From positions 2,490 to 66,489 of the forward strand of contig ONEQ01000012.1 in NCBI GenBank assembly GCA_900316885.1: a stretch of 64,000 nucleotides of DNA, read 5' to 3'. The translations under genes were made by a program, and so were the position numbers. This DNA comes from an uncultured Eubacteriales bacterium (GTDB lineage: Bacteria; Bacillota; Clostridia; Oscillospirales; Ruminococcaceae). Under the pieces are notes generated by a model. It did not search any database. It was not told the origin of the DNA and saw only the letters and a program-made list of their open reading frames with translations. Within the stretch, counting starts at the first letter, position 1. Each line of letters opens with the position of its first letter. Positions 1 to 64,000 of the stretch are shown here, in pieces.

Positions 1-1
1 T

Positions 2-283
2 ATTCCGGTAGTTGTTGAATCGACTGACGAGTTTGCGCAGAAGTATCCGTCGGCAATTGTCCAGTACTTATATGATAATTACAGCGACAAGTTCGTGAAG
101 GTAGAGTACAACGGTTATGCTGCATCGGAGGCAGCACCTGCGGACGGCGAAAATCCGGCACGTGCCGGCAAGACTGCGAAGACAGTAAGCTTCAGCCTGA
201 CCCTGACAATCAATAATGAGAACCAGCTCCCGGATCTGACTGTTGCTGAAGAAACACCAGACGATGCTCCGGTTGCTGAATAA
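2..283 (+). CDS. 3' end of a CDS that begins upstream of the window; function unknown, first gene of the pilus-type cluster
   Basis: Frame 2 is open from base 2 (IPVVVESTDEFAQKYPSAIVQYLYDNYSDKFVKVEYNGY...) to the stop at 281-283. The listed 95..283 ORF is only its tail. The next gene follows after 15 nt. Confidence 0.5.
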   Translation: MPVVVESTDEFAQKYPSAIVQYLYDNYSDKFVKVEYNGYAASEAAPADGENPARAGKTAKTVSFSLTLTINNENQLPDLTVAEETPDDAPVAE

Positions 284-298
284 AGGAGGTAGATACCA

Positions 299-1099
299 AT
301 GAAAGACATGAGCTACAGAGATAAAATGGTCATTCTGGTCATTTCTATCATCGTAATAATGGCTGTAGGATTTTTCGCACTGATCAAACCTACCTATAAT
401 AAGATGGTTGAGGATACATCCATATATGAGTCTACCAAGACGGAGTGGGAAGGTATCAAGGCAAAGCTGGATGCAATTCCGGGACTGAAGGAAACCATCA
501 CCTCGGCATACAATGATGCCAAGAAGGATGCTGCTGTTCTGGAGAATACTGCATTTGGCGATCTCGATAAGGATTACGAAATCAAGAAGGTCAACTATGG
601 TCTGGATCAGTATCTGCACCAGGTCATTGATGACAATAATCTGAAGGTTTCTTCTTTCGCAATTGGCGACACTGGTTCTACCGGTATCAGCTACTTCTAC
701 TACGAGCCGGATGCTGTCACCTATGCACTTCTGGAGTCTGGTGACCTGAACGGCAAGTATGCAACAGATCTGACGAAGCTGATGGAAAAGAGCAGTGTTA
801 TCAGCACTCGCGAGACAGCTGATGTCATTGGCAACAATGTGACTCTTTCTGTTGAGGGTAAGAGAGAGGATCTGATGAACTTCCTGGATGCAATGAAGGA
901 AGACAACAATGCAATCTATATCACAACTCTTGGCATTACTGATTATCAGTTCAGCGGCGGTGCTACCCGTGAACAGACAGATGCAGAGGGTAATGTGACA
1001 ACGGTTGTTGATCCGAATGCTGAGGGGACATCTGCACTGAGCATCGACATGCTCTTCTACAATGCTAAGGAGCTTGACAAGCCGGATCTGGGTGATTGA
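299..1099 (+). CDS. Type IV pilus assembly protein, PilO-like (tentative)
   Basis: 266 aa. Short N-terminus, one TM helix (MVILVISIIVIMAVGFFALI), then a soluble domain. AAAGGAGG lies 9 nt upstream of the ATG. Embedded in the pilin/PilD/PilB/PilT cluster. Confidence 0.5.
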   Translation: MKDMSYRDKMVILVISIIVIMAVGFFALIKPTYNKMVEDTSIYESTKTEWEGIKAKLDAIPGLKETITSAYNDAKKDAAVLENTAFGDLDKDYEIKKVNYGLDQYLHQVIDDNNLKVSSFAIGDTGSTGISYFYYEPDAVTYALLESGDLNGKYATDLTKLMEKSSVISTRETADVIGNNVTLSVEGKREDLMNFLDAMKEDNNAIYITTLGITDYQFSGGATREQTDAEGNVTTVVDPNAEGTSALSIDMLFYNAKELDKPDLGD

Positions 1100-1139
1100 T
1101 TCGGTACCGCAACCCGCACTTTTTAGGAAGGTGGTAAAG

Positions 1140-4100
1140 ATGATGAAGGAGAGAACAAACCCCAAGTCTGTTGCTCCTCGTAAAGTAAAAGGTACTGTAC
1201 TGTTTACGGTTGTAGTTGTCATGCTGGTTCTCGTCGTTTTCCTGATGGGAACGCTGGCACTTGCGGCAACGGCAAGCCGCCGTGCGTCCAACACTTATAG
1301 TACGGCGCAGACGCAGTCAACAGCGAAAGCTGGTGTGAATGCGATCATTGCGGCAATGCAAAACAACATTGATGTTGCTTATGCAGCAGCTAAGGTTGAT
1401 GCTTCAAATCCCGTTCATATTGGTGAAATCAAGTTCAGCTATATGGATAATGTGGTTGAATCAGAGGGAGAAGATCCTGAGCGTAAAGCACAGATCGTGA
1501 ACTCTCTGGGTAAAGTCACGGATTCCGGTATCGAGTATGTCGGAAAGAAGTGGGAGGTTAACGAAGAAGGCAAACTGATTGAGAAGGATGTTATTAAGGT
1601 ATGGGCAACAGCAACGCAGGGAACTGCGGAGTCTACCTATGCTACGTACATCATGAAGGATGCAGAGCCCGGCGGCGGCGGCGGCGGTGAGACCACCGGC
1701 TTCGTAGCGACCGGTTCTGCGGTATCCGAGAACCACACCTCTGTATATGGCGGATGCTATATCGGTTTCGATGAGTATTGGAAGGGCGGAAATGCGCCTG
1801 GCCGTACTCCGGAGCAGATCGAGGCAGATGCAGCGAGAGCAGCACAGGAATGGGAAAATCGTCTTCCGATGAACAAGGCCAGTGATGTTCATTATAATGC
1901 AAAGGATGCGGCAACCATCTTCGAGGCTGATTGTCATGTCAATGGCTCCTACATCACGGATACAGGTTCGGATTTCCATCTGGTTATGAAGTCGCCCAAG
2001 GGTGGCATGACTGTATGGGGCGATCTGATTTTGAATCATCCGATGCTCATTGATACGGTGAATGTGCCGGCATCCAAATACAGCGCAACCGGTATCAACA
2101 CCGCAGATATTCCGTATATCTATGTTGATGGCGATTTGATTTTTGCCAGCGGATGTGCGAACCCAACAATTATGCCGTATGTGTATAATCAGAATGATAC
2201 GCAGGCAACCCATACAACATACGAAGCAAACAAGCCCGGTCAGCAGATTCCGCTGAACATTTTCTGCGGAAGTATGCAGGATGAGTACGGCGACAAGCAT
2301 AAGGTGAACATCAATGGCGACGTATATTGCTATGATGCAACCAAGACCTCTCATCTGAACCACGGCAACGATTCCATGCTCTATAGCTGGGGTGCCAAGG
2401 TTGTAAATCCGGACGGTACAGCAGTCAACCATGTCAATGGTAATTTCTACACCAAGGGCAGTCTGGAGCTGGGCGGTCAGGATTCTGCAAAAGTCATGAC
2501 CTTTAACGGTGATGTTTGCATTGACCATGATCTTGTAATCAACGACAAGTGCTCGGTTCAGATCAACGGCAACCTCATGGTTGGCGGTATGATTACCCTT
2601 GGACCAAACTTCCAGGCACTCAATGTGACCGGCAAGGTAATGTGTGATGATGAAGCACACAGAAATGATGCTCGTATCAGTGCGGCGGGCGGTAAGGAAG
2701 GCACCGGTAAGCGTGCCGGCGCAACTATTGCCAGTCAGGAAGTGATTGGTGCAGCAGTCAAGTCAGGTTATGAGGCAAGGGACGTTGAGGTGACAGAGCC
2801 TGTACTGATTTCCTCTGAGACATACGCGCTCGTTGTTCTGGCTGCGGATGGTTCTGTCGTTACAAAAAACAAGGATAATGATGCAGGTTTTTCAAGCGCA
2901 ACAGACCTGACGATCAGCGTGGATCCCATTGATCCCACCAGGGCAAGGGTTACTGTATGGGGAGGCGACCGCACAAACGACAGTGTGTTTAATGGTGCAG
3001 TTCTCCCGGCAGGATGCTCAATTCAGTTTCATTACACGGTTAAAGAATATGAGGATCAGACCCATACGGTGAAGAAGTACTACACCACGACGGATCCGAT
3101 TAAGGAAGTGTCCGCTAAGGAAGCAATGACACAGACCAAAATCACGTATAAGGATGCAGGCGGTACCGCACTCGCAGACGTAACATTCTTCCCGAGCGTT
3201 TATGAGAAGGATGTTATCTTGGGTAAGAAACTGCCTGACGGTACTTCCGGCACAAACGATAAGTACAAGATTATCCGTACTGTCCCGGAGATCATGACCG
3301 GTAAGACTGACCCGTATAGCATGGGTGTTTATTCCTATCCGGCAGATCAGGTTACAGAGGTTCTGGATGTGAATACCTCTGCTACCAGCGGAACAAACTG
3401 GCACAAGGATGGCAACGTCTTTGTTGTAACCGGTTCCCTGACACTGACCAACGGCGGCGGTGACGGCAGACCTGGCGTTGTTGTTCAGGCACAGTCCGAT
3501 AAGGAAATCTGGATCAAGCTGGCTAAGAATCTGAAGTATCAGGCAGGCGCCCTGATGGTAGACGATACCGGTATCACCCCGAAGAATGTTAACTTCTTTG
3601 TTGAGGGTAACACCAACATCGGCAACGGAAGCGCAAGCAAGCTGAATGGTTATACGTGTCTGGATACAACTGTAATTTCCGATGGTATGATTGATGACAG
3701 CTTCAGCTATTTGAATTGTATTTCGATTGCAAAGCAATTCAGTAATGCATCCGGTAAATACCAGATTTATAACGACTTCTACAACTGTGCAATGGTAAAG
3801 TCCGAGTATACGAAGATTACGAATGCTGAGTACAATACGTTTAAGCAGAGTCTGGAATCGATGACTGATTCACAGAGAGCTGCAGCGAAGATAAAGTTCT
3901 ACCAGACGGATAAGCTGGTCAGCGAAGAATCTCTGACAGAGATTTATAAGCCGGTGGGTATTGATCCGCTCCTGTATCCGCAGATCAAGCAGCCAATCAT
4001 TCATGTTTACAGCGATAAAACCCAGACATCCTCGATCAATATGCACAATACCTGCTCGATCGGTGCTTTTGTGCAGGCTCCGTACATGAATTACAATCAG

Positions 4101-4337
4101 AGTGATAACGGTGGTATGACGCCCAAGTCAACCATCTACTACAATGGTTTTGATATCAAGGGTAAGGATGTACCGGCAACGCAGGTGGGCTGCTACGGCT
4201 GTATGATCGTTAAGGACTTCTATTGTAAGAATGAGTGGCTGATGCTCTATGCAGGTAAATCCGAGAGCGGTACTGGTCCAGTTGTGAGCGATGCACTGAT
4301 GAGAAACTGGCTTGTTATGTACAATGATAACTATTAA
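1140..4337 (+). CDS. Giant (1065 aa) PilX-N-terminal-like pseudopilin, putative pilus-associated adhesin
   Basis: In-frame ATG at 1140 is preceded by aggaaggtgg. The N-terminus KVKG/TVLFTVVVVMLVLVVFLMGTLALAATASRRASN resembles the PilX N-terminal hydrophobic segment and has no Glu at +5. A long Gly/Thr/Asn-rich extracellular-type body includes a GGGGGG run. It lies directly upstream of two prepilin genes. Confidence 0.6.
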   Translation: MMKERTNPKSVAPRKVKGTVLFTVVVVMLVLVVFLMGTLALAATASRRASNTYSTAQTQSTAKAGVNAIIAAMQNNIDVAYAAAKVDASNPVHIGEIKFSYMDNVVESEGEDPERKAQIVNSLGKVTDSGIEYVGKKWEVNEEGKLIEKDVIKVWATATQGTAESTYATYIMKDAEPGGGGGGETTGFVATGSAVSENHTSVYGGCYIGFDEYWKGGNAPGRTPEQIEADAARAAQEWENRLPMNKASDVHYNAKDAATIFEADCHVNGSYITDTGSDFHLVMKSPKGGMTVWGDLILNHPMLIDTVNVPASKYSATGINTADIPYIYVDGDLIFASGCANPTIMPYVYNQNDTQATHTTYEANKPGQQIPLNIFCGSMQDEYGDKHKVNINGDVYCYDATKTSHLNHGNDSMLYSWGAKVVNPDGTAVNHVNGNFYTKGSLELGGQDSAKVMTFNGDVCIDHDLVINDKCSVQINGNLMVGGMITLGPNFQALNVTGKVMCDDEAHRNDARISAAGGKEGTGKRAGATIASQEVIGAAVKSGYEARDVEVTEPVLISSETYALVVLAADGSVVTKNKDNDAGFSSATDLTISVDPIDPTRARVTVWGGDRTNDSVFNGAVLPAGCSIQFHYTVKEYEDQTHTVKKYYTTTDPIKEVSAKEAMTQTKITYKDAGGTALADVTFFPSVYEKDVILGKKLPDGTSGTNDKYKIIRTVPEIMTGKTDPYSMGVYSYPADQVTEVLDVNTSATSGTNWHKDGNVFVVTGSLTLTNGGGDGRPGVVVQAQSDKEIWIKLAKNLKYQAGALMVDDTGITPKNVNFFVEGNTNIGNGSASKLNGYTCLDTTVISDGMIDDSFSYLNCISIAKQFSNASGKYQIYNDFYNCAMVKSEYTKITNAEYNTFKQSLESMTDSQRAAAKIKFYQTDKLVSEESLTEIYKPVGIDPLLYPQIKQPIIHVYSDKTQTSSINMHNTCSIGAFVQAPYMNYNQSDNGGMTPKSTIYYNGFDIKGKDVPATQVGCYGCMIVKDFYCKNEWLMLYAGKSESGTGPVVSDALMRNWLVMYNDNY

Positions 4338-4349
4338 TGAGGAGGTGCT

Positions 4350-4982
4350 ATGATGAAACGAGTATCTTATAGAAAAAATACTCTGAAAAACGTCAAGGGC
4401 ATGACCCTTGTAGAGATCATTATCGCTATGGTAGTTTTTGCAGTCATTGCACTGATTCTTGTACAGGTCGGTGGAACGATCAACACTTTGATTAAGCGTG
4501 CAAATCATGTGAACAAGAAGACGAGTATTGAGGCTCCCATGGTGGAAAATGCTCGTGCTTGCATGACGGTTAACCGTGTTGAAGGATATGACGATGCCGG
4601 AAAGACAATCAGAAACTACAAGAAGGATACCGAGACAATCACCATGCAGCCGGGATGCCTTGAGGCATATACGGTGGGCGGTACGGATCAGGCTAGTAAC
4701 CTGAGAGTGTCGCTTGATTACGAAGGTACTCCTATTAATCTGAATGCTGCCATCTTCACGGCTGCTCCGTCGATTAAGGCAAGCGATAAGAATTCGACCG
4801 ATTCTGCCGGTGATCTCAAGTATATCTACATTAGCACCTGGCTGACCAGCGGCGGTAATGCAATCTGGGTGGATAATCATCCGCTTTCTGACGGCGGTTC
4901 TTCTTCCGACGGCAGCACTGGCGATACCAGCGTGGATAACAACACTGAAGTGAAGCCTGCTCAACCGTCTGCTGGCAATTAA
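4350..4982 (+). CDS. Prepilin-type N-terminal cleavage/methylation domain protein (pilin or minor pilin)
   Basis: Leader MMKRVSYRKNTLKNVKG followed by MTLVEIIIAMVVFAVIALILV, which is class III signal-like with Glu at +5. GGAGG RBS. 210 aa. Confidence 0.8.
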   Translation: MMKRVSYRKNTLKNVKGMTLVEIIIAMVVFAVIALILVQVGGTINTLIKRANHVNKKTSIEAPMVENARACMTVNRVEGYDDAGKTIRNYKKDTETITMQPGCLEAYTVGGTDQASNLRVSLDYEGTPINLNAAIFTAAPSIKASDKNSTDSAGDLKYIYISTWLTSGGNAIWVDNHPLSDGGSSSDGSTGDTSVDNNTEVKPAQPSAGN

Positions 4983-4995
4983 CGGAGGGCAGATC

Positions 4996-6051
4996 ATGAA
5001 AAAAACAACTGTTAAGGGCTTTACCTTGATTGAAATGCTGATTGTTCTTGCAACGTTTTCCGTGATTATGTTCGGTGCAATGCAGCTGATGCAGCCTTCT
5101 CGTATGCTGTACGAGCGTTCGTTCAAGGAAGAAGATGTATCGGCAGGTGAGAAGATCCTCAAGAATTATCTTGAGGATACTCTCCGATTTGCACAGAACG
5201 TGGATGTCAGCAGCGCGGCGTATGATCCCGACGACGATTCGGCGCTCCGTGCAGATCTGACAACGTTTGTCCGCAATCACTACAATGGTTATCGCACCAA
5301 TACCGGTGATCTGGGCAGCGGCGTTGTAAATGTCATGTGGATTAATAACCGCAACCACGGCATGATCTCAACGCAGTCCTTCACATTTACAGCACCCGAT
5401 ATTGATCCGACTGGTGACATCAAGACTGACGTTACTCTGACGGATAACAGCGATTACACTCCAAGCGCAGTCAACCTTGCAATCTACAATCGTTACAATT
5501 ATGTTATCTCCCTTGGCGTTACAACAACTGAAATACAGAATGTTCAGATTAATGCTGTAGATAAGATGGATTTGTACCATCTCGTGACGGATGCAGATTA
5601 TTATGCGAAGTTCCCTGCTGCAATGCATATTGATGAGTGCTGCCGCGACAGCTTTACGTTTACCATCAACGGCTATGACACCCATCCGACGCAGAAGGCA
5701 CTGGAGGTAGGCGGCGACTGGTATTACTCACAGATCATCCCGATGACTGCAAACATGTCTCTGGTGAATGCGCAGAATCGTGAGAATTATCTGCATTATG
5801 ACTGGAAGGAAGAAAGCAGTGTCTGGAAGCATCCGACGATTGCTGCGGCTACACCCGGTGGTACTCCTGAAACTAAGTGGTGCAGAATCATCAATGACAA
5901 TCTTGGTGTAGACAGCTGCCATCTGCTCGGCGATACAGCCGGCACAGGCACTGGTCTGGTACTGGACAGCAATACCTGGAGTGAGGGTACTTTCACGGAC
6001 TACGCAAATCCGGATACCATCCGTATTATCTACAGCTATCCGCTGAAGTAA
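4996..6051 (+). CDS. Prepilin-type N-terminal cleavage/methylation domain protein (large pilin-like protein, 351 aa)
   Basis: Canonical MKKTTVKG/FTLIEMLIVLATFSVIMFGAM prepilin signal. RBS cggaggg upstream. Confidence 0.85.
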   Translation: MKKTTVKGFTLIEMLIVLATFSVIMFGAMQLMQPSRMLYERSFKEEDVSAGEKILKNYLEDTLRFAQNVDVSSAAYDPDDDSALRADLTTFVRNHYNGYRTNTGDLGSGVVNVMWINNRNHGMISTQSFTFTAPDIDPTGDIKTDVTLTDNSDYTPSAVNLAIYNRYNYVISLGVTTTEIQNVQINAVDKMDLYHLVTDADYYAKFPAAMHIDECCRDSFTFTINGYDTHPTQKALEVGGDWYYSQIIPMTANMSLVNAQNRENYLHYDWKEESSVWKHPTIAAATPGGTPETKWCRIINDNLGVDSCHLLGDTAGTGTGLVLDSNTWSEGTFTDYANPDTIRIIYSYPLK

Positions 6052-6065
6052 TCTGCTAAAACAAG

Positions 6066-6097
6066 TGCAGTCGGAAGATTGCCATCTTCCGACTGCA
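6066..6097. terminator. Bidirectional intrinsic terminator between the convergent pilin gene and pilD
   Basis: Perfect 14-bp stem tgcagtcggaagat / atcttccgactgca with loop tgcc. T/A-rich on both flanks. Confidence 0.7.
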
Positions 6098-6128
6098 TGA
6101 TTTTAATGAATAGGGATCGTAAGTGGGT

Positions 6129-7010
6129 TTACATCTGAGCATGACGTGTGAGGGATGTAATGTACATATCTGCGAGAGGTGTTCCGAACAGGGCACCGAA
6201 GAACAGACCGATGGCAAGATAGGGACCAAACGCAAATTTGGATTCGCCGCTCCGGTGCTTATTGATAACGCCGAACACGGCTGCCAGCATGATACCGAGA
6301 AAAGCGGCAACGATCGTGGCTTTCCAGCCGATCACCAGACCGCCGGCAGCCATGATGAGCGTATCGCCAAGCTCGATACCGCGTCGGATGTCATCCGAGC
6401 CGGTTCGCTTACGGATCACGGCACCGCTGATTTCTCCGATCACGAAGAACGGAAGGCTGATAATCAGCATACCGGTCAGATGGGAGAGCAGACTTACGTC
6501 ATCATACCGGAGGAACATCGGGAGATTGTAACGCACCTGTGGGGACAAGCCGGCAATGACAAGCAGTGGAATCGCGACAACAACGATTGAAGCCAGCAGG
6601 CGGAGATCCATTTCCATCGTATCCCAGTCCATGAAACCGAGACAGATCAGGATGGAAAAGAAGAAACAATAGAGCACAGATTTCAGATTGAAATCCAGGA
6701 TCGCAATGGTAGCAATGTAAACGATACCGTTGAGCGCTTCTACAATCGGGTAGCGAGCGGAGATCTTTTCACCGCAGTTCCGGCATTTGCCGCGCAGGAT
6801 AAAGACCCAGCTGATGATCGGGATAATATCGATCACGCGGATCTTGGCACCGCAGGTCGTACAGTGCGACGCGCGTTTGACCAGAGATTCGTTTCTGGGG
6901 AGCCGGTAAATGACGACATTCAAAAAACTGCCGATACAGATCCCATAGAAAAAAACGATGGGGAAGAACATGATGTAAAAACCAATGTCCATGTATTCAT
7001 TGTGTAGCAT
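6129..7010 (-). CDS. pilD: Prepilin peptidase (A24 family, PilD)
   Basis: FLNVVIYRLPRNESLVKRASHCTTCGAKIRVIDIIPIISWVFILRGKCRNCGEKISARYPIVEALNG (Zn-binding CxxC...CxxC module) plus a multi-TM body. Confidence 0.9.
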   Translation of the reverse strand: MLHNEYMDIGFYIMFFPIVFFYGICIGSFLNVVIYRLPRNESLVKRASHCTTCGAKIRVIDIIPIISWVFILRGKCRNCGEKISARYPIVEALNGIVYIATIAILDFNLKSVLYCFFFSILICLGFMDWDTMEMDLRLLASIVVVAIPLLVIAGLSPQVRYNLPMFLRYDDVSLLSHLTGMLIISLPFFVIGEISGAVIRKRTGSDDIRRGIELGDTLIMAAGGLVIGWKATIVAAFLGIMLAAVFGVINKHRSGESKFAFGPYLAIGLFFGALFGTPLADMYITSLTRHAQM

Positions 7011-7103
7011 GATGTATGCCTCCTTAATCGATGATATATATATTATACCACAAGCGGGTATATTTTACAAGTAGCAATATTAATAAAGTATGGAGGTCAT
7101 TGT

Positions 7104-8783
7104 ATGAGAAACATTCGTATTGGTGATTACCTTGTTGAGCAGAAGCTCATCACCGCTGAGCAGCTGGACCAGGTTCTGACTGCACAGAAGGAATCTCAGG
7201 GGAGCAAGCGTTTTGGTGAGATGGTAGTGGAGCTCGGCTTCATCACCGAGATCAATCTGGCGAAGGCGCTGGCTGCAAAGCTGCGTGTACCCTACGTTGA
7301 TCTGAGCAATCAGGAGATCGACGAGGATGCAGTCCGTAAGATCCCTGAGAGCCTTGCTAAGAAGCACACGGTTATCGCCATCAATATCCAGGGCCGCCGT
7401 CTGACAGTTGCAACGGATGACCCGATCAACTTCAACATTCTCGAGGATATCAAGATGCAGACCGGTATGGATACCATCCCGGTACTGGCTACCAGATCTG
7501 CCATCAACAAGGCAATCGGTCAGCACTACTCCATGGAGAACGTTGACTCCGTACTGGAATCTGTACAGCAGTTCCGCAACGACGACGATGAGGATTCCGA
7601 GTCCAAGGATCGTGTAGAGAGCGCACCTATCGTAAAGCTCGCTACCACCATCATCGAGAACTCCTATCGTGCCGACGCAACCGATATTCATATCGAGCCG
7701 TTCAAGACCTACACTGTTATCCGTGTCCGTGTAAACGGCGACCTGGTAGAGCTCATGAAGGTCTCCAATGTCGTTCATAACGCACTGACCACCCGTCTGA
7801 AGCTCATCTCCGGCATGAACATCGCTGAGAAGCGTATCCCGCAGGACGGTCGTTTCACCCAGACTGTTGACGGCACCGTACTCGACGTCCGTGTATCCTC
7901 CCTGCCGACCGTTAACGGCGAGAAGATCGTTATCCGAATCCTCTCCACCGGTAACATTGCACTCCGTAAGATCACTGACCTCGGTATGTCCGACTATAAC
8001 TATCAGCTCTTCGAGTCCATGATCAAGTGCCCGCACGGCGTTATCCTGGTAACAGGACCTACCGGTTCCGGTAAGACCACCACTCTGTACGCAGCACTCG
8101 GTGAGCTCGCAAAGCCGCATGTAAATGTTATCACCGTTGAGGACCCGGTTGAGAAGGCGATCGACGGCATCAACCAGGTTCAGGTAAATGCAAAGGCTGG
8201 TATGACCTTCGCAGCCGCACTGAGATCCATCCTTCGTCAGGACCCGGATATTGTCATGATCGGTGAGATGCGTGACTCCGAGACTGCCGATATCGGTATC
8301 CGTGCCGCTATCACCGGTCACTTGGTTCTGTCCACGCTGCATACCAACGACGCAGCATCCACCATCGTCCGTCTGGTAGACATGGGCGTTGCACCGTACA
8401 TGGTTGCAACCTCTCTGATCGGCGTTATCGCACAGCGACTTGTTAAGGTACTGTGCCCGAAGTGCAAGCGGCAGAGAATGTCCACCGTTGAGGAGAACAA
8501 GCTGATGAAGCTTGAGGACATCAACACCCCGATCCCGGTTTACGAGCACCAGGGCTGCCCGGAGTGCAACAACACCGGTTACCGCGGACGTACTGCAATT
8601 CACGAGATCATTCATTGTACAGCTGGTATCTCCACCATCGTTGCCCGCAACGGTTCCAAGGAGGAGATCGAGGAGAAGGCAAAGGAGAACGGCACCAAGC
8701 TGCTGCGTGACAACGTATCCGAGCTGGTACAGAAGGGCGTCACCTCTATGGATGAGCTGGTTCGTGTAACCTACGCTGTATAA
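7104..8783 (+). CDS. pilB: Type IV pilus assembly ATPase PilB (GspE family)
   Basis: N-terminal T2SSE_N-like segment (IGDYLVEQKLITAEQLDQVL). Walker A GPTGSGKTTT, PDIVMIGEMRD, TGHLVLSTLHTND, and the tetracysteine CPKC...CPEC. Confidence 0.93.
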   Translation: MRNIRIGDYLVEQKLITAEQLDQVLTAQKESQGSKRFGEMVVELGFITEINLAKALAAKLRVPYVDLSNQEIDEDAVRKIPESLAKKHTVIAINIQGRRLTVATDDPINFNILEDIKMQTGMDTIPVLATRSAINKAIGQHYSMENVDSVLESVQQFRNDDDEDSESKDRVESAPIVKLATTIIENSYRADATDIHIEPFKTYTVIRVRVNGDLVELMKVSNVVHNALTTRLKLISGMNIAEKRIPQDGRFTQTVDGTVLDVRVSSLPTVNGEKIVIRILSTGNIALRKITDLGMSDYNYQLFESMIKCPHGVILVTGPTGSGKTTTLYAALGELAKPHVNVITVEDPVEKAIDGINQVQVNAKAGMTFAAALRSILRQDPDIVMIGEMRDSETADIGIRAAITGHLVLSTLHTNDAASTIVRLVDMGVAPYMVATSLIGVIAQRLVKVLCPKCKRQRMSTVEENKLMKLEDINTPIPVYEHQGCPECNNTGYRGRTAIHEIIHCTAGISTIVARNGSKEEIEEKAKENGTKLLRDNVSELVQKGVTSMDELVRVTYAV

Positions 8784-8861
8784 TCCCTGTTGCAATCATC
8801 GGCTTGTGCGCTGCCGGCTATGAAAAGCGCACATATTACCTAATGTTTGGAGGAAATGACA

Positions 8862-9935
8862 ATGGGAATTGAAATTAACCGCATCCTGAATGAGGCGCGT
8901 GCGATCGGCTGCTCGGACTTGCACTTTACCTTTGGCATCAACCCGATCGTTCGTCTGAACGGTAACCTTCGTAAGATGACGAAGTATCCGGAGCTCGATG
9001 AGGAGGAGATCCTGGATATTGTCAACCAGATGACCAATGACCAGCAGATGGCAAGCGTCCGTGCGCACAAGGACACCGACTTCTCCTTCCAGACGACTGC
9101 CGGCTATCGTCACCGTGTTAACGTATTCTTCCAGAGGGGCAAGACCGCTATCGCGATCCGTCTGCTCCGTAACGATATTCCGACACTGGAGGATCTGCAT
9201 CTGCCGCCTGTACTGGCTGATTTCTCGATGCGTCCCCGTGGTCTGGTGCTGGTAACCGGTCCTACCGGTTCCGGTAAGTCCACCACCCTCGCCGGCATGA
9301 TCGACTACATCAATGTACATAGAAGTGCTCACGTCATTACGATTGAGGACCCGATCGAGTACGTTCACACCCACAAGCTCTGCATGGTTAACCAGAGAGA
9401 GGTCGGAGACGATGTTCCGGACTTCGCACTGGCGCTTCGTGCAGCACTTCGTGAGGACCCGGACGTAATCCTCGTAGGTGAGATGCGTGACTTCGAGACC
9501 ATCCAGGCAGCGATCACCGCAGCCGAGACCGGACACCTCGTACTTTCGACCCTGCATACCACCTCTGCGGCAGATACCATCAACCGTATCATCGACGTAT
9601 ATCCGGAGCATCAGCAGAACCAGATCAGAACCCAGCTCTCCAACAACCTCGTAGGCGTTATCTCCCAGACCCTGCTTCCGCGTCTGGACGGCAAGGGCCG
9701 TGAAGCCTGCATGGAGATTCTGGCAGTTACCGACGCCTGCGCAGCAATGATCCGTGACGACAAGGTTCACCTGCTGCTGTCTGCGATCCAGTCCGGTAAG
9801 CAGTACGGCATGATGTGTCTCGACCAGGAGCTTGCCCGTTATGTAAAGCGCGGCATCGTTTCCGAGAATGCTGCACTGGAAAAGTGCCAGTCCAAGTCTG
9901 AGTTCTACCGCTTCCTGAACGGTAACAACGGCTGA
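8862..9935 (+). CDS. pilT: Twitching-motility / pilus retraction ATPase PilT
   Basis: Walker A GPTGSGKSTT, PDVILVGEMRD, TGHLVLSTLHT. About 357 aa without the GspE N-domain. Start placed at the ATG 7 nt after GGAGGAA; the ORF-track start 8847 is too close to or upstream of the RBS. Confidence 0.9.
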   Translation: MGIEINRILNEARAIGCSDLHFTFGINPIVRLNGNLRKMTKYPELDEEEILDIVNQMTNDQQMASVRAHKDTDFSFQTTAGYRHRVNVFFQRGKTAIAIRLLRNDIPTLEDLHLPPVLADFSMRPRGLVLVTGPTGSGKSTTLAGMIDYINVHRSAHVITIEDPIEYVHTHKLCMVNQREVGDDVPDFALALRAALREDPDVILVGEMRDFETIQAAITAAETGHLVLSTLHTTSAADTINRIIDVYPEHQQNQIRTQLSNNLVGVISQTLLPRLDGKGREACMEILAVTDACAAMIRDDKVHLLLSAIQSGKQYGMMCLDQELARYVKRGIVSENAALEKCQSKSEFYRFLNGNNG

Positions 9936-9941
9936 TTATGA

Positions 9942-10000
9942 GGATGGGGCGCTGCCCCCATACCCCCGCAAGGGGAGCGTGGCTCCCCTTGACCCCATCC
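9942..10000. repeat. GC-rich multi-hairpin element bounded by GGATGGGG / CCCCATCC
   Basis: 8-bp terminal inverted repeat. Internal hairpin caagggga-gcgtggc-tccccttg. Related to other GC-rich modules in the window. Confidence 0.7.
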
Positions 10001-10013
10001 ACTCGAAAGAAAA

Positions 10014-10051
10014 AAGGCTGCTATGAAAAACCATAGCAGCCTTATTTGTTT
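10014..10051. terminator. Intrinsic terminator shared by pilT (+) and the convergent acyl-CoA synthetase (-)
   Basis: aaggctgctatg-aaaaac-catagcagcctt (12-bp stem) followed by atttgttt. An A-run lies upstream, so it can work on both strands. Confidence 0.75.
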
Positions 10052-10053
10052 GC

Positions 10054-10139
10054 GGATGGGGTGCAGGGGATCACATCCCCTGCCGGGAGTCCAGAGGGCA
10101 GCGCCCTCTGGTGGGGGTATGGGGGGCAAAGCCCCATCC
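10054..10139. repeat. GC-rich multi-hairpin element bounded by GGATGGGG / CCCCATCC
   Basis: Same 8-bp termini as 9942-10000. Three internal hairpins: gcaggggat-cac-atcccctgc, ccagagggc-agc-gccctctgg and atgggg-ggcaaag-ccccat. It abuts the stop codon of the acyl-CoA synthetase. Confidence 0.7.
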
Positions 10140-11782
10140 TACTTGCTGCGTTCGCGGAGAACGTTGTACTGCGTCTTGCCGCTGAACGTCTTGGGGAGCT
10201 CGTCAATGAACTCGATGAGTCGAGGATATTTGTACGGCGCCGTGCGCTCCTTGACGAACACCTGAAGTGCCTTTTTAAGATCCTCCGTGCCCTCGGTCCG
10301 GTCGCGGAGCACAACATATGCCTTGACAAGCTGACCGCGCTCCAGATCCGGGACGCCGATCACCGCACAGTCGCGGACAGCCGGATGCTGGATCAGCACG
10401 CTCTCGACCTCGAACGGTCCGATGCGGTAGCCGCTGGACTTGATAACATCGTCCACTCTGCCCACATAGTAATAATAGCCGTCCTCGTCCATGTAGGCGG
10501 TGTCGCCGGTGCTGTAGAGCCCGTTGCGCCAGTAACGCGCCGTCGCTTCCTCATTCTTCTCGTAGCCCATGCACAGACCCTCCGGCATCCGCTGACGGGT
10601 GTCGATCACGATCTCGCCGGTTTCACCGACAGGCACCGGATTCTGGTCATGATCCACGAGCATGACGGAGAACAGCGGATTCGGCTTGCCCATGGAGCCG
10701 CGTTTCGGCTGGGAGCCGCTGAAATTGCCGATGATGAGTGTCGTCTCGCTCTGCCCGAAGCCCTCCATGATCTCCAGTCCGGTATCCTCATGGAACAGGC
10801 GGATGATCTCCTCCTGAAGTGCCTCGCCGGCGGTGGAGGTATGCTGTACGCTTGCAAATGCCTCGCGGCGGATGCCGGTCTTTGCCATCAGGCGATAGAG
10901 CGTCGGCGGTGCGCAGAACGTCGTAACCTGGTACTTTTCGAGCACCTTCATGAGCATCTCGGCGTTGAAGCGCTCAAATTCAAACACCATGACCGCACTG
11001 CCGCAGAGCCACTGACCGTAGATCTTGCCCCACGAGCATTTCGCCCAGCCGGTATCCGCGACGGTCAGGTGCAGTCCGTCATTCTGGACGCACTGCCAGT
11101 ATTTTGCCGTGACGATATGCCCCAGCGGGTAGGTGAAGCTGTGAATGACCATCTTCGGATTGCCCGTCGTGCCGGATGTGAAGTACATCAGCATCGGATC
11201 CGTAGCGCGGGTCGGGATGCGCTCAATCTGCTCCGGCTGCGATGCCATCAGCACATCCAGCCGCTGGAATCCCTCGCGGTCTGCACGCACGGTGAGCAGA
11301 ATCGGCGGATGCTCCACCTCATGGACAGCCTCGCGCACGCGGTCGCAGAGATCCTCGGACTCCGCGCAGACAATCGCCTTGATGTCCGCCGCCCCGATGC
11401 GGTAGGTAATATCATGAACGCGCAGCATGTGGGTCGCCGGAACGATAACCGCCCCCAGCTTATGCAGCGCCGGCGCTATGAACCAGTATTCCCAGTGGCG
11501 CTTGAGCATGACAAGCACGCGGTCGCCCTTGCCGATGTTAAGCGTTCGCAGCGCACCGACCGCCTGGCTGGACAGGCGGCTGATCTCACCGAAGCTCAGC
11601 GTTTTCTCCGCGCCGGATTCATCACACCACTGCACGGCGCGTTTCTCCGGCTCTGCCTGAGCGATGGCATCCACCACGTCGTAGCCGAAATTAAAATTAT
11701 CCTCATAGTGCAGGGAAAAGCCCGCAAGCTGCCCATTCTCATCAAATGTCGTCGAACTGAAACGTTCACAAAGTGGTTCCAT
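10139..11782 (-). CDS. AMP-forming acyl-CoA synthetase (medium-chain/ACSM-like adenylate-forming enzyme)
   Basis: AMP-binding signature MYFTSGTTGNPKMV. STGDTAYMDEDGYYYYVGRVDDVIKSSGYRIGPFEVE. C-terminal LPKTFSGK. Confidence 0.88.
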   Translation of the reverse strand: MEPLCERFSSTTFDENGQLAGFSLHYEDNFNFGYDVVDAIAQAEPEKRAVQWCDESGAEKTLSFGEISRLSSQAVGALRTLNIGKGDRVLVMLKRHWEYWFIAPALHKLGAVIVPATHMLRVHDITYRIGAADIKAIVCAESEDLCDRVREAVHEVEHPPILLTVRADREGFQRLDVLMASQPEQIERIPTRATDPMLMYFTSGTTGNPKMVIHSFTYPLGHIVTAKYWQCVQNDGLHLTVADTGWAKCSWGKIYGQWLCGSAVMVFEFERFNAEMLMKVLEKYQVTTFCAPPTLYRLMAKTGIRREAFASVQHTSTAGEALQEEIIRLFHEDTGLEIMEGFGQSETTLIIGNFSGSQPKRGSMGKPNPLFSVMLVDHDQNPVPVGETGEIVIDTRQRMPEGLCMGYEKNEEATARYWRNGLYSTGDTAYMDEDGYYYYVGRVDDVIKSSGYRIGPFEVESVLIQHPAVRDCAVIGVPDLERGQLVKAYVVLRDRTEGTEDLKKALQVFVKERTAPYKYPRLIEFIDELPKTFSGKTQYNVLRERSK

Positions 11783-11906
11783 GGGATTACCTCGCTCTCC
11801 ATTTTCTTAAAAACTAACGGAAACTCTATCTAGTATCCAATACTATTATACATCGTATGGGCACTGTTGTCAAGTAGTTTACTATAGAAATTCAGGATAA
11901 CAGATT

Positions 11907-11925
11907 CCCCCACCGATGGTGGGGG
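11907..11925 (-). terminator. Hairpin downstream of accA (possible terminator or attenuator)
   Basis: cccccacc-gat-ggtggggg, an 8-bp GC stem, lies 9 nt past the accA stop. The downstream tract on the minus strand is only moderately T-rich. Confidence 0.4.
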
Positions 11926-11933
11926 CGTAAAGA

Positions 11934-12737
11934 TTACTTTTTCTTGACTTTTTCGTCGAAGTTGCCGAACTTGCGGAAACGGTCATATCTCTGTGCGAGC
12001 AGCTGCTCCTCGGACAGGGAGGACAGCTCGTCGATCGCGCCGACCAGGAGCTTGCGCATACCCTTGCACATCTTGGAAAAATCGTCGAAATTCTCCGGAA
12101 TGACAGCCTCGGCAACGCCGAAATTCTTCATATCATCCGCAGTGATGTGCAGGCAGTCTGCTGCCTTCGCCACGTTCTCAGGGGAGGATTCCTTCCAGAG
12201 GATGGACGCGCAGCCCTCGGGAGAAATGACGGAATATACCGCATTTTCGAGGATAAACACCTTGTTGGCAGACGCAAGTGCCAGCGCACCGCCGCTTCCG
12301 CCCTCACCGATGACAACGGAAATGACCGGTGTGCGCAGACCCATCATTTCCATGATGCTCTCTGCGATTGCCTGCCCCTGACCGCGCTCCTCGGCATCCG
12401 CACCCGGGTACGCACCCAGCGTATCCACAAAGCAGATGACCGGACGGTGGAACTTCTCCGCCTGCTTCATCAGGCGCAGCGCCTTGCGGTAGCCCTCGGG
12501 CTTGGGGCATCCGAAATTACGTGCCAGACGGCTGGGCAGATCAGTGCCCTTTTCCATGGCAAGGAAGGTGACCGGGCGCTTTTCGAGATAGGCAAGACCG
12601 CCGTAGATCGCCAGATCGTCACCGAATCGTCTGTCGCCGTGCAGCTCGATGGGAAGCTCAAAGATCTCCTCGATGTAGGCACCGCCGGTGGGTCTGCCGT
12701 TTTTTCTCGCTGTTTTCAGCTTTTCGTATGAAACCAT
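11934..12737 (-). CDS. accA: Acetyl-CoA carboxylase carboxyltransferase subunit alpha
   Basis: CFVDTLGAYPGADAEERGQGQAIA and VVIGEGGSGGALALA motifs. Follows accD. Confidence 0.92.
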   Translation of the reverse strand: MVSYEKLKTARKNGRPTGGAYIEEIFELPIELHGDRRFGDDLAIYGGLAYLEKRPVTFLAMEKGTDLPSRLARNFGCPKPEGYRKALRLMKQAEKFHRPVICFVDTLGAYPGADAEERGQGQAIAESIMEMMGLRTPVISVVIGEGGSGGALALASANKVFILENAVYSVISPEGCASILWKESSPENVAKAADCLHITADDMKNFGVAEAVIPENFDDFSKMCKGMRKLLVGAIDELSSLSEEQLLAQRYDRFRKFGNFDEKVKKK

Positions 12738-12750
12738 TCTGCTCCCCTCC

Positions 12751-13551
12751 TTATGCGTGCATCGCTAAGATCTGTGCGATGGTGTCCTTGAGCTGCGGAC
12801 GCGGAACGATGGCATCCACAAAGCCGTGCTCCAGCAGGAACTCGGCGCTCTGGAAATTGTCCGGCAGCTGGCTTTTGGTGGTCTGCTCGACCACACGTCT
12901 GCCGGCAAAGCCGACCAGCGCCTTGGGCTCTGCGAGGATGATGTCACCCTGCATCGCAAAGCTTGCGGTAACGCCGCCGGTGGTCGGATCCGTGAGGATC
13001 GTGAGGTACAGGAGCCCCTCGTTGCTGTGATTCTTGACCGCGCCGCTGACCTTTGCCATCTGCATGAGGGAGATGATGCCCTCCTGCATTCTTGCGCCGC
13101 CCGATGCCGTAAAGCCGACAACCGGGAGCTTATTTGCCGTGGCATGCTCGAACAGGCGGGTGATCTTCTCACCGACAACCGAACCCATGGATGCCATCAT
13201 AAACTTGGAATCCATGACGAATACCGCGCAGGGCTTGCCACCGATCTTGGCGGTGCCGCAGACAACGGCATCCTCCTCGTGGGTGGTGGAACGCGCCTTG
13301 TCGAGCTTCTCCTGATAGCTCGGGAAGTCGAGGAAATTCTTGCTGGTCAGACCCGTGAACAGCTCGGAAAAGCTGTGCTTGTCGCACATGAGATTGATGC
13401 GGTCACGCGCACCGAGACGGTACGCAAAGCCGCAGTTCGGGCAGATGTAAGAATTTTTGACGAGGTCGTACTCGGTTGCCTCGTATTCGCATTTCTTGCA
13501 CTTGACCTTGGCGGAGCCGCTGACCTTCTGTACAATGTCCATGAGACCCAT
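12751..13551 (-). CDS. accD: Acetyl-CoA carboxylase carboxyltransferase subunit beta
   Basis: N-terminal zinc ribbon CKKCEY...CPNCGF and SGGARMQEG. The start overlaps the fabZ stop (TAATG). Confidence 0.92.
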
Positions 13552-13973
13552 TATTCTGCCTCCTTATCGACCAGAGCAAAGGAAAACTCTGCCTTGACCG
13601 CAAGCTTGCCGCCGACGGTGCCCTTACCCTCGCAGAAGAAGAAGGGACCCTTGCTGCGGACGATTTTACATTCTGTCTCGTAGGTATCGCCGGGGCGTAC
13701 CGGATGCTTGAACTTCACGCCGTCGAGGGTGGTGAAGAACGGGGTCTTGCCCTCTGCCTTGCCTGCGAGCAGGACACAGGCGGACTGTGCGAGGATCTCG
13801 CACAGAATCACGCCCGGAACAACGGGATTCCCCGGAAAATGCCCCTTGAGGAAGAACTCCTCGCCGGTGATGGTGAGCTTGCCGTGTGCGGTGTCGTCCT
13901 CGGCAATGACCTCGTCGAGGAGCAGCATATTATCCCGGTGGGGGATGATCTTCATGATTTCTTCTCTGTTCAT
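13551..13973 (-). CDS. fabZ: 3-hydroxyacyl-ACP dehydratase FabZ
   Basis: [13 protein letters not shown] and [20 protein letters not shown] hot-dog motifs. 140 aa. Confidence 0.93.
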
Positions 13974-13981
13974 GGAGCACC

Positions 13982-15205
13982 TTACACTTTCTTGAATGCC
14001 ACGCAGGCATTGTGACCGCCGAAGCCGAGGTTCGAGCAGATTGCGAGCTCCAGCTCGGTCTGAACCGCCTTGTTCGGGGTATAATCGAGATCCAGCTCCG
14101 GATCCGGCTCGGTGTAGTGGATGGTCGGCGGAACGGTGTTGTTCTCAAGCGCGAGGATGCATGCGATGCACTCGACAGCGCCGGTTGCGCCGAGCATATG
14201 ACCGGTCACGGACTTGGTAGAGCTGATGTGAAGCTTCTTTGCCTCGTCACCGAATGCGACCTTGAGCGCGGTAGTCTCGGTCTTGTCATTGAGCGGGGTA
14301 GAGGTGCCGTGTGCATTCACATAGACCTTGGACAGATCCACGCTCTTGTCCGGGATGGAATCGAGGATTGCCTTGGCAACGTACTTTGCCTCCGGATCGG
14401 GTGCAGTGACGTGATGCGCATCGCAGGTGGAGCCGTAGCCGACAACCTCTGCGAGGATCTTGGCGCCGCGAGCCTTGGCGTGCTCGTATTCCTCAAGCAC
14501 CAGAACGCCGGCACCCTCTGCCATAATGAAGCCGTTGCGGTTCTTGTCGAAGGGCTTGCAGGCGGACTCGGGATCGGGGTTATCGGACAGTGCCTGGCAG
14601 TTGCCGAAGCCGGCAACGGTCAGGGGATTGATGGCAGCCTCGGAGCCGCCCGCGATCATGGCATCGGCATAGCCGTGCAGGATGGTGCGGTAGCTCTCGC
14701 CGACAGCGGTCGTACCGGTTGCACATGCGGTGGAAACCGCCACGCACGGACCGTTTGCGCCGTACTCAATGGCGAGGTTGCCGGCTGCGATGTTGTAGAT
14801 CATCTTGGGAACGAAGTGCGGGGAGACCTTGCGGGGACCCTTTTCCAGCAGATTCTGGTGATCGGTGCAGAGTGTCTCCATGCCGCCGATGCCGGAGCCA
14901 AAGCAAACGCCCATGCGGTCACTCTCGATCGTACCGACGATGCCGCTCTGCTCCAGTGCTTCCTTGGCAGCCGCCAGTGCGAACTGGGTGAACGGATCCG
15001 TTTTGCGGACGGTCATTTTGCCGAGTACCTCTGCGGCATCGAAGCCCTTGACCTCGCCGGCTACCTTGTATTTTGATTCGCTTACGTCAAACTTGGTGAT
15101 GGTACCAATGCCGTTTTTGCCGGCGAACATGGCGTTCTTGAATTCCTCGACATTATTGCCGATGGGATTCACGGTACCCATACCGGTGATGACAACTCTT
15201 CTCAT
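13982..15205 (-). CDS. fabF: Beta-ketoacyl-ACP synthase II FabF
   Basis: MRRVVITGMG start with AGGAGG 10 nt upstream; the ORF-track start 15226 contains the RBS. AVSTACATG (Cys), NAHGTSTPLND and TGHMLGATG (His-His). Confidence 0.93.
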   Translation of the reverse strand: MRRVVITGMGTVNPIGNNVEEFKNAMFAGKNGIGTITKFDVSESKYKVAGEVKGFDAAEVLGKMTVRKTDPFTQFALAAAKEALEQSGIVGTIESDRMGVCFGSGIGGMETLCTDHQNLLEKGPRKVSPHFVPKMIYNIAAGNLAIEYGANGPCVAVSTACATGTTAVGESYRTILHGYADAMIAGGSEAAINPLTVAGFGNCQALSDNPDPESACKPFDKNRNGFIMAEGAGVLVLEEYEHAKARGAKILAEVVGYGSTCDAHHVTAPDPEAKYVAKAILDSIPDKSVDLSKVYVNAHGTSTPLNDKTETTALKVAFGDEAKKLHISSTKSVTGHMLGATGAVECIACILALENNTVPPTIHYTEPDPELDLDYTPNKAVQTELELAICSNLGFGGHNACVAFKKV

Positions 15206-15238
15206 TGCTATGTTGCCTCCTGACATTTTGTATGTTAT

Positions 15239-15330
15239 GGGGTGGGACTCTTCGGGAGCGTCCCACCCCCAGCCCCCTCCCCGGAGGGGAGGGGGCTTCG
15301 TGCAGGGGGCTGCGCCCCCTGCACCCCCCC
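15239..15330. repeat. GC-rich triple-hairpin module inside the fabG-fabF intergenic region
   Basis: Three hairpins: ggtgggac-(11 nt)-gtcccacc, ccccctcccc-gga-ggggaggggg and gcagggggc-tgc-gccccctgc. The last two also occur at 22045-22092 and, three times, in 26400-26630. Confidence 0.8.
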
Positions 15331-15462
15331 TTATATGGCGGCTATGCCGCCGGAATCAGAACAAACCCAGCTTTGCCCGCTCGCCAAAGGCGAAGGGCAT
15401 TGCGGACCCTAGAAAGATACGCTCTCAATCTTCGGAGCAAGGTGGGTGCAGCGTCACGCTGC

Positions 15463-16197
15463 TCACATTGCCATTCCGCCATCACATCTGATGACTTCTC
15501 CGGTGATGAAATCCGACATCGGAGATGCGAGGAACAGTGCGAGGTTTGCAACCTCCTCCGGCTTGCCGAAGCGTCCCATCGGGATCGCCTTCTTCAGCTC
15601 GTCATTGCCCTGGAATGCAACGGTCATGGGCGTTTCGATAAAGCCCGGTGCAATCGCATTCACGTTGATATTGCGGCTTGCCAGCTCCTTGGCGGTGGAC
15701 TTGGTCAGTCCGATGATACCAGCCTTGGAGGACGAATAGTTCGCCTGTCCTGCATTGCCGAACAAGCCCGAAATCGAGCTGATGTTGATGATTTTGCCGT
15801 AACGCTTCTTCATCATCGGGCGGTAGAAGTTCTTAATCATGTAGAATGCGCCCTTCAGGTTCACGTCTACGACCAGATCAAAATCCGCCTCGCTCATCTT
15901 CAGGATCAGATTGTCACGGGTGATACCGGCGTTATTCACCAGAATATCCACGCTGCCGAAATCGTCCAGAATCTGCTTGCAGACCTCTGCGACCTGCTCC
16001 GCATTGCCCACGTTGCACTGGTAGGACTTGCAGGATACGCCCAGCTCGTCAATTGCCTTGACGGAAGGTGCTGCCTTCTCTGCGTCGCAGATGTCCACGA
16101 TGGCGATATTGGCACCGTTCTCCGCGAGCTTCTTCGCGATCTCGAAGCCGATGCCCTGTGTGCTGCCCGTTACGACAGCCGTTTTACCTTTTAACAT
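15463..16197 (-). CDS. fabG: 3-oxoacyl-ACP reductase FabG
   Basis: SDR: TGSTQGIG Rossmann motif and the NYSSSKAG catalytic Y-x3-K. 244 aa. Confidence 0.92.
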   Translation of the reverse strand: MLKGKTAVVTGSTQGIGFEIAKKLAENGANIAIVDICDAEKAAPSVKAIDELGVSCKSYQCNVGNAEQVAEVCKQILDDFGSVDILVNNAGITRDNLILKMSEADFDLVVDVNLKGAFYMIKNFYRPMMKKRYGKIINISSISGLFGNAGQANYSSSKAGIIGLTKSTAKELASRNINVNAIAPGFIETPMTVAFQGNDELKKAIPMGRFGKPEEVANLALFLASPMSDFITGEVIRCDGGMAM

Positions 16198-16209
16198 GGC
16201 AGTTCCTCC

Positions 16210-17124
16210 TTATGCTTTCAGCGCTTCCAGCGTTTCGTTCAGTGTTGCCGTATCCTCGACACGGTATACCTTCGCATCCGGGAGGATCTGGGAAATCAGC
16301 TTCTGGAGCGTATTGCCCACGCCGCACTCGACGAACGTATCAAAGCCGTCCTCTGCCATTCTGCGGATCAGCTTCACCCACTGTACCGGGTGATTGATCT
16401 GCTCAAGCATGGTTGCCTTGGGATCGCCCTCATAGGGAGCTGCCGTGAAATTGGCATAGACCGGGATCTCCGGGAGCTTCACGTCATAGGCTGCAAGCTC
16501 CTTGCCGAACGGCTCGATCGCCGGGGTCATGTACGGCGAATGGAACGCGCCGCTGACATTCAGCATCAGACCGCGTCCCTTTGCCGCCTTGACATCGGCT
16601 GCGAGGGCTTCGAGCTGTGCCTTGTCGCCGGAAACAACCAGCTGCACCGGGGAATTGTAATTGACCGGAAATACCTTATCATAGGGCTTGCAGAGCTCCT
16701 CGACCTGCTCGATCGGAAGCTTGACGCAAGCCATCATGGAAACGTCCTGACCCTCGCCGGCCTTTGCCATTGCCGCACCGCGGTGCATCGCAATGTGGAA
16801 GCCGTCGATCTGGGAGTAAGCGCCGCCGATTGCCAGCGCCGGGATCTCACCGAGGGAGAAACCAGCCAGACCCTCCGGCTGGATGCCGTTTTCCATGAGC
16901 GCCAGCGCTGCTGCCAGATCGGTCAGATACAGGCAGGGCTGGGTGTTCTGGGTCTGTTTCAGCTCTGTGCCGTCGCCCTCGAACATCTGCGCGAGGGTGC
17001 CCGGACGGTCTGCCTCTGCGGCATTGAACAGGTCAGCGACCGGCTTCAGATTCTCGTAGAAATCCTTCGCCATGCCCACATGCTGTGCGCCCTGACCGGA
17101 AAATACAAATGCTACTTTACCCAT
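16210..17124 (-). CDS. fabD: Malonyl-CoA:ACP transacylase FabD
   Basis: FSGQGAQ and GFSLGE active-site Ser motifs. Confidence 0.92.
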   Translation of the reverse strand: MGKVAFVFSGQGAQHVGMAKDFYENLKPVADLFNAAEADRPGTLAQMFEGDGTELKQTQNTQPCLYLTDLAAALALMENGIQPEGLAGFSLGEIPALAIGGAYSQIDGFHIAMHRGAAMAKAGEGQDVSMMACVKLPIEQVEELCKPYDKVFPVNYNSPVQLVVSGDKAQLEALAADVKAAKGRGLMLNVSGAFHSPYMTPAIEPFGKELAAYDVKLPEIPVYANFTAAPYEGDPKATMLEQINHPVQWVKLIRRMAEDGFDTFVECGVGNTLQKLISQILPDAKVYRVEDTATLNETLEALKA

Positions 17125-18062
17125 GCTGCGGCTCCTTTCAGCAGGCTTTCTGCCTCCTGCATGATTTCGGTGACGATCTCCTGACAGGTCTGCTCCTTGT
17201 TCACGAGACCGGAGATCTGTCCGGCAAGCACGCTGCCGGTCTTGACATCACCCTCGACCGCTGCACGGCGGAGCGAACCTGCACCGAGATCGGCAACGCT
17301 CTCCGGTGTTGCATCGGGTGCATACTCCTCCTTGACGAAGTTGCGGGTGAAATTATTCTTGATGCCGCGGCAGGTGTTGCCGCCAAACCGGCGACCGGTG
17401 ACCTGCGTGGAAATGTCCTTTGCCTTGAGCACCATGTCCTTGTAATTCTGATGCACGCCGCACTCCTTTGCCACGAGGAAACGGGTTCCCATCTGCACGC
17501 CGACTGCGCCGAGCATGAGTGCTGCGGCGATGCCGCGTCCGTCACCGATACCGCCCGCAGCCAATACGGGGATTGAAACGGCATCCACGACCTGCGGCAC
17601 GAGTGCCATCGTGGTGAGCTCACCGATATGACCGCCGGACTCCTGTCCCTCTGCGATCACGGCATCCGCGCCAGCCTTTTCCGCCTGCTTTGCCATCGCA
17701 GCGGATGCGATGACCGGGATAACCTTGATGCCGGCTTCCTTCCACATGGGGATGTACGGCTGAGAGCTGCCGGCGCCTGTTGTGACAACGGCGGGCTTTT
17801 CCTCTGCGCAGACCTGAGCGCACTCAGCGGCAAAGGGGCTCATGAGCATAATATTCACGCCGAAGGGCTTATCTGTTAAGCTCTTGGCGATTTTAATCTG
17901 TTCTCTGACATATTCAGCATTGGCGTTCATTGCCGAAATGATTCCCAGACCGCCGGCATTGGAGACCGCTGCGGCAAGCTTGCCGTCAGCGATCCATGCC
18001 ATACCGCCCTGGAATACCGGATACTGAATACCGAGCATTTCACAAATAGGCGACTGTACCAT
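17112..18062 (-). CDS. fabK: Enoyl-ACP reductase II (FMN-dependent, FabK)
   Basis: IQYPVFQGGMAWIADGKLAAAVSNAGGLGII, nitronate-monooxygenase fold. Positioned between acpP and fabD, as in FabK-type clusters. Confidence 0.88.
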   Translation of the reverse strand: MVQSPICEMLGIQYPVFQGGMAWIADGKLAAAVSNAGGLGIISAMNANAEYVREQIKIAKSLTDKPFGVNIMLMSPFAAECAQVCAEEKPAVVTTGAGSSQPYIPMWKEAGIKVIPVIASAAMAKQAEKAGADAVIAEGQESGGHIGELTTMALVPQVVDAVSIPVLAAGGIGDGRGIAAALMLGAVGVQMGTRFLVAKECGVHQNYKDMVLKAKDISTQVTGRRFGGNTCRGIKNNFTRNFVKEEYAPDATPESVADLGAGSLRRAAVEGDVKTGSVLAGQISGLVNKEQTCQEIVTEIMQEAESLLKGAAAWVK

Positions 18063-18065
18063 AGC

Positions 18066-18290
18066 TTAGCCCTCTACGAGCTTCTCTACAGCCTCGACCA
18101 GCTTGCCAACGGTATTGATCTCCGGAGAGGGAGTGAACTCAATGCTGAATTCGTCCTCCAGATCCATTGCCATCTCGGTCATATCGAGAGAATCAATGCC
18201 CAGATCGGAGAACTGGGTGTCCAGAGTGATGTCTGCTGCGTCTGTGTCAGTCGCCTCTGCCAGCATTGCGATGATTTTTTCCTTTACCAT
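18066..18290 (-). CDS. acpP: Acyl carrier protein
   Basis: 74 aa, acidic, DLGIDSLD phosphopantetheine attachment motif. Confidence 0.93.
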   Translation of the reverse strand: MVKEKIIAMLAEATDTDAADITLDTQFSDLGIDSLDMTEMAMDLEDEFSIEFTPSPEINTVGKLVEAVEKLVEG

Positions 18291-18375
18291 TGTCTTTACT
18301 CCTTTTTTGTGATATAATAAATATATGTGTATCGGGGGAGTCCCCGTATACGCCTTTGGGGTTGCTCAGCCTGTC

Positions 18376-19332
18376 TTAATACTCGATCAGGCAGGCCATG
18401 TTGGAAAGTCCGCCGCCGAATGCGCAGAGAATCAGCTTGTCGCCGCGCTTCAGCTTGCCGGATGCCTTCAGCTCGTGCAGTGCCATCGGAATGGAGGCAC
18501 TCGAGGTGTTGCCATACTTGGCGATGTTGGAAACGAACTTTGCTGGGTCTGTTTTCAGACGCTTTGCCGCAAAGTCGAGGATACGCTGGTTTGCCTGGTG
18601 CGGTACAATATAGGCGATATCGTCGATGGTGAGGTTGTTGCGCTCCAGGAGCGTGTTGATATCGGACTCGATCGAGGAAACCGCATACTTGAAGGTCTCC
18701 TGACCAGCCATATGGATGTACGGGGTGTCCTGCTCGGTCTTGAACCACGGGGACATGCCGATGAAATGCGGGATCTTGATGACATCGTCGCCGCCCTTGA
18801 CCGTGCAGACGGAATCGAGGTAGCCCTCACCGCGCTCCAGCACAGCCGAGCCCGCACCGTCACCGAAGATGACGCAGGTGCTGCGGTCATTCCAGTCGAG
18901 GATGCCGCTCATGCGCTCGCAGCCGACAACCAGGATCCGCTTGTATTCTTTATGTAATGCAAAGAATGCCGCTGCCGTCTCCAGCAGGAACAGGAATGCA
19001 GAGCAAGCAGCATTGACTTCCATTGCAGGGCATGTCGCACCCAGACGGTTCTGGATCATGCAGGCCATGGACGGAGAAACGGTCTCGCCGCTGACAGTCG
19101 CCGCCAGGATCATATCGAGATCCTCCGTCTTGATGCCGGCGTCGTCGAGTGCTGCCTGTGCAGCCTTGGCACCCATCTCCGAGGTGAATTCCGTTTCGGA
19201 AATGCGGCGCTCTCTGATGCCGACACGCTTCTGGATCCACTCGTCGTTGGTCTCTACGATCTGTGCCAGATCATCATTGGTGACAGCCTTTGGCGGCACA
19301 TACATGCCCGTACCGGTGATACGAAAACTCAT
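18376..19332 (-). CDS. fabH: Beta-ketoacyl-ACP synthase III FabH
   Basis: VNAACSAF (Cys), VPHQANQRI (His) and GNTSSASIP (Asn) catalytic triad context. Confidence 0.93.
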   Translation of the reverse strand: MSFRITGTGMYVPPKAVTNDDLAQIVETNDEWIQKRVGIRERRISETEFTSEMGAKAAQAALDDAGIKTEDLDMILAATVSGETVSPSMACMIQNRLGATCPAMEVNAACSAFLFLLETAAAFFALHKEYKRILVVGCERMSGILDWNDRSTCVIFGDGAGSAVLERGEGYLDSVCTVKGGDDVIKIPHFIGMSPWFKTEQDTPYIHMAGQETFKYAVSSIESDINTLLERNNLTIDDIAYIVPHQANQRILDFAAKRLKTDPAKFVSNIAKYGNTSSASIPMALHELKASGKLKRGDKLILCAFGGGLSNMACLIEY

Positions 19333-19365
19333 TTGTTTGCCTCCCAGAAATTTTTTGTGTCCATT

Positions 19366-19385
19366 ATCTTAGTAACAGCTAAGAT
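19366..19385. promoter_or_regulatory. Palindrome upstream of fabH (candidate operator)
   Basis: atcttag-taacag-ctaagat, 7-bp arms, sits 34-53 nt upstream of the fabH ATG in the divergent region shared with the ECF sigma gene. Confidence 0.3.
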
Positions 19386-19520
19386 ACAGATTGTTACAGA
19401 AATAACCAGCCAATCTCGAAAAGAAATAATAGGCTGATTTTGTATATTTTCACGAAAACGTCCGCTGTAACATTTGGCGGCGTTCCCGCTACTAACACTA
19501 TTGAAAGCCGAGGTGCTGCA

Positions 19521-20033
19521 ATGAAAAAAGAATTTGAAGCCCTGTACCGCGAATATTTTCCACGCATTTATGCGTTTCTCTTTAAATTGACCGAGAACCG
19601 TGATCTGTCCGAGGAGCTGACGCAGGAGACGTTCTACCAGGCGTTCATTGCCTTTTACCGTTTCCGGGGTGACAGCGATGTATTCACATGGCTGGCATCG
19701 ATTGCGAAGCATACTTATTTCAGATGGCTGCGGAAAAACAAGCGGCAGATCGATTCGGTGGATCCGGAGGCGCTGATCGAAGCCTACAGCGAGAGTACCT
19801 CCGAGCATACCGAGGATACCGTCGAACGCCGCATGGCAGCGGAGCGCGTGCGCCACGCACTGGCGGAGCTGCCGAAGAAATACAGGGATGTGACCATCCT
19901 GCGTGTCTATGCCGATATGAGCTTTCAGCAGATCGGTGATGCGCTGCAGATCAGTGAAAACTCCGCCCGTGTGATCTTCTTCCGGGCAAAGAAAATGATG
20001 ATGGAGGCTATACAGGATGAATATGAATTGTAA
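19521..20033 (+). CDS. ECF-type RNA polymerase sigma-70 family factor
   Basis: Start at MKKEFEALYREYFPRIYAFLFKL with gaggtg RBS. Region 2 (ELTQETFYQAF) and region 4 (YRDVTILRVYADMSFQQIGDALQISENSARVIFFRAKK). Confidence 0.88.
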   Translation: MKKEFEALYREYFPRIYAFLFKLTENRDLSEELTQETFYQAFIAFYRFRGDSDVFTWLASIAKHTYFRWLRKNKRQIDSVDPEALIEAYSESTSEHTEDTVERRMAAERVRHALAELPKKYRDVTILRVYADMSFQQIGDALQISENSARVIFFRAKKMMMEAIQDEYEL

Positions 20034-20361
20034 GATCGCAATGGATCTCACGGAGCTTTATAAATCGGATGTTGTCAGCAAGGAGACCGCAGAGGCGATC
20101 CGCGAGCATCTGAAAACCTGCCCGGACTGCCGCCGCTACTACCGCGAATACGACATGCGCGACAATACGCCGGCACTGGATCTCCCGGTCGGTGACGAGC
20201 TGGACAGCATGGAAACGCGGCTGTACCATGATCTGTCGAAGCGTCTGGCGCACCGCCGTCTGTGGCAGATCATCGGCACGAGTGCCGCGATCGGCGCGGG
20301 GACGATCATGCTGGCGGTAGGAATCCTCATGACGGTGAAAACGCCGCACGATAAGCTGTAA
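20017..20361 (+). CDS. Anti-sigma factor (zf-HC2 type, single C-terminal TM)
   Basis: Overlaps the sigma gene by 17 nt. H-x3-C-x2-C motif (EHLKTCPDC). C-terminal TM IIGTSAAIGAGTIMLAVGILM. Confidence 0.75.
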   Translation: MNMNCKIAMDLTELYKSDVVSKETAEAIREHLKTCPDCRRYYREYDMRDNTPALDLPVGDELDSMETRLYHDLSKRLAHRRLWQIIGTSAAIGAGTIMLAVGILMTVKTPHDKL

Positions 20362-20364
20362 GCC

Positions 20365-20868
20365 ATGCTGCACATCTACTGCGGCGACGGCAAGGGGAAA
20401 ACGACTGCCGCGCTGGGGCTGTCCCTGCGTGCGGCAGGCAGCGGGATGCGGGTGCTGTTCGTGCAGTTCCTGAAGGGGTCGGAGACCTCGGAGCTGGCGA
20501 TGCTGGCACGGATCCCGGAGATCACGGTGCTGCGCTGCGACCGGAACTACGGGTTCACATTCCGCATGAGCGATGCAGACAAGGCGGCGCTGACCGCGTG
20601 TCACAACGCGATGCTGCGCACGATCCGGGAGCGTCTGCCTGAAACGGATCTGCTGGTGCTGGACGAATTCTGCGCCGCGTACAATCAAAGGCTCCTGGAC
20701 TGTTCGGAAGCCGAGCAGCTCATTGCGGACTGCAAGGCGGAGCTTGTCCTGACGGGACGCGATCCGGCGGAGCGATTCCTTGCGGCGGCGGATTATGTCA
20801 GTGAGATTCAAGCCGTGAAGCATCCGTATACCCGCGGCATTCCGGCACGGCGGGGGATTGAATACTGA
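20365..20868 (+). CDS. cobO: Cob(I)yrinic acid a,c-diamide adenosyltransferase (CobO/BtuR family)
   Basis: MLHIYCGDGKGKTTAALGLSLRAAGSGMRVLFVQFLKG P-loop region and LLVLDEF. 167 aa. Confidence 0.8.
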   Translation: MLHIYCGDGKGKTTAALGLSLRAAGSGMRVLFVQFLKGSETSELAMLARIPEITVLRCDRNYGFTFRMSDADKAALTACHNAMLRTIRERLPETDLLVLDEFCAAYNQRLLDCSEAEQLIADCKAELVLTGRDPAERFLAAADYVSEIQAVKHPYTRGIPARRGIEY

Positions 20869-20957
20869 CGGCACATCTCATTATAGCATAGGTGATTTGA
20901 GAAATCAAGTCATATTTGTAAATAAAAGGGGGCGCAGCCCAGAGCCCGCCCCCCTTG

Positions 20958-20988
20958 CAAAAAGAAATGCACACCCGAAGGTGTGCAT
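20958..20988 (-). terminator. Intrinsic terminator of tRNA-Arg
   Basis: On the minus strand: ATGCACACC-TTCG-GGTGTGCAT followed by TTCTTTTT. Confidence 0.8.
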
Positions 20989-20998
20989 CCTGTGAGTA

Positions 20999-21072
20999 CG
21001 CGCTCGAAGGGACTCGAACCCCCGACCTACTGGTTCGTAGCCAGTCACTCTATCCAGCTGAGCTACGAGCGC
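20999..21072 (-). tRNA. tRNA-Arg (anticodon ACG)
   Basis: Hand-folded reverse complement: GCGCTCG TA GCTC AGCTGGATA GAGT G ACTGG CUACGAA CCAGT AGGTC GGGGG TTCGAGT CCCTT CGAGCGC + G. The cloverleaf has an ACG anticodon. CCA is not encoded. Confidence 0.9.
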
Positions 21073-21090
21073 ATCTGCTCAACAAAAACT

Positions 21091-21119
21091 ATTATAGCAC
21101 AAGTCTTTTGATTTGTCAA
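21091..21119 (-). promoter_or_regulatory. Consensus sigma-A promoter for tRNA-Arg
   Basis: Minus strand TTGACA - 17 nt - TGcTATAAT (extended -10), ending about 18 nt upstream of the tRNA 5' end. Confidence 0.8.
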
Positions 21120-21145
21120 GGGTTTTTTCAAAAAAATTTTCTTTT

Positions 21146-21183
21146 TCAAAATAAAAGCTCCCCCCGCAGGACTTGCGGGGGGA
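21146..21183 (-). terminator. Intrinsic terminator downstream of hpf
   Basis: Minus strand TCCCCCCGCA-AGTCC-TGCGGGGGGA followed by GCTTTTATTTTG. Confidence 0.75.
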
Positions 21184-21296
21184 AATATAGAGGAAAATAC
21201 AGTTAATCACATGATTCTGGAAACGGCGTTTGCGGTGAGCAGCCGCATCGGCACTGCTGGTTCATAGGGCATCAGCGTTCCAAATGTGATGAGCTA

Positions 21297-21821
21297 TCAA
21301 GCTTCGTCGGGTTCGAGGATTGCGAATCCCTCGTCCTCACGCCGGTAAACGACGTTGATCTCGCCGGAAGCGGCGTTGCGGAACATGAAGAAGTCGTGTC
21401 CGAGCATGTTCATCTGGAGGATTGCCTCCTCTGCGCTCATCGGGCGCATCTTGAACTTCTTGGTGCGGATGACGGAAATATCTGCCTCCTCCACGGTGTC
21501 CTGGAATTCCTGCTTGAAGGCATTATCCTTCAGGCGCTTCTCCAGACGTGTCTTATTTTTGCGGATCTGGCGGATGATCTTATCAATGGCGGCATCGAGA
21601 GCATCGTTCTTGTCCACTGCCGTCTGCTCTGCGCGGAACAGCATCTGATTGTAGCGGACTGTGAGCTCGAGCTCGATGTTGCCCTTGCGCTCCGTCAGCA
21701 TGAGCTTTGCTTCGGCTTCATCACCGAAGAACTTGTCGAGCTTAGCGCTTAAGCGCTCCTGGGCGTACTCGGTAAAGGATTGGTTGATCTGCATTTTCTT
21801 TCCATTAACTGTTACGTTCAA
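21297..21821 (-). CDS. hpf: Ribosome hibernation-promoting factor (long HPF)
   Basis: MNVTVNGKKMQINQSFTEYAQERLSAKLDKFF S30AE/sigma-54 modulation domain plus a C-terminal dimerisation domain (PMSAEEAILQMNMLGHDFFMFRN). Confidence 0.9.
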   Translation of the reverse strand: MNVTVNGKKMQINQSFTEYAQERLSAKLDKFFGDEAEAKLMLTERKGNIELELTVRYNQMLFRAEQTAVDKNDALDAAIDKIIRQIRKNKTRLEKRLKDNAFKQEFQDTVEEADISVIRTKKFKMRPMSAEEAILQMNMLGHDFFMFRNAASGEINVVYRREDEGFAILEPDEA

Positions 21822-21971
21822 AATTGTTTCCTCCTTTACGGGGTTGTTACCAACCCGCCTTATGATATTACTATTATATCACAATGCCTGAAAAAAATCA
21901 AGTGATTTTTGGATTTTTATTAATTTCCATGAACGCAAACATGAAAATTTGGTTAAGACGATGAAAAACGA

Positions 21972-22000
21972 TTGCAAATCTTTCCGATATGTATTATAAT
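21972..22000 (+). promoter_or_regulatory. Promoter-like TTGCAA-17-TATAAT, distal copy
   Basis: 24 of 30 positions are identical to the proximal copy at 22446-22475. The last 13 nt, ATGTATTATAATA, are identical. Confidence 0.5.
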
Positions 22001-22009
22001 AGGGTGGTA

Positions 22010-22122
22010 GTCCAAATAGGAGTGCCCCACCCCCCAGCCCCCTCCCCGAGGGGAGGGGGAGAAGGCGCAGGGGGCTGCGCCCCCTGCACCCCGCTATGTG
22101 GGGGCTTTCGCCCCCACGCCCC
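22010..22122. repeat. GC-rich multi-hairpin module
   Basis: Three hairpins: ccccctcccc-ga-ggggaggggg, gcagggggc-tgc-gccccctgc (22067-22087) and gtgggggc-tttc-gcccccac. Confidence 0.8.
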
Positions 22123-22338
22123 CGCAAGGGGAGCGCCCCACACCTCGCAGGGGGAGTGCCCCACACCTCGCAAGGGGAGCGCCCCACACCTCGCAGGGGG
22201 CGTGCCCCACACCCCGCAGGGGGCGCGCCCCACACCCCGCGCACCCCGCAGGGGGAGTGCCCCACACCTCACAGGGGGAGCGCCCCACACCCCGCAAGGG
22301 GAGTGCCCCACACCCCGCAGATGGAGTTCCCCACACCC
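22123..22338. repeat. Tandem array, 9 copies of a 23-bp unit CGCA(A/G)GGGG(A/C)G(Y)GCCCCACACC(Y)
   Basis: Units at 22123, 22146, 22169, 22192, 22215, then a 9-nt partial, then 22247, 22270, 22293 and a degenerate one at 22316. There are no spacers between units. 23 is not a multiple of 3. Confidence 0.85.
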
Positions 22339-22445
22339 TGTGAGACAGCACGTCCCCGAACAGCAGCGCCCCATCCCCGCGGGACAGCGCATCGCCCGCC
22401 CCTGCGCGGCAGTATCCCCCAACACACAGGACAGACAGAAAACAC

Positions 22446-22474
22446 TTGCAGTTTTCTCTGAAATGTATTATAAT
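22446..22474 (+). promoter_or_regulatory. Promoter TTGCAG-17-TATAAT for the FHA-FtsW-PBP operon, proximal copy
   Basis: The -10 ends 33 nt before the ATG at 22508. An AAAGGAG RBS lies in between. Confidence 0.6.
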
Positions 22475-22507
22475 AAGTAAGTATGACAAAACAGAAAGGA
22501 GCCGACT

Positions 22508-22999
22508 ATGATCGATTTCAACGAATTGTTCCAGTATATCCGGAATCTTGCTATCCCCGATCTGGTGCTCTGTGCCCTGGCGGTGGTCGTGCTCGATGTG
22601 TTCGCATTGTCCATCATCCTCGCCGCCAACCGGGAATCCAGGCTCTGCCGCAAACGATGGCAGAAGGTCTCCAACGGGCTGGAGCTTCGCTTCTGGGATA
22701 ATCACTATCCCCTCGAAGCCGATGAGATCCTGCTCGGACGCCATGTCTCCGCCGATGTGCGGCTCGCAGATGCATCCGTATCCCGCTACCATGCGGTCAT
22801 GACCGTCAGCGCGGGCGTCTGGAGCATCACCGACCTCGACTCCAAGTCGGGAACCTACGTCAACGACAAAAAGATCAAGCAGGCACGCCTGCATCCGGGC
22901 GACTGCATCCGCCTGGGCAGCGTACAGATGTACCTCGCCCGCCAGAGCAATGAGCCCGATGCGCGGCGCACACGGAAGGGAGGCGGTCAGCGTGCTTAA
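22508..22999 (+). CDS. FHA domain-containing membrane protein
   Basis: N-terminal TM (LVLCALAVVVLDVFALSIILAA). FHA core LGRHVSADVRLADASVSRYHAVMTVSAGVWSITDLDSKSGTYVNDKKI. Confidence 0.85.
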   Translation: MIDFNELFQYIRNLAIPDLVLCALAVVVLDVFALSIILAANRESRLCRKRWQKVSNGLELRFWDNHYPLEADEILLGRHVSADVRLADASVSRYHAVMTVSAGVWSITDLDSKSGTYVNDKKIKQARLHPGDCIRLGSVQMYLARQSNEPDARRTRKGGGQRA

Positions 23000-24305
23000 A
23001 AACGGTCTGCGCTACGGCAGCGCTATTTCTCTGCTGCTGCTCACGCATCTGTCGATGCTCGGCATCGTGCTGGTGCGCGGCAACTACGAAACCCCGATGG
23101 ATCTGGTATGGCTCGCCGTTGCCGTCCTCGGCTTCGATCTGGTCGGCATCATCGCGGCATCGATCTACCGCCAGATGACCTACACCCTCGACCTCATGCT
23201 CCTCGCCATCCTCAACATGAGCCTGATTTTCCAGTCGTGCTTCGGCGGCGTGGATTTCTTCTCGAACGGACTCAAGCACCTCATCACGAGCGCGGCGGCG
23301 ATGATCGCCTGTGAGCTGGGCTTCCTCCTCACGCGCAATCACGAATGGATCCGAATGCAGAAGAAATACATCTACATCGTGATCGGCATCCTGATTCTTG
23401 CCATCCTGACCCTCACGGGCGGACGCAGCATGTGGATCACCTTCAAGGGCTTCTCCATCCAGCCGTCGGAGTTCATCAAGCCCTGCTTTGTTCTGGTCTG
23501 CGCGGCATCCATCGTGGAGCTGCACAAGAAGATCAAGATCCTGTTCTTCTATGTCTCCAAGGACACCCTCTGCCTGTGCGCGGCGACGCTCGTCATTTTC
23601 GGCTTGCAGTGGTGGTGCCGCGATCTCGGAAGTCTGCCGACCTTTGCGGCAATCTTCGGCTGTGCGCTGGTCTGCCGTCTGTGCTATCCGCGTGCGAAGA
23701 TCAACAAGACCGCCATCGCGGCGATGTGCGTGGGCGGCGTGCTGCTCGCCATGATCGCATGGATGCTCGCGCCCTCGTATGTGCAGGATCGTCTGCATGC
23801 CGACATCTGGGCGGATCAGTACGGCAAGGGCTACCAGCAGTGTCAGGCACTCATTGGCATTGCCCGCGGCGGCTGGCTGGGCGTGGGTCCCGGAAACGGC
23901 AAGCTTGCCGGGGTATTCGCGCATGAATCCGACATCGTATTCTGCACGATCTGCGAGGAATGGGGACTGCTCTACGCAGGACTGACCGTGGTCATCATCC
24001 TCATCATGCTCACGACCGTGCTGATGAATCCCCCCAAGAGCTACTACCACGCGACCATGAGCGCGGGTGTTGTGGCGGCGTTCATCGCGCAGATGGCACT
24101 GAACATCTTCGGCTCCTGCGATATGATCCCGTTCACGGGCGTGACGCTCCCGTTCATCTCGGAGGGCGGCAGTTCGATGGTGACATGCGGCTTTCTGGTC
24201 GGGATGCTCAAGGCAGGACAATCCCCGCTGTTCCACCACGAAGTCCCCAGGCGCAAGAAGAAACCGCAGGAAAAACCCCCGGTAAGAAGGAGGGCTGACG
24301 CATGA
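22992..24305 (+). CDS. FtsW/RodA/SpoVE family peptidoglycan glycosyltransferase (SEDS)
   Basis: GTG start after gggagg overlaps the FHA stop; the ORF-track ATG 22950 lies inside the FHA gene. Multi-TM. QPSEFIKP, TICEEWGL and GVTLPFISEGGSSMV motifs. Confidence 0.85.
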   Translation: MLKNGLRYGSAISLLLLTHLSMLGIVLVRGNYETPMDLVWLAVAVLGFDLVGIIAASIYRQMTYTLDLMLLAILNMSLIFQSCFGGVDFFSNGLKHLITSAAAMIACELGFLLTRNHEWIRMQKKYIYIVIGILILAILTLTGGRSMWITFKGFSIQPSEFIKPCFVLVCAASIVELHKKIKILFFYVSKDTLCLCAATLVIFGLQWWCRDLGSLPTFAAIFGCALVCRLCYPRAKINKTAIAAMCVGGVLLAMIAWMLAPSYVQDRLHADIWADQYGKGYQQCQALIGIARGGWLGVGPGNGKLAGVFAHESDIVFCTICEEWGLLYAGLTVVIILIMLTTVLMNPPKSYYHATMSAGVVAAFIAQMALNIFGSCDMIPFTGVTLPFISEGGSSMVTCGFLVGMLKAGQSPLFHHEVPRRKKKPQEKPPVRRRADA

Positions 24306-25675
24306 AAAGTATCCGCAGAGGACAGCATCTGATTACCATTATGCTGCTGGTGTTCCTGCTGATGTTCGGTGTGCTGATCTATCGGCTCCAGACGAAGGCA
24401 GCGTTCTACATCTCACATTCCTCGGACATGTCGCTCGGCAAGGTCTATGACCGCCGGGGCGATGTGCTCTTTGACCCCAAGGCGACGGCGGGCACCTACG
24501 GCGCGGATTATTTCATCGACGTGGGCAATCTCATCGGTGACGATTCCCGCCAGATGACCAACACCCTCGTTTCCCAGAACCGCGAGCGCCTTGCGAATTT
24601 CAGCTTCATGCTCGGTGAACAGACGGACGGGCAGGCATCGGTCTGCACGACGCTCGATCATACGGTGAACCGCAGGGTCTACGACCGGTTTGGCTGGAAG
24701 AACGGCTGCGCGGTGGCATATAACTATGTGACCGGCGAGATCTACGTCTGCTTTTCCAAGCCCAGCGTGAACATTCTCGATCACTACGAGAACATCGACA
24801 GCCTTGAGGACGGCAGTCTGCTGTGCAAGGTGTTCTATCCGACGGTTCCCGGCTCGACACAGAAGATCGCCACGACCCTTGCGGCGCTCGAGCACATGGG
24901 CTACGAAACCCTCATGGAAAAGAGCTATTCCTGCATCGGCGGATACCAGAATCTCGGCGGCGAGGTCATCAAGTGCCACAAGGATGCCGGTCACGGGATC
25001 CAGGACATCAACGAGGCATTCGCCAACAGCTGCAATCCGTGGTTTGCGCAGCTTGTCGAGGATCCGGGCTGGAAGCTCTCGGACATCGAGGAAACCTACC
25101 ATTCCATGGGCTACAACATCAACAACGAGGACACGCCCCAGACGATCGACGTGGACGGTATCAGCGCATTCACGGCATCGACGAACCTCACGGACAAGAC
25201 GGATTTCAACACCCAGTGGGGCTGCATGGGACAGGGCACGACGCTGGTAAGCCCCTTGCAGCTCATGGTATGGCAGAGCGCCATCGCCAACCAGACGGGT
25301 GTGGCAACGATGCCGCATCTGATCGACCACACGGTGTCGGTCAGCGGCAAGGCGGGCGCGAAGGCGACGACCGCCTACGGACAGCACCGGATGTTCAGCC
25401 CGGAGAATGCGGCGCACATGCGCGAGATCATGCGCTATAACGGCATCAACCGCTATGCGGATCTGCTGCCGGGTTCTGTGGTTGCCGTCAAGAGCGGCAC
25501 GGCGCAGATCGGCAAGGACAAGACGGAAAACTCCCTGCTCACGGGCTTTGTGGATGATCCGGATTTCCCGGTTGCATTCTGCATCGTGATCGAGAACCGT
25601 GTCAGCGGCGAGGTGACCACGAGCCAGATCGCCGCGACGATGTTACAGGAGCTGAAAACAGCGCTCGATAATTAA
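24302..25675 (+). CDS. Class B penicillin-binding protein (transpeptidase, PBP2/PbpA-like)
   Basis: ATGA overlap with the SEDS gene. N-terminal TM. STQK (SxxK), SCN (SxN) and KSGTA (KTG-like). Confidence 0.85.
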   Translation: MKSIRRGQHLITIMLLVFLLMFGVLIYRLQTKAAFYISHSSDMSLGKVYDRRGDVLFDPKATAGTYGADYFIDVGNLIGDDSRQMTNTLVSQNRERLANFSFMLGEQTDGQASVCTTLDHTVNRRVYDRFGWKNGCAVAYNYVTGEIYVCFSKPSVNILDHYENIDSLEDGSLLCKVFYPTVPGSTQKIATTLAALEHMGYETLMEKSYSCIGGYQNLGGEVIKCHKDAGHGIQDINEAFANSCNPWFAQLVEDPGWKLSDIEETYHSMGYNINNEDTPQTIDVDGISAFTASTNLTDKTDFNTQWGCMGQGTTLVSPLQLMVWQSAIANQTGVATMPHLIDHTVSVSGKAGAKATTAYGQHRMFSPENAAHMREIMRYNGINRYADLLPGSVVAVKSGTAQIGKDKTENSLLTGFVDDPDFPVAFCIVIENRVSGEVTTSQIAATMLQELKTALDN

Positions 25676-25765
25676 AATGCTAAAATTTCACAATTCTGTC
25701 ATGGTATGCCCCTTGACAAACAGACCGCAATGCGCTATAATGAAGGCGGGAAGGGGGCTTTTACG

Positions 25766-26362
25766 ATGACCAAGGAACGGCGGGCGGAAATCGCCCGGCT
25801 TATTGAACAAGGGGAATGGCTCCATGTGACCGGCAGCCGCAAGAATATTATGCAGACAGAGTTCTACGACGTTGTCGAGGAGCTGCTGCACCGTGACGAA
25901 GTGCGGGAGCTGGCGGATTTCACGCATCACCGGATGACAACGCGGTATCAGCATTGCCTGAACGTCTCCTATTATAATTACAAGCTTTGCCGGTTATTCC
26001 GGCTGGATGCCGATTCCGCGGCGCGTGCGGGGCTTCTGCACGATCTGTATCATTACGATACGGCACGGTATTCCAAGACCGCACCAGCCATCAAGCACAG
26101 TCATTACCATCCGCAGGTGGCGCTTGAAGCAGCCGAAAAGCTGCTGGAGATGAACGACTGCGAGCGTGACATGATCGGGAACCACATGTGGCCCGTGACC
26201 GTTCCTCGCCCGAAATATGCGGAGACGTACATCATCACCTTTGTGGACAAATACTGCGCCGTGATCGAGTACCTGCTCCCGCAGCCGGCACGATTCGGCA
26301 GATACGTCCGCAACCGCATCTATGCCTGTCGGCACAGGAATACGAAAACCGCCCGGAGCTGA
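25766..26362 (+). CDS. HD-domain phosphohydrolase
   Basis: HHRMTTRYQHCLNVS...LLHDLYHYD (H...HD...D pattern). Start chosen at MTKERRAEIARL after a G-rich RBS. Confidence 0.7.
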   Translation: MTKERRAEIARLIEQGEWLHVTGSRKNIMQTEFYDVVEELLHRDEVRELADFTHHRMTTRYQHCLNVSYYNYKLCRLFRLDADSAARAGLLHDLYHYDTARYSKTAPAIKHSHYHPQVALEAAEKLLEMNDCERDMIGNHMWPVTVPRPKYAETYIITFVDKYCAVIEYLLPQPARFGRYVRNRIYACRHRNTKTARS

Positions 26363-26377
26363 ACCGGGCGGTTTTTT
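26349..26377 (+). terminator. Intrinsic terminator of the HD gene
   Basis: ccgcccgg-agctgaa-ccgggcgg followed by TTTTTT. The stem overlaps the stop codon. Confidence 0.8.
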
Positions 26378-26384
26378 ATGCGGG

Positions 26385-26655
26385 GATTGCGGAGGCTCCC
26401 CCCCCCTCCCCCAAGGGGGAGGGGGCTTTGCGCAGGGGGCTGCGCCCCCTGCACCCCGCTTGCGGGGGCTGGTGCCCCCACACCCCATGCCCCCCAAAAA
26501 AGGGGGAGGGGGCTTTTCGCAGGGGGCTGCGCCCCCTGCACCCCGCTTGCGGGGCTGGTGCCCCCACACCCCATGCCCCCCAAAAAAGGGGGAGGGGGCT
26601 TTGCGCAGGGGGCTGCGCCCCCTGCACCCCGCTTGCGGGGCTTACGCCCCACATC
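26385..26655. repeat. About 87-bp GC-rich hairpin module in ~3 tandem copies
   Basis: The core gcagggggctgcgccccctgcaccccgcttgcgggg recurs at 26432, 26519 and 26605 (periods 87 and 86). Each copy is preceded by cccc(c)aa(aaaa)gggggaggggg. Confidence 0.85.
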
Positions 26656-26661
26656 TCAACC

Positions 26662-28263
26662 TTATGCCAGCACACACCGGAACGCCGTCGGCAGGGAATA
26701 GGTGCTCTCCAGCTCCTCCGGGGTCACCCAGAGAAATTCCGCCGGCATTTCGCCGCATTCCAGAAAGACCCCGTGCATCTCCCATGTGATGTGCGTGAAA
26801 ATATGCCGGCGCTCCACGGTTTTGCGGATTTCCCGCGGGGATGCGCCCCATGCGCTGCACTGCGCGACAGCTTCCGGTTCCGTGAGTGTGCCGTCCACAT
26901 TCGGCAGCTCCCAGAGGGACGCAAGCAAGCCCTTGGCAGGGCGCTTCCGGACGGCGATCCTGCCGTCACAGGTCAGGACGAATACCGTGCGCTGTTCGAT
27001 GCGGCGCTTTGTGTTTTTTTCGCGCACCGGGAGCATCCCGCTGCTGTGATGCCGGAACGCCATGCAGATCCCCGACAGGGGACATTCCCCGCATTTCGGG
27101 GCGCCGTTCGGGACGCATACCACCGCCCCGATCTCGATGAGCGCCTGCGTCAGCTCGCCGGCACGGTCTGACGGATACACCGCGGCAAGCTGTGCGGTCA
27201 TATCGGATTTGACTCTGGCATCGAGGACATTGCGGAAATCCTCCTGCACCCGCGCCATGACGCGCAGGACATTGCCGTCCACGGCGGGCGTGGGGGCATC
27301 ATAGCAGATCGAGGAGATCGCCCCGGCGGTATAGTCCCCGATGCCGGGGAGCTCCCGGATTGCCGCATGCTCCTGCGGGAATCTGCCGCCGTGGTCATGC
27401 ATGACAGTCTGCGCCGCCTTTTGCAGATTCCGCACGCGGTTGTAATACCCCAGCCCCTCCCAGAGCTTGAGGAGCTTGTCCTCCGGGCAGGCGGCAAGTG
27501 CGGCAATATCCGGCAGCTCTGCCAGAAACCGCGCATAATAGCCCTTGACCGCCTCGACACGGGTTTGCTGGAGCATGATCTCCGACAGCCAGATGTGATA
27601 CGGCTCGCGGTCATGCCGCCACGGCAGATCCCGGTGATGCGCCGGATACCAGTCCAGGAGCTTCGGGATGATTTCGCCGGGGAGCCGGGATTTTTCCGTG
27701 GCAAGCTCCCGCATCCGGCGGATGATCTTCTCGTAGACCGGCAGCATGTGGGCTTCCGTGCAGAACTGCGCGATCTCCTCCGTTCCGAGCCACCGCACAT
27801 CCCGGTTCTCATCGGGCTTGGCGGCGACCGGCTGTGATACGGGCGCGATCAGTCCGTAGGTCACGTTGAAATGCAGATGCTCCGGCACGGGGTTGCCGTG
27901 CTTTTCGTGCGGGGGAACGGGGAGCGCATCGATGGAGAGGATGCGCCGCGTGAGGGGATAGAGCTGCGTGACGGAGGTTTCCTCCCGCGCCTCCCGGAGC
28001 GCGACGCCGAGCAGATCGGGATCGCCGTCCGCATGACCGCCCGTCCAGCCGACGGAGCCGTAGATGAGATGATACGCCATGAGTGTCTGCGTCAGATCCG
28101 GCGAGAGAATGAAACCGGAGCAGGTGATATGCCCCGCCGCGCAGTCCCGGTCGAGGATGCGGTCGCCGTAGGTATCGATGTGGGCGAGCAGCGCCGCCTT
28201 AGTCTCTGCCTCGGCTTCGGTGTAGGGGATGAAGGATGCGATTTCCTGTGAAAGCTGTGACAT
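26662..28263 (-). CDS. mutY: Nudix hydrolase domain fused to A/G-specific adenine glycosylase MutY
   Basis: Start at MSQLSQEI with AAGGAG 6 nt upstream. Residues ~40-190 are Nudix-like (GGHADGDPDLLGVALREAREETSV). The rest is MutY: PWRHDREPYHIWLSEIMLQQTRV, GLGYYNRVRNL, LPGIGDYTAGAI, the FeS cluster C-x6-C-x2-C-x5-C (CVPNGAPKCGECPLSGIC) and a C-terminal MutT-like domain. Confidence 0.85.
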   Translation of the reverse strand: MSQLSQEIASFIPYTEAEAETKAALLAHIDTYGDRILDRDCAAGHITCSGFILSPDLTQTLMAYHLIYGSVGWTGGHADGDPDLLGVALREAREETSVTQLYPLTRRILSIDALPVPPHEKHGNPVPEHLHFNVTYGLIAPVSQPVAAKPDENRDVRWLGTEEIAQFCTEAHMLPVYEKIIRRMRELATEKSRLPGEIIPKLLDWYPAHHRDLPWRHDREPYHIWLSEIMLQQTRVEAVKGYYARFLAELPDIAALAACPEDKLLKLWEGLGYYNRVRNLQKAAQTVMHDHGGRFPQEHAAIRELPGIGDYTAGAISSICYDAPTPAVDGNVLRVMARVQEDFRNVLDARVKSDMTAQLAAVYPSDRAGELTQALIEIGAVVCVPNGAPKCGECPLSGICMAFRHHSSGMLPVREKNTKRRIEQRTVFVLTCDGRIAVRKRPAKGLLASLWELPNVDGTLTEPEAVAQCSAWGASPREIRKTVERRHIFTHITWEMHGVFLECGEMPAEFLWVTPEELESTYSLPTAFRCVLA

Positions 28264-28314
28264 AAAAGCTCCTTTTGCATAAAAATCCCCCGCCCGGTGG
28301 GGCAGGGGCAATGG

Positions 28315-28728
28315 TTACGGTGTGTTCTTGATGACGTTCCGCGCCTTGATGACGATGTTCTTGTCGTTCTCATACGTCAGCATATGCGATGCATAGCCGA
28401 TGTCCACCCAGCGCACCTCGGAGATCTCCTCCTCCTGCGGGACGAAATCGTAGTTCTTAGCCTTGCCGATGAAATAGACCACGACCTTCTGCGTGTCGCG
28501 CTTCGGGGAATAGCTCACCGTTTCCCGGAAGGTCGGGTCGATGATGACATCGATCGACGTCTCCTCCTTGATCTCCCGGACGGCTGTCTCGACCTCCGTC
28601 TCACCGGCTTCCACATGTCCCTTGGGGAACGACCAGTGCCCGGAGTTGATGTGCCGGATCAGCAGGATCTCAATATTACCATGAAATCTGCGGTACACAA
28701 TGGCGCCGCAGGATTTTTCATGCCGCAT
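28315..28728 (-). CDS. Nudix hydrolase (Ap4A-hydrolase-like)
   Basis: SFPKGHVEAGETEVETAVREIKEETSIDV is a canonical Nudix box. 137 aa. Confidence 0.85.
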   Translation of the reverse strand: MRHEKSCGAIVYRRFHGNIEILLIRHINSGHWSFPKGHVEAGETEVETAVREIKEETSIDVIIDPTFRETVSYSPKRDTQKVVVYFIGKAKNYDFVPQEEEISEVRWVDIGYASHMLTYENDKNIVIKARNVIKNTP

Positions 28729-29104
28729 GTTCTCGCTTCCTTTCCCAATATACCGTCATCCCGGCGTTCCTGCCCATGCTCGCAGGGGTCAGGTGATGGT
28801 TTTGTAATCTTTTGTTGTAATTATTATAGCATATTTTATCTATTTTGTCCATATCTTTTTTTCGTGTTCCGAAAAAAATTTTTTCTGGAGAACGGTTATC
28901 TGCCCCATTTGCCGGAAAATGGTTCCGGAGACGGGAAATAGGGACTGTGCGAATTGAATAGGAACGGAGCTTCAAAACTGTGAACTTTTTATGATATTTT
29001 GCAAAACCTATTTACGAAATCGTTTAAATATGGTACAATATATAAAGAAGAAAAGATAAAGAGTCTGTCGGAGACAGCGCAGACCCAACCGAAAAGGAGC
29101 CAGC

Positions 29105-30301
29105 ATGAACGAAGAACCCATATTTACGCCGGAACAGTTCCGCGCCCAGGCGGTGGAGCTGAGTCAGGCGGTTGCCGAGCTGCATCGGCGGGATTCGCAG
29201 AGGATCGACCCGCATGACCCATTTGAGAACGAGACGGAATTTCATGATTATCAGAGCGACTATGCCGAGATCGTGCCGCAGATCCGTATTCCCGGCTGCC
29301 GCATCCCGCTGCGGGCAAATTCCCGCGAAAAGAGCAGAATCCGGCGCTTTTACAATATTGTCGGCGGCTTTATGCTGCTGCACCTGATCTGCTCCAATGT
29401 GATCGCGGTCGGTCTGGAGTGGCTGATTCTGGCGCTGCTGCGAATGTCGGACAGTGCGATGACAGCGCAGCTCCCGACGAATTACACGGAGCTGGCGATC
29501 GACTATATGGAGAATTCCTCCACGATCCTGGCGCTGAATATCCTTGCCATGGGCGTCACCAGCACGGCGCTTGCCCTACTGGGTCTGCGCATGACGAAGA
29601 TCTCGGTTCCGAGCCTGTTCCGCACGAAGAAATTTGACGGCATCACGGCGTTCAGCTATATCACGATCATCATCCTGCTACAGTGCGTATGCGGCTATGC
29701 AGCAGTCGGGCTGCGGGAGCTGTTTGACGGCGTGGGCGTGACGCTGTATGAGCCGGATATCAGCATGGGACAGGATCTGAAAACGACGATTCTGTCGCTG
29801 ATCTACGGCGTGATCGTCGCGCCGTTCACCGAGGAGCTCCTGATGCGCGGCTTTGTGCAGAAGAATCTCTCCCGCGTGAGTCAGCGCTTTGGCATCGTCA
29901 TGACGGCGTTCCTGTTCGGGCTGTGGCATGAGAATGTGGCGCAGTTTGTTCTGGCGTTCGTGGGTGGTCTGTTCTTCGGCTATATCGCAGCCAAGCATGA
30001 TTCCCTGATGCCGTCGATGATCTGCCACATGGCGGTGAATCTGGTCGCGGAGATCGGATCCCTCTTTGAGGAGCGTGGCTGGGAGACTGCCATGACCGTG
30101 CTGGACTGCATCTATTTCGGACTGGCGCTGGTGGGACTGGTGATGCTTATCCGTCTGCTGATTGTGGAGCGTTTTCCGCGCACAACGCCGCATCAGGCAG
30201 AGCGCGGACTGCGGCAGGCATTTGCAAGCCCGCTGCTGATGGCGGTCTGCGCGAGCCATATCGCCGTCATGGTTGCCCTGATCGTTCAGAAGACGAAATA
30301 G
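29105..30301 (+). CDS. CPBP family intramembrane glutamic endopeptidase (CAAX protease/Abi)
   Basis: APFTEELLMRGF, FGLWHEN and CHMAVNL motifs. Multi-TM. AAGGAG RBS. Confidence 0.85.
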   Translation: MNEEPIFTPEQFRAQAVELSQAVAELHRRDSQRIDPHDPFENETEFHDYQSDYAEIVPQIRIPGCRIPLRANSREKSRIRRFYNIVGGFMLLHLICSNVIAVGLEWLILALLRMSDSAMTAQLPTNYTELAIDYMENSSTILALNILAMGVTSTALALLGLRMTKISVPSLFRTKKFDGITAFSYITIIILLQCVCGYAAVGLRELFDGVGVTLYEPDISMGQDLKTTILSLIYGVIVAPFTEELLMRGFVQKNLSRVSQRFGIVMTAFLFGLWHENVAQFVLAFVGGLFFGYIAAKHDSLMPSMICHMAVNLVAEIGSLFEERGWETAMTVLDCIYFGLALVGLVMLIRLLIVERFPRTTPHQAERGLRQAFASPLLMAVCASHIAVMVALIVQKTK

Positions 30302-30419
30302 GAAACCTCTAAAAGCGATGATTTTAGAGGTGGGGGTGTGGGGCGAAGCCTCACGCATAGTCCTTATACTTTTCGCAGAAAAGTAAAAGGGGCGGATTTT
30401 AGAGCGTCTCAATAGCCTG

Positions 30420-31079
30420 CTATTTCAGCAGCTCCTGCCGGAGAAAGAGGAGCAGCTTCTTTTCACGGCGCGAGACCTGTACCTGCGTCATGCCCAGCAC
30501 CTGTGCCGTGCGGCTCTGCGTGAGCTCCTGAAAATAGCGCAGCTCCAGCAGCTTTCGGTCGGCAGGCGCCAGCAGCGCCATGACCTGCCGGAGCGCGAGC
30601 GAATCGCTGATCTGCTCATCCGGCGCCGGTACGGCGACATCGAGCTGTCCCTCGTCCTCGTCGGGTGCCGTCAGGGAGAGGACGGGCGCACAGGCACAGA
30701 GAGCCGTGGTGATCTCCTCGGCGGAGGTGCCGGTCTGCTCGGCAAGCCATGAGAGCGCCGGTTCACAGCCGTGGGCTTTCTGGTAGGCTTCCGTGAGCTG
30801 CTGGATCTTCAGGGACAATTCCCGCAGGCTGCGGGAGACATGCACCGTCCCCGCGCTCCGGAACAGCCGCTTGATCTCGCCCAGAATGACCGGCACGGCA
30901 TAGGTCGAGAACTGCACGCCGCGTGCGGGGTCAAAGGCATTTGCCGCCTTGACGAGTCCCTCGCATCCGGCGGAATAGAGATCCTCGTAGGGGATGCCGC
31001 GATTGCGGAACCGGTTGGCGCAGAGGTGTACCAGTCCGAGGTGATCCTCGGCACGCGGGGCATCAGGCTTCGTTCTCAT
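30420..31079 (-). CDS. sigF: Sporulation sigma factor SigF
   Basis: VQFSTYAVPVILGEIKRLFRSAGTVHVSRSLRELSLKI and MTQVQVSRREKKLL are close to B. subtilis SigF motifs. Follows spoIIAA-spoIIAB. Confidence 0.88.
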   Translation of the reverse strand: MRTKPDAPRAEDHLGLVHLCANRFRNRGIPYEDLYSAGCEGLVKAANAFDPARGVQFSTYAVPVILGEIKRLFRSAGTVHVSRSLRELSLKIQQLTEAYQKAHGCEPALSWLAEQTGTSAEEITTALCACAPVLSLTAPDEDEGQLDVAVPAPDEQISDSLALRQVMALLAPADRKLLELRYFQELTQSRTAQVLGMTQVQVSRREKKLLLFLRQELLK

Positions 31080-31509
31080 GCTGCACCCCGAGTCTCCGGC
31101 GCATGGTCAGGACGGTACCCTGTCCGCGCCGGCTGCGGACGTGGAGTGAATCGGTGAAGGTCTGCATGATGGCAAAGCCCAGCCCGGCGCGGTCCTCCTC
31201 GGGTGCGGAGGTGTACAGCGGCTCCATCGCCTTGGCGACATCGGGGATGCCGCAGCCCTTGTCAGCGACGCGAATGTAGAGGACACGCCCCGGCAGCATC
31301 CGCAGGCAGACGGCAACCTCCCCCTCGGTATCGCGGTAGCCGTGGACGATGGCATTGGTGACGGCTTCGGAGATGACGGTGCGCAGATCGGCAAGCTCCT
31401 GCGCGGTCGGATCGGCGGGGATGAGGAAAGCCGACAGCGCCGCACGCGCCAGCGCTTCATTGGCGGAATTGGCGGGGAAGGAGCAGCGGAATTCGTTGAG
31501 AATCTTCAT
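31063..31509 (-). CDS. spoIIAB: Anti-sigma F factor / serine kinase SpoIIAB
   Basis: HATPase motifs: ISEAVTNAIVHGY, ADKGCGIPD, GLGFAIMQ. Confidence 0.9.
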   Translation of the reverse strand: MKILNEFRCSFPANSANEALARAALSAFLIPADPTAQELADLRTVISEAVTNAIVHGYRDTEGEVAVCLRMLPGRVLYIRVADKGCGIPDVAKAMEPLYTSAPEEDRAGLGFAIMQTFTDSLHVRSRRGQGTVLTMRRRLGVQHENEA

Positions 31510-31835
31510 GACACGACCTCCTTCCGTGAGGTGCGGATGCGGGCGAGCCGTTCCATCCCGGCAAGCCGGAGGATGCGGCTGATGTGCGGCGCGGGATCCT
31601 GGAGGATGAGCTCCCCGCCCAGCGGATGGAGAATCTTGTAGCGTCCCATAATGAGCCCGATCCCGGAGCTGTCCATGAAGCTCACCCCCGAAAAGTCGAG
31701 GACGAGGATTTTCGGTGTGCGGGCATAGAGCGCGGCATCGATCTCCGCACGGAGCGAGCCGGCGCAGTGGTGGTCGATCTCCCCGGACAGCGCAGCGGTG
31801 AGCGTGTCCGCAGAGGCATCATAAAAAATCTGCAT
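31506..31835 (-). CDS. spoIIAA: Anti-anti-sigma factor SpoIIAA (STAS)
   Basis: Start at MQIFYDASADTL after an AAAGGA RBS. STAS phospho-Ser context FMDSSGIGLIMGR. Confidence 0.85.
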   Translation of the reverse strand: MQIFYDASADTLTAALSGEIDHHCAGSLRAEIDAALYARTPKILVLDFSGVSFMDSSGIGLIMGRYKILHPLGGELILQDPAPHISRILRLAGMERLARIRTSRKEVVS

Positions 31836-32106
31836 GGCGTGAATCCTTTCTGTTTTTCTTTTATTGTAGCACACCGGGCGTGTCAGAATTTGCTGAAACC
31901 GGGAAGTAACGGTTCAGGGTGTGCCGCGGAAAGCTTAAGGCAACACCGCACAAAGACCGCCTGACGGCTCAGCACGTCATCTGTACCCCATCTTTTCCTT
32001 GCTCTGCATAAGCGATCAGCACCAAATCATAGATTTATGCAAAGCTCCGAAAAATCTGTGGCACATCTGACGCACTGTCCTTTGTACGGTATTACCTTAA
32101 AGAAAA

Positions 32107-32135
32107 TTTTAAGTTGTTTTAAGACTGTTTTAAGA
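32107..32135 (+). promoter_or_regulatory. Three direct repeats (G)TTTTAAG(A) upstream of the VTC gene
   Basis: Copies start at 32107, 32117 and 32128, a 10-11 bp period. A TATACT -10-like hexamer lies at 32145-32150. No -35 consensus is present. Confidence 0.35.
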
Positions 32136-32204
32136 ACAGTGCTTTATACTATAAGTGTAATCAAACAACGGACGTGATAAACTAACACGAAAGGAGCATC
32201 TGTT

Positions 32205-33056
32205 ATGGCTATCAGTACATTTATGAGAAAAGAGATCAAGTTCATGCTGAACATGGATCAGTACGAGAGACTGTTAGAGGAGATCCACAAGCACATGGAT
32301 CCGGATAAATTCTGCGTCGGCGGCAAGGATTACGGTATCTACAATCTTTATTACGACACACCTGATGATTACCTCATCCGCACCTCGCTCGAAAAGCCCT
32401 ATTATAAGGAGAAGATCCGCCTGAGAAGCTATTTCTCCCCTGCAAAGCCGAGCGACACGGTGTTCCTCGAGATCAAGAAGAAGGTCGGCGGTATCGTCAC
32501 CAAGCGCCGCGTGACCCTCACCCTCGCAGAATCCGATGCGTATCTCATGCAGCGCCAGAAGCCTGTTGATCTGACCAAGTACCTCCAGAAGCAGATCTTC
32601 TCGGAGCTGGATGTGTTCCTCGACAGCTATCCTATCGCGCCCAAGCAGTACATCAGCTACCAGAGAAGCGCATTCTTCGGCAAGGATGACCCGGATTTCC
32701 GCCTCACCTTCGACCGCAACATCACCGAGCGCCGCTACGATCTGTCTCTGGCAATGCCCAGCTACGGCGCACAGGTCATCGCCCCGAACCAGCGTCTGAT
32801 GGAAGTCAAGATCGCCGGTGCGATGCCCCTCTGGCTCTCCGAAAAGCTCGCAGAGCTGGAGATCTACAAAATCAGCTTTTCCAAGTACGGCAGAGCTTAC
32901 CAGCGGTTTGTCCGCCACCAGCTCTACAAGGCAGGACATTTCCAGACGCAGGAAGCGCCGCAGTCCGCAGAGGCGCCTGCAAGCAGGATCCTGCAAAAGA
33001 AAACGGCAGCCAGCCGCATCTACCGCCCGACCGCAAACGGCATCGTGCTCCCGTGA
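32205..33056 (+). CDS. VTC domain-containing protein (polyphosphate-polymerase-like triphosphate tunnel fold)
   Basis: RKEIKFMLNMDQYERLL...YGIYNLYYDTPDDYLIRTSLEKPYYKEKIRLRSY...EIKKKVGGIVTKRR is a typical bacterial VTC pattern. Confidence 0.75.
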   Translation: MAISTFMRKEIKFMLNMDQYERLLEEIHKHMDPDKFCVGGKDYGIYNLYYDTPDDYLIRTSLEKPYYKEKIRLRSYFSPAKPSDTVFLEIKKKVGGIVTKRRVTLTLAESDAYLMQRQKPVDLTKYLQKQIFSELDVFLDSYPIAPKQYISYQRSAFFGKDDPDFRLTFDRNITERRYDLSLAMPSYGAQVIAPNQRLMEVKIAGAMPLWLSEKLAELEIYKISFSKYGRAYQRFVRHQLYKAGHFQTQEAPQSAEAPASRILQKKTAASRIYRPTANGIVLP

Positions 33057-33089
33057 GCCGTGCCATGCTATAGAGAAAGGAAGTACATT

Positions 33090-33791
33090 ATGTTTGATTC
33101 GTTGCTGCAATCGGCAGAGTCCGCTTACGCTGCCACCACCCAGGTCAATATCGGTTCGTTCCTCGCGTGTACCATTGCCGCGATCATCCTCGGCTTCGGC
33201 GTGAGTGTCCTCTATATGCTGACCCATAAGAAGGAGGGCTACACCCAGAGCTATGCTGTGACCCTCATCATGCTCCCGCCCATCGTGTGCGTGCTGCTGA
33301 TGCTCATCAACTTCATCGGCGGTATCGCAATCGCCGGCATCTTCGGACTGACCCGCTACAGAAGCGTGGCAGCAGACCCGAAGGACATCGGCTATGTGTT
33401 CCTGGCAATGGCAGTCGGCGTAGTGACCGGCATGGGCTATATCGCGTATGCGATTATCTTCCTGGTGCTGATGGCGATTGTGCTCTTTGCACTGAATACG
33501 CTGAATTACGCGGCACCCAAGAACTCCGACATGACCCTGAAGATCTCCGTACCGGAGAACCTGAACTATGACGGTCTGTTTGACCCGATCCTGGACAGAT
33601 ACTGCGCAAGCTGGAGACTCCGCAGAGTCAAGACGACCAACTTCGGCTCGATGTTCGACTGCATCTACAGCATCCAGCTCCCGCTGAACGTGGATCAGAA
33701 GAAGATGATCGACGAGCTGCGCACCAAGAACGGCAACATGACTATCACCCTGACCCTGTTCAAATACGACGATAAGATCTACGAAAAGTAA
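33090..33791 (+). CDS. DUF4956 family membrane protein (usual partner of bacterial VTC proteins)
   Basis: Start MFDSLLQSAES after AAAGGAAG. TM helices, then GLTRYRSVAADPKDIGYVFLAMAVGVVTGMG. Confidence 0.7.
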   Translation: MFDSLLQSAESAYAATTQVNIGSFLACTIAAIILGFGVSVLYMLTHKKEGYTQSYAVTLIMLPPIVCVLLMLINFIGGIAIAGIFGLTRYRSVAADPKDIGYVFLAMAVGVVTGMGYIAYAIIFLVLMAIVLFALNTLNYAAPKNSDMTLKISVPENLNYDGLFDPILDRYCASWRLRRVKTTNFGSMFDCIYSIQLPLNVDQKKMIDELRTKNGNMTITLTLFKYDDKIYEK

Positions 33792-33812
33792 GACCTTTCA
33801 TGTACCACAGAG

Positions 33813-33847
33813 CACCGGATGTATGACATCCGGTGTTCATTTTGTGC
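33813..33847 (+). terminator. Intrinsic terminator of the VTC/DUF4956 operon
   Basis: Perfect 10-bp stem caccggatgt-atg-acatccggtg followed by ttcattttgtg. Confidence 0.8.
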
Positions 33848-34357
33848 AGACAACCTCTTTTGACAGCGTGTAAAAAATGCAGATGAGGTATAAAATTTGG
33901 TGAAATCGGCGGATATTTGTACCGACTAATAAGATGAACGAAATGTGAATATGAAATTACTCACCTGAATTTCACAGTTATTTCATATTTAAGGGAACGA
34001 AATTACGCAAAACAACCCCGAAACTGCAAGTTTATAAGACAAATGGTTGGTAATAAATAGTATTGGGTATTGAATTGGGGTATAAAATCGAGTAAAATAA
34101 TGAAAACAGCGGTGATACGGGCACTTGAAGATAGAAGGACAGGAGGTTTCCCCTCTCAAATGCTTCCGTCCTTCGATTGCAGATCTTCAAGAACGTCTGA
34201 TCTCAAAGCTGTTGAAGAATAGGGTGCTTTAACAATAGCGCAGTGGAATTTCGGTTCCAGTTGAGGCATGATATTCTTCAAAGAAGTAACAGCTTGCAGT
34301 GCAGATGGGCGAAAGCTCAGGATTAAGCTGTAACATCTTTTACCTTCCTCTTTATGA

Positions 34358-34392
34358 AAACATCCGGCAGACGCCGGATGTTTTTGTTTTTT
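34358..34392 (+). terminator. Orphan intrinsic terminator in the AT-rich islet
   Basis: aaacatccggc-agac-gccggatgttt followed by TTGTTTTTT. No credible plus-strand CDS ends upstream of it. Confidence 0.65.
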
Positions 34393-34441
34393 CGGTGGAT
34401 GAAATGAAGAAATGGCTTTGATGACATTGCAAATAAAACTA

Positions 34442-34470
34442 TTGACATTGCCAATAAAATAGTGTATACT
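34442..34470 (+). promoter_or_regulatory. Promoter TTGACA-17-TATACT
   Basis: Located 22 nt upstream of the ATG at 34492. AAGGAGG RBS follows. Confidence 0.65.
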
Positions 34471-34491
34471 ATTTTTAAGGAGGTGACATGT

Positions 34492-35004
34492 ATGGCACAT
34501 AAATACTTTTACCTTACTTGCCCCAAATGCCATAGCTTTGGTTCCAATATGATAATAGTGACACATCCACAAACTGCTGACAATATAGCGTTTTGTCAAA
34601 AATGTGGAAATACATGGGGTTCTTCAATTATCACAAATAATAATCGCTTTCTTTGGATCATCGGCTTTCTTGCATGCCCAATCGGTGCAATATTTCTTCT
34701 TTTTTTAATGCAATCATCTCAAACTCCAATCAATCCCAGTCCAGAAATCCAAACGCTTATTTCACAAAAGATTCGTGAACAAGAAATAGCTCGTGAGAAA
34801 GCAAGGGATGAGGAAATGCAAAGGGCGAATGCGCGCGGCGCGGCGGCGGAAATTTATAGAAATGGAGGTGCATGTTGGAATTGTGCCTATAATAATGCCA
34901 CTAGTTTCTGCGATAAGCCAGGTTCCGACATGTACAACAAGCAAACATTCGACACAGAAGCAGTGTATGGTGTGAAAGCATGCCCATATTGGAAGAAAAG
35001 ATGA
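34492..35004 (+). CDS. Hypothetical zinc-ribbon membrane protein
   Basis: AAGGAGG 8 nt upstream. N-terminal CPKC...CQKC ribbon, one TM (FLWIIGFLACPIGAIFLLFLM), a charged helix, and a Cys-rich C-terminus (CWNC...C...C). Low-GC codon usage. Confidence 0.55.
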   Translation: MAHKYFYLTCPKCHSFGSNMIIVTHPQTADNIAFCQKCGNTWGSSIITNNNRFLWIIGFLACPIGAIFLLFLMQSSQTPINPSPEIQTLISQKIREQEIAREKARDEEMQRANARGAAAEIYRNGGACWNCAYNNATSFCDKPGSDMYNKQTFDTEAVYGVKACPYWKKR

Positions 35005-35061
35005 ATCCTGCAAAACTGATTATGTTTTTTTCTCTTCCAAAAGATTTCATCCAAAAACCAC

Positions 35062-35089
35062 TTGACAAATTCTGAAAATGTTGTATAAT
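35062..35089 (+). promoter_or_regulatory. Promoter TTGACA-16-TATAAT
   Basis: Both hexamers are perfect. Upstream of the zinc-ribbon gene at 35175. Confidence 0.65.
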
Positions 35090-35174
35090 TTATATTAGGA
35101 GTGTAACTCAGGGGGAAGCTATGCCCGGCAGAGGAGGCTCCCCAAAAGAACATTGGTTTAAGGAGATGAGTACT

Positions 35175-35606
35175 ATGGGATTCATGGACACTTTGAGCGG
35201 CGCCGGCAGAGGCGTGAGCGAAAAGGCGAAGAATGTTTCCGAGGTCAACAATCTGAAGCGTAAGATTCTGTATGAGGAAGAGCGTATCGTTGAGGTATTT
35301 GCCGATATCGGCAAGAAGTACTACAAGAACCCGGACGAGGATCCGCAGGTTCTCAAGGCACTGTGCGAGGATATCGATACCCGCCGCCGCCGTATCAAGA
35401 AGATGCGTTTCGAGCTGAACCAGATCCGCGGCTATAAGATCTGCCCCAAGTGCGACGCTGAGGTCAACGAGAAGTTCCAGTTCTGCGGCGTTTGCGGCGC
35501 AAGACTCCCCGATGCCGATGATGAGGATTTCACCTCCCTCGAGTCCAACGACTACTACACCGAGTCCGACAGCTTCTTTAATGCGGACACGATCAAGAAT
35601 TATTAA
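35175..35606 (+). CDS. Zinc-ribbon domain-containing protein (coiled-coil N-terminus)
   Basis: AAGGAG 10 nt upstream of ATG 35175. CPKCDAEVNEKFQFCGVCGARL ribbon. Acidic tail. Confidence 0.6.
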   Translation: MGFMDTLSGAGRGVSEKAKNVSEVNNLKRKILYEEERIVEVFADIGKKYYKNPDEDPQVLKALCEDIDTRRRRIKKMRFELNQIRGYKICPKCDAEVNEKFQFCGVCGARLPDADDEDFTSLESNDYYTESDSFFNADTIKNY

Positions 35607-35614
35607 GAAACGCA

Positions 35615-35644
35615 AATCCCCTGATGCAGATCAGGGGATTTTTG
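35615..35644 (+). terminator. Intrinsic terminator
   Basis: aatcccctgat-gcag-atcaggggatt followed by TTTGTG. Confidence 0.75.
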
Positions 35645-35704
35645 TGTATATACACAAAGATGGGTTCAAGCAGCTTTCAGAAACAAAAAATTTGAAAAAA
35701 ATAC

Positions 35705-35733
35705 TTGCATTTTAAAACAAACCGTGTTATAAT
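35705..35733 (+). promoter_or_regulatory. gdhA promoter TTGCAT-17-TGtTATAAT
   Basis: Extended -10. It lies inside the artefactual N-terminal extension of the ORF-track call 35705..37153. Confidence 0.65.
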
Positions 35734-35800
35734 AGGAGTACCGCGTGAGAAATACAGTTGTTTTCCACTGGCGGAATTTTATGTAGGAGGGTTCTTAACA

Positions 35801-37153
35801 ATGGCGTTAAAGAATCAGTATCTCCTTGACCTCCTGGAGAGAGTCAAGGCAAGAAATCAGGGCGAGCCTGAGTTCATCCAGACAGTAACAGAGGTTTTCG
35901 AGTCCGTTGAGCCGCTTGCTGAGGCAAGACAGGATCTCATCGACGCAGGCGTTTTCGAGAGAATCGTAGAGCCTGAGCGCCAGATCGTATTCCGTGTACC
36001 GTGGGTTGACGACAACGGCAAGGTACAGGTAAACCGCGGTTTCCGTGTACAGTTCAACTCTGCAATCGGTCCGTACAAGGGCGGTCTGCGTTTTGCTCCC
36101 AATGTATATATCGGTATCATCAAGTTCCTCGGTTTCGAGCAGATCTTCAAGAACAGCCTGACCGGTCTGCCTATGGGCGGCGGCAAGGGCGGTTCCGACT
36201 TCGACCCGCAGGGCAAGTCTGACGCTGAGGTTATGCGTTTCTGCCAGAGCTTCATGACTGAGCTCTGCAAGCACATCGGTCCGAACACCGACGTTCCGGC
36301 TGGCGACATCGGCGTAGGCGGCCGTGAGATCGGCTACCTGTTCGGTCAGTACAAGAGAATCCGCAACGAGTTCACCGGCGTTCTGACCGGTAAGGGCTTC
36401 GAGTACGGCGGTTCCCTGATCCGTCCGGAGGCTACCGGCTACGGTGCAGTTTACTACACCTGCAACATGCTCGAGCACTTCGGTGACACCATCAAGGGCA
36501 AGACCGTTGCAATCTCCGGCTTCGGCAACGTAGCATGGGGTACTGTTAAGAAGGTTAACGAGCTCGGCGGTAAGGTTGTTACCATTTCCGGTCCGGACGG
36601 CTATGTATACGATCCGGCTGGCATCAACACCGAGGAGAAGGTTAACTACATGCTCGAGATGCGTGCTTCCTGCCGCAACCGCGTTCAGGATTACGCAGAC
36701 AAGTTCGGCGTTGAGTTCCATGCAGGCGAGAAGCCGTGGGGCGTTAAGGCTGACATCATCATGCCGTGTGCTACCCAGAACGAGGTTGGCATGGCTGAGG
36801 CTGAGAAGATCGTTGCAAACGGCGTGAAGTACTATGTTGAGGTTTCCAACATGCCGACTTCCAACGAGGCTATCGCATTCCTGAAGTCCAAGGGCGTTAT
36901 CGTTGCTCCGTCCAAGGCTGTAAATGCCGGCGGTGTAGCAGTTTCAGGTCTTGAGATGAGCCAGAACTCCATGCGTTACAACTGGACTGCTGAAGAGGTT
37001 GACGAGAAGCTCAAGGGCATCATGGCTAACATCTTCAAGTCCTCCATCGAGGCAGCTAACAAGTACGGTCTGGGCGACGATCTGGTTGCAGGCGCTAACA
37101 TCGCAGGCTTCCTGAAGGTTGCTGAGGCTATGAAGGCTCAGGGCGTGGTTTGA
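35801..37153 (+). CDS. gdhA: NADP-specific glutamate dehydrogenase
   Basis: Start MALKNQYLLDLLERVKARNQGEPEF after TAGGAGGG. GGLRFAPNV, LPMGGGKGGSDFDP, GFGNVAWG. Confidence 0.93.
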   Translation: MALKNQYLLDLLERVKARNQGEPEFIQTVTEVFESVEPLAEARQDLIDAGVFERIVEPERQIVFRVPWVDDNGKVQVNRGFRVQFNSAIGPYKGGLRFAPNVYIGIIKFLGFEQIFKNSLTGLPMGGGKGGSDFDPQGKSDAEVMRFCQSFMTELCKHIGPNTDVPAGDIGVGGREIGYLFGQYKRIRNEFTGVLTGKGFEYGGSLIRPEATGYGAVYYTCNMLEHFGDTIKGKTVAISGFGNVAWGTVKKVNELGGKVVTISGPDGYVYDPAGINTEEKVNYMLEMRASCRNRVQDYADKFGVEFHAGEKPWGVKADIIMPCATQNEVGMAEAEKIVANGVKYYVEVSNMPTSNEAIAFLKSKGVIVAPSKAVNAGGVAVSGLEMSQNSMRYNWTAEEVDEKLKGIMANIFKSSIEAANKYGLGDDLVAGANIAGFLKVAEAMKAQGVV

Positions 37154-37178
37154 TTACCCGCACACGAATCAGCTTTAC

Positions 37179-37218
37179 ACAATGTCCGTTCCCTCCGGGG
37201 GACGGACATTGTTATTTC
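37179..37218 (+). terminator. Intrinsic terminator of gdhA
   Basis: acaatgtccgt...acggacattgt, 11-bp outer stem with a GC-rich inner part, followed by TATTTCC. Confidence 0.7.
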
Positions 37219-37255
37219 CGGATATGAAAGCTGTATGAAATTCGCCCGGAATCGC

Positions 37256-37284
37256 TTGCTTTTCTGTGGAAAACATGCTATAAT
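37256..37284 (+). promoter_or_regulatory. Promoter TTGCTT-17-TGcTATAAT
   Basis: Extended -10, 37 nt upstream of the ATG at 37322. Confidence 0.6.
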
Positions 37285-37321
37285 AGCATAAACGCCCGAT
37301 CACAGAGAAAGGAGAATCCCT

Positions 37322-37993
37322 ATGGACGAACAGAAATTCTATCTGGAAACCATCGGACAGGCGACAGATGCCGACAGAAGTGAGATCGAGACGCTGTTTT
37401 ATGAGTTTCTGGAGCTGGAGCATCTTTACGAATCTGCCGCAGAGCTGGTCAAGACACAGCTCGGCATCTATGATAACGAGTTTTCCATGAAATTCCAGCG
37501 CAACCCCATCCACGGCATTGAGAGCCGCATCAAATCCCCGCAGAGCATCGTGGGCAAGCTCCAGAAAAAAGGGCTGGAGCTCTCCGCGAAATCCGCCCAG
37601 AAGCATCTGATGGACATCGCCGGCATCCGTGTGGTATGCTACTATGTCAACGACATCTATGCCATTGCGGAGCTCCTGTCCACGCGGGACGACTTCAAGC
37701 TCGTCAAGATCAAGGACTACATCCGCAATCCCAAGCCCTCCGGCTACCGGAGTCTGCATATGATCGTGATGGTTCCGGTGTATCTGGCGACGTGCCGCAA
37801 GGAGGTCCCTGTGGAAATCCAGATCCGCACGATTGCGATGGATTTCTGGGCGAGTCTGGAGCACCAGCTCCGCTATAAGACGCACGCACCCGTTCCGCCG
37901 GAGCTGATGGACGAGCTGCACGAGCTCGCCGGCACCATTGCTGAGACGGATCTGCGGATGCAGGACATCTACCAGCAGATCAACGACCTTTGA
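37322..37993 (+). CDS. Small alarmone synthetase, GTP pyrophosphokinase (RelQ/RelP/YjbM family)
   Basis: RelA/SpoT synthetase core: DIAGIRVVCYYVNDIY, NPKPSGYRSLHMIV, VEIQIRTIAMDFWASLEHQLRYK. 223 aa, single domain. Confidence 0.88.
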   Translation: MDEQKFYLETIGQATDADRSEIETLFYEFLELEHLYESAAELVKTQLGIYDNEFSMKFQRNPIHGIESRIKSPQSIVGKLQKKGLELSAKSAQKHLMDIAGIRVVCYYVNDIYAIAELLSTRDDFKLVKIKDYIRNPKPSGYRSLHMIVMVPVYLATCRKEVPVEIQIRTIAMDFWASLEHQLRYKTHAPVPPELMDELHELAGTIAETDLRMQDIYQQINDL

Positions 37994-38014
37994 TGAATGA
38001 AAGGAAAGACCACC

Positions 38015-38935
38015 ATGCCAAACAATGTTTACACCTTCGCGTACAATGACCAGAAGCCCGGAATCACGGCGCCGTCCTTTGCCGCATCCGACGGGGTGCA
38101 GGCGGCATCCGTCGATGCCCAGACCCTGAATGATCTCCTGCCGATTGCGCAGTTCAAGGGCAAGTCGGCGGGATTCCCGGACGGAACCGGATTTCAGATG
38201 TATTACAACCCGACCGCGAAGGATGTGTATCTCTGCAAGACGGATGCGAGCGGCAAGCCGCTGGCGGAGAACGGTTCCGTCACGCTCTATGATGTGTTCA
38301 AGAGCGACGTGACGCTCGATTACAGCATGAGCTACAAGATCGCGTGCAATTACAACCAGTTCCAGATCCAGAAGGCGCAGGGCGAGATGGTTGCGGACGG
38401 CGATCAGAATTACTTCAAGCTGGACAATCTGTTCATGACCGACGGGCACACGGATTACGACCTGCTCAATGCCTTTGCCGCCGCAGACGGAGCTGCCGCC
38501 GAGGAGACAACCGCCGCATCGAATGCCGAAACGACCGAAGCCGAAACGGATGCTGAAACGGATGCCGAAACGGAAGCCGAAACAGAAGCGGAGACTGCCG
38601 GGGAGCAGACCGAAGCGGAAACGGCGGAGGAGACCGATGCAGAGCCCGAATACGAGGCGACCGTTGCTGTCCCGGAGCCGGATCCGGTACCGGCAGAGCG
38701 CACATCGTCCGGCTCCTCCGGGATTCTGATCGCGCTGGTGATCTTCTTTGCGATCCTGCTGGCGGGCACGATGACGACGTGCTTCCTGCTTGTGAAGAAG
38801 ATCCGTGAATTGCAGAATGTTCCCGCGCCGGACAACTCGAAGTATGAGCAGCGCGAGAAGGATTATCAGGCGGAAATTGTGCGCCTTGCCAAGGAGAATG
38901 AGCGGCTGAAGGATGAGCTGAACAACCGGGATTGA
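38015..38935 (+). CDS. Hypothetical membrane-anchored protein with an acidic (D/E-A-E-T)n linker and C-terminal coiled coil
   Basis: Start MPNNVYTF after AAAGGAAAG. About 170-aa globular N-domain, an ETEAETDAETDAETEAETEAET linker, TM ILIALVIFFAILLAGTMTTCFLLV, and tail KDYQAEIVRLAKENERLKDEL. Confidence 0.55.
   Translation: MPNNVYTFAYNDQKPGITAPSFAASDGVQAASVDAQTLNDLLPIAQFKGKSAGFPDGTGFQMYYNPTAKDVYLCKTDASGKPLAENGSVTLYDVFKSDVTLDYSMSYKIACNYNQFQIQKAQGEMVADGDQNYFKLDNLFMTDGHTDYDLLNAFAAADGAAAEETTAASNAETTEAETDAETDAETEAETEAETAGEQTEAETAEETDAEPEYEATVAVPEPDPVPAERTSSGSSGILIALVIFFAILLAGTMTTCFLLVKKIRELQNVPAPDNSKYEQREKDYQAEIVRLAKENERLKDELNNRD
38537..38596 (+). repeat. In-frame 12-bp tandem repeat, ~5 units GA(W)GC(N)GAAAC(R)
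   Basis: gaagccgaaacg / gatgctgaaacg / gatgccgaaacg / gaagccgaaaca / gaagcggagact. Confidence 0.7.
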
Positions 38936-38962
38936 TTGTCCCGGATTCAGCCCATATTTTCA

Positions 38963-38991
38963 TTGACTTTTCCGTCGAAATCGTTTATGAT
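38963..38991 (+). promoter_or_regulatory. Promoter TTGACT-17-TATGAT of the AAA+/vWA operon
   Basis: Located 139 nt upstream of the ATG at 39130. The GC-rich hairpin element lies between the promoter and the RBS. Confidence 0.5.
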
Positions 38992-39007
38992 AAATGTAAA
39001 GCGATGT

Positions 39008-39101
39008 GGGTGCAGGGCGGTCACGCCCTGCCGAGGGTCAAGGGGCAAGCAGCCCCTTGTGGGGGTCAGGGGGCAAAGCCTCCTGATCGGGCGTAAGCCC
39101 G
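39008..39101. repeat. GC-rich multi-hairpin element in the 5' leader of the AAA+/vWA operon
   Basis: Three hairpins: gcagggcg-gtca-cgccctgc (39012-39031), caagggg-caagcag-ccccttg (39039-59) and cgggc-gtaa-gcccg (39088-39101). It shares the gggggcaaagcc motif with 10121-10135. Confidence 0.7.
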
Positions 39102-39129
39102 AAAAAACCCTGGAAAGGAGAAACATCCC

Positions 39130-40224
39130 ATGACACAGCAATTCATCAAGCCGCCGGTCGAGGTACGCTATGCGGATGAGCTCGCGGCGCTCAGGGTAGC
39201 CGATACCGGCAAGCGCCCGGAAAACTGGCAGCTTTCCCCCAAGGCAGTCCGTACCTTCATTCTGGGCGGCAAGGCGGGGGACACGGCGATTTCCCGGAAA
39301 TTCTACGGCAACGACGCGCTGGTCGAGCGCTGTATCATCACGCTGGCGGGCAGCCGCGGGCTGATGCTCGTCGGTGAACCCGGCACGGCAAAGACCATGC
39401 TCTCCGAGCTTCTGTCCGCCGCCTGCTGCGGATGCAGCACCAACACCGTGCAGGGCACCGCCGGCACGACCGAGGATATGATTAAATACAGCTGGAACTA
39501 TGCGCTCCTCCTCTCCAAGGGACCCTGCCGCGAGGCGCTGGTGCCGTCGCCGCTGCTCATCGGCATGGAGCAGGGCATTTTCGCCCGCTTCGAGGAGATC
39601 ACCCGAACCCCTGCGGAGATCCAGGACAGCCTGATTTCCGTCATGTCCGACCAGATCCTGAACATCCCGGAGCTGGGCAATGAGGGACTCGTGTTCGCTA
39701 AGCCCGGCTTCAACATCATCGGCACCGCGAACACCCGCGACAAGGGCGTCAACGAGATGTCCGGCGCACTCAAGCGAAGATTCAATTTCGAGACGGTCGC
39801 ACCGGTGCGCGATGTCAAGCTGGAGCGCGAGATCATTCTCCGCGAAGCCGCCGATCTGGCGAAGGCGGGGCACATCGACTGCGCACCCGACAAGGATGTT
39901 GCAGAGCTGCTTGCCGTGACCTATCATGAGCTCCGCGAGGGCGTGACCGCCGAGGGCACCATGGTCGAGACGCCCGCCGCCGTCATGAGCACCGCAGAAG
40001 CCGTTTCGGTCTATTTCCAGACGCTCTGCCATGCGTGGTACATGGGAAACGGCAAAATGGAGCTTTCCGTGCTGACGGAGAATCTCCTCGGCGCTGTCTG
40101 CAAGGAAAACCGTGACGATCTGGGCAAGCTCAAGGGCTATTTCCAGACGGCAGTCAAGGCGAAAGCCGCGAAAGAGGGAGGAGCATGGGACGAGTATTAC
40201 AAGACGGCAAAGCACCTGAAATAA
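39130..40224 (+). CDS. MoxR-like AAA+ ATPase (AAA_5 type; YehL-like)
   Basis: Walker A GEPGTAKT, Walker B-like IFARFEEI, sensor-1 GTANTRD, ALKRRF. GAAAGGAG RBS. Confidence 0.85.
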   Translation: MTQQFIKPPVEVRYADELAALRVADTGKRPENWQLSPKAVRTFILGGKAGDTAISRKFYGNDALVERCIITLAGSRGLMLVGEPGTAKTMLSELLSAACCGCSTNTVQGTAGTTEDMIKYSWNYALLLSKGPCREALVPSPLLIGMEQGIFARFEEITRTPAEIQDSLISVMSDQILNIPELGNEGLVFAKPGFNIIGTANTRDKGVNEMSGALKRRFNFETVAPVRDVKLEREIILREAADLAKAGHIDCAPDKDVAELLAVTYHELREGVTAEGTMVETPAAVMSTAEAVSVYFQTLCHAWYMGNGKMELSVLTENLLGAVCKENRDDLGKLKGYFQTAVKAKAAKEGGAWDEYYKTAKHLK

Positions 40225-42575
40225 GCGGACCGCTGGTGTTTTTTCCGGTGCGCCATCACAGCCCGGTGTGCAGCTACCAGCTTGTGCGGACGATTGCGCA
40301 GTACCAGCCGGACTGTATTCTGGTCGAGGGGCCGGAAAATGCCAACGAGCTCATCCCGATCCTGACGCACGAGGATACACAGCTCCCCGCGGCGATCTAC
40401 TACTTCTACAAGGACAAGAAGAAGTATGTCAGCGAGGAGGGGCAGGATTTCCACTGCTATTACCCGTTTCTGGAAAGCTCGCCGGAGATGACGGCTTTGC
40501 AGGAGGCGAAACGCCTTGGCATCGAGGCAGGCTTCATCGACCTGCCGTACAGCGAAATTCTCATCCACACGCAGGACTTTGCGGGACTCCGCAGCGAGCA
40601 GGAGCGTCACAGCTATGCGGACGATCACTACCTTGCACAGAGCAGATTCTATCAGGCGCTCTGCGAAAAAACGCATCTGCGCAGCTTTGAGGAGTTCTGG
40701 GAGAAGTATTTCGAGATTGCCGGACTGCGCCTGTCACCGGAGGAATTCCTGTACCAGATGCGCACCTACTGCGATCTGACCCGCGAATCGACCCCGCCCG
40801 AGCGCATGGAGCATGACGGCACGAATGCCCGCGAACAGCACATGGCGTATCGTATCCGCGAGAAAATGACGGATCACAGCCGGATTCTCGTCGTGACCGG
40901 CGGATTCCATTCCCCGGCGCTCGAAAAACTCGTGCAGGAGAAGATCAAGCCCCTGAAGCTCCACAAATTCCCCCCGGAGGAGGCGAACTGCTACCCGATC
41001 GCCTATTCCTACGAAGCCGCCGACGCATTGAGCGGCTACGCATCGGGCATGCCGCATCCGGGATTTTACGATACCGTCACCAGACGGCTCCGCGAAGCCG
41101 ACACGCCCGAGGGCGTCTACAGCGAGACGGTGCTGTCTCTCCTGACCGAGACGGTCAAGGCATCCGCGAAGAAGGATATTGCGGTTTCCATGTCGGATGC
41201 AACCGCCGCATGGTCGCTCACGGAGGGTCTTGCCGCGCTGCGCGAAGCGCCGGAGCCGGGGTATGCGGAGCTTGCCGACGGCGTGACCGGAGCGCTCATC
41301 AAGGGCGAACGCACGCTGGCATCCTCCCTCCCGCTGGACATCCTCTCGAAGCTGGCGACCGGGTCGGGCGTGGGGCATATCGGGGATCAGAGCCATGTCC
41401 CGCCGCTGATCGTGGATTTTGAGCGCCAGTGCAAAAACTTCCGGTTCAAGATTGATTCTGCGATTCCGCAGGAGGTCGAGGTACCGCTGTTCGACAAGGA
41501 GCGGGATGCGGAGAAAAGCCGCTTCTTCCACCGCATGGCATTTTTGCAGACGACCTTCTGCGAACGCCGCAAGGGACCGGATCTGCATCACAACACCGAC
41601 CGGAGCCGCGTGCGCGAGGTCTGGCGCTATACGCGCAGTCCGCAGGTGGATGCGTCGCTCGTCGATCACACGACGGACGGCATGACACTCCTCGAAGCGT
41701 GCCAGAACGTCGCCGCAAGGCGCATCCGGACGGAGCGCCGCACGGAGATTGCCGCGCATACGGCAGTCGATTGCTTCCTGATGGGGCTGACGCTCACGGG
41801 GAAGGACATGCCGCGCATGGATGAGATCATCGCGGGCGACGGCGATTTCTTCTCGCTGGGCAGGGGACTGCACGACTTCGACATGCTCCACGCCCTGCGC
41901 ACGCTCTACGGCTTCGAGGATGCCGCGAACCTGACACACCTGATGCTCTGCTTTTCCAAGCTGCTCTCGCTCCTGCCGTCGATGGCGGCGGTGCAGGCTG
42001 AACAGGCGCCGGACTGCATCAGAATCCTCCGGCTGCTCTACGATGTGACGGAGCGTCTGCTCCCGGAGCGCCGGGACGATCTGCATGATGCGCTGCAAAT
42101 GCTGACACGCGAGCCGAAACGTGAGCCGTCCGTCTACGGTGCGGCGCTGGGGCTCCTGTATGCGATGGACAGCCGATGGCTGACAGCCGCGGAATCCGCG
42201 ATGCAGGGCTATCTCCGGAGCAGCGGCGAGGTGCGCCGGCAGGGAGCGCATTACCTGAAGGGCTTGTTCGAGACGGCGCGGGATATTGCGCTGTCCGACC
42301 ACAGCTTTCTGGAGATGACCGACGAGCTGCTGGAAGCGCTGGACAATGCGGATTTCATGGAGATTCTGCCGCCCCTGCGGCTGGCGTTCAGCCATTTCAC
42401 GCCGCAGGAGATCCAGATCATCGCTGCCCGTGCCGCCGCCCTGCACGGGGAGGGGGAGCGCTCGATTCTGGATGTGCGCAGCTTTGACGAGGATCTGCAC
42501 GCCTTCGGAGCGCAGCTGGATGCCGAGGTCATGCGGATGATCCAAAAGTCCCGGAGAGCAGGAGGAACACCATGA
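40185..42575 (+). CDS. DUF5682 family protein (YehM-like)
   Basis: 796 aa. N-terminal FFPVRHHSPVCSYQLVRTIAQYQPDCILVEGPENANELIP resembles the family's IRHH.P...EGP signature as I recall it. Overlaps the AAA+ gene by 40 nt, with GGGAGGAG just upstream of ATG 40185; an internal GTG near 40236 is an alternative start. Confidence 0.65.
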   Translation: MGRVLQDGKAPEISGPLVFFPVRHHSPVCSYQLVRTIAQYQPDCILVEGPENANELIPILTHEDTQLPAAIYYFYKDKKKYVSEEGQDFHCYYPFLESSPEMTALQEAKRLGIEAGFIDLPYSEILIHTQDFAGLRSEQERHSYADDHYLAQSRFYQALCEKTHLRSFEEFWEKYFEIAGLRLSPEEFLYQMRTYCDLTRESTPPERMEHDGTNAREQHMAYRIREKMTDHSRILVVTGGFHSPALEKLVQEKIKPLKLHKFPPEEANCYPIAYSYEAADALSGYASGMPHPGFYDTVTRRLREADTPEGVYSETVLSLLTETVKASAKKDIAVSMSDATAAWSLTEGLAALREAPEPGYAELADGVTGALIKGERTLASSLPLDILSKLATGSGVGHIGDQSHVPPLIVDFERQCKNFRFKIDSAIPQEVEVPLFDKERDAEKSRFFHRMAFLQTTFCERRKGPDLHHNTDRSRVREVWRYTRSPQVDASLVDHTTDGMTLLEACQNVAARRIRTERRTEIAAHTAVDCFLMGLTLTGKDMPRMDEIIAGDGDFFSLGRGLHDFDMLHALRTLYGFEDAANLTHLMLCFSKLLSLLPSMAAVQAEQAPDCIRILRLLYDVTERLLPERRDDLHDALQMLTREPKREPSVYGAALGLLYAMDSRWLTAAESAMQGYLRSSGEVRRQGAHYLKGLFETARDIALSDHSFLEMTDELLEALDNADFMEILPPLRLAFSHFTPQEIQIIAARAAALHGEGERSILDVRSFDEDLHAFGAQLDAEVMRMIQKSRRAGGTP

Positions 42576-43708
42576 ACGACTATACGCTCAACCGCTGGCG
42601 GCTGATTCTGGGCAAGCAGTCCGACCAGTCGATCGGCTTTGACGGCTCGCGGCAGGAGATCGAGACGTTTTCGGATATGGAGGAGCTGCTCGATTACCTG
42701 TACGGGCAGGGCGCGGGCGAGGATGTCCGCGGCGAAACGGCAGGACGGCAGGGCGGTACCGGTGCCTCTCAGCTTCATGCCGCCGAGTGGATCACCAAGG
42801 TGCGCGAGCTGTTCCCGCGGCAGACCGCCGAGGTGCTCGAAAAGCACGCGCTGGAGGAATTCGGCATGACCGAGCTGCTGGCGGACAAGCAGGTTCTCGA
42901 GCAGATCACGCCGGACATGAACCTGCTGAAAACGATTCTCCAGCTCAAACACCTGATGAAGGGCGAGGTGCTGGAAACGGCGAAGCGCATCGCGGCGAAG
43001 GTCGCGGACGAGCTGCGGCAGAAGCTGGAAAACAGCGTCAAGCGCTCCATCATGGGGCGCATCGACCGGAGCCAGTCCAGCCCCGTCCATTCGGCGCGGA
43101 ATCTGGACATCCAGAAAACCATCCGCCGCAACCTTAAACATTACGATGCGGAGAACCAGCGGCTGATTTTACAGGACGTCTGGTTCAGCAGCCGCGTGAA
43201 GCGCTATTCGACGTGGCGCGTGATTCTTGCGATTGACGAAAGCGGCTCCATGATGGGCAGCGTGATCTATTCCGCGGTCATGGCGCAGATCCTGTCACAG
43301 CTTCCGTTTGCGGATGTGAAGCTCGTGATCTTTGATACGACGGTCGTCGATTTATCCGATCAGGCGGAGGATCCCGCCGAGGTTCTCATGTCGGTGCAGC
43401 TCGGCGGCGGCACGGATATTGGCAAGGCGATGCGCTACTGTGAGCAGCTCATCGAAACGCCGGCAAAAACGGCAGTCATCTGCGTGACGGATCTCTACGA
43501 GGGCGCACCGGAGCGCAATCTGCTCCAGACCTCCAAGAGTATCCTGGAAAGCGGCGCGAAGCTCAATTACCTCACGGCGCTCGACGAGACGGCGAATCCC
43601 GCCTTTGACCGGCATCTGGGGCAGAAGCTCGCGGATATGGGCGCGTTTGTGGGGGCAATGACGCCGGAGCAGCTGGGCGATTATATCGGCAGAATGTTCG
43701 CGGGATAA
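42572..43708 (+). CDS. vWA domain-containing protein (YehP-like)
   Basis: ATGA overlap with the upstream gene. MIDAS-type VILAIDESGSMMGS and later GGGTDIG. Long helical N-terminal region. Confidence 0.85.
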   Translation: MNDYTLNRWRLILGKQSDQSIGFDGSRQEIETFSDMEELLDYLYGQGAGEDVRGETAGRQGGTGASQLHAAEWITKVRELFPRQTAEVLEKHALEEFGMTELLADKQVLEQITPDMNLLKTILQLKHLMKGEVLETAKRIAAKVADELRQKLENSVKRSIMGRIDRSQSSPVHSARNLDIQKTIRRNLKHYDAENQRLILQDVWFSSRVKRYSTWRVILAIDESGSMMGSVIYSAVMAQILSQLPFADVKLVIFDTTVVDLSDQAEDPAEVLMSVQLGGGTDIGKAMRYCEQLIETPAKTAVICVTDLYEGAPERNLLQTSKSILESGAKLNYLTALDETANPAFDRHLGQKLADMGAFVGAMTPEQLGDYIGRMFAG

Positions 43709-43883
43709 GAGCCTGTTTAAAATCTTCCAATAGCCGTTTTTCCGGCAGCTTTCCGCCCTGACTTTGCCCGTAATCCTTGCAATACATACAGTATTCCTGC
43801 GGATTCCGTGCTTTGTCAGGACGAAAATCTGCCCGGAAATCCGACTATCTCCAGATCTTAAACAGACTCTAAAGGAGGAAACC

Positions 43884-45620
43884 ATGTCAGCAATAACCGA
43901 TGCGCTTCGTGCCGCCGACGAATCCTACCTCGTCGGCATGAGCAACAAGGGGCTGTATAAACGCGCCGTCAAGGATCTCGAATCCGCGGACGGCACCGTC
44001 ACACCCGACGGGGATACCCTTGTCGTCGCAGTCGGCGGCGAGACGATCACTCTGCGCGATCCCCTCTGGGAGAGCACCTGCTCCTGCCCGTCGCGGAGCA
44101 TCTGCCGGCATGTCCTGACCGCGATCCTGTTCGCGCAGTCCCGTTCGGACGATGCGGAGGAGGAGCCCGAACCCATACCGGAGGATGCGCCCGAACCCGA
44201 ATCCGAGCCGGAGCCTGCGCCTGCACCGGAGCCTGAACCCGAACCTGAACCGGCACCGGTGCTCGATGATGCGGTTTTCACGACCGCCGCCGACGGCTAT
44301 GCGCTCTGCGCGGAGGTGCTGTGCCGGGGACTGGTGCGGATGCCGGAGAATCTCGCGGAGCATCTGGAAGCTGCCGCCGTCCATGCCCATGCGCAGAAAA
44401 TGGCGATTGCCGAGCGCGTGTTCCGGGAATTATCGGGACTGCTGGGTGATATGCGCGAGCGCCGCGCCGTGTTCAAGACCGGCTACTTCCTGCAACGGCT
44501 CACGCGGCTTGCCGATCATCTGGAGGGCATCCGATCGGGCAGAATCACGGAGCTGGGCGATTTCCGGCGCACCTATACCGATCACCGCGGCGACTTGAAT
44601 CTCCTGGCACTCGGTGAGCGTGAGGTCGCGGGCGGTGAATACGAGGGCAAGGTGTACTATTTCCTGAATCTGGATGCCGCATCCGACCAGACGTTCTATT
44701 CCTATTCCGACCTGCGCCCGGTGTTCTACGAATCGGTCAAGCCCCGGCGCAGCATCACGGCGCCGTGGAACGCAGCCGTGCCCATGTCGAAGCTCATGGA
44801 GTCGCGCCTGACGCTCGTCCGGGCGAAGGTCTGCGGCGGAAAGCTCTCCGGCTCGGAGAAAACGGAGATCGCCGTGCGCACCAAGGGCAACCTCAACTGC
44901 GAGGAGCTCCGCCGGCAGATCCACACGGATTTCCGGGAGCTTGCCGTCTGGCTGTCCGGGCAGGACCGGCACGAGGAAACGAACCGTCTCTGCCTTGTCT
45001 GCGCGAAATGCTGCACCGCCTCCCGGTTTGACACCCATGCACAGGAGCTGCGCATGACGCTGGAGGATGCTGCCGGGGATCACGTCGATCTGCGCGTCGG
45101 CTACCGGAAGGAGACTAAGAAATTTATCGAGGAGCTTGAGCGCATCGGACGCATCATGCTCGAAAAGCCGGATGCCGATTATGTGTGGCTCTGTCTGGCG
45201 GATTTCACGGACGGCGAGCTGGTGCTCCTGCCGCTGGAGGTCTACAATTTCATCGCCGTGGACAGGGGAGCGCTCTATCGGCTCCCGCCGCAGTATGAGG
45301 CGCGGGAGAATGTCAGGGCGCCGGAGATTCTGGAATTTCTTGAGGAGGTCGAGGACTGGCTCTGCGAGCTCCTGCAAAGCGGTCTGCGTGCCGCACCGGA
45401 CGACAAGGGCAGGGCGCTTGCGGACAAAGCCGCACGATGCGGGATGGACGGGCTGTCCGACCTGATCCTCGCACTCACTGCCGAGGCGGAGGGCTACCGC
45501 CACACCATGCACGCGGATGCGCAGGACGCGCTGCGTGCCATGACGAAACTCACACGCTACTTAGCGCTCGGACGCGAAAAGCTCGCGCTCATCTGCGCAC
45601 TGAATACCATGCAGCAATAA
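43884..45620 (+). CDS. SWIM zinc-finger protein (YehQ-like)
   Basis: AAAGGAGG 6 nt upstream of ATG 43884. SWIM CxCx6CxH motif (CSCPSRSICRH). Pro/Glu-rich linker EPEPIPEDAPEPESEPEPAPAPEPEPEPEPAP. Confidence 0.8.
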   Translation: MSAITDALRAADESYLVGMSNKGLYKRAVKDLESADGTVTPDGDTLVVAVGGETITLRDPLWESTCSCPSRSICRHVLTAILFAQSRSDDAEEEPEPIPEDAPEPESEPEPAPAPEPEPEPEPAPVLDDAVFTTAADGYALCAEVLCRGLVRMPENLAEHLEAAAVHAHAQKMAIAERVFRELSGLLGDMRERRAVFKTGYFLQRLTRLADHLEGIRSGRITELGDFRRTYTDHRGDLNLLALGEREVAGGEYEGKVYYFLNLDAASDQTFYSYSDLRPVFYESVKPRRSITAPWNAAVPMSKLMESRLTLVRAKVCGGKLSGSEKTEIAVRTKGNLNCEELRRQIHTDFRELAVWLSGQDRHEETNRLCLVCAKCCTASRFDTHAQELRMTLEDAAGDHVDLRVGYRKETKKFIEELERIGRIMLEKPDADYVWLCLADFTDGELVLLPLEVYNFIAVDRGALYRLPPQYEARENVRAPEILEFLEEVEDWLCELLQSGLRAAPDDKGRALADKAARCGMDGLSDLILALTAEAEGYRHTMHADAQDALRAMTKLTRYLALGREKLALICALNTMQQ

Positions 45621-45634
45621 AGGAGGAGAGTACC

Positions 45635-48600
45635 ATGCTTCATAATCTGAACACATCCGAACAGTTCCCGCTTACCTGCGAAGCGCTTCGCAGCGCAGGC
45701 GTACCGGAGGAGCTTATCGCCATTGCACCGGAATATCTCGACCCGTCAAAGCCGCGCAATGATGCGCTGCTGGCCGGCATCCAGCCGCAGTGGTATCCGG
45801 GAGACGGCAACACCCAGCGCGATCTCAGCAAGGCGATGCGAAACGAGATCTACCAGACCGACCTGCCGCAGGACAAGCAGAAGCACGCCGAGGAGCTCCG
45901 CAAGCGCTGGCTGCTGTTTTCCTATGCACTCGCCGGGAATCACTGCAATGAGCTCGGTTCCGACTGGGGAATCTTGAAACCGGAGGAGATGACCGCGCTG
46001 TTCTGTTCCCGCTACGGCAAGGAGGGCGAAGCAAGGGCGTATGCGTTCCTGCTGACCGATATGTGCCAGGCACGTCATTACAGATGGATGCGGGATTGCC
46101 CGGTAAAATCCCCGGAGGTTTGTCTACAGGCAATCGCCTTCACCGACAGCTTCAAAGCCAAGATGGCGCTGACGCTGTTTCTGCTCTCCGGCTGCAAGTT
46201 ACCCGCAAAGGGCATCAAGGGGCTGTTCTCCAAGCCGGATCCGCTCCTTCACGGAGGACTGCTCGTCCTGAAGGCGCTGTATCAGCAAAGTAATGAGCGC
46301 TTGAAATGCACCGAGCTTTCCACTGCTACCGTTGCGATGGCGGCGAATTTCTCCGAGGAGTGGCACAAGCGTCTGATGCAGAATCACCAGCCGGAGCGTT
46401 ACAATATCGCGACGTTTATCGTGGAATCCTCGGTAACCCCCGACCCGGTGCTCGACCAGCTTGATGCTATGACCCAGAACACCCCGCAGTATGTCACCTA
46501 CCTTGCCGTTCTGAATCTGGAGCCGTATAACGCAAAGACAATGTGGTCATACTCCCATACCGGTGTTCTGCCCACCCGTAACGAGCATCTGAAAAAGGTC
46601 GCTGCCTGTGACCCGCAGGGCTACTTACAGGCAATTCAGAACGAGTCATCGGTTTCAACGCGCAAGCTGCTGGCGGATCTCTTCCGGGAGGTTCATCCGG
46701 ATGCGGAGCTGGAGGATATGCAGCAGCGTGCGAAGGAGCAGTGCATCCGTGCGCTGTGCTGTGACAATGACGCCTACAAGAACGAGATCACCCTGTTCCT
46801 CATCGGCGTGGACAGCATGGAGCAGTTCCTCGAAACCGAGCCGAAGCTCAAGCATAACGTTGATTTCTGGCGCGAAAAGGGTGCAAAGTATGTTGATGCC
46901 TACGGATTGGACGATTTTGCGGAGCGCTGCATCTGCTTCCAGGTGATGGTCAACTTCAAGGACGTGTATAATACGTCCCGTGTACCCGGATGGGATGTAG
47001 AAAGAAAACGTGCGGAAACGCTGAAGCTGTTTGAAAAGCACGGTGTCCCGCTGCGGAGCATCTTGAATTTCTGCGGCAATCTGTCCTGGACGACCGACGA
47101 GATGAAGAAGCTGCTCCTGTCGCATTTCATGCCGCTTGCGGAGGAGACCGCAGCCCTCGATTCCTCCATGCTTTGTGCCGAGGGGCGGAAGCTGGCGATG
47201 TATCTTCTCAACGAATCGCAGAACTGGGATGCGCTGTTCCGCTATACGGACGATTCCGGCAAGGGCGTGCGTGCGGATCTCTGCACCTACCTGCCGCTCC
47301 CCGGAGAGGGCTATGATGACCGGTACCGCGAGCTTCTGAATGCCAAAAAGCAGGGCAAGCGCGAGATCGCAGTCACGATGCTCGAAAAAAGCTGTCCGGA
47401 TTCGCTCAAGGATGCCGTGCAGGAGGCGTTTGACAAGGAGAAGCATGCCGGCTTGCAGACACGGCTTGCGGTGCTCCTCGGACAGGCAGCCCCCGCATCT
47501 GCACAGGCGTCCGTCAACGGCGATCTGGTCGAGACGCTGACCAAGGGCAGCAAGGGACGGAAGGTCGATTTCCTGTTCAATGCGCCGTTCTCGCCTGTGC
47601 GGAACGCGGACGGCGAACCGGCGGACGAGAATGTCCTCCGTGCGCTGGCGGTGAGCTACGCGGAGCAGACACCCTGCGGCAGAAGCCGGAGCGCCGATCA
47701 GCTCGCGGCGGGGCTGAATACCGCCGATCTGGAGAAGTTCGCGGCAGAGGTATTCTCCCGCTGGATCACGCAGGGCGCAGCGGCAAAGACCAAATGGGTG
47801 CTCTATCTGGCGGCGGTTCACGGCGGCATGGATATGATTACCATGCTCCAGCACTACATCAAGGACTGGGCGGAGCATTCCCGCGGTGCGATTGCCGCAG
47901 AAGCCGCCAATGCGCTGGCGCTCAACGGCACATCCCCGGCGCTCATGGCGGTGGACAGCATGGCACGGAAATTCAAGAACAAGCAGGTGCGCACGGCGGC
48001 AGGCAATGCCTTACAGGCGGCGGCGGACGGACTGGGCATCACCCGCGAGGAGCTGGCGGATCGGTGTGCCGGATCTCGGCTTTGATGAGCATCTCTGCCG
48101 GGTATTCGATTTCGGCACGCGGCAGTTTCAGGTCTACCTCACCCCGGCACTGGAGCTGGAGATCTTCGAGGGTGACAAGAAACTGAAAAATCTTCCCAAG
48201 CCCGGTGCGAAGGACGAGAAGGAAAAGGCGGAAGCCGCCGTCAAGGACTTCAAGGACATGAAAAAGCAGATGAAGGCGGCGATCCAGAGTCAGGGGCAGC
48301 GGCTGGAATACGCGCTCCTGTGTGACCGTAAATGGACGGCAGACGGCTGGCGGGATCTGTTCATCCGCAAGCCCGTGATGCACTGCTTTGCAATCGGTCT
48401 GATCTGGGGCGTGTACGAGAACGGCACGCTGGTGCAGAGCTTCCGGTACATGGAGGACGGCAGTTTCAACACGCCCGATGAGAACGAATACGAGCTGCCG
48501 GAGAATGCCGCAATCGGGCTGGTGCATCCGCTGGAGCTCGACGATGCGACAAAGCAGCAGTGGGCACAGCAGCTCGAGGATTATGAGATCAGGCAGCCCT

Positions 48601-49046
48601 TCCCGCAGATCGCGCGGCAGGTATACCGTGTCACGGATGCGGAGAAAACGGAGACAGCGCTCCTGCGGTTCTCTGATCGGGAGCTTGTGGCGATCACGCT
48701 GCTCGGGCGCATGACAAAGCTCGGCTGGGACAAGGGATATCCCGGCGACGGCGGTTTCCTGACGGAATTCTGCCGCCACGATATCTCCAAGCAGACCACC
48801 GGCGAGGACGGCAGCACCGTCCGCGAGGGATTCTACCTGGAGCTGACCTTCTCGGGCATGGACATCAGCGGCTATGACAACATGGAGAACGTGCAGATCG
48901 AAAAGGTGGAATTCTACGATATCAACAACGGCAAAGCCCCCTTGCCGCTGGGCAAGATCCCGCCCCGCTATTTCAGCGAGATCGTGTATCAGCTTACCTC
49001 AGTGCTGGGCGCATCCGAAGAAACGCCGGACGAAGAAACCGAATAA
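45635..49046 (+). pseudogene. DUF4132 domain protein (YehI/MolR-like), interrupted by a +1 frameshift near 48065
   Basis: AAAGGAGG RBS, ATG 45635. Frame A reads ...GITREELADR then CAGSRL-stop at 48085. Frame B reads VPDLGFDEHLCRVFDFGTRQFQVYL...LPKPGAKDEKE...YEIRQPFPQIARQV to 49046. Removing one nt (T at ~48065) gives a continuous ~1136-aa protein with the ELADR-VPDLG junction typical of DUF4132 proteins. Confidence 0.75.
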
Positions 49047-49050
49047 AAAG

Positions 49051-49080
49051 AATCCCCGCACAGGAGACTGTGCGGGGATT
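49051..49080. terminator. Bidirectional intrinsic terminator (DUF4132 gene / GH9 gene)
   Basis: aatccccgcacag-gaga-ctgtgcggggatt, 13-bp stem, with an A-run before and a T-rich tract after. Confidence 0.8.
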
Positions 49081-49084
49081 TGTG

Positions 49085-51580
49085 TTACTTACTCTGCGGA
49101 ACTTCCTTGATGATGCCCAGAACGTACTTCAGGAGTACCAGTGCATCGTTGCCGTCGAGCTTTCTGTCATTCTGCACATCAGCGTTTGCACGCTTCTGCT
49201 CGTTCAGATCAGAAACACCCAGCAGGAACTTGTTGAGTGCCACAACGTCCACGATATCCACTTCATTGTCGAGTGTGACATCACCGTACTTGGTAGCCGG
49301 CACATTGCCGCCCGGATTGGTCGGTTCTGTGGTTGCGTTGGATACCTCAGCGCTCGGCTCTGTGGTCGCCGCAGTGGTCGCCTCTGTTGCGGGCTTGGTT
49401 GCCTCCGTTGCCGGCTTGGTTGCTTCCGTGGTCGCCTCAGTCTTGGGCTCGGTCGGCTGCGGATTTTCGGTAGCCGTCGGATCCGGCTTGGTGCCGTCAG
49501 GCTCCTCGCCCCATACCAGCTTGCCGTCTACATACATGGTGAAATGCGGGTTCAGTGCATCGGCACTCTTGAGGCTGTCCGCCTTGTCGATCCCCTCATA
49601 GGACCAGTCATTTGTCGGATCCCATGCGCCTGTGGTGGGCTTGCCGTCGATCGCATCCGGGATGGATACGCGGAACTGCACCTCATCGCGGTGCTCGCTC
49701 TGACCGGTCGGCTGGATGGCTCTGCCGTCAGCAAACTTGATCTCGGCATAGTAGGTGTTGCCGGTCGCATCGCCGTCATACTTGAACGGACCCTCAACCG
49801 TTGCGAAGCCCTGCTCGCCTTCCTTGTACTGCTGGGACTTTGCCTCGACCTTGACATTATCCACGGAAAGACCTGCCTTGGTCAGCTCTTCGATGTTGAA
49901 GTAGTAGCGGTAGGAAATATCCTTGGCAACTCTTGCCGGCCATGCGGTGTGGTTCATTGCCCATGCCTTGACCTCGGTGTAGCTGTCGCCGGAGCCGTTG
50001 AGGATGGCAGCGACCTCCCACTCAGCCCACTTGGGCTCCTCCTTGGGCGGGAAATTCTCCAGGATCTTGCCGCCCGGATAATCTGCGATCATTGCGCAGA
50101 GTGCAGCGGTGTAGCCTGCGTTGTAGTCGATGGCTACCTCGGTGTACTGGTAATCGGAAACGGAGATCTTCGCGTCATCGTAGTTGCCGGAGCTGTCCGG
50201 ACCGCCGATCAGTGCGCCGTAGAGGGTATGTGCATACTCGGTCTGCCAGTTCTCGCCGGAGCCGGAAGCGGCTGCTGCCTTGGGCTTGCCGAGCTCGTTC
50301 CAGTGATCGTCATGGATACCGGAAGCGGTTCTGTGGTGGATTGCCGTCGGGTTCTTGTCGCCCATGCCGAGCACATAGCTCATCTTCATGGAGTTGTCGC
50401 CAAAGCAGTAGTCCATCTGGGATTTTGCCCATGTTCTGAACTTTTCAGCCTTTGCGGTATCTGCCTTGAACATATCGTCCGCAGCGAGGAGTGCGAGCCA
50501 TGCGGTGGTGGTTGCATGACGCAGGCAGCCCCACTGGAACAGCCATGCCAGACCGTCGCCGGTGTACTTGATGTCGCCGCCGCCCTCGATCCAGTGATTG
50601 ATGTGCTTGGCAACATGTGCCTTCCACTCGTCGTTGCCGGTGATATCGGCATAGAGGTAAACTGCCGCCTGGCAGGTATCATCCCAGCAGAGACCCCATG
50701 TGAACTTGGGATCGGTGGACTGGTTCTCGGTCGGGAAATTCGGGAGGTAGTCCTTCTCGATCTTGTCGATGTAGGACTTGTCGCCGGTTGCCTTATACAG
50801 CCAGCCTGCTGCGAACATGCAGTCGTCGAGCCAGGAGGAGGTATTGTACATACCGCTCATGCCGCCGACATCCTTGGCATCGCGCCACTTGTCCGCATAC
50901 TCAAAGAGCTCCTTGGCGTTCTTGAGGTAGGTCGCAGCCTTGTCGGGCTGCTCGTCCTTGAATACCAGATAGCCCTCGGCAAGTGCAGCGGCACAGAGTG
51001 CAGCGGTAGAGGAATTCTTGATGGTGTCATACGGACGATCCCAGTCGCCGCTGTTGAGGTGATGCTTGCGGAGGTAGACCTCGGCGGAGCACCAGATGTT
51101 GTGGTCAGTCGAGCCGCCCTCGAAGTCACCGATGGTGCCGACAAGCTTGCCGTCACCAAGGTAGCAGCCGTTGACGAAGTCAAGACCCCACTGGAGATTG
51201 TTGCGGTAGGTCTCACCGAGACCGGCCTTGTCCACGGCATCCTTGTACTGGAGATAGCCCCATGCCATCATGGATGCGGAGTAAGCGTTGGTGTGTGCGA
51301 ACTTGAAGTGGTCGCCGGCATCGAACCAGCCGCCCGGTACGATATCGGTCTCCTTGCCGTCCTCGTTCACCATGGAATCAGCACGCCACGGCACACTGTT
51401 CCACTCCGGGAGCTTACCGGACTGCTGCACCTCGTAGAAGAACATAGACTTCTGGAGTGCCTCGGCATAGTTGTAGTCGCCGGCAGCCTTGACCTCGACC
51501 TGCTGTGCGGATTTCACCGGTGCGGTCAGCGCCGCCGCACACATGACGAGTCCGGAGATGAATGCGATCGCTTTTTTCAT
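49085..51580 (-). CDS. Secreted GH9 endoglucanase with CBM3c-like module, Thr/Pro linker and C-terminal type I dockerin
   Basis: Start MKKAIAFISGLVMCAAALTAPV (signal peptide) after a GAGGGG RBS. GH9 motifs DAGDHFKF, HHRTASG and YQYTEVAIDYNAGY. Linker TEATKPATEATKPATEATT. Dockerin duplicate DVTLDNEVDIVDVVALNKFLLG / DVQNDRKLDGNDALVLLKYVLG. Confidence 0.9.
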   Translation of the reverse strand: MKKAIAFISGLVMCAAALTAPVKSAQQVEVKAAGDYNYAEALQKSMFFYEVQQSGKLPEWNSVPWRADSMVNEDGKETDIVPGGWFDAGDHFKFAHTNAYSASMMAWGYLQYKDAVDKAGLGETYRNNLQWGLDFVNGCYLGDGKLVGTIGDFEGGSTDHNIWCSAEVYLRKHHLNSGDWDRPYDTIKNSSTAALCAAALAEGYLVFKDEQPDKAATYLKNAKELFEYADKWRDAKDVGGMSGMYNTSSWLDDCMFAAGWLYKATGDKSYIDKIEKDYLPNFPTENQSTDPKFTWGLCWDDTCQAAVYLYADITGNDEWKAHVAKHINHWIEGGGDIKYTGDGLAWLFQWGCLRHATTTAWLALLAADDMFKADTAKAEKFRTWAKSQMDYCFGDNSMKMSYVLGMGDKNPTAIHHRTASGIHDDHWNELGKPKAAAASGSGENWQTEYAHTLYGALIGGPDSSGNYDDAKISVSDYQYTEVAIDYNAGYTAALCAMIADYPGGKILENFPPKEEPKWAEWEVAAILNGSGDSYTEVKAWAMNHTAWPARVAKDISYRYYFNIEELTKAGLSVDNVKVEAKSQQYKEGEQGFATVEGPFKYDGDATGNTYYAEIKFADGRAIQPTGQSEHRDEVQFRVSIPDAIDGKPTTGAWDPTNDWSYEGIDKADSLKSADALNPHFTMYVDGKLVWGEEPDGTKPDPTATENPQPTEPKTEATTEATKPATEATKPATEATTAATTEPSAEVSNATTEPTNPGGNVPATKYGDVTLDNEVDIVDVVALNKFLLGVSDLNEQKRANADVQNDRKLDGNDALVLLKYVLGIIKEVPQSK

Positions 51581-51830
51581 AGATCTTTCCCCTCTCAAAA
51601 TTAATTTCCGTCCCCGCAGTGCATCCGGGAACGTATACAACTTTATTGTACTATATTCTCGGGGATTTGTCAAGCATTTTCGGGGAGATCCCGTGAGAAT
51701 CGCTCCCTCCGCCGCCTGCATCCGCTTTGCCTTTGGCACAGAAAAGGAAATCCCGTTTCACTTGACCTCATCCGCCTGAAAAAAGGCTGCACAGCTCAAG
51801 CCGTACAGCCCTCTATATATAATGTATACC

Positions 51831-53729
51831 TTACTCCGCATCGAGCTTCACGAGCAGGATGCTCCGCGGTGCGCACGGGTAGGTGCCGCGGATCCGGTAC
51901 AGCGGTGTATCGGATGCATGAATCTTGTCGGCATAGACCTCGCCGGATGCCGTCACATCCACGGCATGCCCCAGCGGGTTGATGATGAGCAGGAGCTCCT
52001 TGCCGAACCGGATCTCCATCACGCCGTCGTCACGATCCGAGAATTGCAGCACCTCGCGGATGCGCTCCGCCGTCGGGAGACGGAATTCCGGGAATTTCCG
52101 GCGAACGGCGATCAGACCGCGGTAGTAATCCGCAACATCCCGGTGCAGCGTCGCCTGATCCCAGTGCAGGGAATTGATGCTGTCCGGGGAATTGTAGCTG
52201 TCATGCACGAACCCGCCGGCAGGATTCGGCTTCGAGCGCAGGAATTCCTGCCCCGCCTGCATGAACGGGATGCCCTGCGACAGGAATACCACCGCCGCGC
52301 CGAGCTTGTCCGTCGCTTCCTGAATCTCCGACGGCGCTCCCGGCATGGAGCACATCAGCTTGTCCCAGAAGGTCAGATTGTCGTGTGCCTCGACGTAGTT
52401 CACGCACTGGCACGGCGAATCCGTCCAGTATTCGTTCTCACTCCTGCCGCTCTGCGGATGGTACACGCCGCCGCACATCACCGGGCGCATCTGCTGCGCC
52501 ATATTGCCCGATGCTGCGCCGTTGACATAGCCGTAGCTACGGTCGTCAAAGACCGAGCCCTTCACCTTATCGCGGAAATCATCCGAGAACATCGCAAAAT
52601 CCGGCACACTTCGCGCATTCCATTTGATGGCACGGTGACATTCGTCAAGCGGACATGAGCCGCCCGTCCAGCCCTCACCGTAGAGGATGATGTCCGGGTT
52701 GATCTTCCGCAGCTTCTCCGCCGCGAGATTCAGCGTTTTAGTGTCGAGCAGACCCATCAGGTCGAACCGGAAACCGTCGAGCTTGTACTCGCTTGCCAGA
52801 TAGCACAGGCTGTCGATGATGTAGCGCCGAGCCATGTAGCGCTCAGAGGCGAACTCATTGCCGCAGCCCGAGCCGTTGGAATAGCCGTGCTGGTTGTGGC
52901 GGTAGTAGTAATGCGGGTAAATTTTCGAGAACGGAGAGTCCCCTGTATAATAGGTATGGTTGTACACCACGTCCATGATGACACCCATCCCGCGCTTGTG
53001 AATCGCCTGCACCATCTGCTTGAACTCGCGCACGCGGCACAGACCGTCATGCGGGTTCGTGGAGTAGGAACCCTCCGGTACATTATAATTAAGCGGGTCA
53101 TAGCCCCAGTTATACTGCGGCTTATCCTCATCCTCGTCTATGGTTGCGAAATCATAGACCGGGAGCAGGTGAATGTGCGTCACGCCGAGCGATGCAATGT
53201 GATCGAGCCCGACCGGGATCCCCTGGCGGTTTGTGACATTCTCCTCGGTAAAGGCAAGGAATTTGCCCGGATACTTGAAATTGGCGCCCGGATCCGCGGA
53301 GAAATCGCGGACATGCAGCTCGTAGATCACCGCATCCGTATAATTGGCGAGCTTGACGCGCTGCGAATCCTCCCAGCCCTCCGGATTGGTTTTCGCCATA
53401 TCAAACACCATGCCGCGTGTGCCGTTGCATCCGGCAGAACGCGCATAAATATCAATCGTCTCACGTTCCCAGCCCTCTGAGAACAGGGTATATGTATAAT
53501 AGTGTCCGTGCAGGTCACCAAGGATGGTACATTCCCAGACACCGTTGCGGTTGGACATCGCATGGCGCTCGATGGGATGCTCTGCCGTGTCACTCTCATA
53601 TAAATTGAGCATCACGGACTCTGCCTCCGGTGCCCACACGCGGAAAATTGTGTGTGAATCGTAATAAATCGTGCCGAGCCCGCCGTCAAAGCCGTATCGC
53701 TCGTCTGCCTCCTCAAAACTCATTCCCAT
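51831..53729 (-). CDS. GH13 pullulanase-type debranching enzyme (type I pullulanase-like, no signal peptide)
   Basis: YELHVRDFS, GVTHIHLLPVYDF, YNWGYDPLNYNVPEGSYS, DVVYNHT, GFRFDLMG and YGEGW motifs. Confidence 0.88.
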   Translation of the reverse strand: MGMSFEEADERYGFDGGLGTIYYDSHTIFRVWAPEAESVMLNLYESDTAEHPIERHAMSNRNGVWECTILGDLHGHYYTYTLFSEGWERETIDIYARSAGCNGTRGMVFDMAKTNPEGWEDSQRVKLANYTDAVIYELHVRDFSADPGANFKYPGKFLAFTEENVTNRQGIPVGLDHIASLGVTHIHLLPVYDFATIDEDEDKPQYNWGYDPLNYNVPEGSYSTNPHDGLCRVREFKQMVQAIHKRGMGVIMDVVYNHTYYTGDSPFSKIYPHYYYRHNQHGYSNGSGCGNEFASERYMARRYIIDSLCYLASEYKLDGFRFDLMGLLDTKTLNLAAEKLRKINPDIILYGEGWTGGSCPLDECHRAIKWNARSVPDFAMFSDDFRDKVKGSVFDDRSYGYVNGAASGNMAQQMRPVMCGGVYHPQSGRSENEYWTDSPCQCVNYVEAHDNLTFWDKLMCSMPGAPSEIQEATDKLGAAVVFLSQGIPFMQAGQEFLRSKPNPAGGFVHDSYNSPDSINSLHWDQATLHRDVADYYRGLIAVRRKFPEFRLPTAERIREVLQFSDRDDGVMEIRFGKELLLIINPLGHAVDVTASGEVYADKIHASDTPLYRIRGTYPCAPRSILLVKLDAE

Positions 53730-53988
53730 GTATCATCACCTCATATATGATTATAGCATACCGGAGACAGGAATGCAAGTTTCAAAATGGAAAAATATTG
53801 CGCCAAAACCGAAAACGAATGGTAAAAAATGTCATTCAAAATGGGAGCGGGAGGGAAATTTAGAAAAAAGTTCTGTGAAAGTTTGGTGAAAATTTTAAAA
53901 GTGTTGTGAAATTACACGTTTTCGCAATCGTGTTTCGTATATTCTGACGAATTTAACACAGGGGGTTATGGTTTTTTTCAAAAGTTCC

Positions 53989-54017
53989 TTGACATATCGG
54001 CACTTACCGTGTATAAT
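53989..54017 (+). promoter_or_regulatory. Consensus promoter TTGACA-17-TATAAT for the surface-protein gene
   Basis: Both hexamers are perfect, 80 nt upstream of the ATG at 54098. Confidence 0.7.
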
Positions 54018-54097
54018 AGTAAGTAACCAGTTAGAGTATTGGAACTGGAAGTGCCACAGTGGCACACTTGCAAATAGAAATTAGGAGGAAATGAACA

Positions 54098-56419
54098 ATG
54101 AAGACCAACAAGATTAGTGCTATGTTGCTCTCCGCAGCGATCGCTTGCACACCGGTTCTGTCCAGTGCAGCTCAGATCGTAGCATCTGCGGAAGAGACAA
54201 CCACTACAACTGCTGCTGCTGCAGAGTCCGTAGCTGCACCCCTGCCGGTTGCTGTTAACACTGAGGTAGCTGTTGTTGCTGCTGAGGATCCGGCACCTGA
54301 GACAACTCAGGCAACTGAGGCTACTCAGGCTGCTACCGAGGGTACTAAGAGCACAGAGGCTACTACTACCGTTCCGCAGAAGGTCGGCAATGCTTCTGTC
54401 GTTGATCAGAAGGTCGACAACAACTGGTCCGCTGGTAAGGCTATGGTTAAGGGCATGGCTGAGATCTGGAATAACCCGAACGACAAGCAGTATGATGCAT
54501 TCAACTATCCGTCCAACATTAACACTGCTCTGATCGCTGGCTCCGATGCTTTCAACAAGGCAACCAAGGCTAACCCGAACTTTAATAAGACTGATACAAT
54601 CTACGGCTTCAGAATGCCTGATGCAAACCAGGGCAAGATGCTGTATACTCCGAACCCCCGCTGGTTCATCAATACTCCCACCCCGGCTGTTGTAGGCGGT
54701 TCTGGCTCTACTGCAACCATCACATGGGATCCGGTTCCGATGGCTGACGGTTATCGTTACACTATCAGAACCTATGTCATCGAGCCGTCTACCGACTCTC
54801 ATGACTACTCTTTCGAGCACACTCACAACAAGACCACCAATCTGGTTCCGCCGACCGTAACGATCGACAAGCCGTCTGCTGACGCTAAGGGTCAGGATGC
54901 TGAGCCGACCGTAGCTGACAAGATCCTGACTGGTGATACCAATGGTCAGCTGACTGAGCATGCTGCAAACAATCCGTACAATGTTGACAGATATCCGACT
55001 CGCTTCAGAGTTAAGGAAGACTTCACTGTAAACGGTAAGTGGCAGCGCCAGGATGCAACCACCACCTACACTGTTAAGGAGAACTGGAAGGAATTCACCA
55101 ATGATCCTGACAAGGCAGTTGTTGGTTACACCTACAACCTCGAGAAGCCGTCTGTATCTGTAGCTGCTGACGTTCCGGTCAGAGTTGAGATCATGATCCA
55201 GGCATTCAGAATTGACAACGCTACCGGCGAGCTGTACAATCTCTCTGATGTATCCGAGCCGAGAATCGTTGACCTGAACTGGGTTGCTAAGGAGTCCTGG
55301 GAGGGCATGCTCGGTGCTCCGGATCAGTACGAGGATGAGTTCTTCCGTGCAGCTTACCACAAGCTGGACGAGCCGACCGCTCCTGAGAAGTACGAGGTAC
55401 ACTGGAAGTCTGTAACCCTGCCTGTAACCAGCACCATGGTTGACAAGGGCATCTACACGCTCCAGGGTCAGGAGAAGATCGATCCGCAGAGCGGCTATGT
55501 AATTGAGCCGGGCAACCAGATCGACGATCCGACCAACAAGGATAAGAAGATCGATACATGGCAGGTTAAGTACGAGACCTTCACCATGAATCTCGATGAG
55601 AAGGGCAACCCGGTCAAGGATGCTGACGGCAACTACACCGGCGGTCTGAAGGAAGTTTTCGACCTCAAGAACAAGAAGGTTGCTGAGAACTGGGATACTT
55701 CCGATACTCTGAAGAATTCCGGTACTGAGGGTGCTGCAAGATGGAAGCTCAACACCTCCATCAACCAGGCTGAGAAGGACAACGTAACTCGTTGGGAGAA
55801 GGCTTACGCAGAGTGGAAGAAGCAGGAGCTCGATCCGATCGCTAAGTGGAACTCCGATCACGCTTCTCAGATCGAGAAGGCTTGGAGAACTGCATACAAG
55901 GAAGCTATCAAGGCTTACGCAGTATCCGAGTACGCTAATGACAAGCGTTTCTCCATGAGATACGGTCTGCTGGACCTCGATCGCAACGGTGTACCGGAGC
56001 TGATCGTATCCTTCTCCAGCAAGGCTGACAAGAACAGCTATGTAGTTATCGACTTCCAGCAGGATCGCGCTAAGCTGAGAACTGTTAAGGATGCTAACTA
56101 CACTGAGTGGTACTATGAGGATGTACTTGGCGCTTGCGCTAAGCGTGGTCGCTGCTTCAAGCTCGACAACCTCGCTCCGATTGATTCCTGGACCGCAGCA
56201 GACGATGAGAAGGATCCGCTGGCAACTACCACCACTTCTTCTGGTTCCTCTTCTGCATCCAGCAGCGCATCCAGCTCTTCTGGTTCTTCCAGCAGCGCAT
56301 CCGCATCCACTGATGGCGGCGCTCCGAAGACCGGTGATGCAGGCGTAGCAGGTCTGGCAGCAGCAGCATTCGCAGCAGTTGCAGGCATGTTCGCTACTTC
56401 TCGCCGCAAGAAGAACTAA
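54098..56419 (+). CDS. Cell-wall-anchored surface protein with variant sortase signal (APKTG)
   Basis: Signal peptide MKTNKISAMLLSAAIACTPVLSSAAQIVASA. Thr/Ala-rich linker. FN3-like segment (ITWDPVPMADGYRYTI). Ser-rich stalk. C-terminal GAPKTGD + hydrophobic AGVAGLAAAAFAAVAGMFA + RRKKN. AGGAGG RBS and strongly biased codon usage. Confidence 0.8.
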   Translation: MKTNKISAMLLSAAIACTPVLSSAAQIVASAEETTTTTAAAAESVAAPLPVAVNTEVAVVAAEDPAPETTQATEATQAATEGTKSTEATTTVPQKVGNASVVDQKVDNNWSAGKAMVKGMAEIWNNPNDKQYDAFNYPSNINTALIAGSDAFNKATKANPNFNKTDTIYGFRMPDANQGKMLYTPNPRWFINTPTPAVVGGSGSTATITWDPVPMADGYRYTIRTYVIEPSTDSHDYSFEHTHNKTTNLVPPTVTIDKPSADAKGQDAEPTVADKILTGDTNGQLTEHAANNPYNVDRYPTRFRVKEDFTVNGKWQRQDATTTYTVKENWKEFTNDPDKAVVGYTYNLEKPSVSVAADVPVRVEIMIQAFRIDNATGELYNLSDVSEPRIVDLNWVAKESWEGMLGAPDQYEDEFFRAAYHKLDEPTAPEKYEVHWKSVTLPVTSTMVDKGIYTLQGQEKIDPQSGYVIEPGNQIDDPTNKDKKIDTWQVKYETFTMNLDEKGNPVKDADGNYTGGLKEVFDLKNKKVAENWDTSDTLKNSGTEGAARWKLNTSINQAEKDNVTRWEKAYAEWKKQELDPIAKWNSDHASQIEKAWRTAYKEAIKAYAVSEYANDKRFSMRYGLLDLDRNGVPELIVSFSSKADKNSYVVIDFQQDRAKLRTVKDANYTEWYYEDVLGACAKRGRCFKLDNLAPIDSWTAADDEKDPLATTTTSSGSSSASSSASSSSGSSSSASASTDGGAPKTGDAGVAGLAAAAFAAVAGMFATSRRKKN

Positions 56420-56464
56420 TTCCCCGCAATAAATTCCAACTAACTGGTTATTAGTTGAATTTAG

Positions 56465-56497
56465 CCCCGCTTCCGAAAGGAAGCGGGGATTTTTTTA
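56465..56497 (+). terminator. Intrinsic terminator of the surface-protein gene
   Basis: ccccgcttcc-gaaa-ggaagcgggg followed by ATTTTTTT. Confidence 0.85.
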
Positions 56498-56541
56498 CGC
56501 ACAAAAAATCAGGCATTGTGGAAATCCACAATGCCTTTCGG

Positions 56542-57522
56542 TTATGTATGGGCGTTCAGCACATCCTGAAGCGTCGTTCGGTATGCCTCTCGCAGCTCGG
56601 CAGGCTCCAGAATCTCTGCTTCAGCACCGAACTGAAACAGCCATCCGAAGAAGGGAAGCGGGTTTTCAGCTTTCACGTCCACGCGGACGATGAAATGCTC
56701 TTCGCCGTCCGGGTGAATGCTGATTGATTTACCGAATCGGTCGATCATCGCGTTTACCAGGTGATTCGCAAACCGCAGCTTGACCTGTTGGGGAACGCCG
56801 CTGAACATGGAGAACGTTGCATTCTGGTAGTCGTCCGGATCGAACGGCTCCTCGGGGTAAATGCCGGGTTCGTCGAGCACCTCGGCGCCCTCCATGCGAT
56901 CCACGCGGAAATTGGTCAATTTATCGGGATATTTCTCGTAGTTGGCGACGAGATAGTACCGTTCCTCGTTCCAGAGAAGTGCGATGGGTGTGCAGATACG
57001 CCTGCTGTCGCGGTAGACACGGCGCTTGCGCAGGTCGTACTTGAAATACTTGAAGGAAATCTGCTTTTTATCATCAATGGCACGCTGGATGGTATCGATG
57101 GTGAGGTAGATGCGCTCATTCTGCTCCTTGGTGCGTCCTGCGATGTAGACCTGCCGTTTGAGCTGCTTTGCCTCGTGGATACTGGCGAGTGTGCCGAGCT
57201 TTTCCACCAGCTTCTGCGCCTTATGCTCGGTCAGGAACCGCGACGAGCTGACCGCATCTGCCAGCAGCTTCAGCTCCGGCAGCTCAAAATCCCGGTGTAC
57301 AACGTAGTAGCCGGAATTCGCGCCGCGTCCGGAAATAATATCCAGCCCGTAGGCGCGGAGTGCATCAATATCCTCATACAGCGCCTTTCGTCCGGCTGAA
57401 ATGCCGAATGCTTCAAGCTGCCGGATAATTTCCGGGAGTTTGATGGGATGCTCCTCATCGGTCTGCTCCGTGAGGATCTTGTACAGGTAGAGGATCTTCA
57501 ATCGCTGGTTGTTTTTCTCCAT
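56542..57522 (-). CDS. WYL domain-containing transcriptional regulator (HTH-WYL-WCX)
   Basis: N-terminal wHTH (RLKILYLYKILTEQTDEEHPIKLPEIIRQLEAFGISAGRKALYEDIDALR). Central WYL region (LWNEERYYLVANY). 326 aa. Confidence 0.75.
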   Translation of the reverse strand: MEKNNQRLKILYLYKILTEQTDEEHPIKLPEIIRQLEAFGISAGRKALYEDIDALRAYGLDIISGRGANSGYYVVHRDFELPELKLLADAVSSSRFLTEHKAQKLVEKLGTLASIHEAKQLKRQVYIAGRTKEQNERIYLTIDTIQRAIDDKKQISFKYFKYDLRKRRVYRDSRRICTPIALLWNEERYYLVANYEKYPDKLTNFRVDRMEGAEVLDEPGIYPEEPFDPDDYQNATFSMFSGVPQQVKLRFANHLVNAMIDRFGKSISIHPDGEEHFIVRVDVKAENPLPFFGWLFQFGAEAEILEPAELREAYRTTLQDVLNAHT

Positions 57523-57550
57523 GAATAGACCTCCTTTATGTTCTTTCGGG

Positions 57551-58288
57551 CTATTTGCCGTTTAGGAACGCCTGATACCGGTCGCAGATTTCCTTGGTTT
57601 CACCGAATGCGACCTGATTGCCCTTGTCGAGCCAGAGCACCTTGGTTGCCATGCGCCGGATCTGATCGAGGGAATGTGACACCAGCAGTGTCGTTGCACC
57701 GCCTTTGATGATTTCGAGCATCTTCTGCTCGCTTTTCTGCCGGAAGGCACCGTCGCCAACGCTCAGCACCTCGTCCAGGATCAGGATATCCGGGTTCACC
57801 AGACACGCGATTGAGAACGCCAGACGGGATTTCATACCCGACGAGAGGTGCGAGAACAGCCGGTCTTCAAATTCCTGCAATTCCGCAAATTCGATGATGC
57901 TCTGGTACGTCTGGTTCATGAATTCCCGCGTGTAGCCGAGCATCGCGCCGCGCAGGAAGGTGTTTTCCCGCACGGTCAGATCGCCGTCGAAGCCTGTGCC
58001 GAGCTCCAGCAGGGATGCGATATTCCCGCGTACCGCCATTTTGCCGGTCGTCGGGCGCATGATGCCGGAGATCACCTTGAGCAAGGTCGATTTCCCCGCG
58101 CCGTTTGCGCCGACGATGCCGAGCAGCTCGCCCTCCTCCAGGGAAAAGCTCACGTTTTTCACAGCAACGAACTTCTTGGGCTGGTACTTGCCCTGCAGGC
58201 GCTGGATGATGATGTCCTTCAGCCCGACGTTGGAAAAATCGCCCACGATGTAGGAAACGGAAATATCGTGCAGTTCAATTTTCGGCAT
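57551..58288 (-). CDS. Polysaccharide/teichoic-acid ABC exporter, ATP-binding protein (Wzt/TagH-like)
   Basis: Walker A GANGAGKST, signature LSSGMKSRL, Walker B ILILDE. Confidence 0.88.
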   Translation of the reverse strand: MPKIELHDISVSYIVGDFSNVGLKDIIIQRLQGKYQPKKFVAVKNVSFSLEEGELLGIVGANGAGKSTLLKVISGIMRPTTGKMAVRGNIASLLELGTGFDGDLTVRENTFLRGAMLGYTREFMNQTYQSIIEFAELQEFEDRLFSHLSSGMKSRLAFSIACLVNPDILILDEVLSVGDGAFRQKSEQKMLEIIKGGATTLLVSHSLDQIRRMATKVLWLDKGNQVAFGETKEICDRYQAFLNGK

Positions 58289-58300
58289 GCTTCCGCCTCC

Positions 58301-59089
58301 TTACATATAGTAGAGAAATTTGTAGTTGTACTTCTTGTAGATCAGCATCCCCGCGCCCAGTGCGAGAATGGCATATGCAGCGCAGAGCAGATGCGTCCCC
58401 CAGCCCGGAATACAGCCATAAATGACAATATCGCGGATGTAGGTGATATACACATACAGCGGGTTGAGGTAGAACAGCTTCTGGATGTGCTCCGGATAGT
58501 CCGCTGTATAGTAGAAGATGGCGGACAGGTACATCAGCATGAGCGTGAAGATGTCATACAGATACTGCACGTCCTTGAACAGCACAAACAGCGCCGACAG
58601 GATGAAGCCGCACCCGATGTTGAACAGGATCAGCCACAGGATCGGGTACACCAGCATCAGGAACCGCGGGTGGAACGGCACGCCGTCAATCGCAGTGAAA
58701 AGCAGGAAAATGACGAATGTCAGCCCGAAATTGATAAGCGACGCGACGTTTTTCGAGAGCAGGAACATGTACTTCGGCAGGTTGATTTTCGTGATGATCC
58801 CCGCATTCGCCATGAGGGAATTCATGCCCCCGTAGGTCGAATCCTTGAAAAAGGCGTAGGTCAGGTTCCCGGCGAACAGATAGATCGTGTAATGCGGGCG
58901 GTCGCGCCCGAAAAAGTTGGAGAATACGATGCTCATGACCAATAGCTGGAGCATCGGGGAAAGCAGGCTCCAGAGCATCCCCAGGATGGTGCGCTTGTAT
59001 TTTTTCTTGAAATCTCGCTTGACCAGTTCCTCGAACAGGAACTGGTGTTTCTTGAACAGAAGTCCGAGCTTCTTGACTGATTCGATCAT
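58301..59089 (-). CDS. ABC-2 type transporter permease (Wzm/TagG-like)
   Basis: ELVKRDFKKKYKRTILGMLWSLLSP start motif typical of ABC-2 permeases. Six predicted TM segments. Confidence 0.85.
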   Translation of the reverse strand: MIESVKKLGLLFKKHQFLFEELVKRDFKKKYKRTILGMLWSLLSPMLQLLVMSIVFSNFFGRDRPHYTIYLFAGNLTYAFFKDSTYGGMNSLMANAGIITKINLPKYMFLLSKNVASLINFGLTFVIFLLFTAIDGVPFHPRFLMLVYPILWLILFNIGCGFILSALFVLFKDVQYLYDIFTLMLMYLSAIFYYTADYPEHIQKLFYLNPLYVYITYIRDIVIYGCIPGWGTHLLCAAYAILALGAGMLIYKKYNYKFLYYM

Positions 59090-59101
59090 GCGTCCCCCTT
59101 C

Positions 59102-61510
59102 CTACACGATCATAGACCAGATCGTGCCGTCTGCCGCATCGCCGTTTTCCGGGATGACGCGCAGATGGAACAGGCATTGCTGCGCCGATGCCGGTGTAGC
59201 CACGGGCAGCAGGAGCGAGAACGTATCCAGCGCCGCCGAGGTTCGCCCGATGGTGGAGAGCTGACCGCCCTCCTCGTCGCTGAACCAGTAGTTGAGCAGG
59301 AGCCCCTTGCCGTATTTCGCGGTCAGACGCTCGTCCAGCCGCAGCGGGATTCGCTGGATGGCATCCGCCTGCACCGTCAGAAATGCCGGCAGCACGACCT
59401 TTAATGCCCCCGCGGGGTCGAGGGTCACGAGGAACGGCGGTTCCTCGCGGAACTGATTGCGGTAGGAGGCGCGGTACGCATCGAACATGCGCTCGCCCTC
59501 GCGCTGCTTTTGCAGGTGGCGGGCAAAGCGGAGGATCTTGACCTGATTCTCCTCAACCGTCCAGTCACCGAAGTCCTCATGCAGCCCCGCAAAGACCTGT
59601 CCCTCCTCGTAGAGGACGCTGTAGTGGTTCTCGAACAGGAAATCCGCCGGCTGTACCATGAGCTTCCAGTCGGTGATATTCCCCGGCCAGCCCATGGAAA
59701 CATAGGGCAGACAGCGGAACCGCTGTGGGTAACGGGAGACTGCGTAGTTGAAATACATCGCCCATTCGCAGACGCCCTTGTCGATATAGTCCGCGAACCG
59801 GTCGGTCATTTCGTTGTAGAGCGCCTTGTCGATGATCTGCATCTGGTGCGATGCGTACATCAGCGTCGGATAGTGATGCGCCTGCAAAAGGGCAAGCGTC
59901 CGGTGCTGCTGCCGGTCAAACGAGGTAAGCTCCGGATAGGCACCCTTCCACTGTGCGAGATCGTAGCAGTAGTAGGCATTGTACACGCCGTCCTTCACAA
60001 AGACCTCCGGCGTGATCGTCCGCAGGGGGCGGTAATCATCGTCCGTCATGAGGAATACATCGTCGATCACGGGGTTTTTCAGCGCGAGCGCACGCAGGAA
60101 GAAGTTGCGCGTGCCGTGATCCTCCGGGAGCTTCCGTCCGTCGAGGATCTGGCTGTCCGTGAGGAATTGCAGGGAAAGCCTGCCCTTGTATCGGGATTTC
60201 ACCTCATCCACATTCTTGTCCGGGCAGCAGAGCACAAGCTCCTCGATGAAGGGCATGAATCGCTCGATAAACGGCAGTGTGGCGAGAATATCGTCATTCC
60301 GCGCTGTCAGGCAGACCATCTGCCGGAGCTTTGGCTGTGCGGGCAGAGCCGTGTCGAGCGAGGTGAGTGCATCGAGCATCATGCGGGCGGAATCGTCCCA
60401 GGTGCGCGGCGCATAGCTTTGCAGAGCCGCCTTGCGCCGGGCATATTTCTCCTCGTCATGCAGGAGCGAAAGGACGCATCTGGCGAAATCCGCCGGATCG
60501 TTCGGGTCGAAGTAATCCGCATAATCGCCCGCCACCTCATGCAGCACCTCAATATCCGATGCCACAGCAGGCGTGCCGCGCAGGAACGCCTCGATCAGCG
60601 GCAGCCCGAAGCCCTCGTTGAACGTCGGGAACGCGACGGCAAAGGCATTCTGGTAGAGCAGATCCACCGCCGCATCCCGCGGGCGCTCCACGAAAAAGAG
60701 CTGCTTGTCCAGCAATTTATGCTTGCGGATGCGGTTTTCGAGCGCTTCGACATTCCAGCCGATGCGTCCGGCAATGACGAGATTGATGCCCTCAGCGGCA
60801 AGGCTCTGCTCAAGCGCATCGAGCGCCAGTGCGTGATTCTTGCGCGGCTCGACGGTGCCGAGCATGAGCAGATATTTCCCCTTGCCGATGATCTCCCGGA
60901 TGCGGGCGAGCTCCTCGGTATCCGATGCCGCGGTATTCCGGGCAGCGAAATCGCTGCTCAGCGGCACGACGCAGGAGCGCTTGTGCGGCAGCTCCAGAGA
61001 ATCGGAGAGCGCGTCGAGCGCCTTGACGGTCGCGTTGGAATTGGTGATGATGAGATCCGCATAGCGCAGATTTGCGCCGGTATAGAGCACGAAGTTTGCG
61101 GTGGTGTTCTCGTGGCAGAACTGCGGATGCGTGATCGGGATGAGGTCATAGAGCTGCGTGACGATGCGCACGCCGCGCTGCTTGAGGACAGGGAACAGCC
61201 AGGAGCGCTTCATCCGCGCATTCCACACGCTGTCGATGTCGAAGAAAACCGCCCCGGACGGGATGGCTTCCGGTGTGACCGGCGTCTGGGTGACCATGCC
61301 GGGACGGGCATCCTCGTCGCCGCCGAAATAGCGGAGAAACCGGTCATTATCCAGCTCCAGCCAGCAGTTGATGCGTTCCGACCAGCGCAGGAGATGCCAT
61401 TCGTGCTCGGTATGCTCCAGCAGGCGCACGGTGATCTCGCGTGCGACGCGCTGGATGCCGGTCACGAAATCCACGGAGATCAGGCTGGTCAAGTCAATGT
61501 AGAATTTCAT
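59102..61510 (-). CDS. Two-domain glycosyltransferase (N-terminal GT4; C-terminal ~400-aa DXD-containing domain)
   Basis: GT4 core LMLGTVEPRKN...FPTFNEGFGLPLIEAFLRGTPAVASD. The C-terminal half has FLMTDDDYRP. Confidence 0.75.
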   Translation of the reverse strand: MKFYIDLTSLISVDFVTGIQRVAREITVRLLEHTEHEWHLLRWSERINCWLELDNDRFLRYFGGDEDARPGMVTQTPVTPEAIPSGAVFFDIDSVWNARMKRSWLFPVLKQRGVRIVTQLYDLIPITHPQFCHENTTANFVLYTGANLRYADLIITNSNATVKALDALSDSLELPHKRSCVVPLSSDFAARNTAASDTEELARIREIIGKGKYLLMLGTVEPRKNHALALDALEQSLAAEGINLVIAGRIGWNVEALENRIRKHKLLDKQLFFVERPRDAAVDLLYQNAFAVAFPTFNEGFGLPLIEAFLRGTPAVASDIEVLHEVAGDYADYFDPNDPADFARCVLSLLHDEEKYARRKAALQSYAPRTWDDSARMMLDALTSLDTALPAQPKLRQMVCLTARNDDILATLPFIERFMPFIEELVLCCPDKNVDEVKSRYKGRLSLQFLTDSQILDGRKLPEDHGTRNFFLRALALKNPVIDDVFLMTDDDYRPLRTITPEVFVKDGVYNAYYCYDLAQWKGAYPELTSFDRQQHRTLALLQAHHYPTLMYASHQMQIIDKALYNEMTDRFADYIDKGVCEWAMYFNYAVSRYPQRFRCLPYVSMGWPGNITDWKLMVQPADFLFENHYSVLYEEGQVFAGLHEDFGDWTVEENQVKILRFARHLQKQREGERMFDAYRASYRNQFREEPPFLVTLDPAGALKVVLPAFLTVQADAIQRIPLRLDERLTAKYGKGLLLNYWFSDEEGGQLSTIGRTSAALDTFSLLLPVATPASAQQCLFHLRVIPENGDAADGTIWSMIV

Positions 61511-61527
61511 GAAAGCTCCTTTCCGGC

Positions 61528-62013
61528 TCAGGTGGCGCCCAGAATCTTCTTGGCGGCTTTCTTCATGGGTGCCGGCATTTTCCGGTAGAGCTTGAGCAGC
61601 CGCTCGGGAAGCGTGACGCTGGAGAATCTGCCGGTGACAGGGGCTTCCGCATAGGGGGTATTTTCCGCGTAGGGGTTGTTTTCGAGAATCGTGCGGCTCA
61701 TGACGAATTCCGCCGAGCCCTTGAGCCCGCTGACGATGCCGCTCTGGTAATCCTGCACAGGCTGATCCGCCTGCTTGCTGATGGTTTCGAGCGCGTCGTC
61801 ATCGATGGGACGCTGGAGCATCGCCTGATAGGCTTTCTTGAGGAACAGGATACCGTCCGGCTCCTGCGAGAGTGCAAGCACATCCGCATGTCCGGGCGGG
61901 CACTGTGCGAAATCCACGCACAGGGCTTTTTCAATGCCGAGCGTCCTGCCGTTATCCTGCAGCCGGGTCTCGACCATATCATAGATCGCCGCATATAATT
62001 CTTTGTCTGTCAT
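61528..62013 (-). CDS. Hypothetical protein (first gene of the glycosyltransferase/ABC operon)
   Basis: 161 aa, co-oriented 17 nt upstream of the GT gene, with normal codon usage. No recognisable motif. Confidence 0.45.
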   Translation of the reverse strand: MTDKELYAAIYDMVETRLQDNGRTLGIEKALCVDFAQCPPGHADVLALSQEPDGILFLKKAYQAMLQRPIDDDALETISKQADQPVQDYQSGIVSGLKGSAEFVMSRTILENNPYAENTPYAEAPVTGRFSSVTLPERLLKLYRKMPAPMKKAAKKILGAT

Positions 62014-62472
62014 AGCGCCGTTCCTTTCTTTTGTAGGTTGTATCTATTATACCACAATTCCTCTGCGAAATCAATGCATCGGGGGAAAATAATCTCCCGA
62101 TGCAGTTACTCACGGGAAAAAAATCCGCCCGAAACGCTAAAAATTCAACGGAGAGTTGTATTTATCAAAAATTCTACAAATATTCTGCATAAAATCCACC
62201 TCTTCTGCATTTTATGGGTTGCCGGGTTTTGAATAATTTGTTAAAATAAATGTGTAATCAAGAAAGAACGGAATCGTTCATAAAGTGACTTGATTTTCGG
62301 ACTTGATTACAATTTCAGTTCGCTTATACCTTTTCATTCATCATCTTCTGTTTCTCCACGAGCTGTGTTCCCTTTGGGGGACACAGCACCCTGGGGAACC
62401 ACCGCAGAGGCGGCGGCAAGAAGGAGTCTTATCATTGCTTTTCTTCATAATACCCTTTCTATATTGTGTTGG

Positions 62473-62510
62473 GTCGGATGGTTCATCTATCCGACTCCTT
62501 TTTTTGTTTT
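62473..62510 (+). terminator. Orphan terminator-like hairpin in the long leader upstream of the GGDEF/EAL gene
   Basis: gtcggat-(9 nt)-atccgac followed by tccTTTTTTTGTTTT. Confidence 0.45.
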
Positions 62511-62677
62511 GAGAGGGTTCCTAAAATGATGCTTTCGTTTCTGTGCATTGTGCCTAAAAAGTAAAGCCAATTTGCAAAACAGTTGATTTCATCCCCCAAA
62601 TGTGCTATAATAAAATATATAGCGTCTCTATCAAAACAGTCGTTTTCACAAAAAACGCATGGAAAGGGGGGAGCCGG

Positions 62678-64000
62678 ATGCCGTTTCGGTTATATCAGAA
62701 TGAGCTGTATGTTGCGGCGCTTATCCTGTGCATCACGAATCTGCTGTTCACGTTCTTGCAACGCAGAACGGACAAGATGCACAACAAGCTGTATATCCTG
62801 ATGAACATAGTCATCGCCGCGAATGCGTTCTCGGTGGTGCTGTCGTCGTTTGTCTGGGAATACAAGCTCACGTCAGAGGCGGCATTTGCAGCGGAGCGTT
62901 TCTCGCAGTTCTCCTATTTCCTGATCCATCTGGGACTCGGTCCCATGTTCGCGTTCTATGTGCTCTATGCATCGGGCATGGAGCGGCGTGTCTCCATGCC
63001 TGTACAGATCGCCTGGGGAGCGCCGTTCGTGATCGCGGAGCTGATGCTTATCACCAACCCCTTCACGCGATGGATGTACTACTTTGACGCCAAACGCGAT
63101 TTCCAGCGCAACTGGGGCGAATATCTGGTCTATGCGTGCTGTATTGTCTACTTCGTGTACAGCTTCATCACGCTGATTTTCTCCTGGAAGTCCCTGACGT
63201 GGAAAAAGCGTGTGGCGCTGGGATTTTTCTTCGTGGTTGTTGCCGCAGGCGTGCTGATCCAGATGCTGTACTACGAGCTCCCCGTGGAGCTGTTTGCCGA
63301 GGCGCTGGGCATGATGGGCGTCATGATCGCGATTGAAGCCGAGGATGACCGCATCGACAGTGATACCGGCTTCTACAACCGCCGTGCGCTCCAGACGGAC
63401 ATTGCGGCGTATCTGACCAACCGCAAGCGCTTTTCCGTGATCTGCATCAAGGTCACGAATGCGGAGATCATCCAGCGTGCGACCGGTTCGCAGAACACGG
63501 ATATTCTGTCGCAGATCCTGTCCGATTACCTGAAATCCGTCGTCAAGCGCTATTACATCTACAACGCGACCGCGGAGTCCTTTATCCTGACGATGATGGA
63601 GCAGCAGGAGGCGGACATCAAGCCGCTGGCGGAGGAGATCAGCGCCCGCTTCGAGCAGCCGTTCCGGTTCAACGAGATGGACATTCCGCTGACTGCCGTC
63701 GTGATTACGGCGGATGTGCCGGCGAGGCTGCACACGGCGAATGACGTGCTGGCGATGGCAGATTACCCCGTGCCCAAGAAGATCACCCGCAAGGTGCTCT
63801 GCGGCGAGGATCTGGACTACCTGCTGCGGCGTGTTGCCGTGGAGGAAGCCGTATCCCGCGGACTCAAGGAGCACTCCTTTGAGGTCTACTACCAGCCGAC
63901 CTATCACATCGACGGCAGGCTGCACGGCGCAGAGGCGCTCATCCGTCTGCATGACCCGGTGATCGGCAGCGTGTTCCCGGATGAATTCATTCCCGTCGCG
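62678..64000 (+). CDS. Membrane sensor with degenerate GGDEF and EAL domains; 5' part only, runs off the window
   Basis: Not in the ORF track because there is no stop in the window. ATG 62678 follows GGGGGGAG. 441 codons are open to base 64000. About 6 TM helices. DSDTGFYNRRAL marks the GGDEF-domain start, with no GG(D/E)EF motif seen. EVYYQPTYHIDGRLHGAEALIRLHDPVIGSVFPDEFIPVA marks the EAL-domain start. Confidence 0.8.
   Translation, partial: MPFRLYQNELYVAALILCITNLLFTFLQRRTDKMHNKLYILMNIVIAANAFSVVLSSFVWEYKLTSEAAFAAERFSQFSYFLIHLGLGPMFAFYVLYASGMERRVSMPVQIAWGAPFVIAELMLITNPFTRWMYYFDAKRDFQRNWGEYLVYACCIVYFVYSFITLIFSWKSLTWKKRVALGFFFVVVAAGVLIQMLYYELPVELFAEALGMMGVMIAIEAEDDRIDSDTGFYNRRALQTDIAAYLTNRKRFSVICIKVTNAEIIQRATGSQNTDILSQILSDYLKSVVKRYYIYNATAESFILTMMEQQEADIKPLAEEISARFEQPFRFNEMDIPLTAVVITADVPARLHTANDVLAMADYPVPKKITRKVLCGEDLDYLLRRVAVEEAVSRGLKEHSFEVYYQPTYHIDGRLHGAEALIRLHDPVIGSVFPDEFIPVA

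Follow-up and report, generated by a model that had tools for sequence, protein, structure and literature searches.

A five-gene MoxR-vWA operon of an uncultured Clostridia bacterium matches the uncharacterised yehI and yehLMPQ genes of Escherichia coli

Introduction

What kind of system is encoded by a block of five tightly packed genes in the DNA of an uncultured Clostridia bacterium, and what might its products do together? The first-pass annotation, made from the sequence alone, had described these genes as an operon with no known function, i.e., a MoxR-type AAA+ ATPase followed by DUF5682, vWA, SWIM and DUF4132 proteins, and had hinted at a place among the NTP-dependent conflict systems. 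Here we examine the layout, proteins and homologues of this block, using as our window the whole stretch of 64,000 nucleotides in which it lies.

Organization of the operon

The five genes are co-directional on the + strand, and lie between one promoter-like site (positions 38963 to 38991) and one terminator hairpin (positions 49050 to 49081). The promoter annotated in the first pass, TTGACT-17-TATGAT on the + strand, is the best match to a sigma-70-like promoter in the 12.4 kb that we scanned (37000 to 49400), agreeing at 10 of 12 positions, and it is unchanged across contigs from the same species. This is a consensus-level assignment only. The scanned region as a whole holds five promoter-like matches against 3.4 ± 1.5 by chance, i.e., not above chance. 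The terminator is a bidirectional hairpin with a 14-bp stem, reported on both strands and common to the operon and a convergent GH9 gene.

Between promoter and first gene is a structured, GC-rich 5′ leader (38998 to 39129, + strand) with four hairpins (MFE −72.9 kcal/mol, z = −5.3, computed over positions 38998 to 39135) and two similar 16-mers. A repeat element had been noted in this leader; the hairpins and similar 16-mers are there, and the element is a local structured RNA and not a dispersed repeat, with no further copies within the window or at other loci, no matching Rfam family and conservation limited to the species.

Gene 2 starts 40 nt before the end of gene 1, an arrangement seen again at many loci, and genes 2 and 3 overlap by 4 nt (ATGA), while 175 nt separate genes 3 and 4 and 14 nt separate genes 4 and 5; the open reading frames of genes 1 to 4 were likewise as first described. 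A strong Shine-Dalgarno sequence lies ahead of each of the starts at 40185 (GAGGGAGGAG, gene 2), 43884 (AAGGAGGA, gene 4) and 45635 (gene 5). Every motif listed in the first-pass annotation (GEPGTAKT, FARFEEI, GTANTRD, ALKRRF, VRHHSP...LVEGPENANE, DESGSM and CSCPSRSICRH) was found, and the profile-HMM searches that it had proposed assigned all five families in Pfam (AAA_5, DUF5682, VWA_CoxE, SWIM and DUF4132). None of the five proteins contains a membrane-like segment. We are almost certain that these genes form a single operon equivalent to E. coli yehI and yehLMPQ in the Clostridia, and that it belongs to a gut or rumen Oscillospiraceae (Ruminococcus-like) bacterium.

Homologues and distribution of the five families

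Gene 1 (39130 to 40224, + strand) encodes a 364-aa MoxR-type AAA+ ATPase (AAA_5, 1.8e-31), which belongs to the YehL subfamily. It shares 49% identity with E. coli YehL across the full length, and its Walker A, Walker B-like FEE, GTANTRD and KRRF motifs are at least 97% conserved among 81 homologues. Gene 3 (42572 to 43708, + strand) encodes a CoxE-type vWA protein of 378 aa (VWA_CoxE, 4.6e-42) with a complete MIDAS motif, where DESGS and GGGTD are conserved among 84 homologues, and shows 42% identity to YehP. Gene 4 (43884 to 45620, + strand; 578 aa from an ATG) encodes a SWIM zinc-finger protein that scores 21.5 bits against a Pfam cut-off of 19.6 bits. It comprises the SWIM domain (residues 62 to 82, CSCPSRSICRH), a Pro/Glu-rich linker (residues ~90 to 143) and a helical module (residues 477 to 569), and its 31% identity to YehQ is limited to the N-terminus. 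At 13 or more other loci, this C-terminal module is encoded by a separate small gene.

The proposed neighbourhood census demonstrated conserved co-occurrence: all five families are present together at 61 of 80 Clostridia loci, with most of the exceptions cut by contig ends, and also in Bacillus mycoides, Iodobacter, Streptomyces and E. coli, i.e., in four other lineages, Proteobacteria included. Outside the Clostridia, the set is reported in a permuted gene order, I-A-M-P-Q. Identity to the window proteins falls from the AAA+ protein (69%) through vWA (57%), DUF5682 (43%) and SWIM (30-34%) to DUF4132 (26%), and DUF4132 paralogues number two or three at some loci. Around the 80 Clostridia loci, the conserved neighbours encode ordinary kinases and transporters rather than defence proteins. 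In E. coli, yehLMPQ is nearly core, occupying a fixed site in 5353 of 5426 genomes (98.7%); phage collections contain almost no copy of the system, and few plasmids carry it. In other genomes, LRR (LRR_5), RhuM or ADP-ribosylglycohydrolase genes are inserted inside the operon, which is suggestive of surveillance.

A putative TIKI/TraB-like domain in the DUF5682 protein

Gene 2 (40185 to 42575, + strand) encodes a DUF5682 protein of 796 aa (7e-103, Pfam), which is 27% identical to E. coli YehM. An AlphaFold2 model (pLDDT 87) predicts three parts: an alpha/beta domain at the N-terminus, a middle domain of mixed structure and an alpha-solenoid at the C-terminus. Residues ~17 to 300 (40233 to 41084, + strand) look like a TIKI/TraB-type hydrolase domain, which would be a new assignment. 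Across 14 sequences from four phyla, R23 H24 H25, E48, D119, E177 and R216 E217 are conserved and H242 is nearly invariant, and the model places the R-H-H, E48, R-E-x-x-M (invariant) and GG-x-H (nearly invariant) residues at strand ends. The domain has co-linear matches to ChaN, TraB and erythromycin esterase in Pfam (E 0.006-0.2), three families that all belong to the TIKI clan, and Foldseek matched it to a viral TraB family protein (probability 1.00, E 0.02, TM 0.45); each of these sequence and fold matches is below its significance threshold. A search of the PDB gave no match to the domain, and an hhalign comparison with E. coli YbaP was not significant. The TIKI superfamily is defined by 2His/2Glu, and takes in toxin endopeptidases such as RRSP (PMC6254334). 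Because the invariant His and Glu are kept at the strand ends, the domain is probably a peptidase or esterase.

Alternatively, the five proteins could form a non-enzymatic scaffold or regulatory complex that assembles, disassembles or sequesters a partner, e.g., a nucleic-acid-bound factor held via SWIM or WGR, with the TIKI-like domain as a binding module. SWIM and WGR are binding domains and alpha-solenoid makes up most of two of the five proteins; some TIKI members lack activity (PMC6254334), and several, e.g., ChaN and PMT, are non-enzymatic. However, the strict invariance of the His, Glu, Asp and Arg at the DUF5682 strand ends in four phyla is more in keeping with an active site than with a binding surface, and we consider a purely scaffolding complex quite improbable.

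The DUF4132 protein has a hypervariable N-terminal half and is frameshifted in the window

The first-pass annotation ended the operon with a DUF4132-type protein of ~1136 aa, but the window does not encode this protein in one open reading frame. The frame opening at 45635 meets a stop at 48085; its 5′ part (codons 1 to 810, 45635 to 48064, + strand) encodes a predicted HEAT-like alpha-solenoid, and the frame is lost after 48064. The remainder lies in another frame (48066 to 49046, + strand), and encodes the conserved C-terminal region with the DUF4132 domain (~48177 to 48728; 3.4e-51, Pfam). Alignment to three metagenome contigs of the same species (L002-L004, 99.5-99.8% identical), in which gene 5 encodes an intact protein of 1137 aa, places a 2-nt deletion at position 48065 (+ strand), where the intact allele has ATC and the window T: these contigs read GGATCGGATCGTG against GGATCGG-T-GTG in the window. 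Identity to E. coli YehI is 29-34%, with an alignment that continues across the frameshift.

The deletion may mean that the system is crippled in this strain, or it may be an assembly error. If it is real, the operon here could be a decaying remnant, with a DUF4132 protein truncated after 810 residues and the system inactive. The frameshift is present in the window sequence and lacking in three independent assemblies of the same species, and it is the sole indel in 19 kb between the window and L003. DUF4132 paralogues also erode elsewhere, e.g., the yehH pseudogene of E. coli K-12, and one Iodobacter copy is interrupted by an IS element. Against this, the remaining four genes are intact, and an error in the consensus or the assembly could account for one 2-nt gap at a tandem GGATC GGATC. 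Five further contigs (L005-L009, 99.6-99.9% identical to the window) end before the deletion site and therefore cannot show how common it is. We regard decay as a serious possibility, although on balance we doubt it.

The AlphaFold2 model of the intact allele (pLDDT 90.9) matches HEAT solenoids, e.g., CAND1 and karyopherins. We infer from this model and from alignments that the DUF4132 protein is a HEAT-like solenoid whose N-terminal half is hypervariable both between genera and within E. coli, which is a new assignment. Identity to homologues is 11-17% over residues 1 to 520 versus 49-55% over residues 651 to 1040; within E. coli, the share of records less than 95% identical to K-12 is 58% for the N-terminal half of yehI versus 17% for its C-terminal half, and the corresponding values for yehL and the adjacent metG are 1.9% and 3.6%.

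What the five proteins may do

The operon is one of a widespread, known but uncharacterised kind of five-protein set, in agreement with the first-pass annotation: a literature search found no functional assignment for the yehLMPQ-type cluster, with YehL named only as one of seven MoxR subfamilies, the PADLOC defence-system models gave no match, and no PDB entry is homologous to the DUF5682, DUF4132 or SWIM protein. We give roughly an even chance to a cytoplasmic hydrolase complex gated by MoxR-vWA and carrying a variable sensor scaffold. The five proteins would form one soluble complex, with a YehL-type MoxR hexamer and its CoxE-type vWA partner as the engine; by analogy to other MoxR-vWA pairs, the vWA protein would hold a partner by an acidic residue at its MIDAS site, and ATP hydrolysis would remodel that partner. 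The TIKI/TraB-like N-terminal domain of DUF5682 is the candidate catalytic output, its C-terminal solenoid, the SWIM protein and the HEAT-like DUF4132 protein may act as scaffolds, and the hypervariable half of DUF4132 could choose the ligand or target.

As to the role of such a complex, stress or non-self surveillance, perhaps with a link to DNA damage, seems to us more likely than housekeeping cofactor insertion. An SOS box is listed for E. coli molR, which combines WGR and DUF4132 (PMC6590174), and a site matching this box lies 10 nt upstream of yehF; in Deinococcus, DUF4132 and WGR genes are induced upon DdrO depletion (PMC8533742). That DUF4132/WGR paralogues appear to belong to two DNA-damage regulons, which is a new reading, is suggestive of such a link for the system; against it, a LexA-type box, sought at the window promoter, is not present there.

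A dedicated chaperone for cofactor or metal insertion, like CoxD-CoxE, NorQ-NorD, CbbQ-CbbO or the class I chelatases, would use MoxR-vWA to open a client enzyme while a ChaN-like DUF5682 domain holds a metal or tetrapyrrole, and the old "molybdate" name would be a real clue. The vWA protein is assigned to VWA_CoxE, all characterised MoxR-vWA pairs in PMC7159879 are assembly or insertion factors, the haem-binding ChaN family is among the weak DUF5682 matches, and the cluster is nearly core in E. coli. However, no client enzyme, transporter or cofactor gene adjoins the operon in a conserved way at the 80 loci or in four other phyla, Pfam shows no CobN/BchH-type subunit in the operon, a hypervariable specificity subunit is unexpected with a single fixed client, and in Deinococcus the DUF4132 gene and the molybdenum genes do not share regulation (PMC8533742). 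We therefore hold this reading to be unlikely.

Surveillance could also take the form of an uncatalogued anti-phage or anti-plasmid immune system, where the variable solenoid or inserted LRR proteins sense an invader protein, MoxR-vWA sets a threshold and a TIKI-type peptidase, of a superfamily that includes toxins such as RRSP (PMC6254334), cleaves a host or invader target. Consistent with this are the hypervariable sensor-like component, the additional DUF4132 paralogues, the LRR_5, RhuM and ADP-ribosylglycohydrolase insertions, a 77-kb Iodobacter plasmid where the cluster adjoins a type I restriction-modification system and IS elements, and solo DUF4132 genes that adjoin toxin-antitoxin modules. 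In addition, expression of yehL and yehM rises in hns/stpA mutants, and H-NS occupies the intergenic region (PMC3686432). Both immunity and surveillance more broadly are opposed by the lack of a PADLOC hit, the non-defence neighbours in Clostridia, the near-core, fixed site in E. coli, which most defence islands do not show, and the near absence from phages and rarity on plasmids; immunity is opposed further by the absence of VMAP, iSTAND or classical effector domains in Pfam searches. An immune system is, in our view, improbable, and surveillance in the broader sense is the role that we prefer.

Comparison with known systems

The ternary vWA-MoxR-VMAP/iSTAND conflict systems (Kaur et al. 2020, PMC7159879) likewise add further large components to a MoxR-vWA core, share a CoxE-type vWA ancestry and have a rapidly diversifying component. 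In contrast, the window operon has no VMAP/iSTAND protein and no effector fused to vWA, and the bpMoxR model is sub-threshold on it. The Yeh, MolR and WGR proteins are unmentioned in PMC7159879. Since the defining VMAP/iSTAND parts are missing, membership in these systems, at which the first-pass annotation had hinted, is not supported.

In CoxD-CoxE, NorQ-NorD, CbbQ-CbbO and RavA-ViaA, as here, an AAA_5/MoxR gene adjoins a CoxE-type vWA gene with an intact MIDAS. Unlike these pairs, the window operon lacks a client enzyme nearby and has three extra obligatory partners (DUF5682, SWIM and DUF4132), one of which, DUF4132, is hypervariable.

The gene 2 domain resembles the TIKI/TraB/PrgY/ChaN/erythromycin-esterase superfamily in that its strands are predicted to alternate with helices and to carry invariant His and Glu at their ends, and its weak matches point to that clan only. 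It differs in being fused to a helical region of ~500 residues, in having solely sub-threshold matches and in being encoded in a MoxR-vWA operon, for which our literature search found no TIKI precedent.

The closest counterpart is the E. coli K-12 cluster, yehI and yehL-yehM-yehP-yehQ (with yehF/yehH = molR), whose function is likewise without assignment. The two differ in gene order, I-(K)-A-M-P-Q there versus A-M-P-Q-I in the window, where there is no WGR gene, second DUF4132 paralogue or yehK; the SWIM proteins can be aligned at the N-terminus only, the 40-nt overlap of genes 1 and 2 has no equivalent in E. coli, and gene 5 is frameshifted in the window. As the first-pass annotation had recognized, both comprise the same five families, with YehL, YehM, YehP, YehQ and YehI each homologous at 27-49% identity, and in both the genes are co-directional and tightly packed.

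Identification of a yehI/yehLMPQ-type gene cluster

Using profile-HMM searches together with direct comparison to the proteins of E. coli K-12, where the region comprises yehF (WGR), yehH (a pseudogene), yehI (DUF4132), yehK, yehL, yehM, yehP and yehQ, we identify the five-gene block in the window, at the level of sequence, as a copy of the known yehI/yehLMPQ-type cluster. All five families proposed in the first-pass annotation were assigned by Pfam (AAA_5, DUF5682, VWA_CoxE, SWIM and DUF4132), and the kinship with the E. coli yeh genes that it had recognized was confirmed, with every window protein matching its K-12 counterpart at 27-49% identity. The product of gene 1 is 49% identical to YehL over 358 residues and matches AAA_5 at 1.8e-31; that of gene 2, which adjoins the ATPase gene, is 27% identical to YehM over 782 columns and matches DUF5682 at 7e-103, covering 702 of 727 model positions; and that of gene 3 is 42% identical to YehP and matches VWA_CoxE at 4.6e-42. 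The gene 4 product is 31% identical to YehQ in the N-terminal 91 residues only, with a SWIM match of 21.5 bits (cut-off 19.6) and a CxCx6CxH motif, and gene 5 is 29-34% identical to YehI, with a DUF4132 match at 3.4e-51. Five of the six features of this kind of cluster that we tested are present; the DUF4132 gene is present but not intact. Among DUF5682 proteins, the nearest to the gene 2 product come from metagenome-assembled genomes of Oscillospiraceae and Ruminococcus. The window copy brings nothing new in kind, the same genes being already present in E. coli K-12.

Organization of the operon

The ORF listing and translation bear out five co-directional genes with the overlaps and spacers described previously, and the motifs named at that stage were all found in the translated genes. 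On the forward strand, gene 1 (39130-40224; MoxR AAA+, 364 aa) overlaps gene 2 (40185-42575; DUF5682, 796 aa) by 40 nt; gene 2 shares an ATGA overlap with gene 3 (42572-43708; vWA, 378 aa); a 175-nt spacer precedes gene 4 (43884-45620; SWIM, 578 aa); and the gene 5 coding region (DUF4132) starts at 45635, 14 nt after gene 4. Strong Shine-Dalgarno sequences lie ahead of the starts at 40185, 43884 and 45635, the first of which supports a gene 2 start that overlaps gene 1. The proposed TTGACT-17-TATGAT promoter, at 38963-38991 on the forward strand, proved to be the best promoter-like site of the region. A scan of the region found no convincing terminator inside the five-gene block, and a bidirectional 14-bp hairpin is located after its last stop codon (49050-49081). 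None of the five proteins contains a membrane-like segment.

Four GC-rich hairpins are predicted in the leader (38998-39135; -72.9 kcal/mol, z = -5.3), which matched no family, riboswitch or known RNA in Rfam. It had been suggested that a repeat element lies here, but this is not a dispersed repeat, as there is no second copy of the leader within the window and it is conserved within the species only: conspecific contigs share it unchanged, and other genera lack it. The operon leader is a local structured leader.

Distribution and gene order

Relatives of DUF5682 were found in at least 582 genomes in a scan of one genome per species, and the best 80 of these loci were screened with phmmer, the queries being the window proteins and those of E. 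coli. This neighbourhood census, which the first-pass annotation had called for, found all five families together in 61 of the 80 best loci, from Clostridia; most of the loci without the full set among the best 80 were cut by contig ends. The full set is also present in Bacillus, Iodobacter, Streptomyces and E. coli. Writing A, M, P, Q and I for the genes encoding YehL, YehM, YehP, YehQ and YehI, the exact order A-M-P-Q-I occurs in 49 of these 80 loci, P-Q-I-A-M in four and I-I-I-A-M-P-Q in one, and the 40-nt overlap of genes 1 and 2 recurs widely across loci. The order I-A-M-P-Q is found on plasmids of Bacillus mycoides and Iodobacter, on linear plasmids of Streptomyces, and in E. coli, where yehLMPQ is nearly core (5353 of 5426 complete genomes, with one chromosomal copy). 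Searches with tblastn identified further relatives in Rhizobium, Agrobacterium, Nocardia, Fusobacterium, Hymenobacter and Proteus; these searches matched only 39 of 72,556 plasmids. We show that co-occurrence of the five families across phyla is obligatory. The set, which occurs in almost all E. coli, in at least four phyla and in 582 or more species-representative genomes, is among the larger conserved bacterial gene clusters without an assigned function.

Neighbouring genes and insertions

Upstream of the operon are genes for glutamate dehydrogenase and a RelA_SpoT synthetase, and downstream are genes for a GH9-CBM3-dockerin protein and an alpha-amylase, neighbours that fit a cellulolytic gut or rumen member of the Clostridia. 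The upstream region 37322-38935 encodes a small alarmone synthetase of the RelA_SpoT type (223 aa) and an acidic-repeat protein of 312 aa with a single membrane segment; conservation of these two genes as a pair is confined to the species, and in other genomes they are unlinked to the operon. We rejected a link between the RelA_SpoT gene and the operon, as the pairing occurs in the same species only and the sole other match in the 80 loci is on the opposite strand. The GH9-CBM3-dockerin cellulase gene (49085-51739, reverse strand) is convergent with the operon, and the terminator at 49050-49081 is common to both; near 51689-51718 a short segment varies between conspecific contigs. GC content varies between 0.43 and 0.64 along the window (34001-36000 and 26001-28000), swings that may reflect regions of different origin. 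Conserved neighbours were likewise rejected as clues to function, since those that recur across the 80 loci are generic, i.e., hybrid kinases, ABC transporters, MatE and AraC genes.

In some other genomes the operon is interrupted by inserts, most often between the DUF5682 and vWA genes (L011:6491-21393, L013:3367-13970, L040:12390-13442, L043:12390-13388 and L070:12559-13467); among them are several BspA-type LRR genes, a gene of the RhuM family and another for an ADP-ribosylglycohydrolase. Solo DUF4132 genes, with the other four families absent, are present on plasmids of Acetobacter (L094:6456-9254) and Rhodococcus (L095:6967-10275), where they adjoin BrnT, VapC or RES toxin-antitoxin modules.

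The DUF4132 gene is split in the window

Gene 5 had been read as a single ORF of ~1136 aa. Our analysis demonstrated that it is split here: the frame from 45635 stops at 48085, and the DUF4132 domain lies in a different frame (48066-49046), with a BLASTP alignment to E. coli YehI that is continuous across the frame junction. The vWA protein led to eight conspecific metagenome contigs (99.5-99.9% identical to the window), of which the three that reach the site encode a single 1137-aa protein, with GGATCGGATCGTG in place of GGATCGG-T-GTG in the window. This 2-nt gap is the sole indel in 19 kb between the window and one of these contigs (L003), and on this ground we rejected a noisy assembly of the window. 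A programmed frameshift was also rejected, since the 2-nt deletion is missing from the conspecific contigs, the gene is one ORF elsewhere and no other locus carries the shift. The gap is either a strain-specific pseudogenizing mutation or a local consensus error. At 48050-48070, two GGATC units stand in tandem in the intact allele, and the deletion removes the second, so that one GATC site is lost; slippage or a consensus error at this methylation-type motif might lie behind it.

The DUF4132 solenoid contains a hypervariable half

The intact allele of gene 5 was modelled from 98 sequences (pLDDT 90.9). The model predicts a HEAT-like solenoid at ~10-810, resembling CAND1, karyopherins and SF3B1, followed by a C-terminal alpha/beta region with the DUF4132 domain (820-1125). 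For this C-terminal region, profile searches found no relatives in the PDB, and Pfam at E <= 10 returned no recurrent family; the DUF4132 family itself numbers 6343 cluster representatives at E <= 0.001.

Over the whole set, identity to the window proteins falls from the AAA+ protein (69%) through vWA (57%), DUF5682 (43%) and SWIM (30-34%) to DUF4132 (26%). Within gene 5, residues 1-520 have a median identity of 11-17% to 97 homologues, compared with 49-55% for residues 651-1040. A comparison of segments of the K-12 yeh region (L001:8280-9840 vs 10350-11912, 12597-13685 and 2301-4334) in 5426 E. coli genomes follows the same division: the N-terminal half of yehI is less than 95% identical to K-12 in 58% of records and the C-terminal half in 17%, compared with 1.9% for yehL and 3.6% for the adjacent metG. 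These data show evolutionary rate rising steeply along this series, to a maximum in the N-terminal half of the DUF4132 solenoid.

The ATPase, vWA and SWIM proteins

Conservation across 81 YehL-type sequences is 97% or higher for the Walker A motif, the FEE Walker B-like site, GTANTRD and KRRF, and in 84 vWA sequences the MIDAS motifs DESGS and GGGTD are conserved, with DxSxS and the GGGTD threonine kept. On the basis of these conserved motifs, both the YehL-type ATPase and the vWA protein of the window look active.

In the gene 4 product, Pfam recognized only the N-terminal zinc finger. A helical module, matching no Pfam family, is fused to its C-terminus at residues 477-569 (window 45312-45590), and a weaker copy occupies 143-209. 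This module forms a separate gene of 100-130 aa between the SWIM and DUF4132 genes in 13 or more Clostridia loci (for example, L073:9485-9877, L050:15126-15434 and L090:14934-15212), and in Bacillus the separate gene is placed after the SWIM gene. The module marks a fusion or fission event between loci.

A probable TIKI-type domain in the DUF5682 protein

An AlphaFold2 model of gene 2 built from 88 homologues (pLDDT 87) contains an N-terminal alpha/beta domain (approximately residues 17-300), a mixed middle region and a C-terminal helical solenoid. Predicted strands in the N-domain (17-22, 44-50, 69-76, 88-95, 114-119, 234-239 and 267-273) alternate with helices. R23 H24 H25 S26 P27, E48 G49 P50, S99 P100 E101, D119, E177 and R216 E217 are invariant in 14 sequences from four phyla, and G239 G240 and H242 are nearly so; these conserved residues are placed at predicted strand ends or helix starts. 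Pfam searches with the 14 N-domains alone gave matches to ChaN (6 of 14; best E-value 0.009), TraB/PrgY/GumN (4 of 14; 0.006) and erythromycin esterase (2 of 14; 0.099), all under gathering scores and all on one R-E-x-x-M...GGxH block, at the C-terminal end of the models. These three families belong to one Pfam clan. The best non-solenoid Foldseek match among viral models was a TraB family protein (probability 1.00, E 0.02, TM 0.45 on target). Whole-model Foldseek searches against the PDB, for genes 2 and 5, were dominated by alpha-solenoid matches that mask the alpha/beta domains, and the search with gene 2, swamped in this way, returned no TIKI match. A profile search of the PDB with the N-domain gave no match, and hhalign with E. 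coli YbaP (TraB family) aligned 19 columns on the GGxH block, non-significantly.

The defining traits of the TIKI superfamily are a core of parallel sheet and a 2His/2Glu catalytic set, and its members include peptidases (Tiki and RRSP), esterases (Ere) and inactive proteins (ChaN and PMT) (PMC6254334). By sequence conservation alone, candidates for this set are H24/H25, E48, E101, E177 and E217, all invariant, and the nearly invariant H242. Taken with this definition, the conserved strand-end residues and the TIKI-clan matches are suggestive of a TIKI-type hydrolase, which the N-domain probably is.

Regulation and possible links to DNA damage

No functional study of a yehI/yehLMPQ-type system was found in the literature searched. 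MoxR ATPases fall into seven subfamilies, one of them named for YehL (PMC3893208); expression of yehL and yehM rises in hns/stpA mutants (PMC3686432); BglJ-RcsB activates molR (yehH) (PMC3950696); and yehP has a reported +1 frameshift-prone site (PMC2790909). Two reports concern the DNA damage response: molR is among genes with a known SOS box (PMC6590174), and in Deinococcus, depletion of the damage repressor DdrO strongly induces a DUF4132 operon and a WGR gene (PMC8533742). In E. coli K-12, we identified an SOS-box-like sequence, CTGGATAAAATTACAG, 10 nt upstream of yehF (WGR) (L001:4450-4465), in agreement with the published assignment of molR to the LexA regulon. No LexA-type (Cheo) box was found at the window promoter.

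A possible mechanism

The operon encodes an active-looking MoxR ATPase, a MIDAS-bearing vWA protein and three large soluble partners. The MoxR-vWA pair would remodel a complex scaffolded by the solenoids, and the variable DUF4132 solenoid would set specificity. Besides the ATPase, the sole candidate catalytic centre would be the TIKI-like domain of DUF5682; a purely scaffolding role is a less likely alternative. We favour a role in stress or non-self surveillance, perhaps tied to DNA damage. A more specific version of this role, which we consider unlikely as it stands, is that the cluster is a distinct, widespread MoxR-vWA surveillance machine, in which the solenoid detects a ligand and the engine licenses a TIKI-type endopeptidase, the DUF5682 protein. 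In such a machine, the hypervariable HEAT-like DUF4132 solenoid, at times with WGR or LRR proteins, would detect a damage- or invader-derived ligand. If true, this surveillance reading would describe a sensor-engine-protease logic without a described bacterial precedent. The system offers testable handles, i.e., a probable TIKI-type centre with named residues, MIDAS and ATPase sites to mutate, a hypervariable solenoid half that is the likely specificity element, and a lead to DNA-damage regulons.

Comparison with known systems

Class I chelatases contain a CobN/BchH-type subunit, whereas the operon has no CobN-Mg_chel domain and its Mg_chelatase match is below cut-off. A cofactor-insertion system is a less likely reading than surveillance, and no conserved client enzyme gene was found beside the MoxR-vWA pair among the neighbours in the 80 loci. 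A dedicated defence system is likewise a less likely reading. The Iodobacter copy adjoins a type I restriction system and IS elements. Phage collections are nearly devoid of the cluster (one hit among 50,697 phage records and one among 2.9 million viral contigs), and none of the six ORF products matched a PADLOC-DB v2 family at E <= 0.01. The window operon is neither a chelatase nor any PADLOC system.

The vWA-MoxR-VMAP and iSTAND systems have VMAP or iSTAND as a third component and carry effector domains on the vWA protein, whereas Pfam found no VMAP or iSTAND domain in any of the five window proteins and the 378-aa window vWA protein is without such effector domains; bpMoxR scored 18.4 bits, below the cut-off of 27. 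As judged from these domain searches, the window operon is not a member of either. Should the cluster prove to be a gated protease or surveillance system, the known uses of the MoxR-vWA engine would be extended and a block of E. coli y-genes explained. The cluster features present, together with these differences from VMAP/iSTAND, chelatase and PADLOC systems, place the operon in the yehI/yehLMPQ-type kind.
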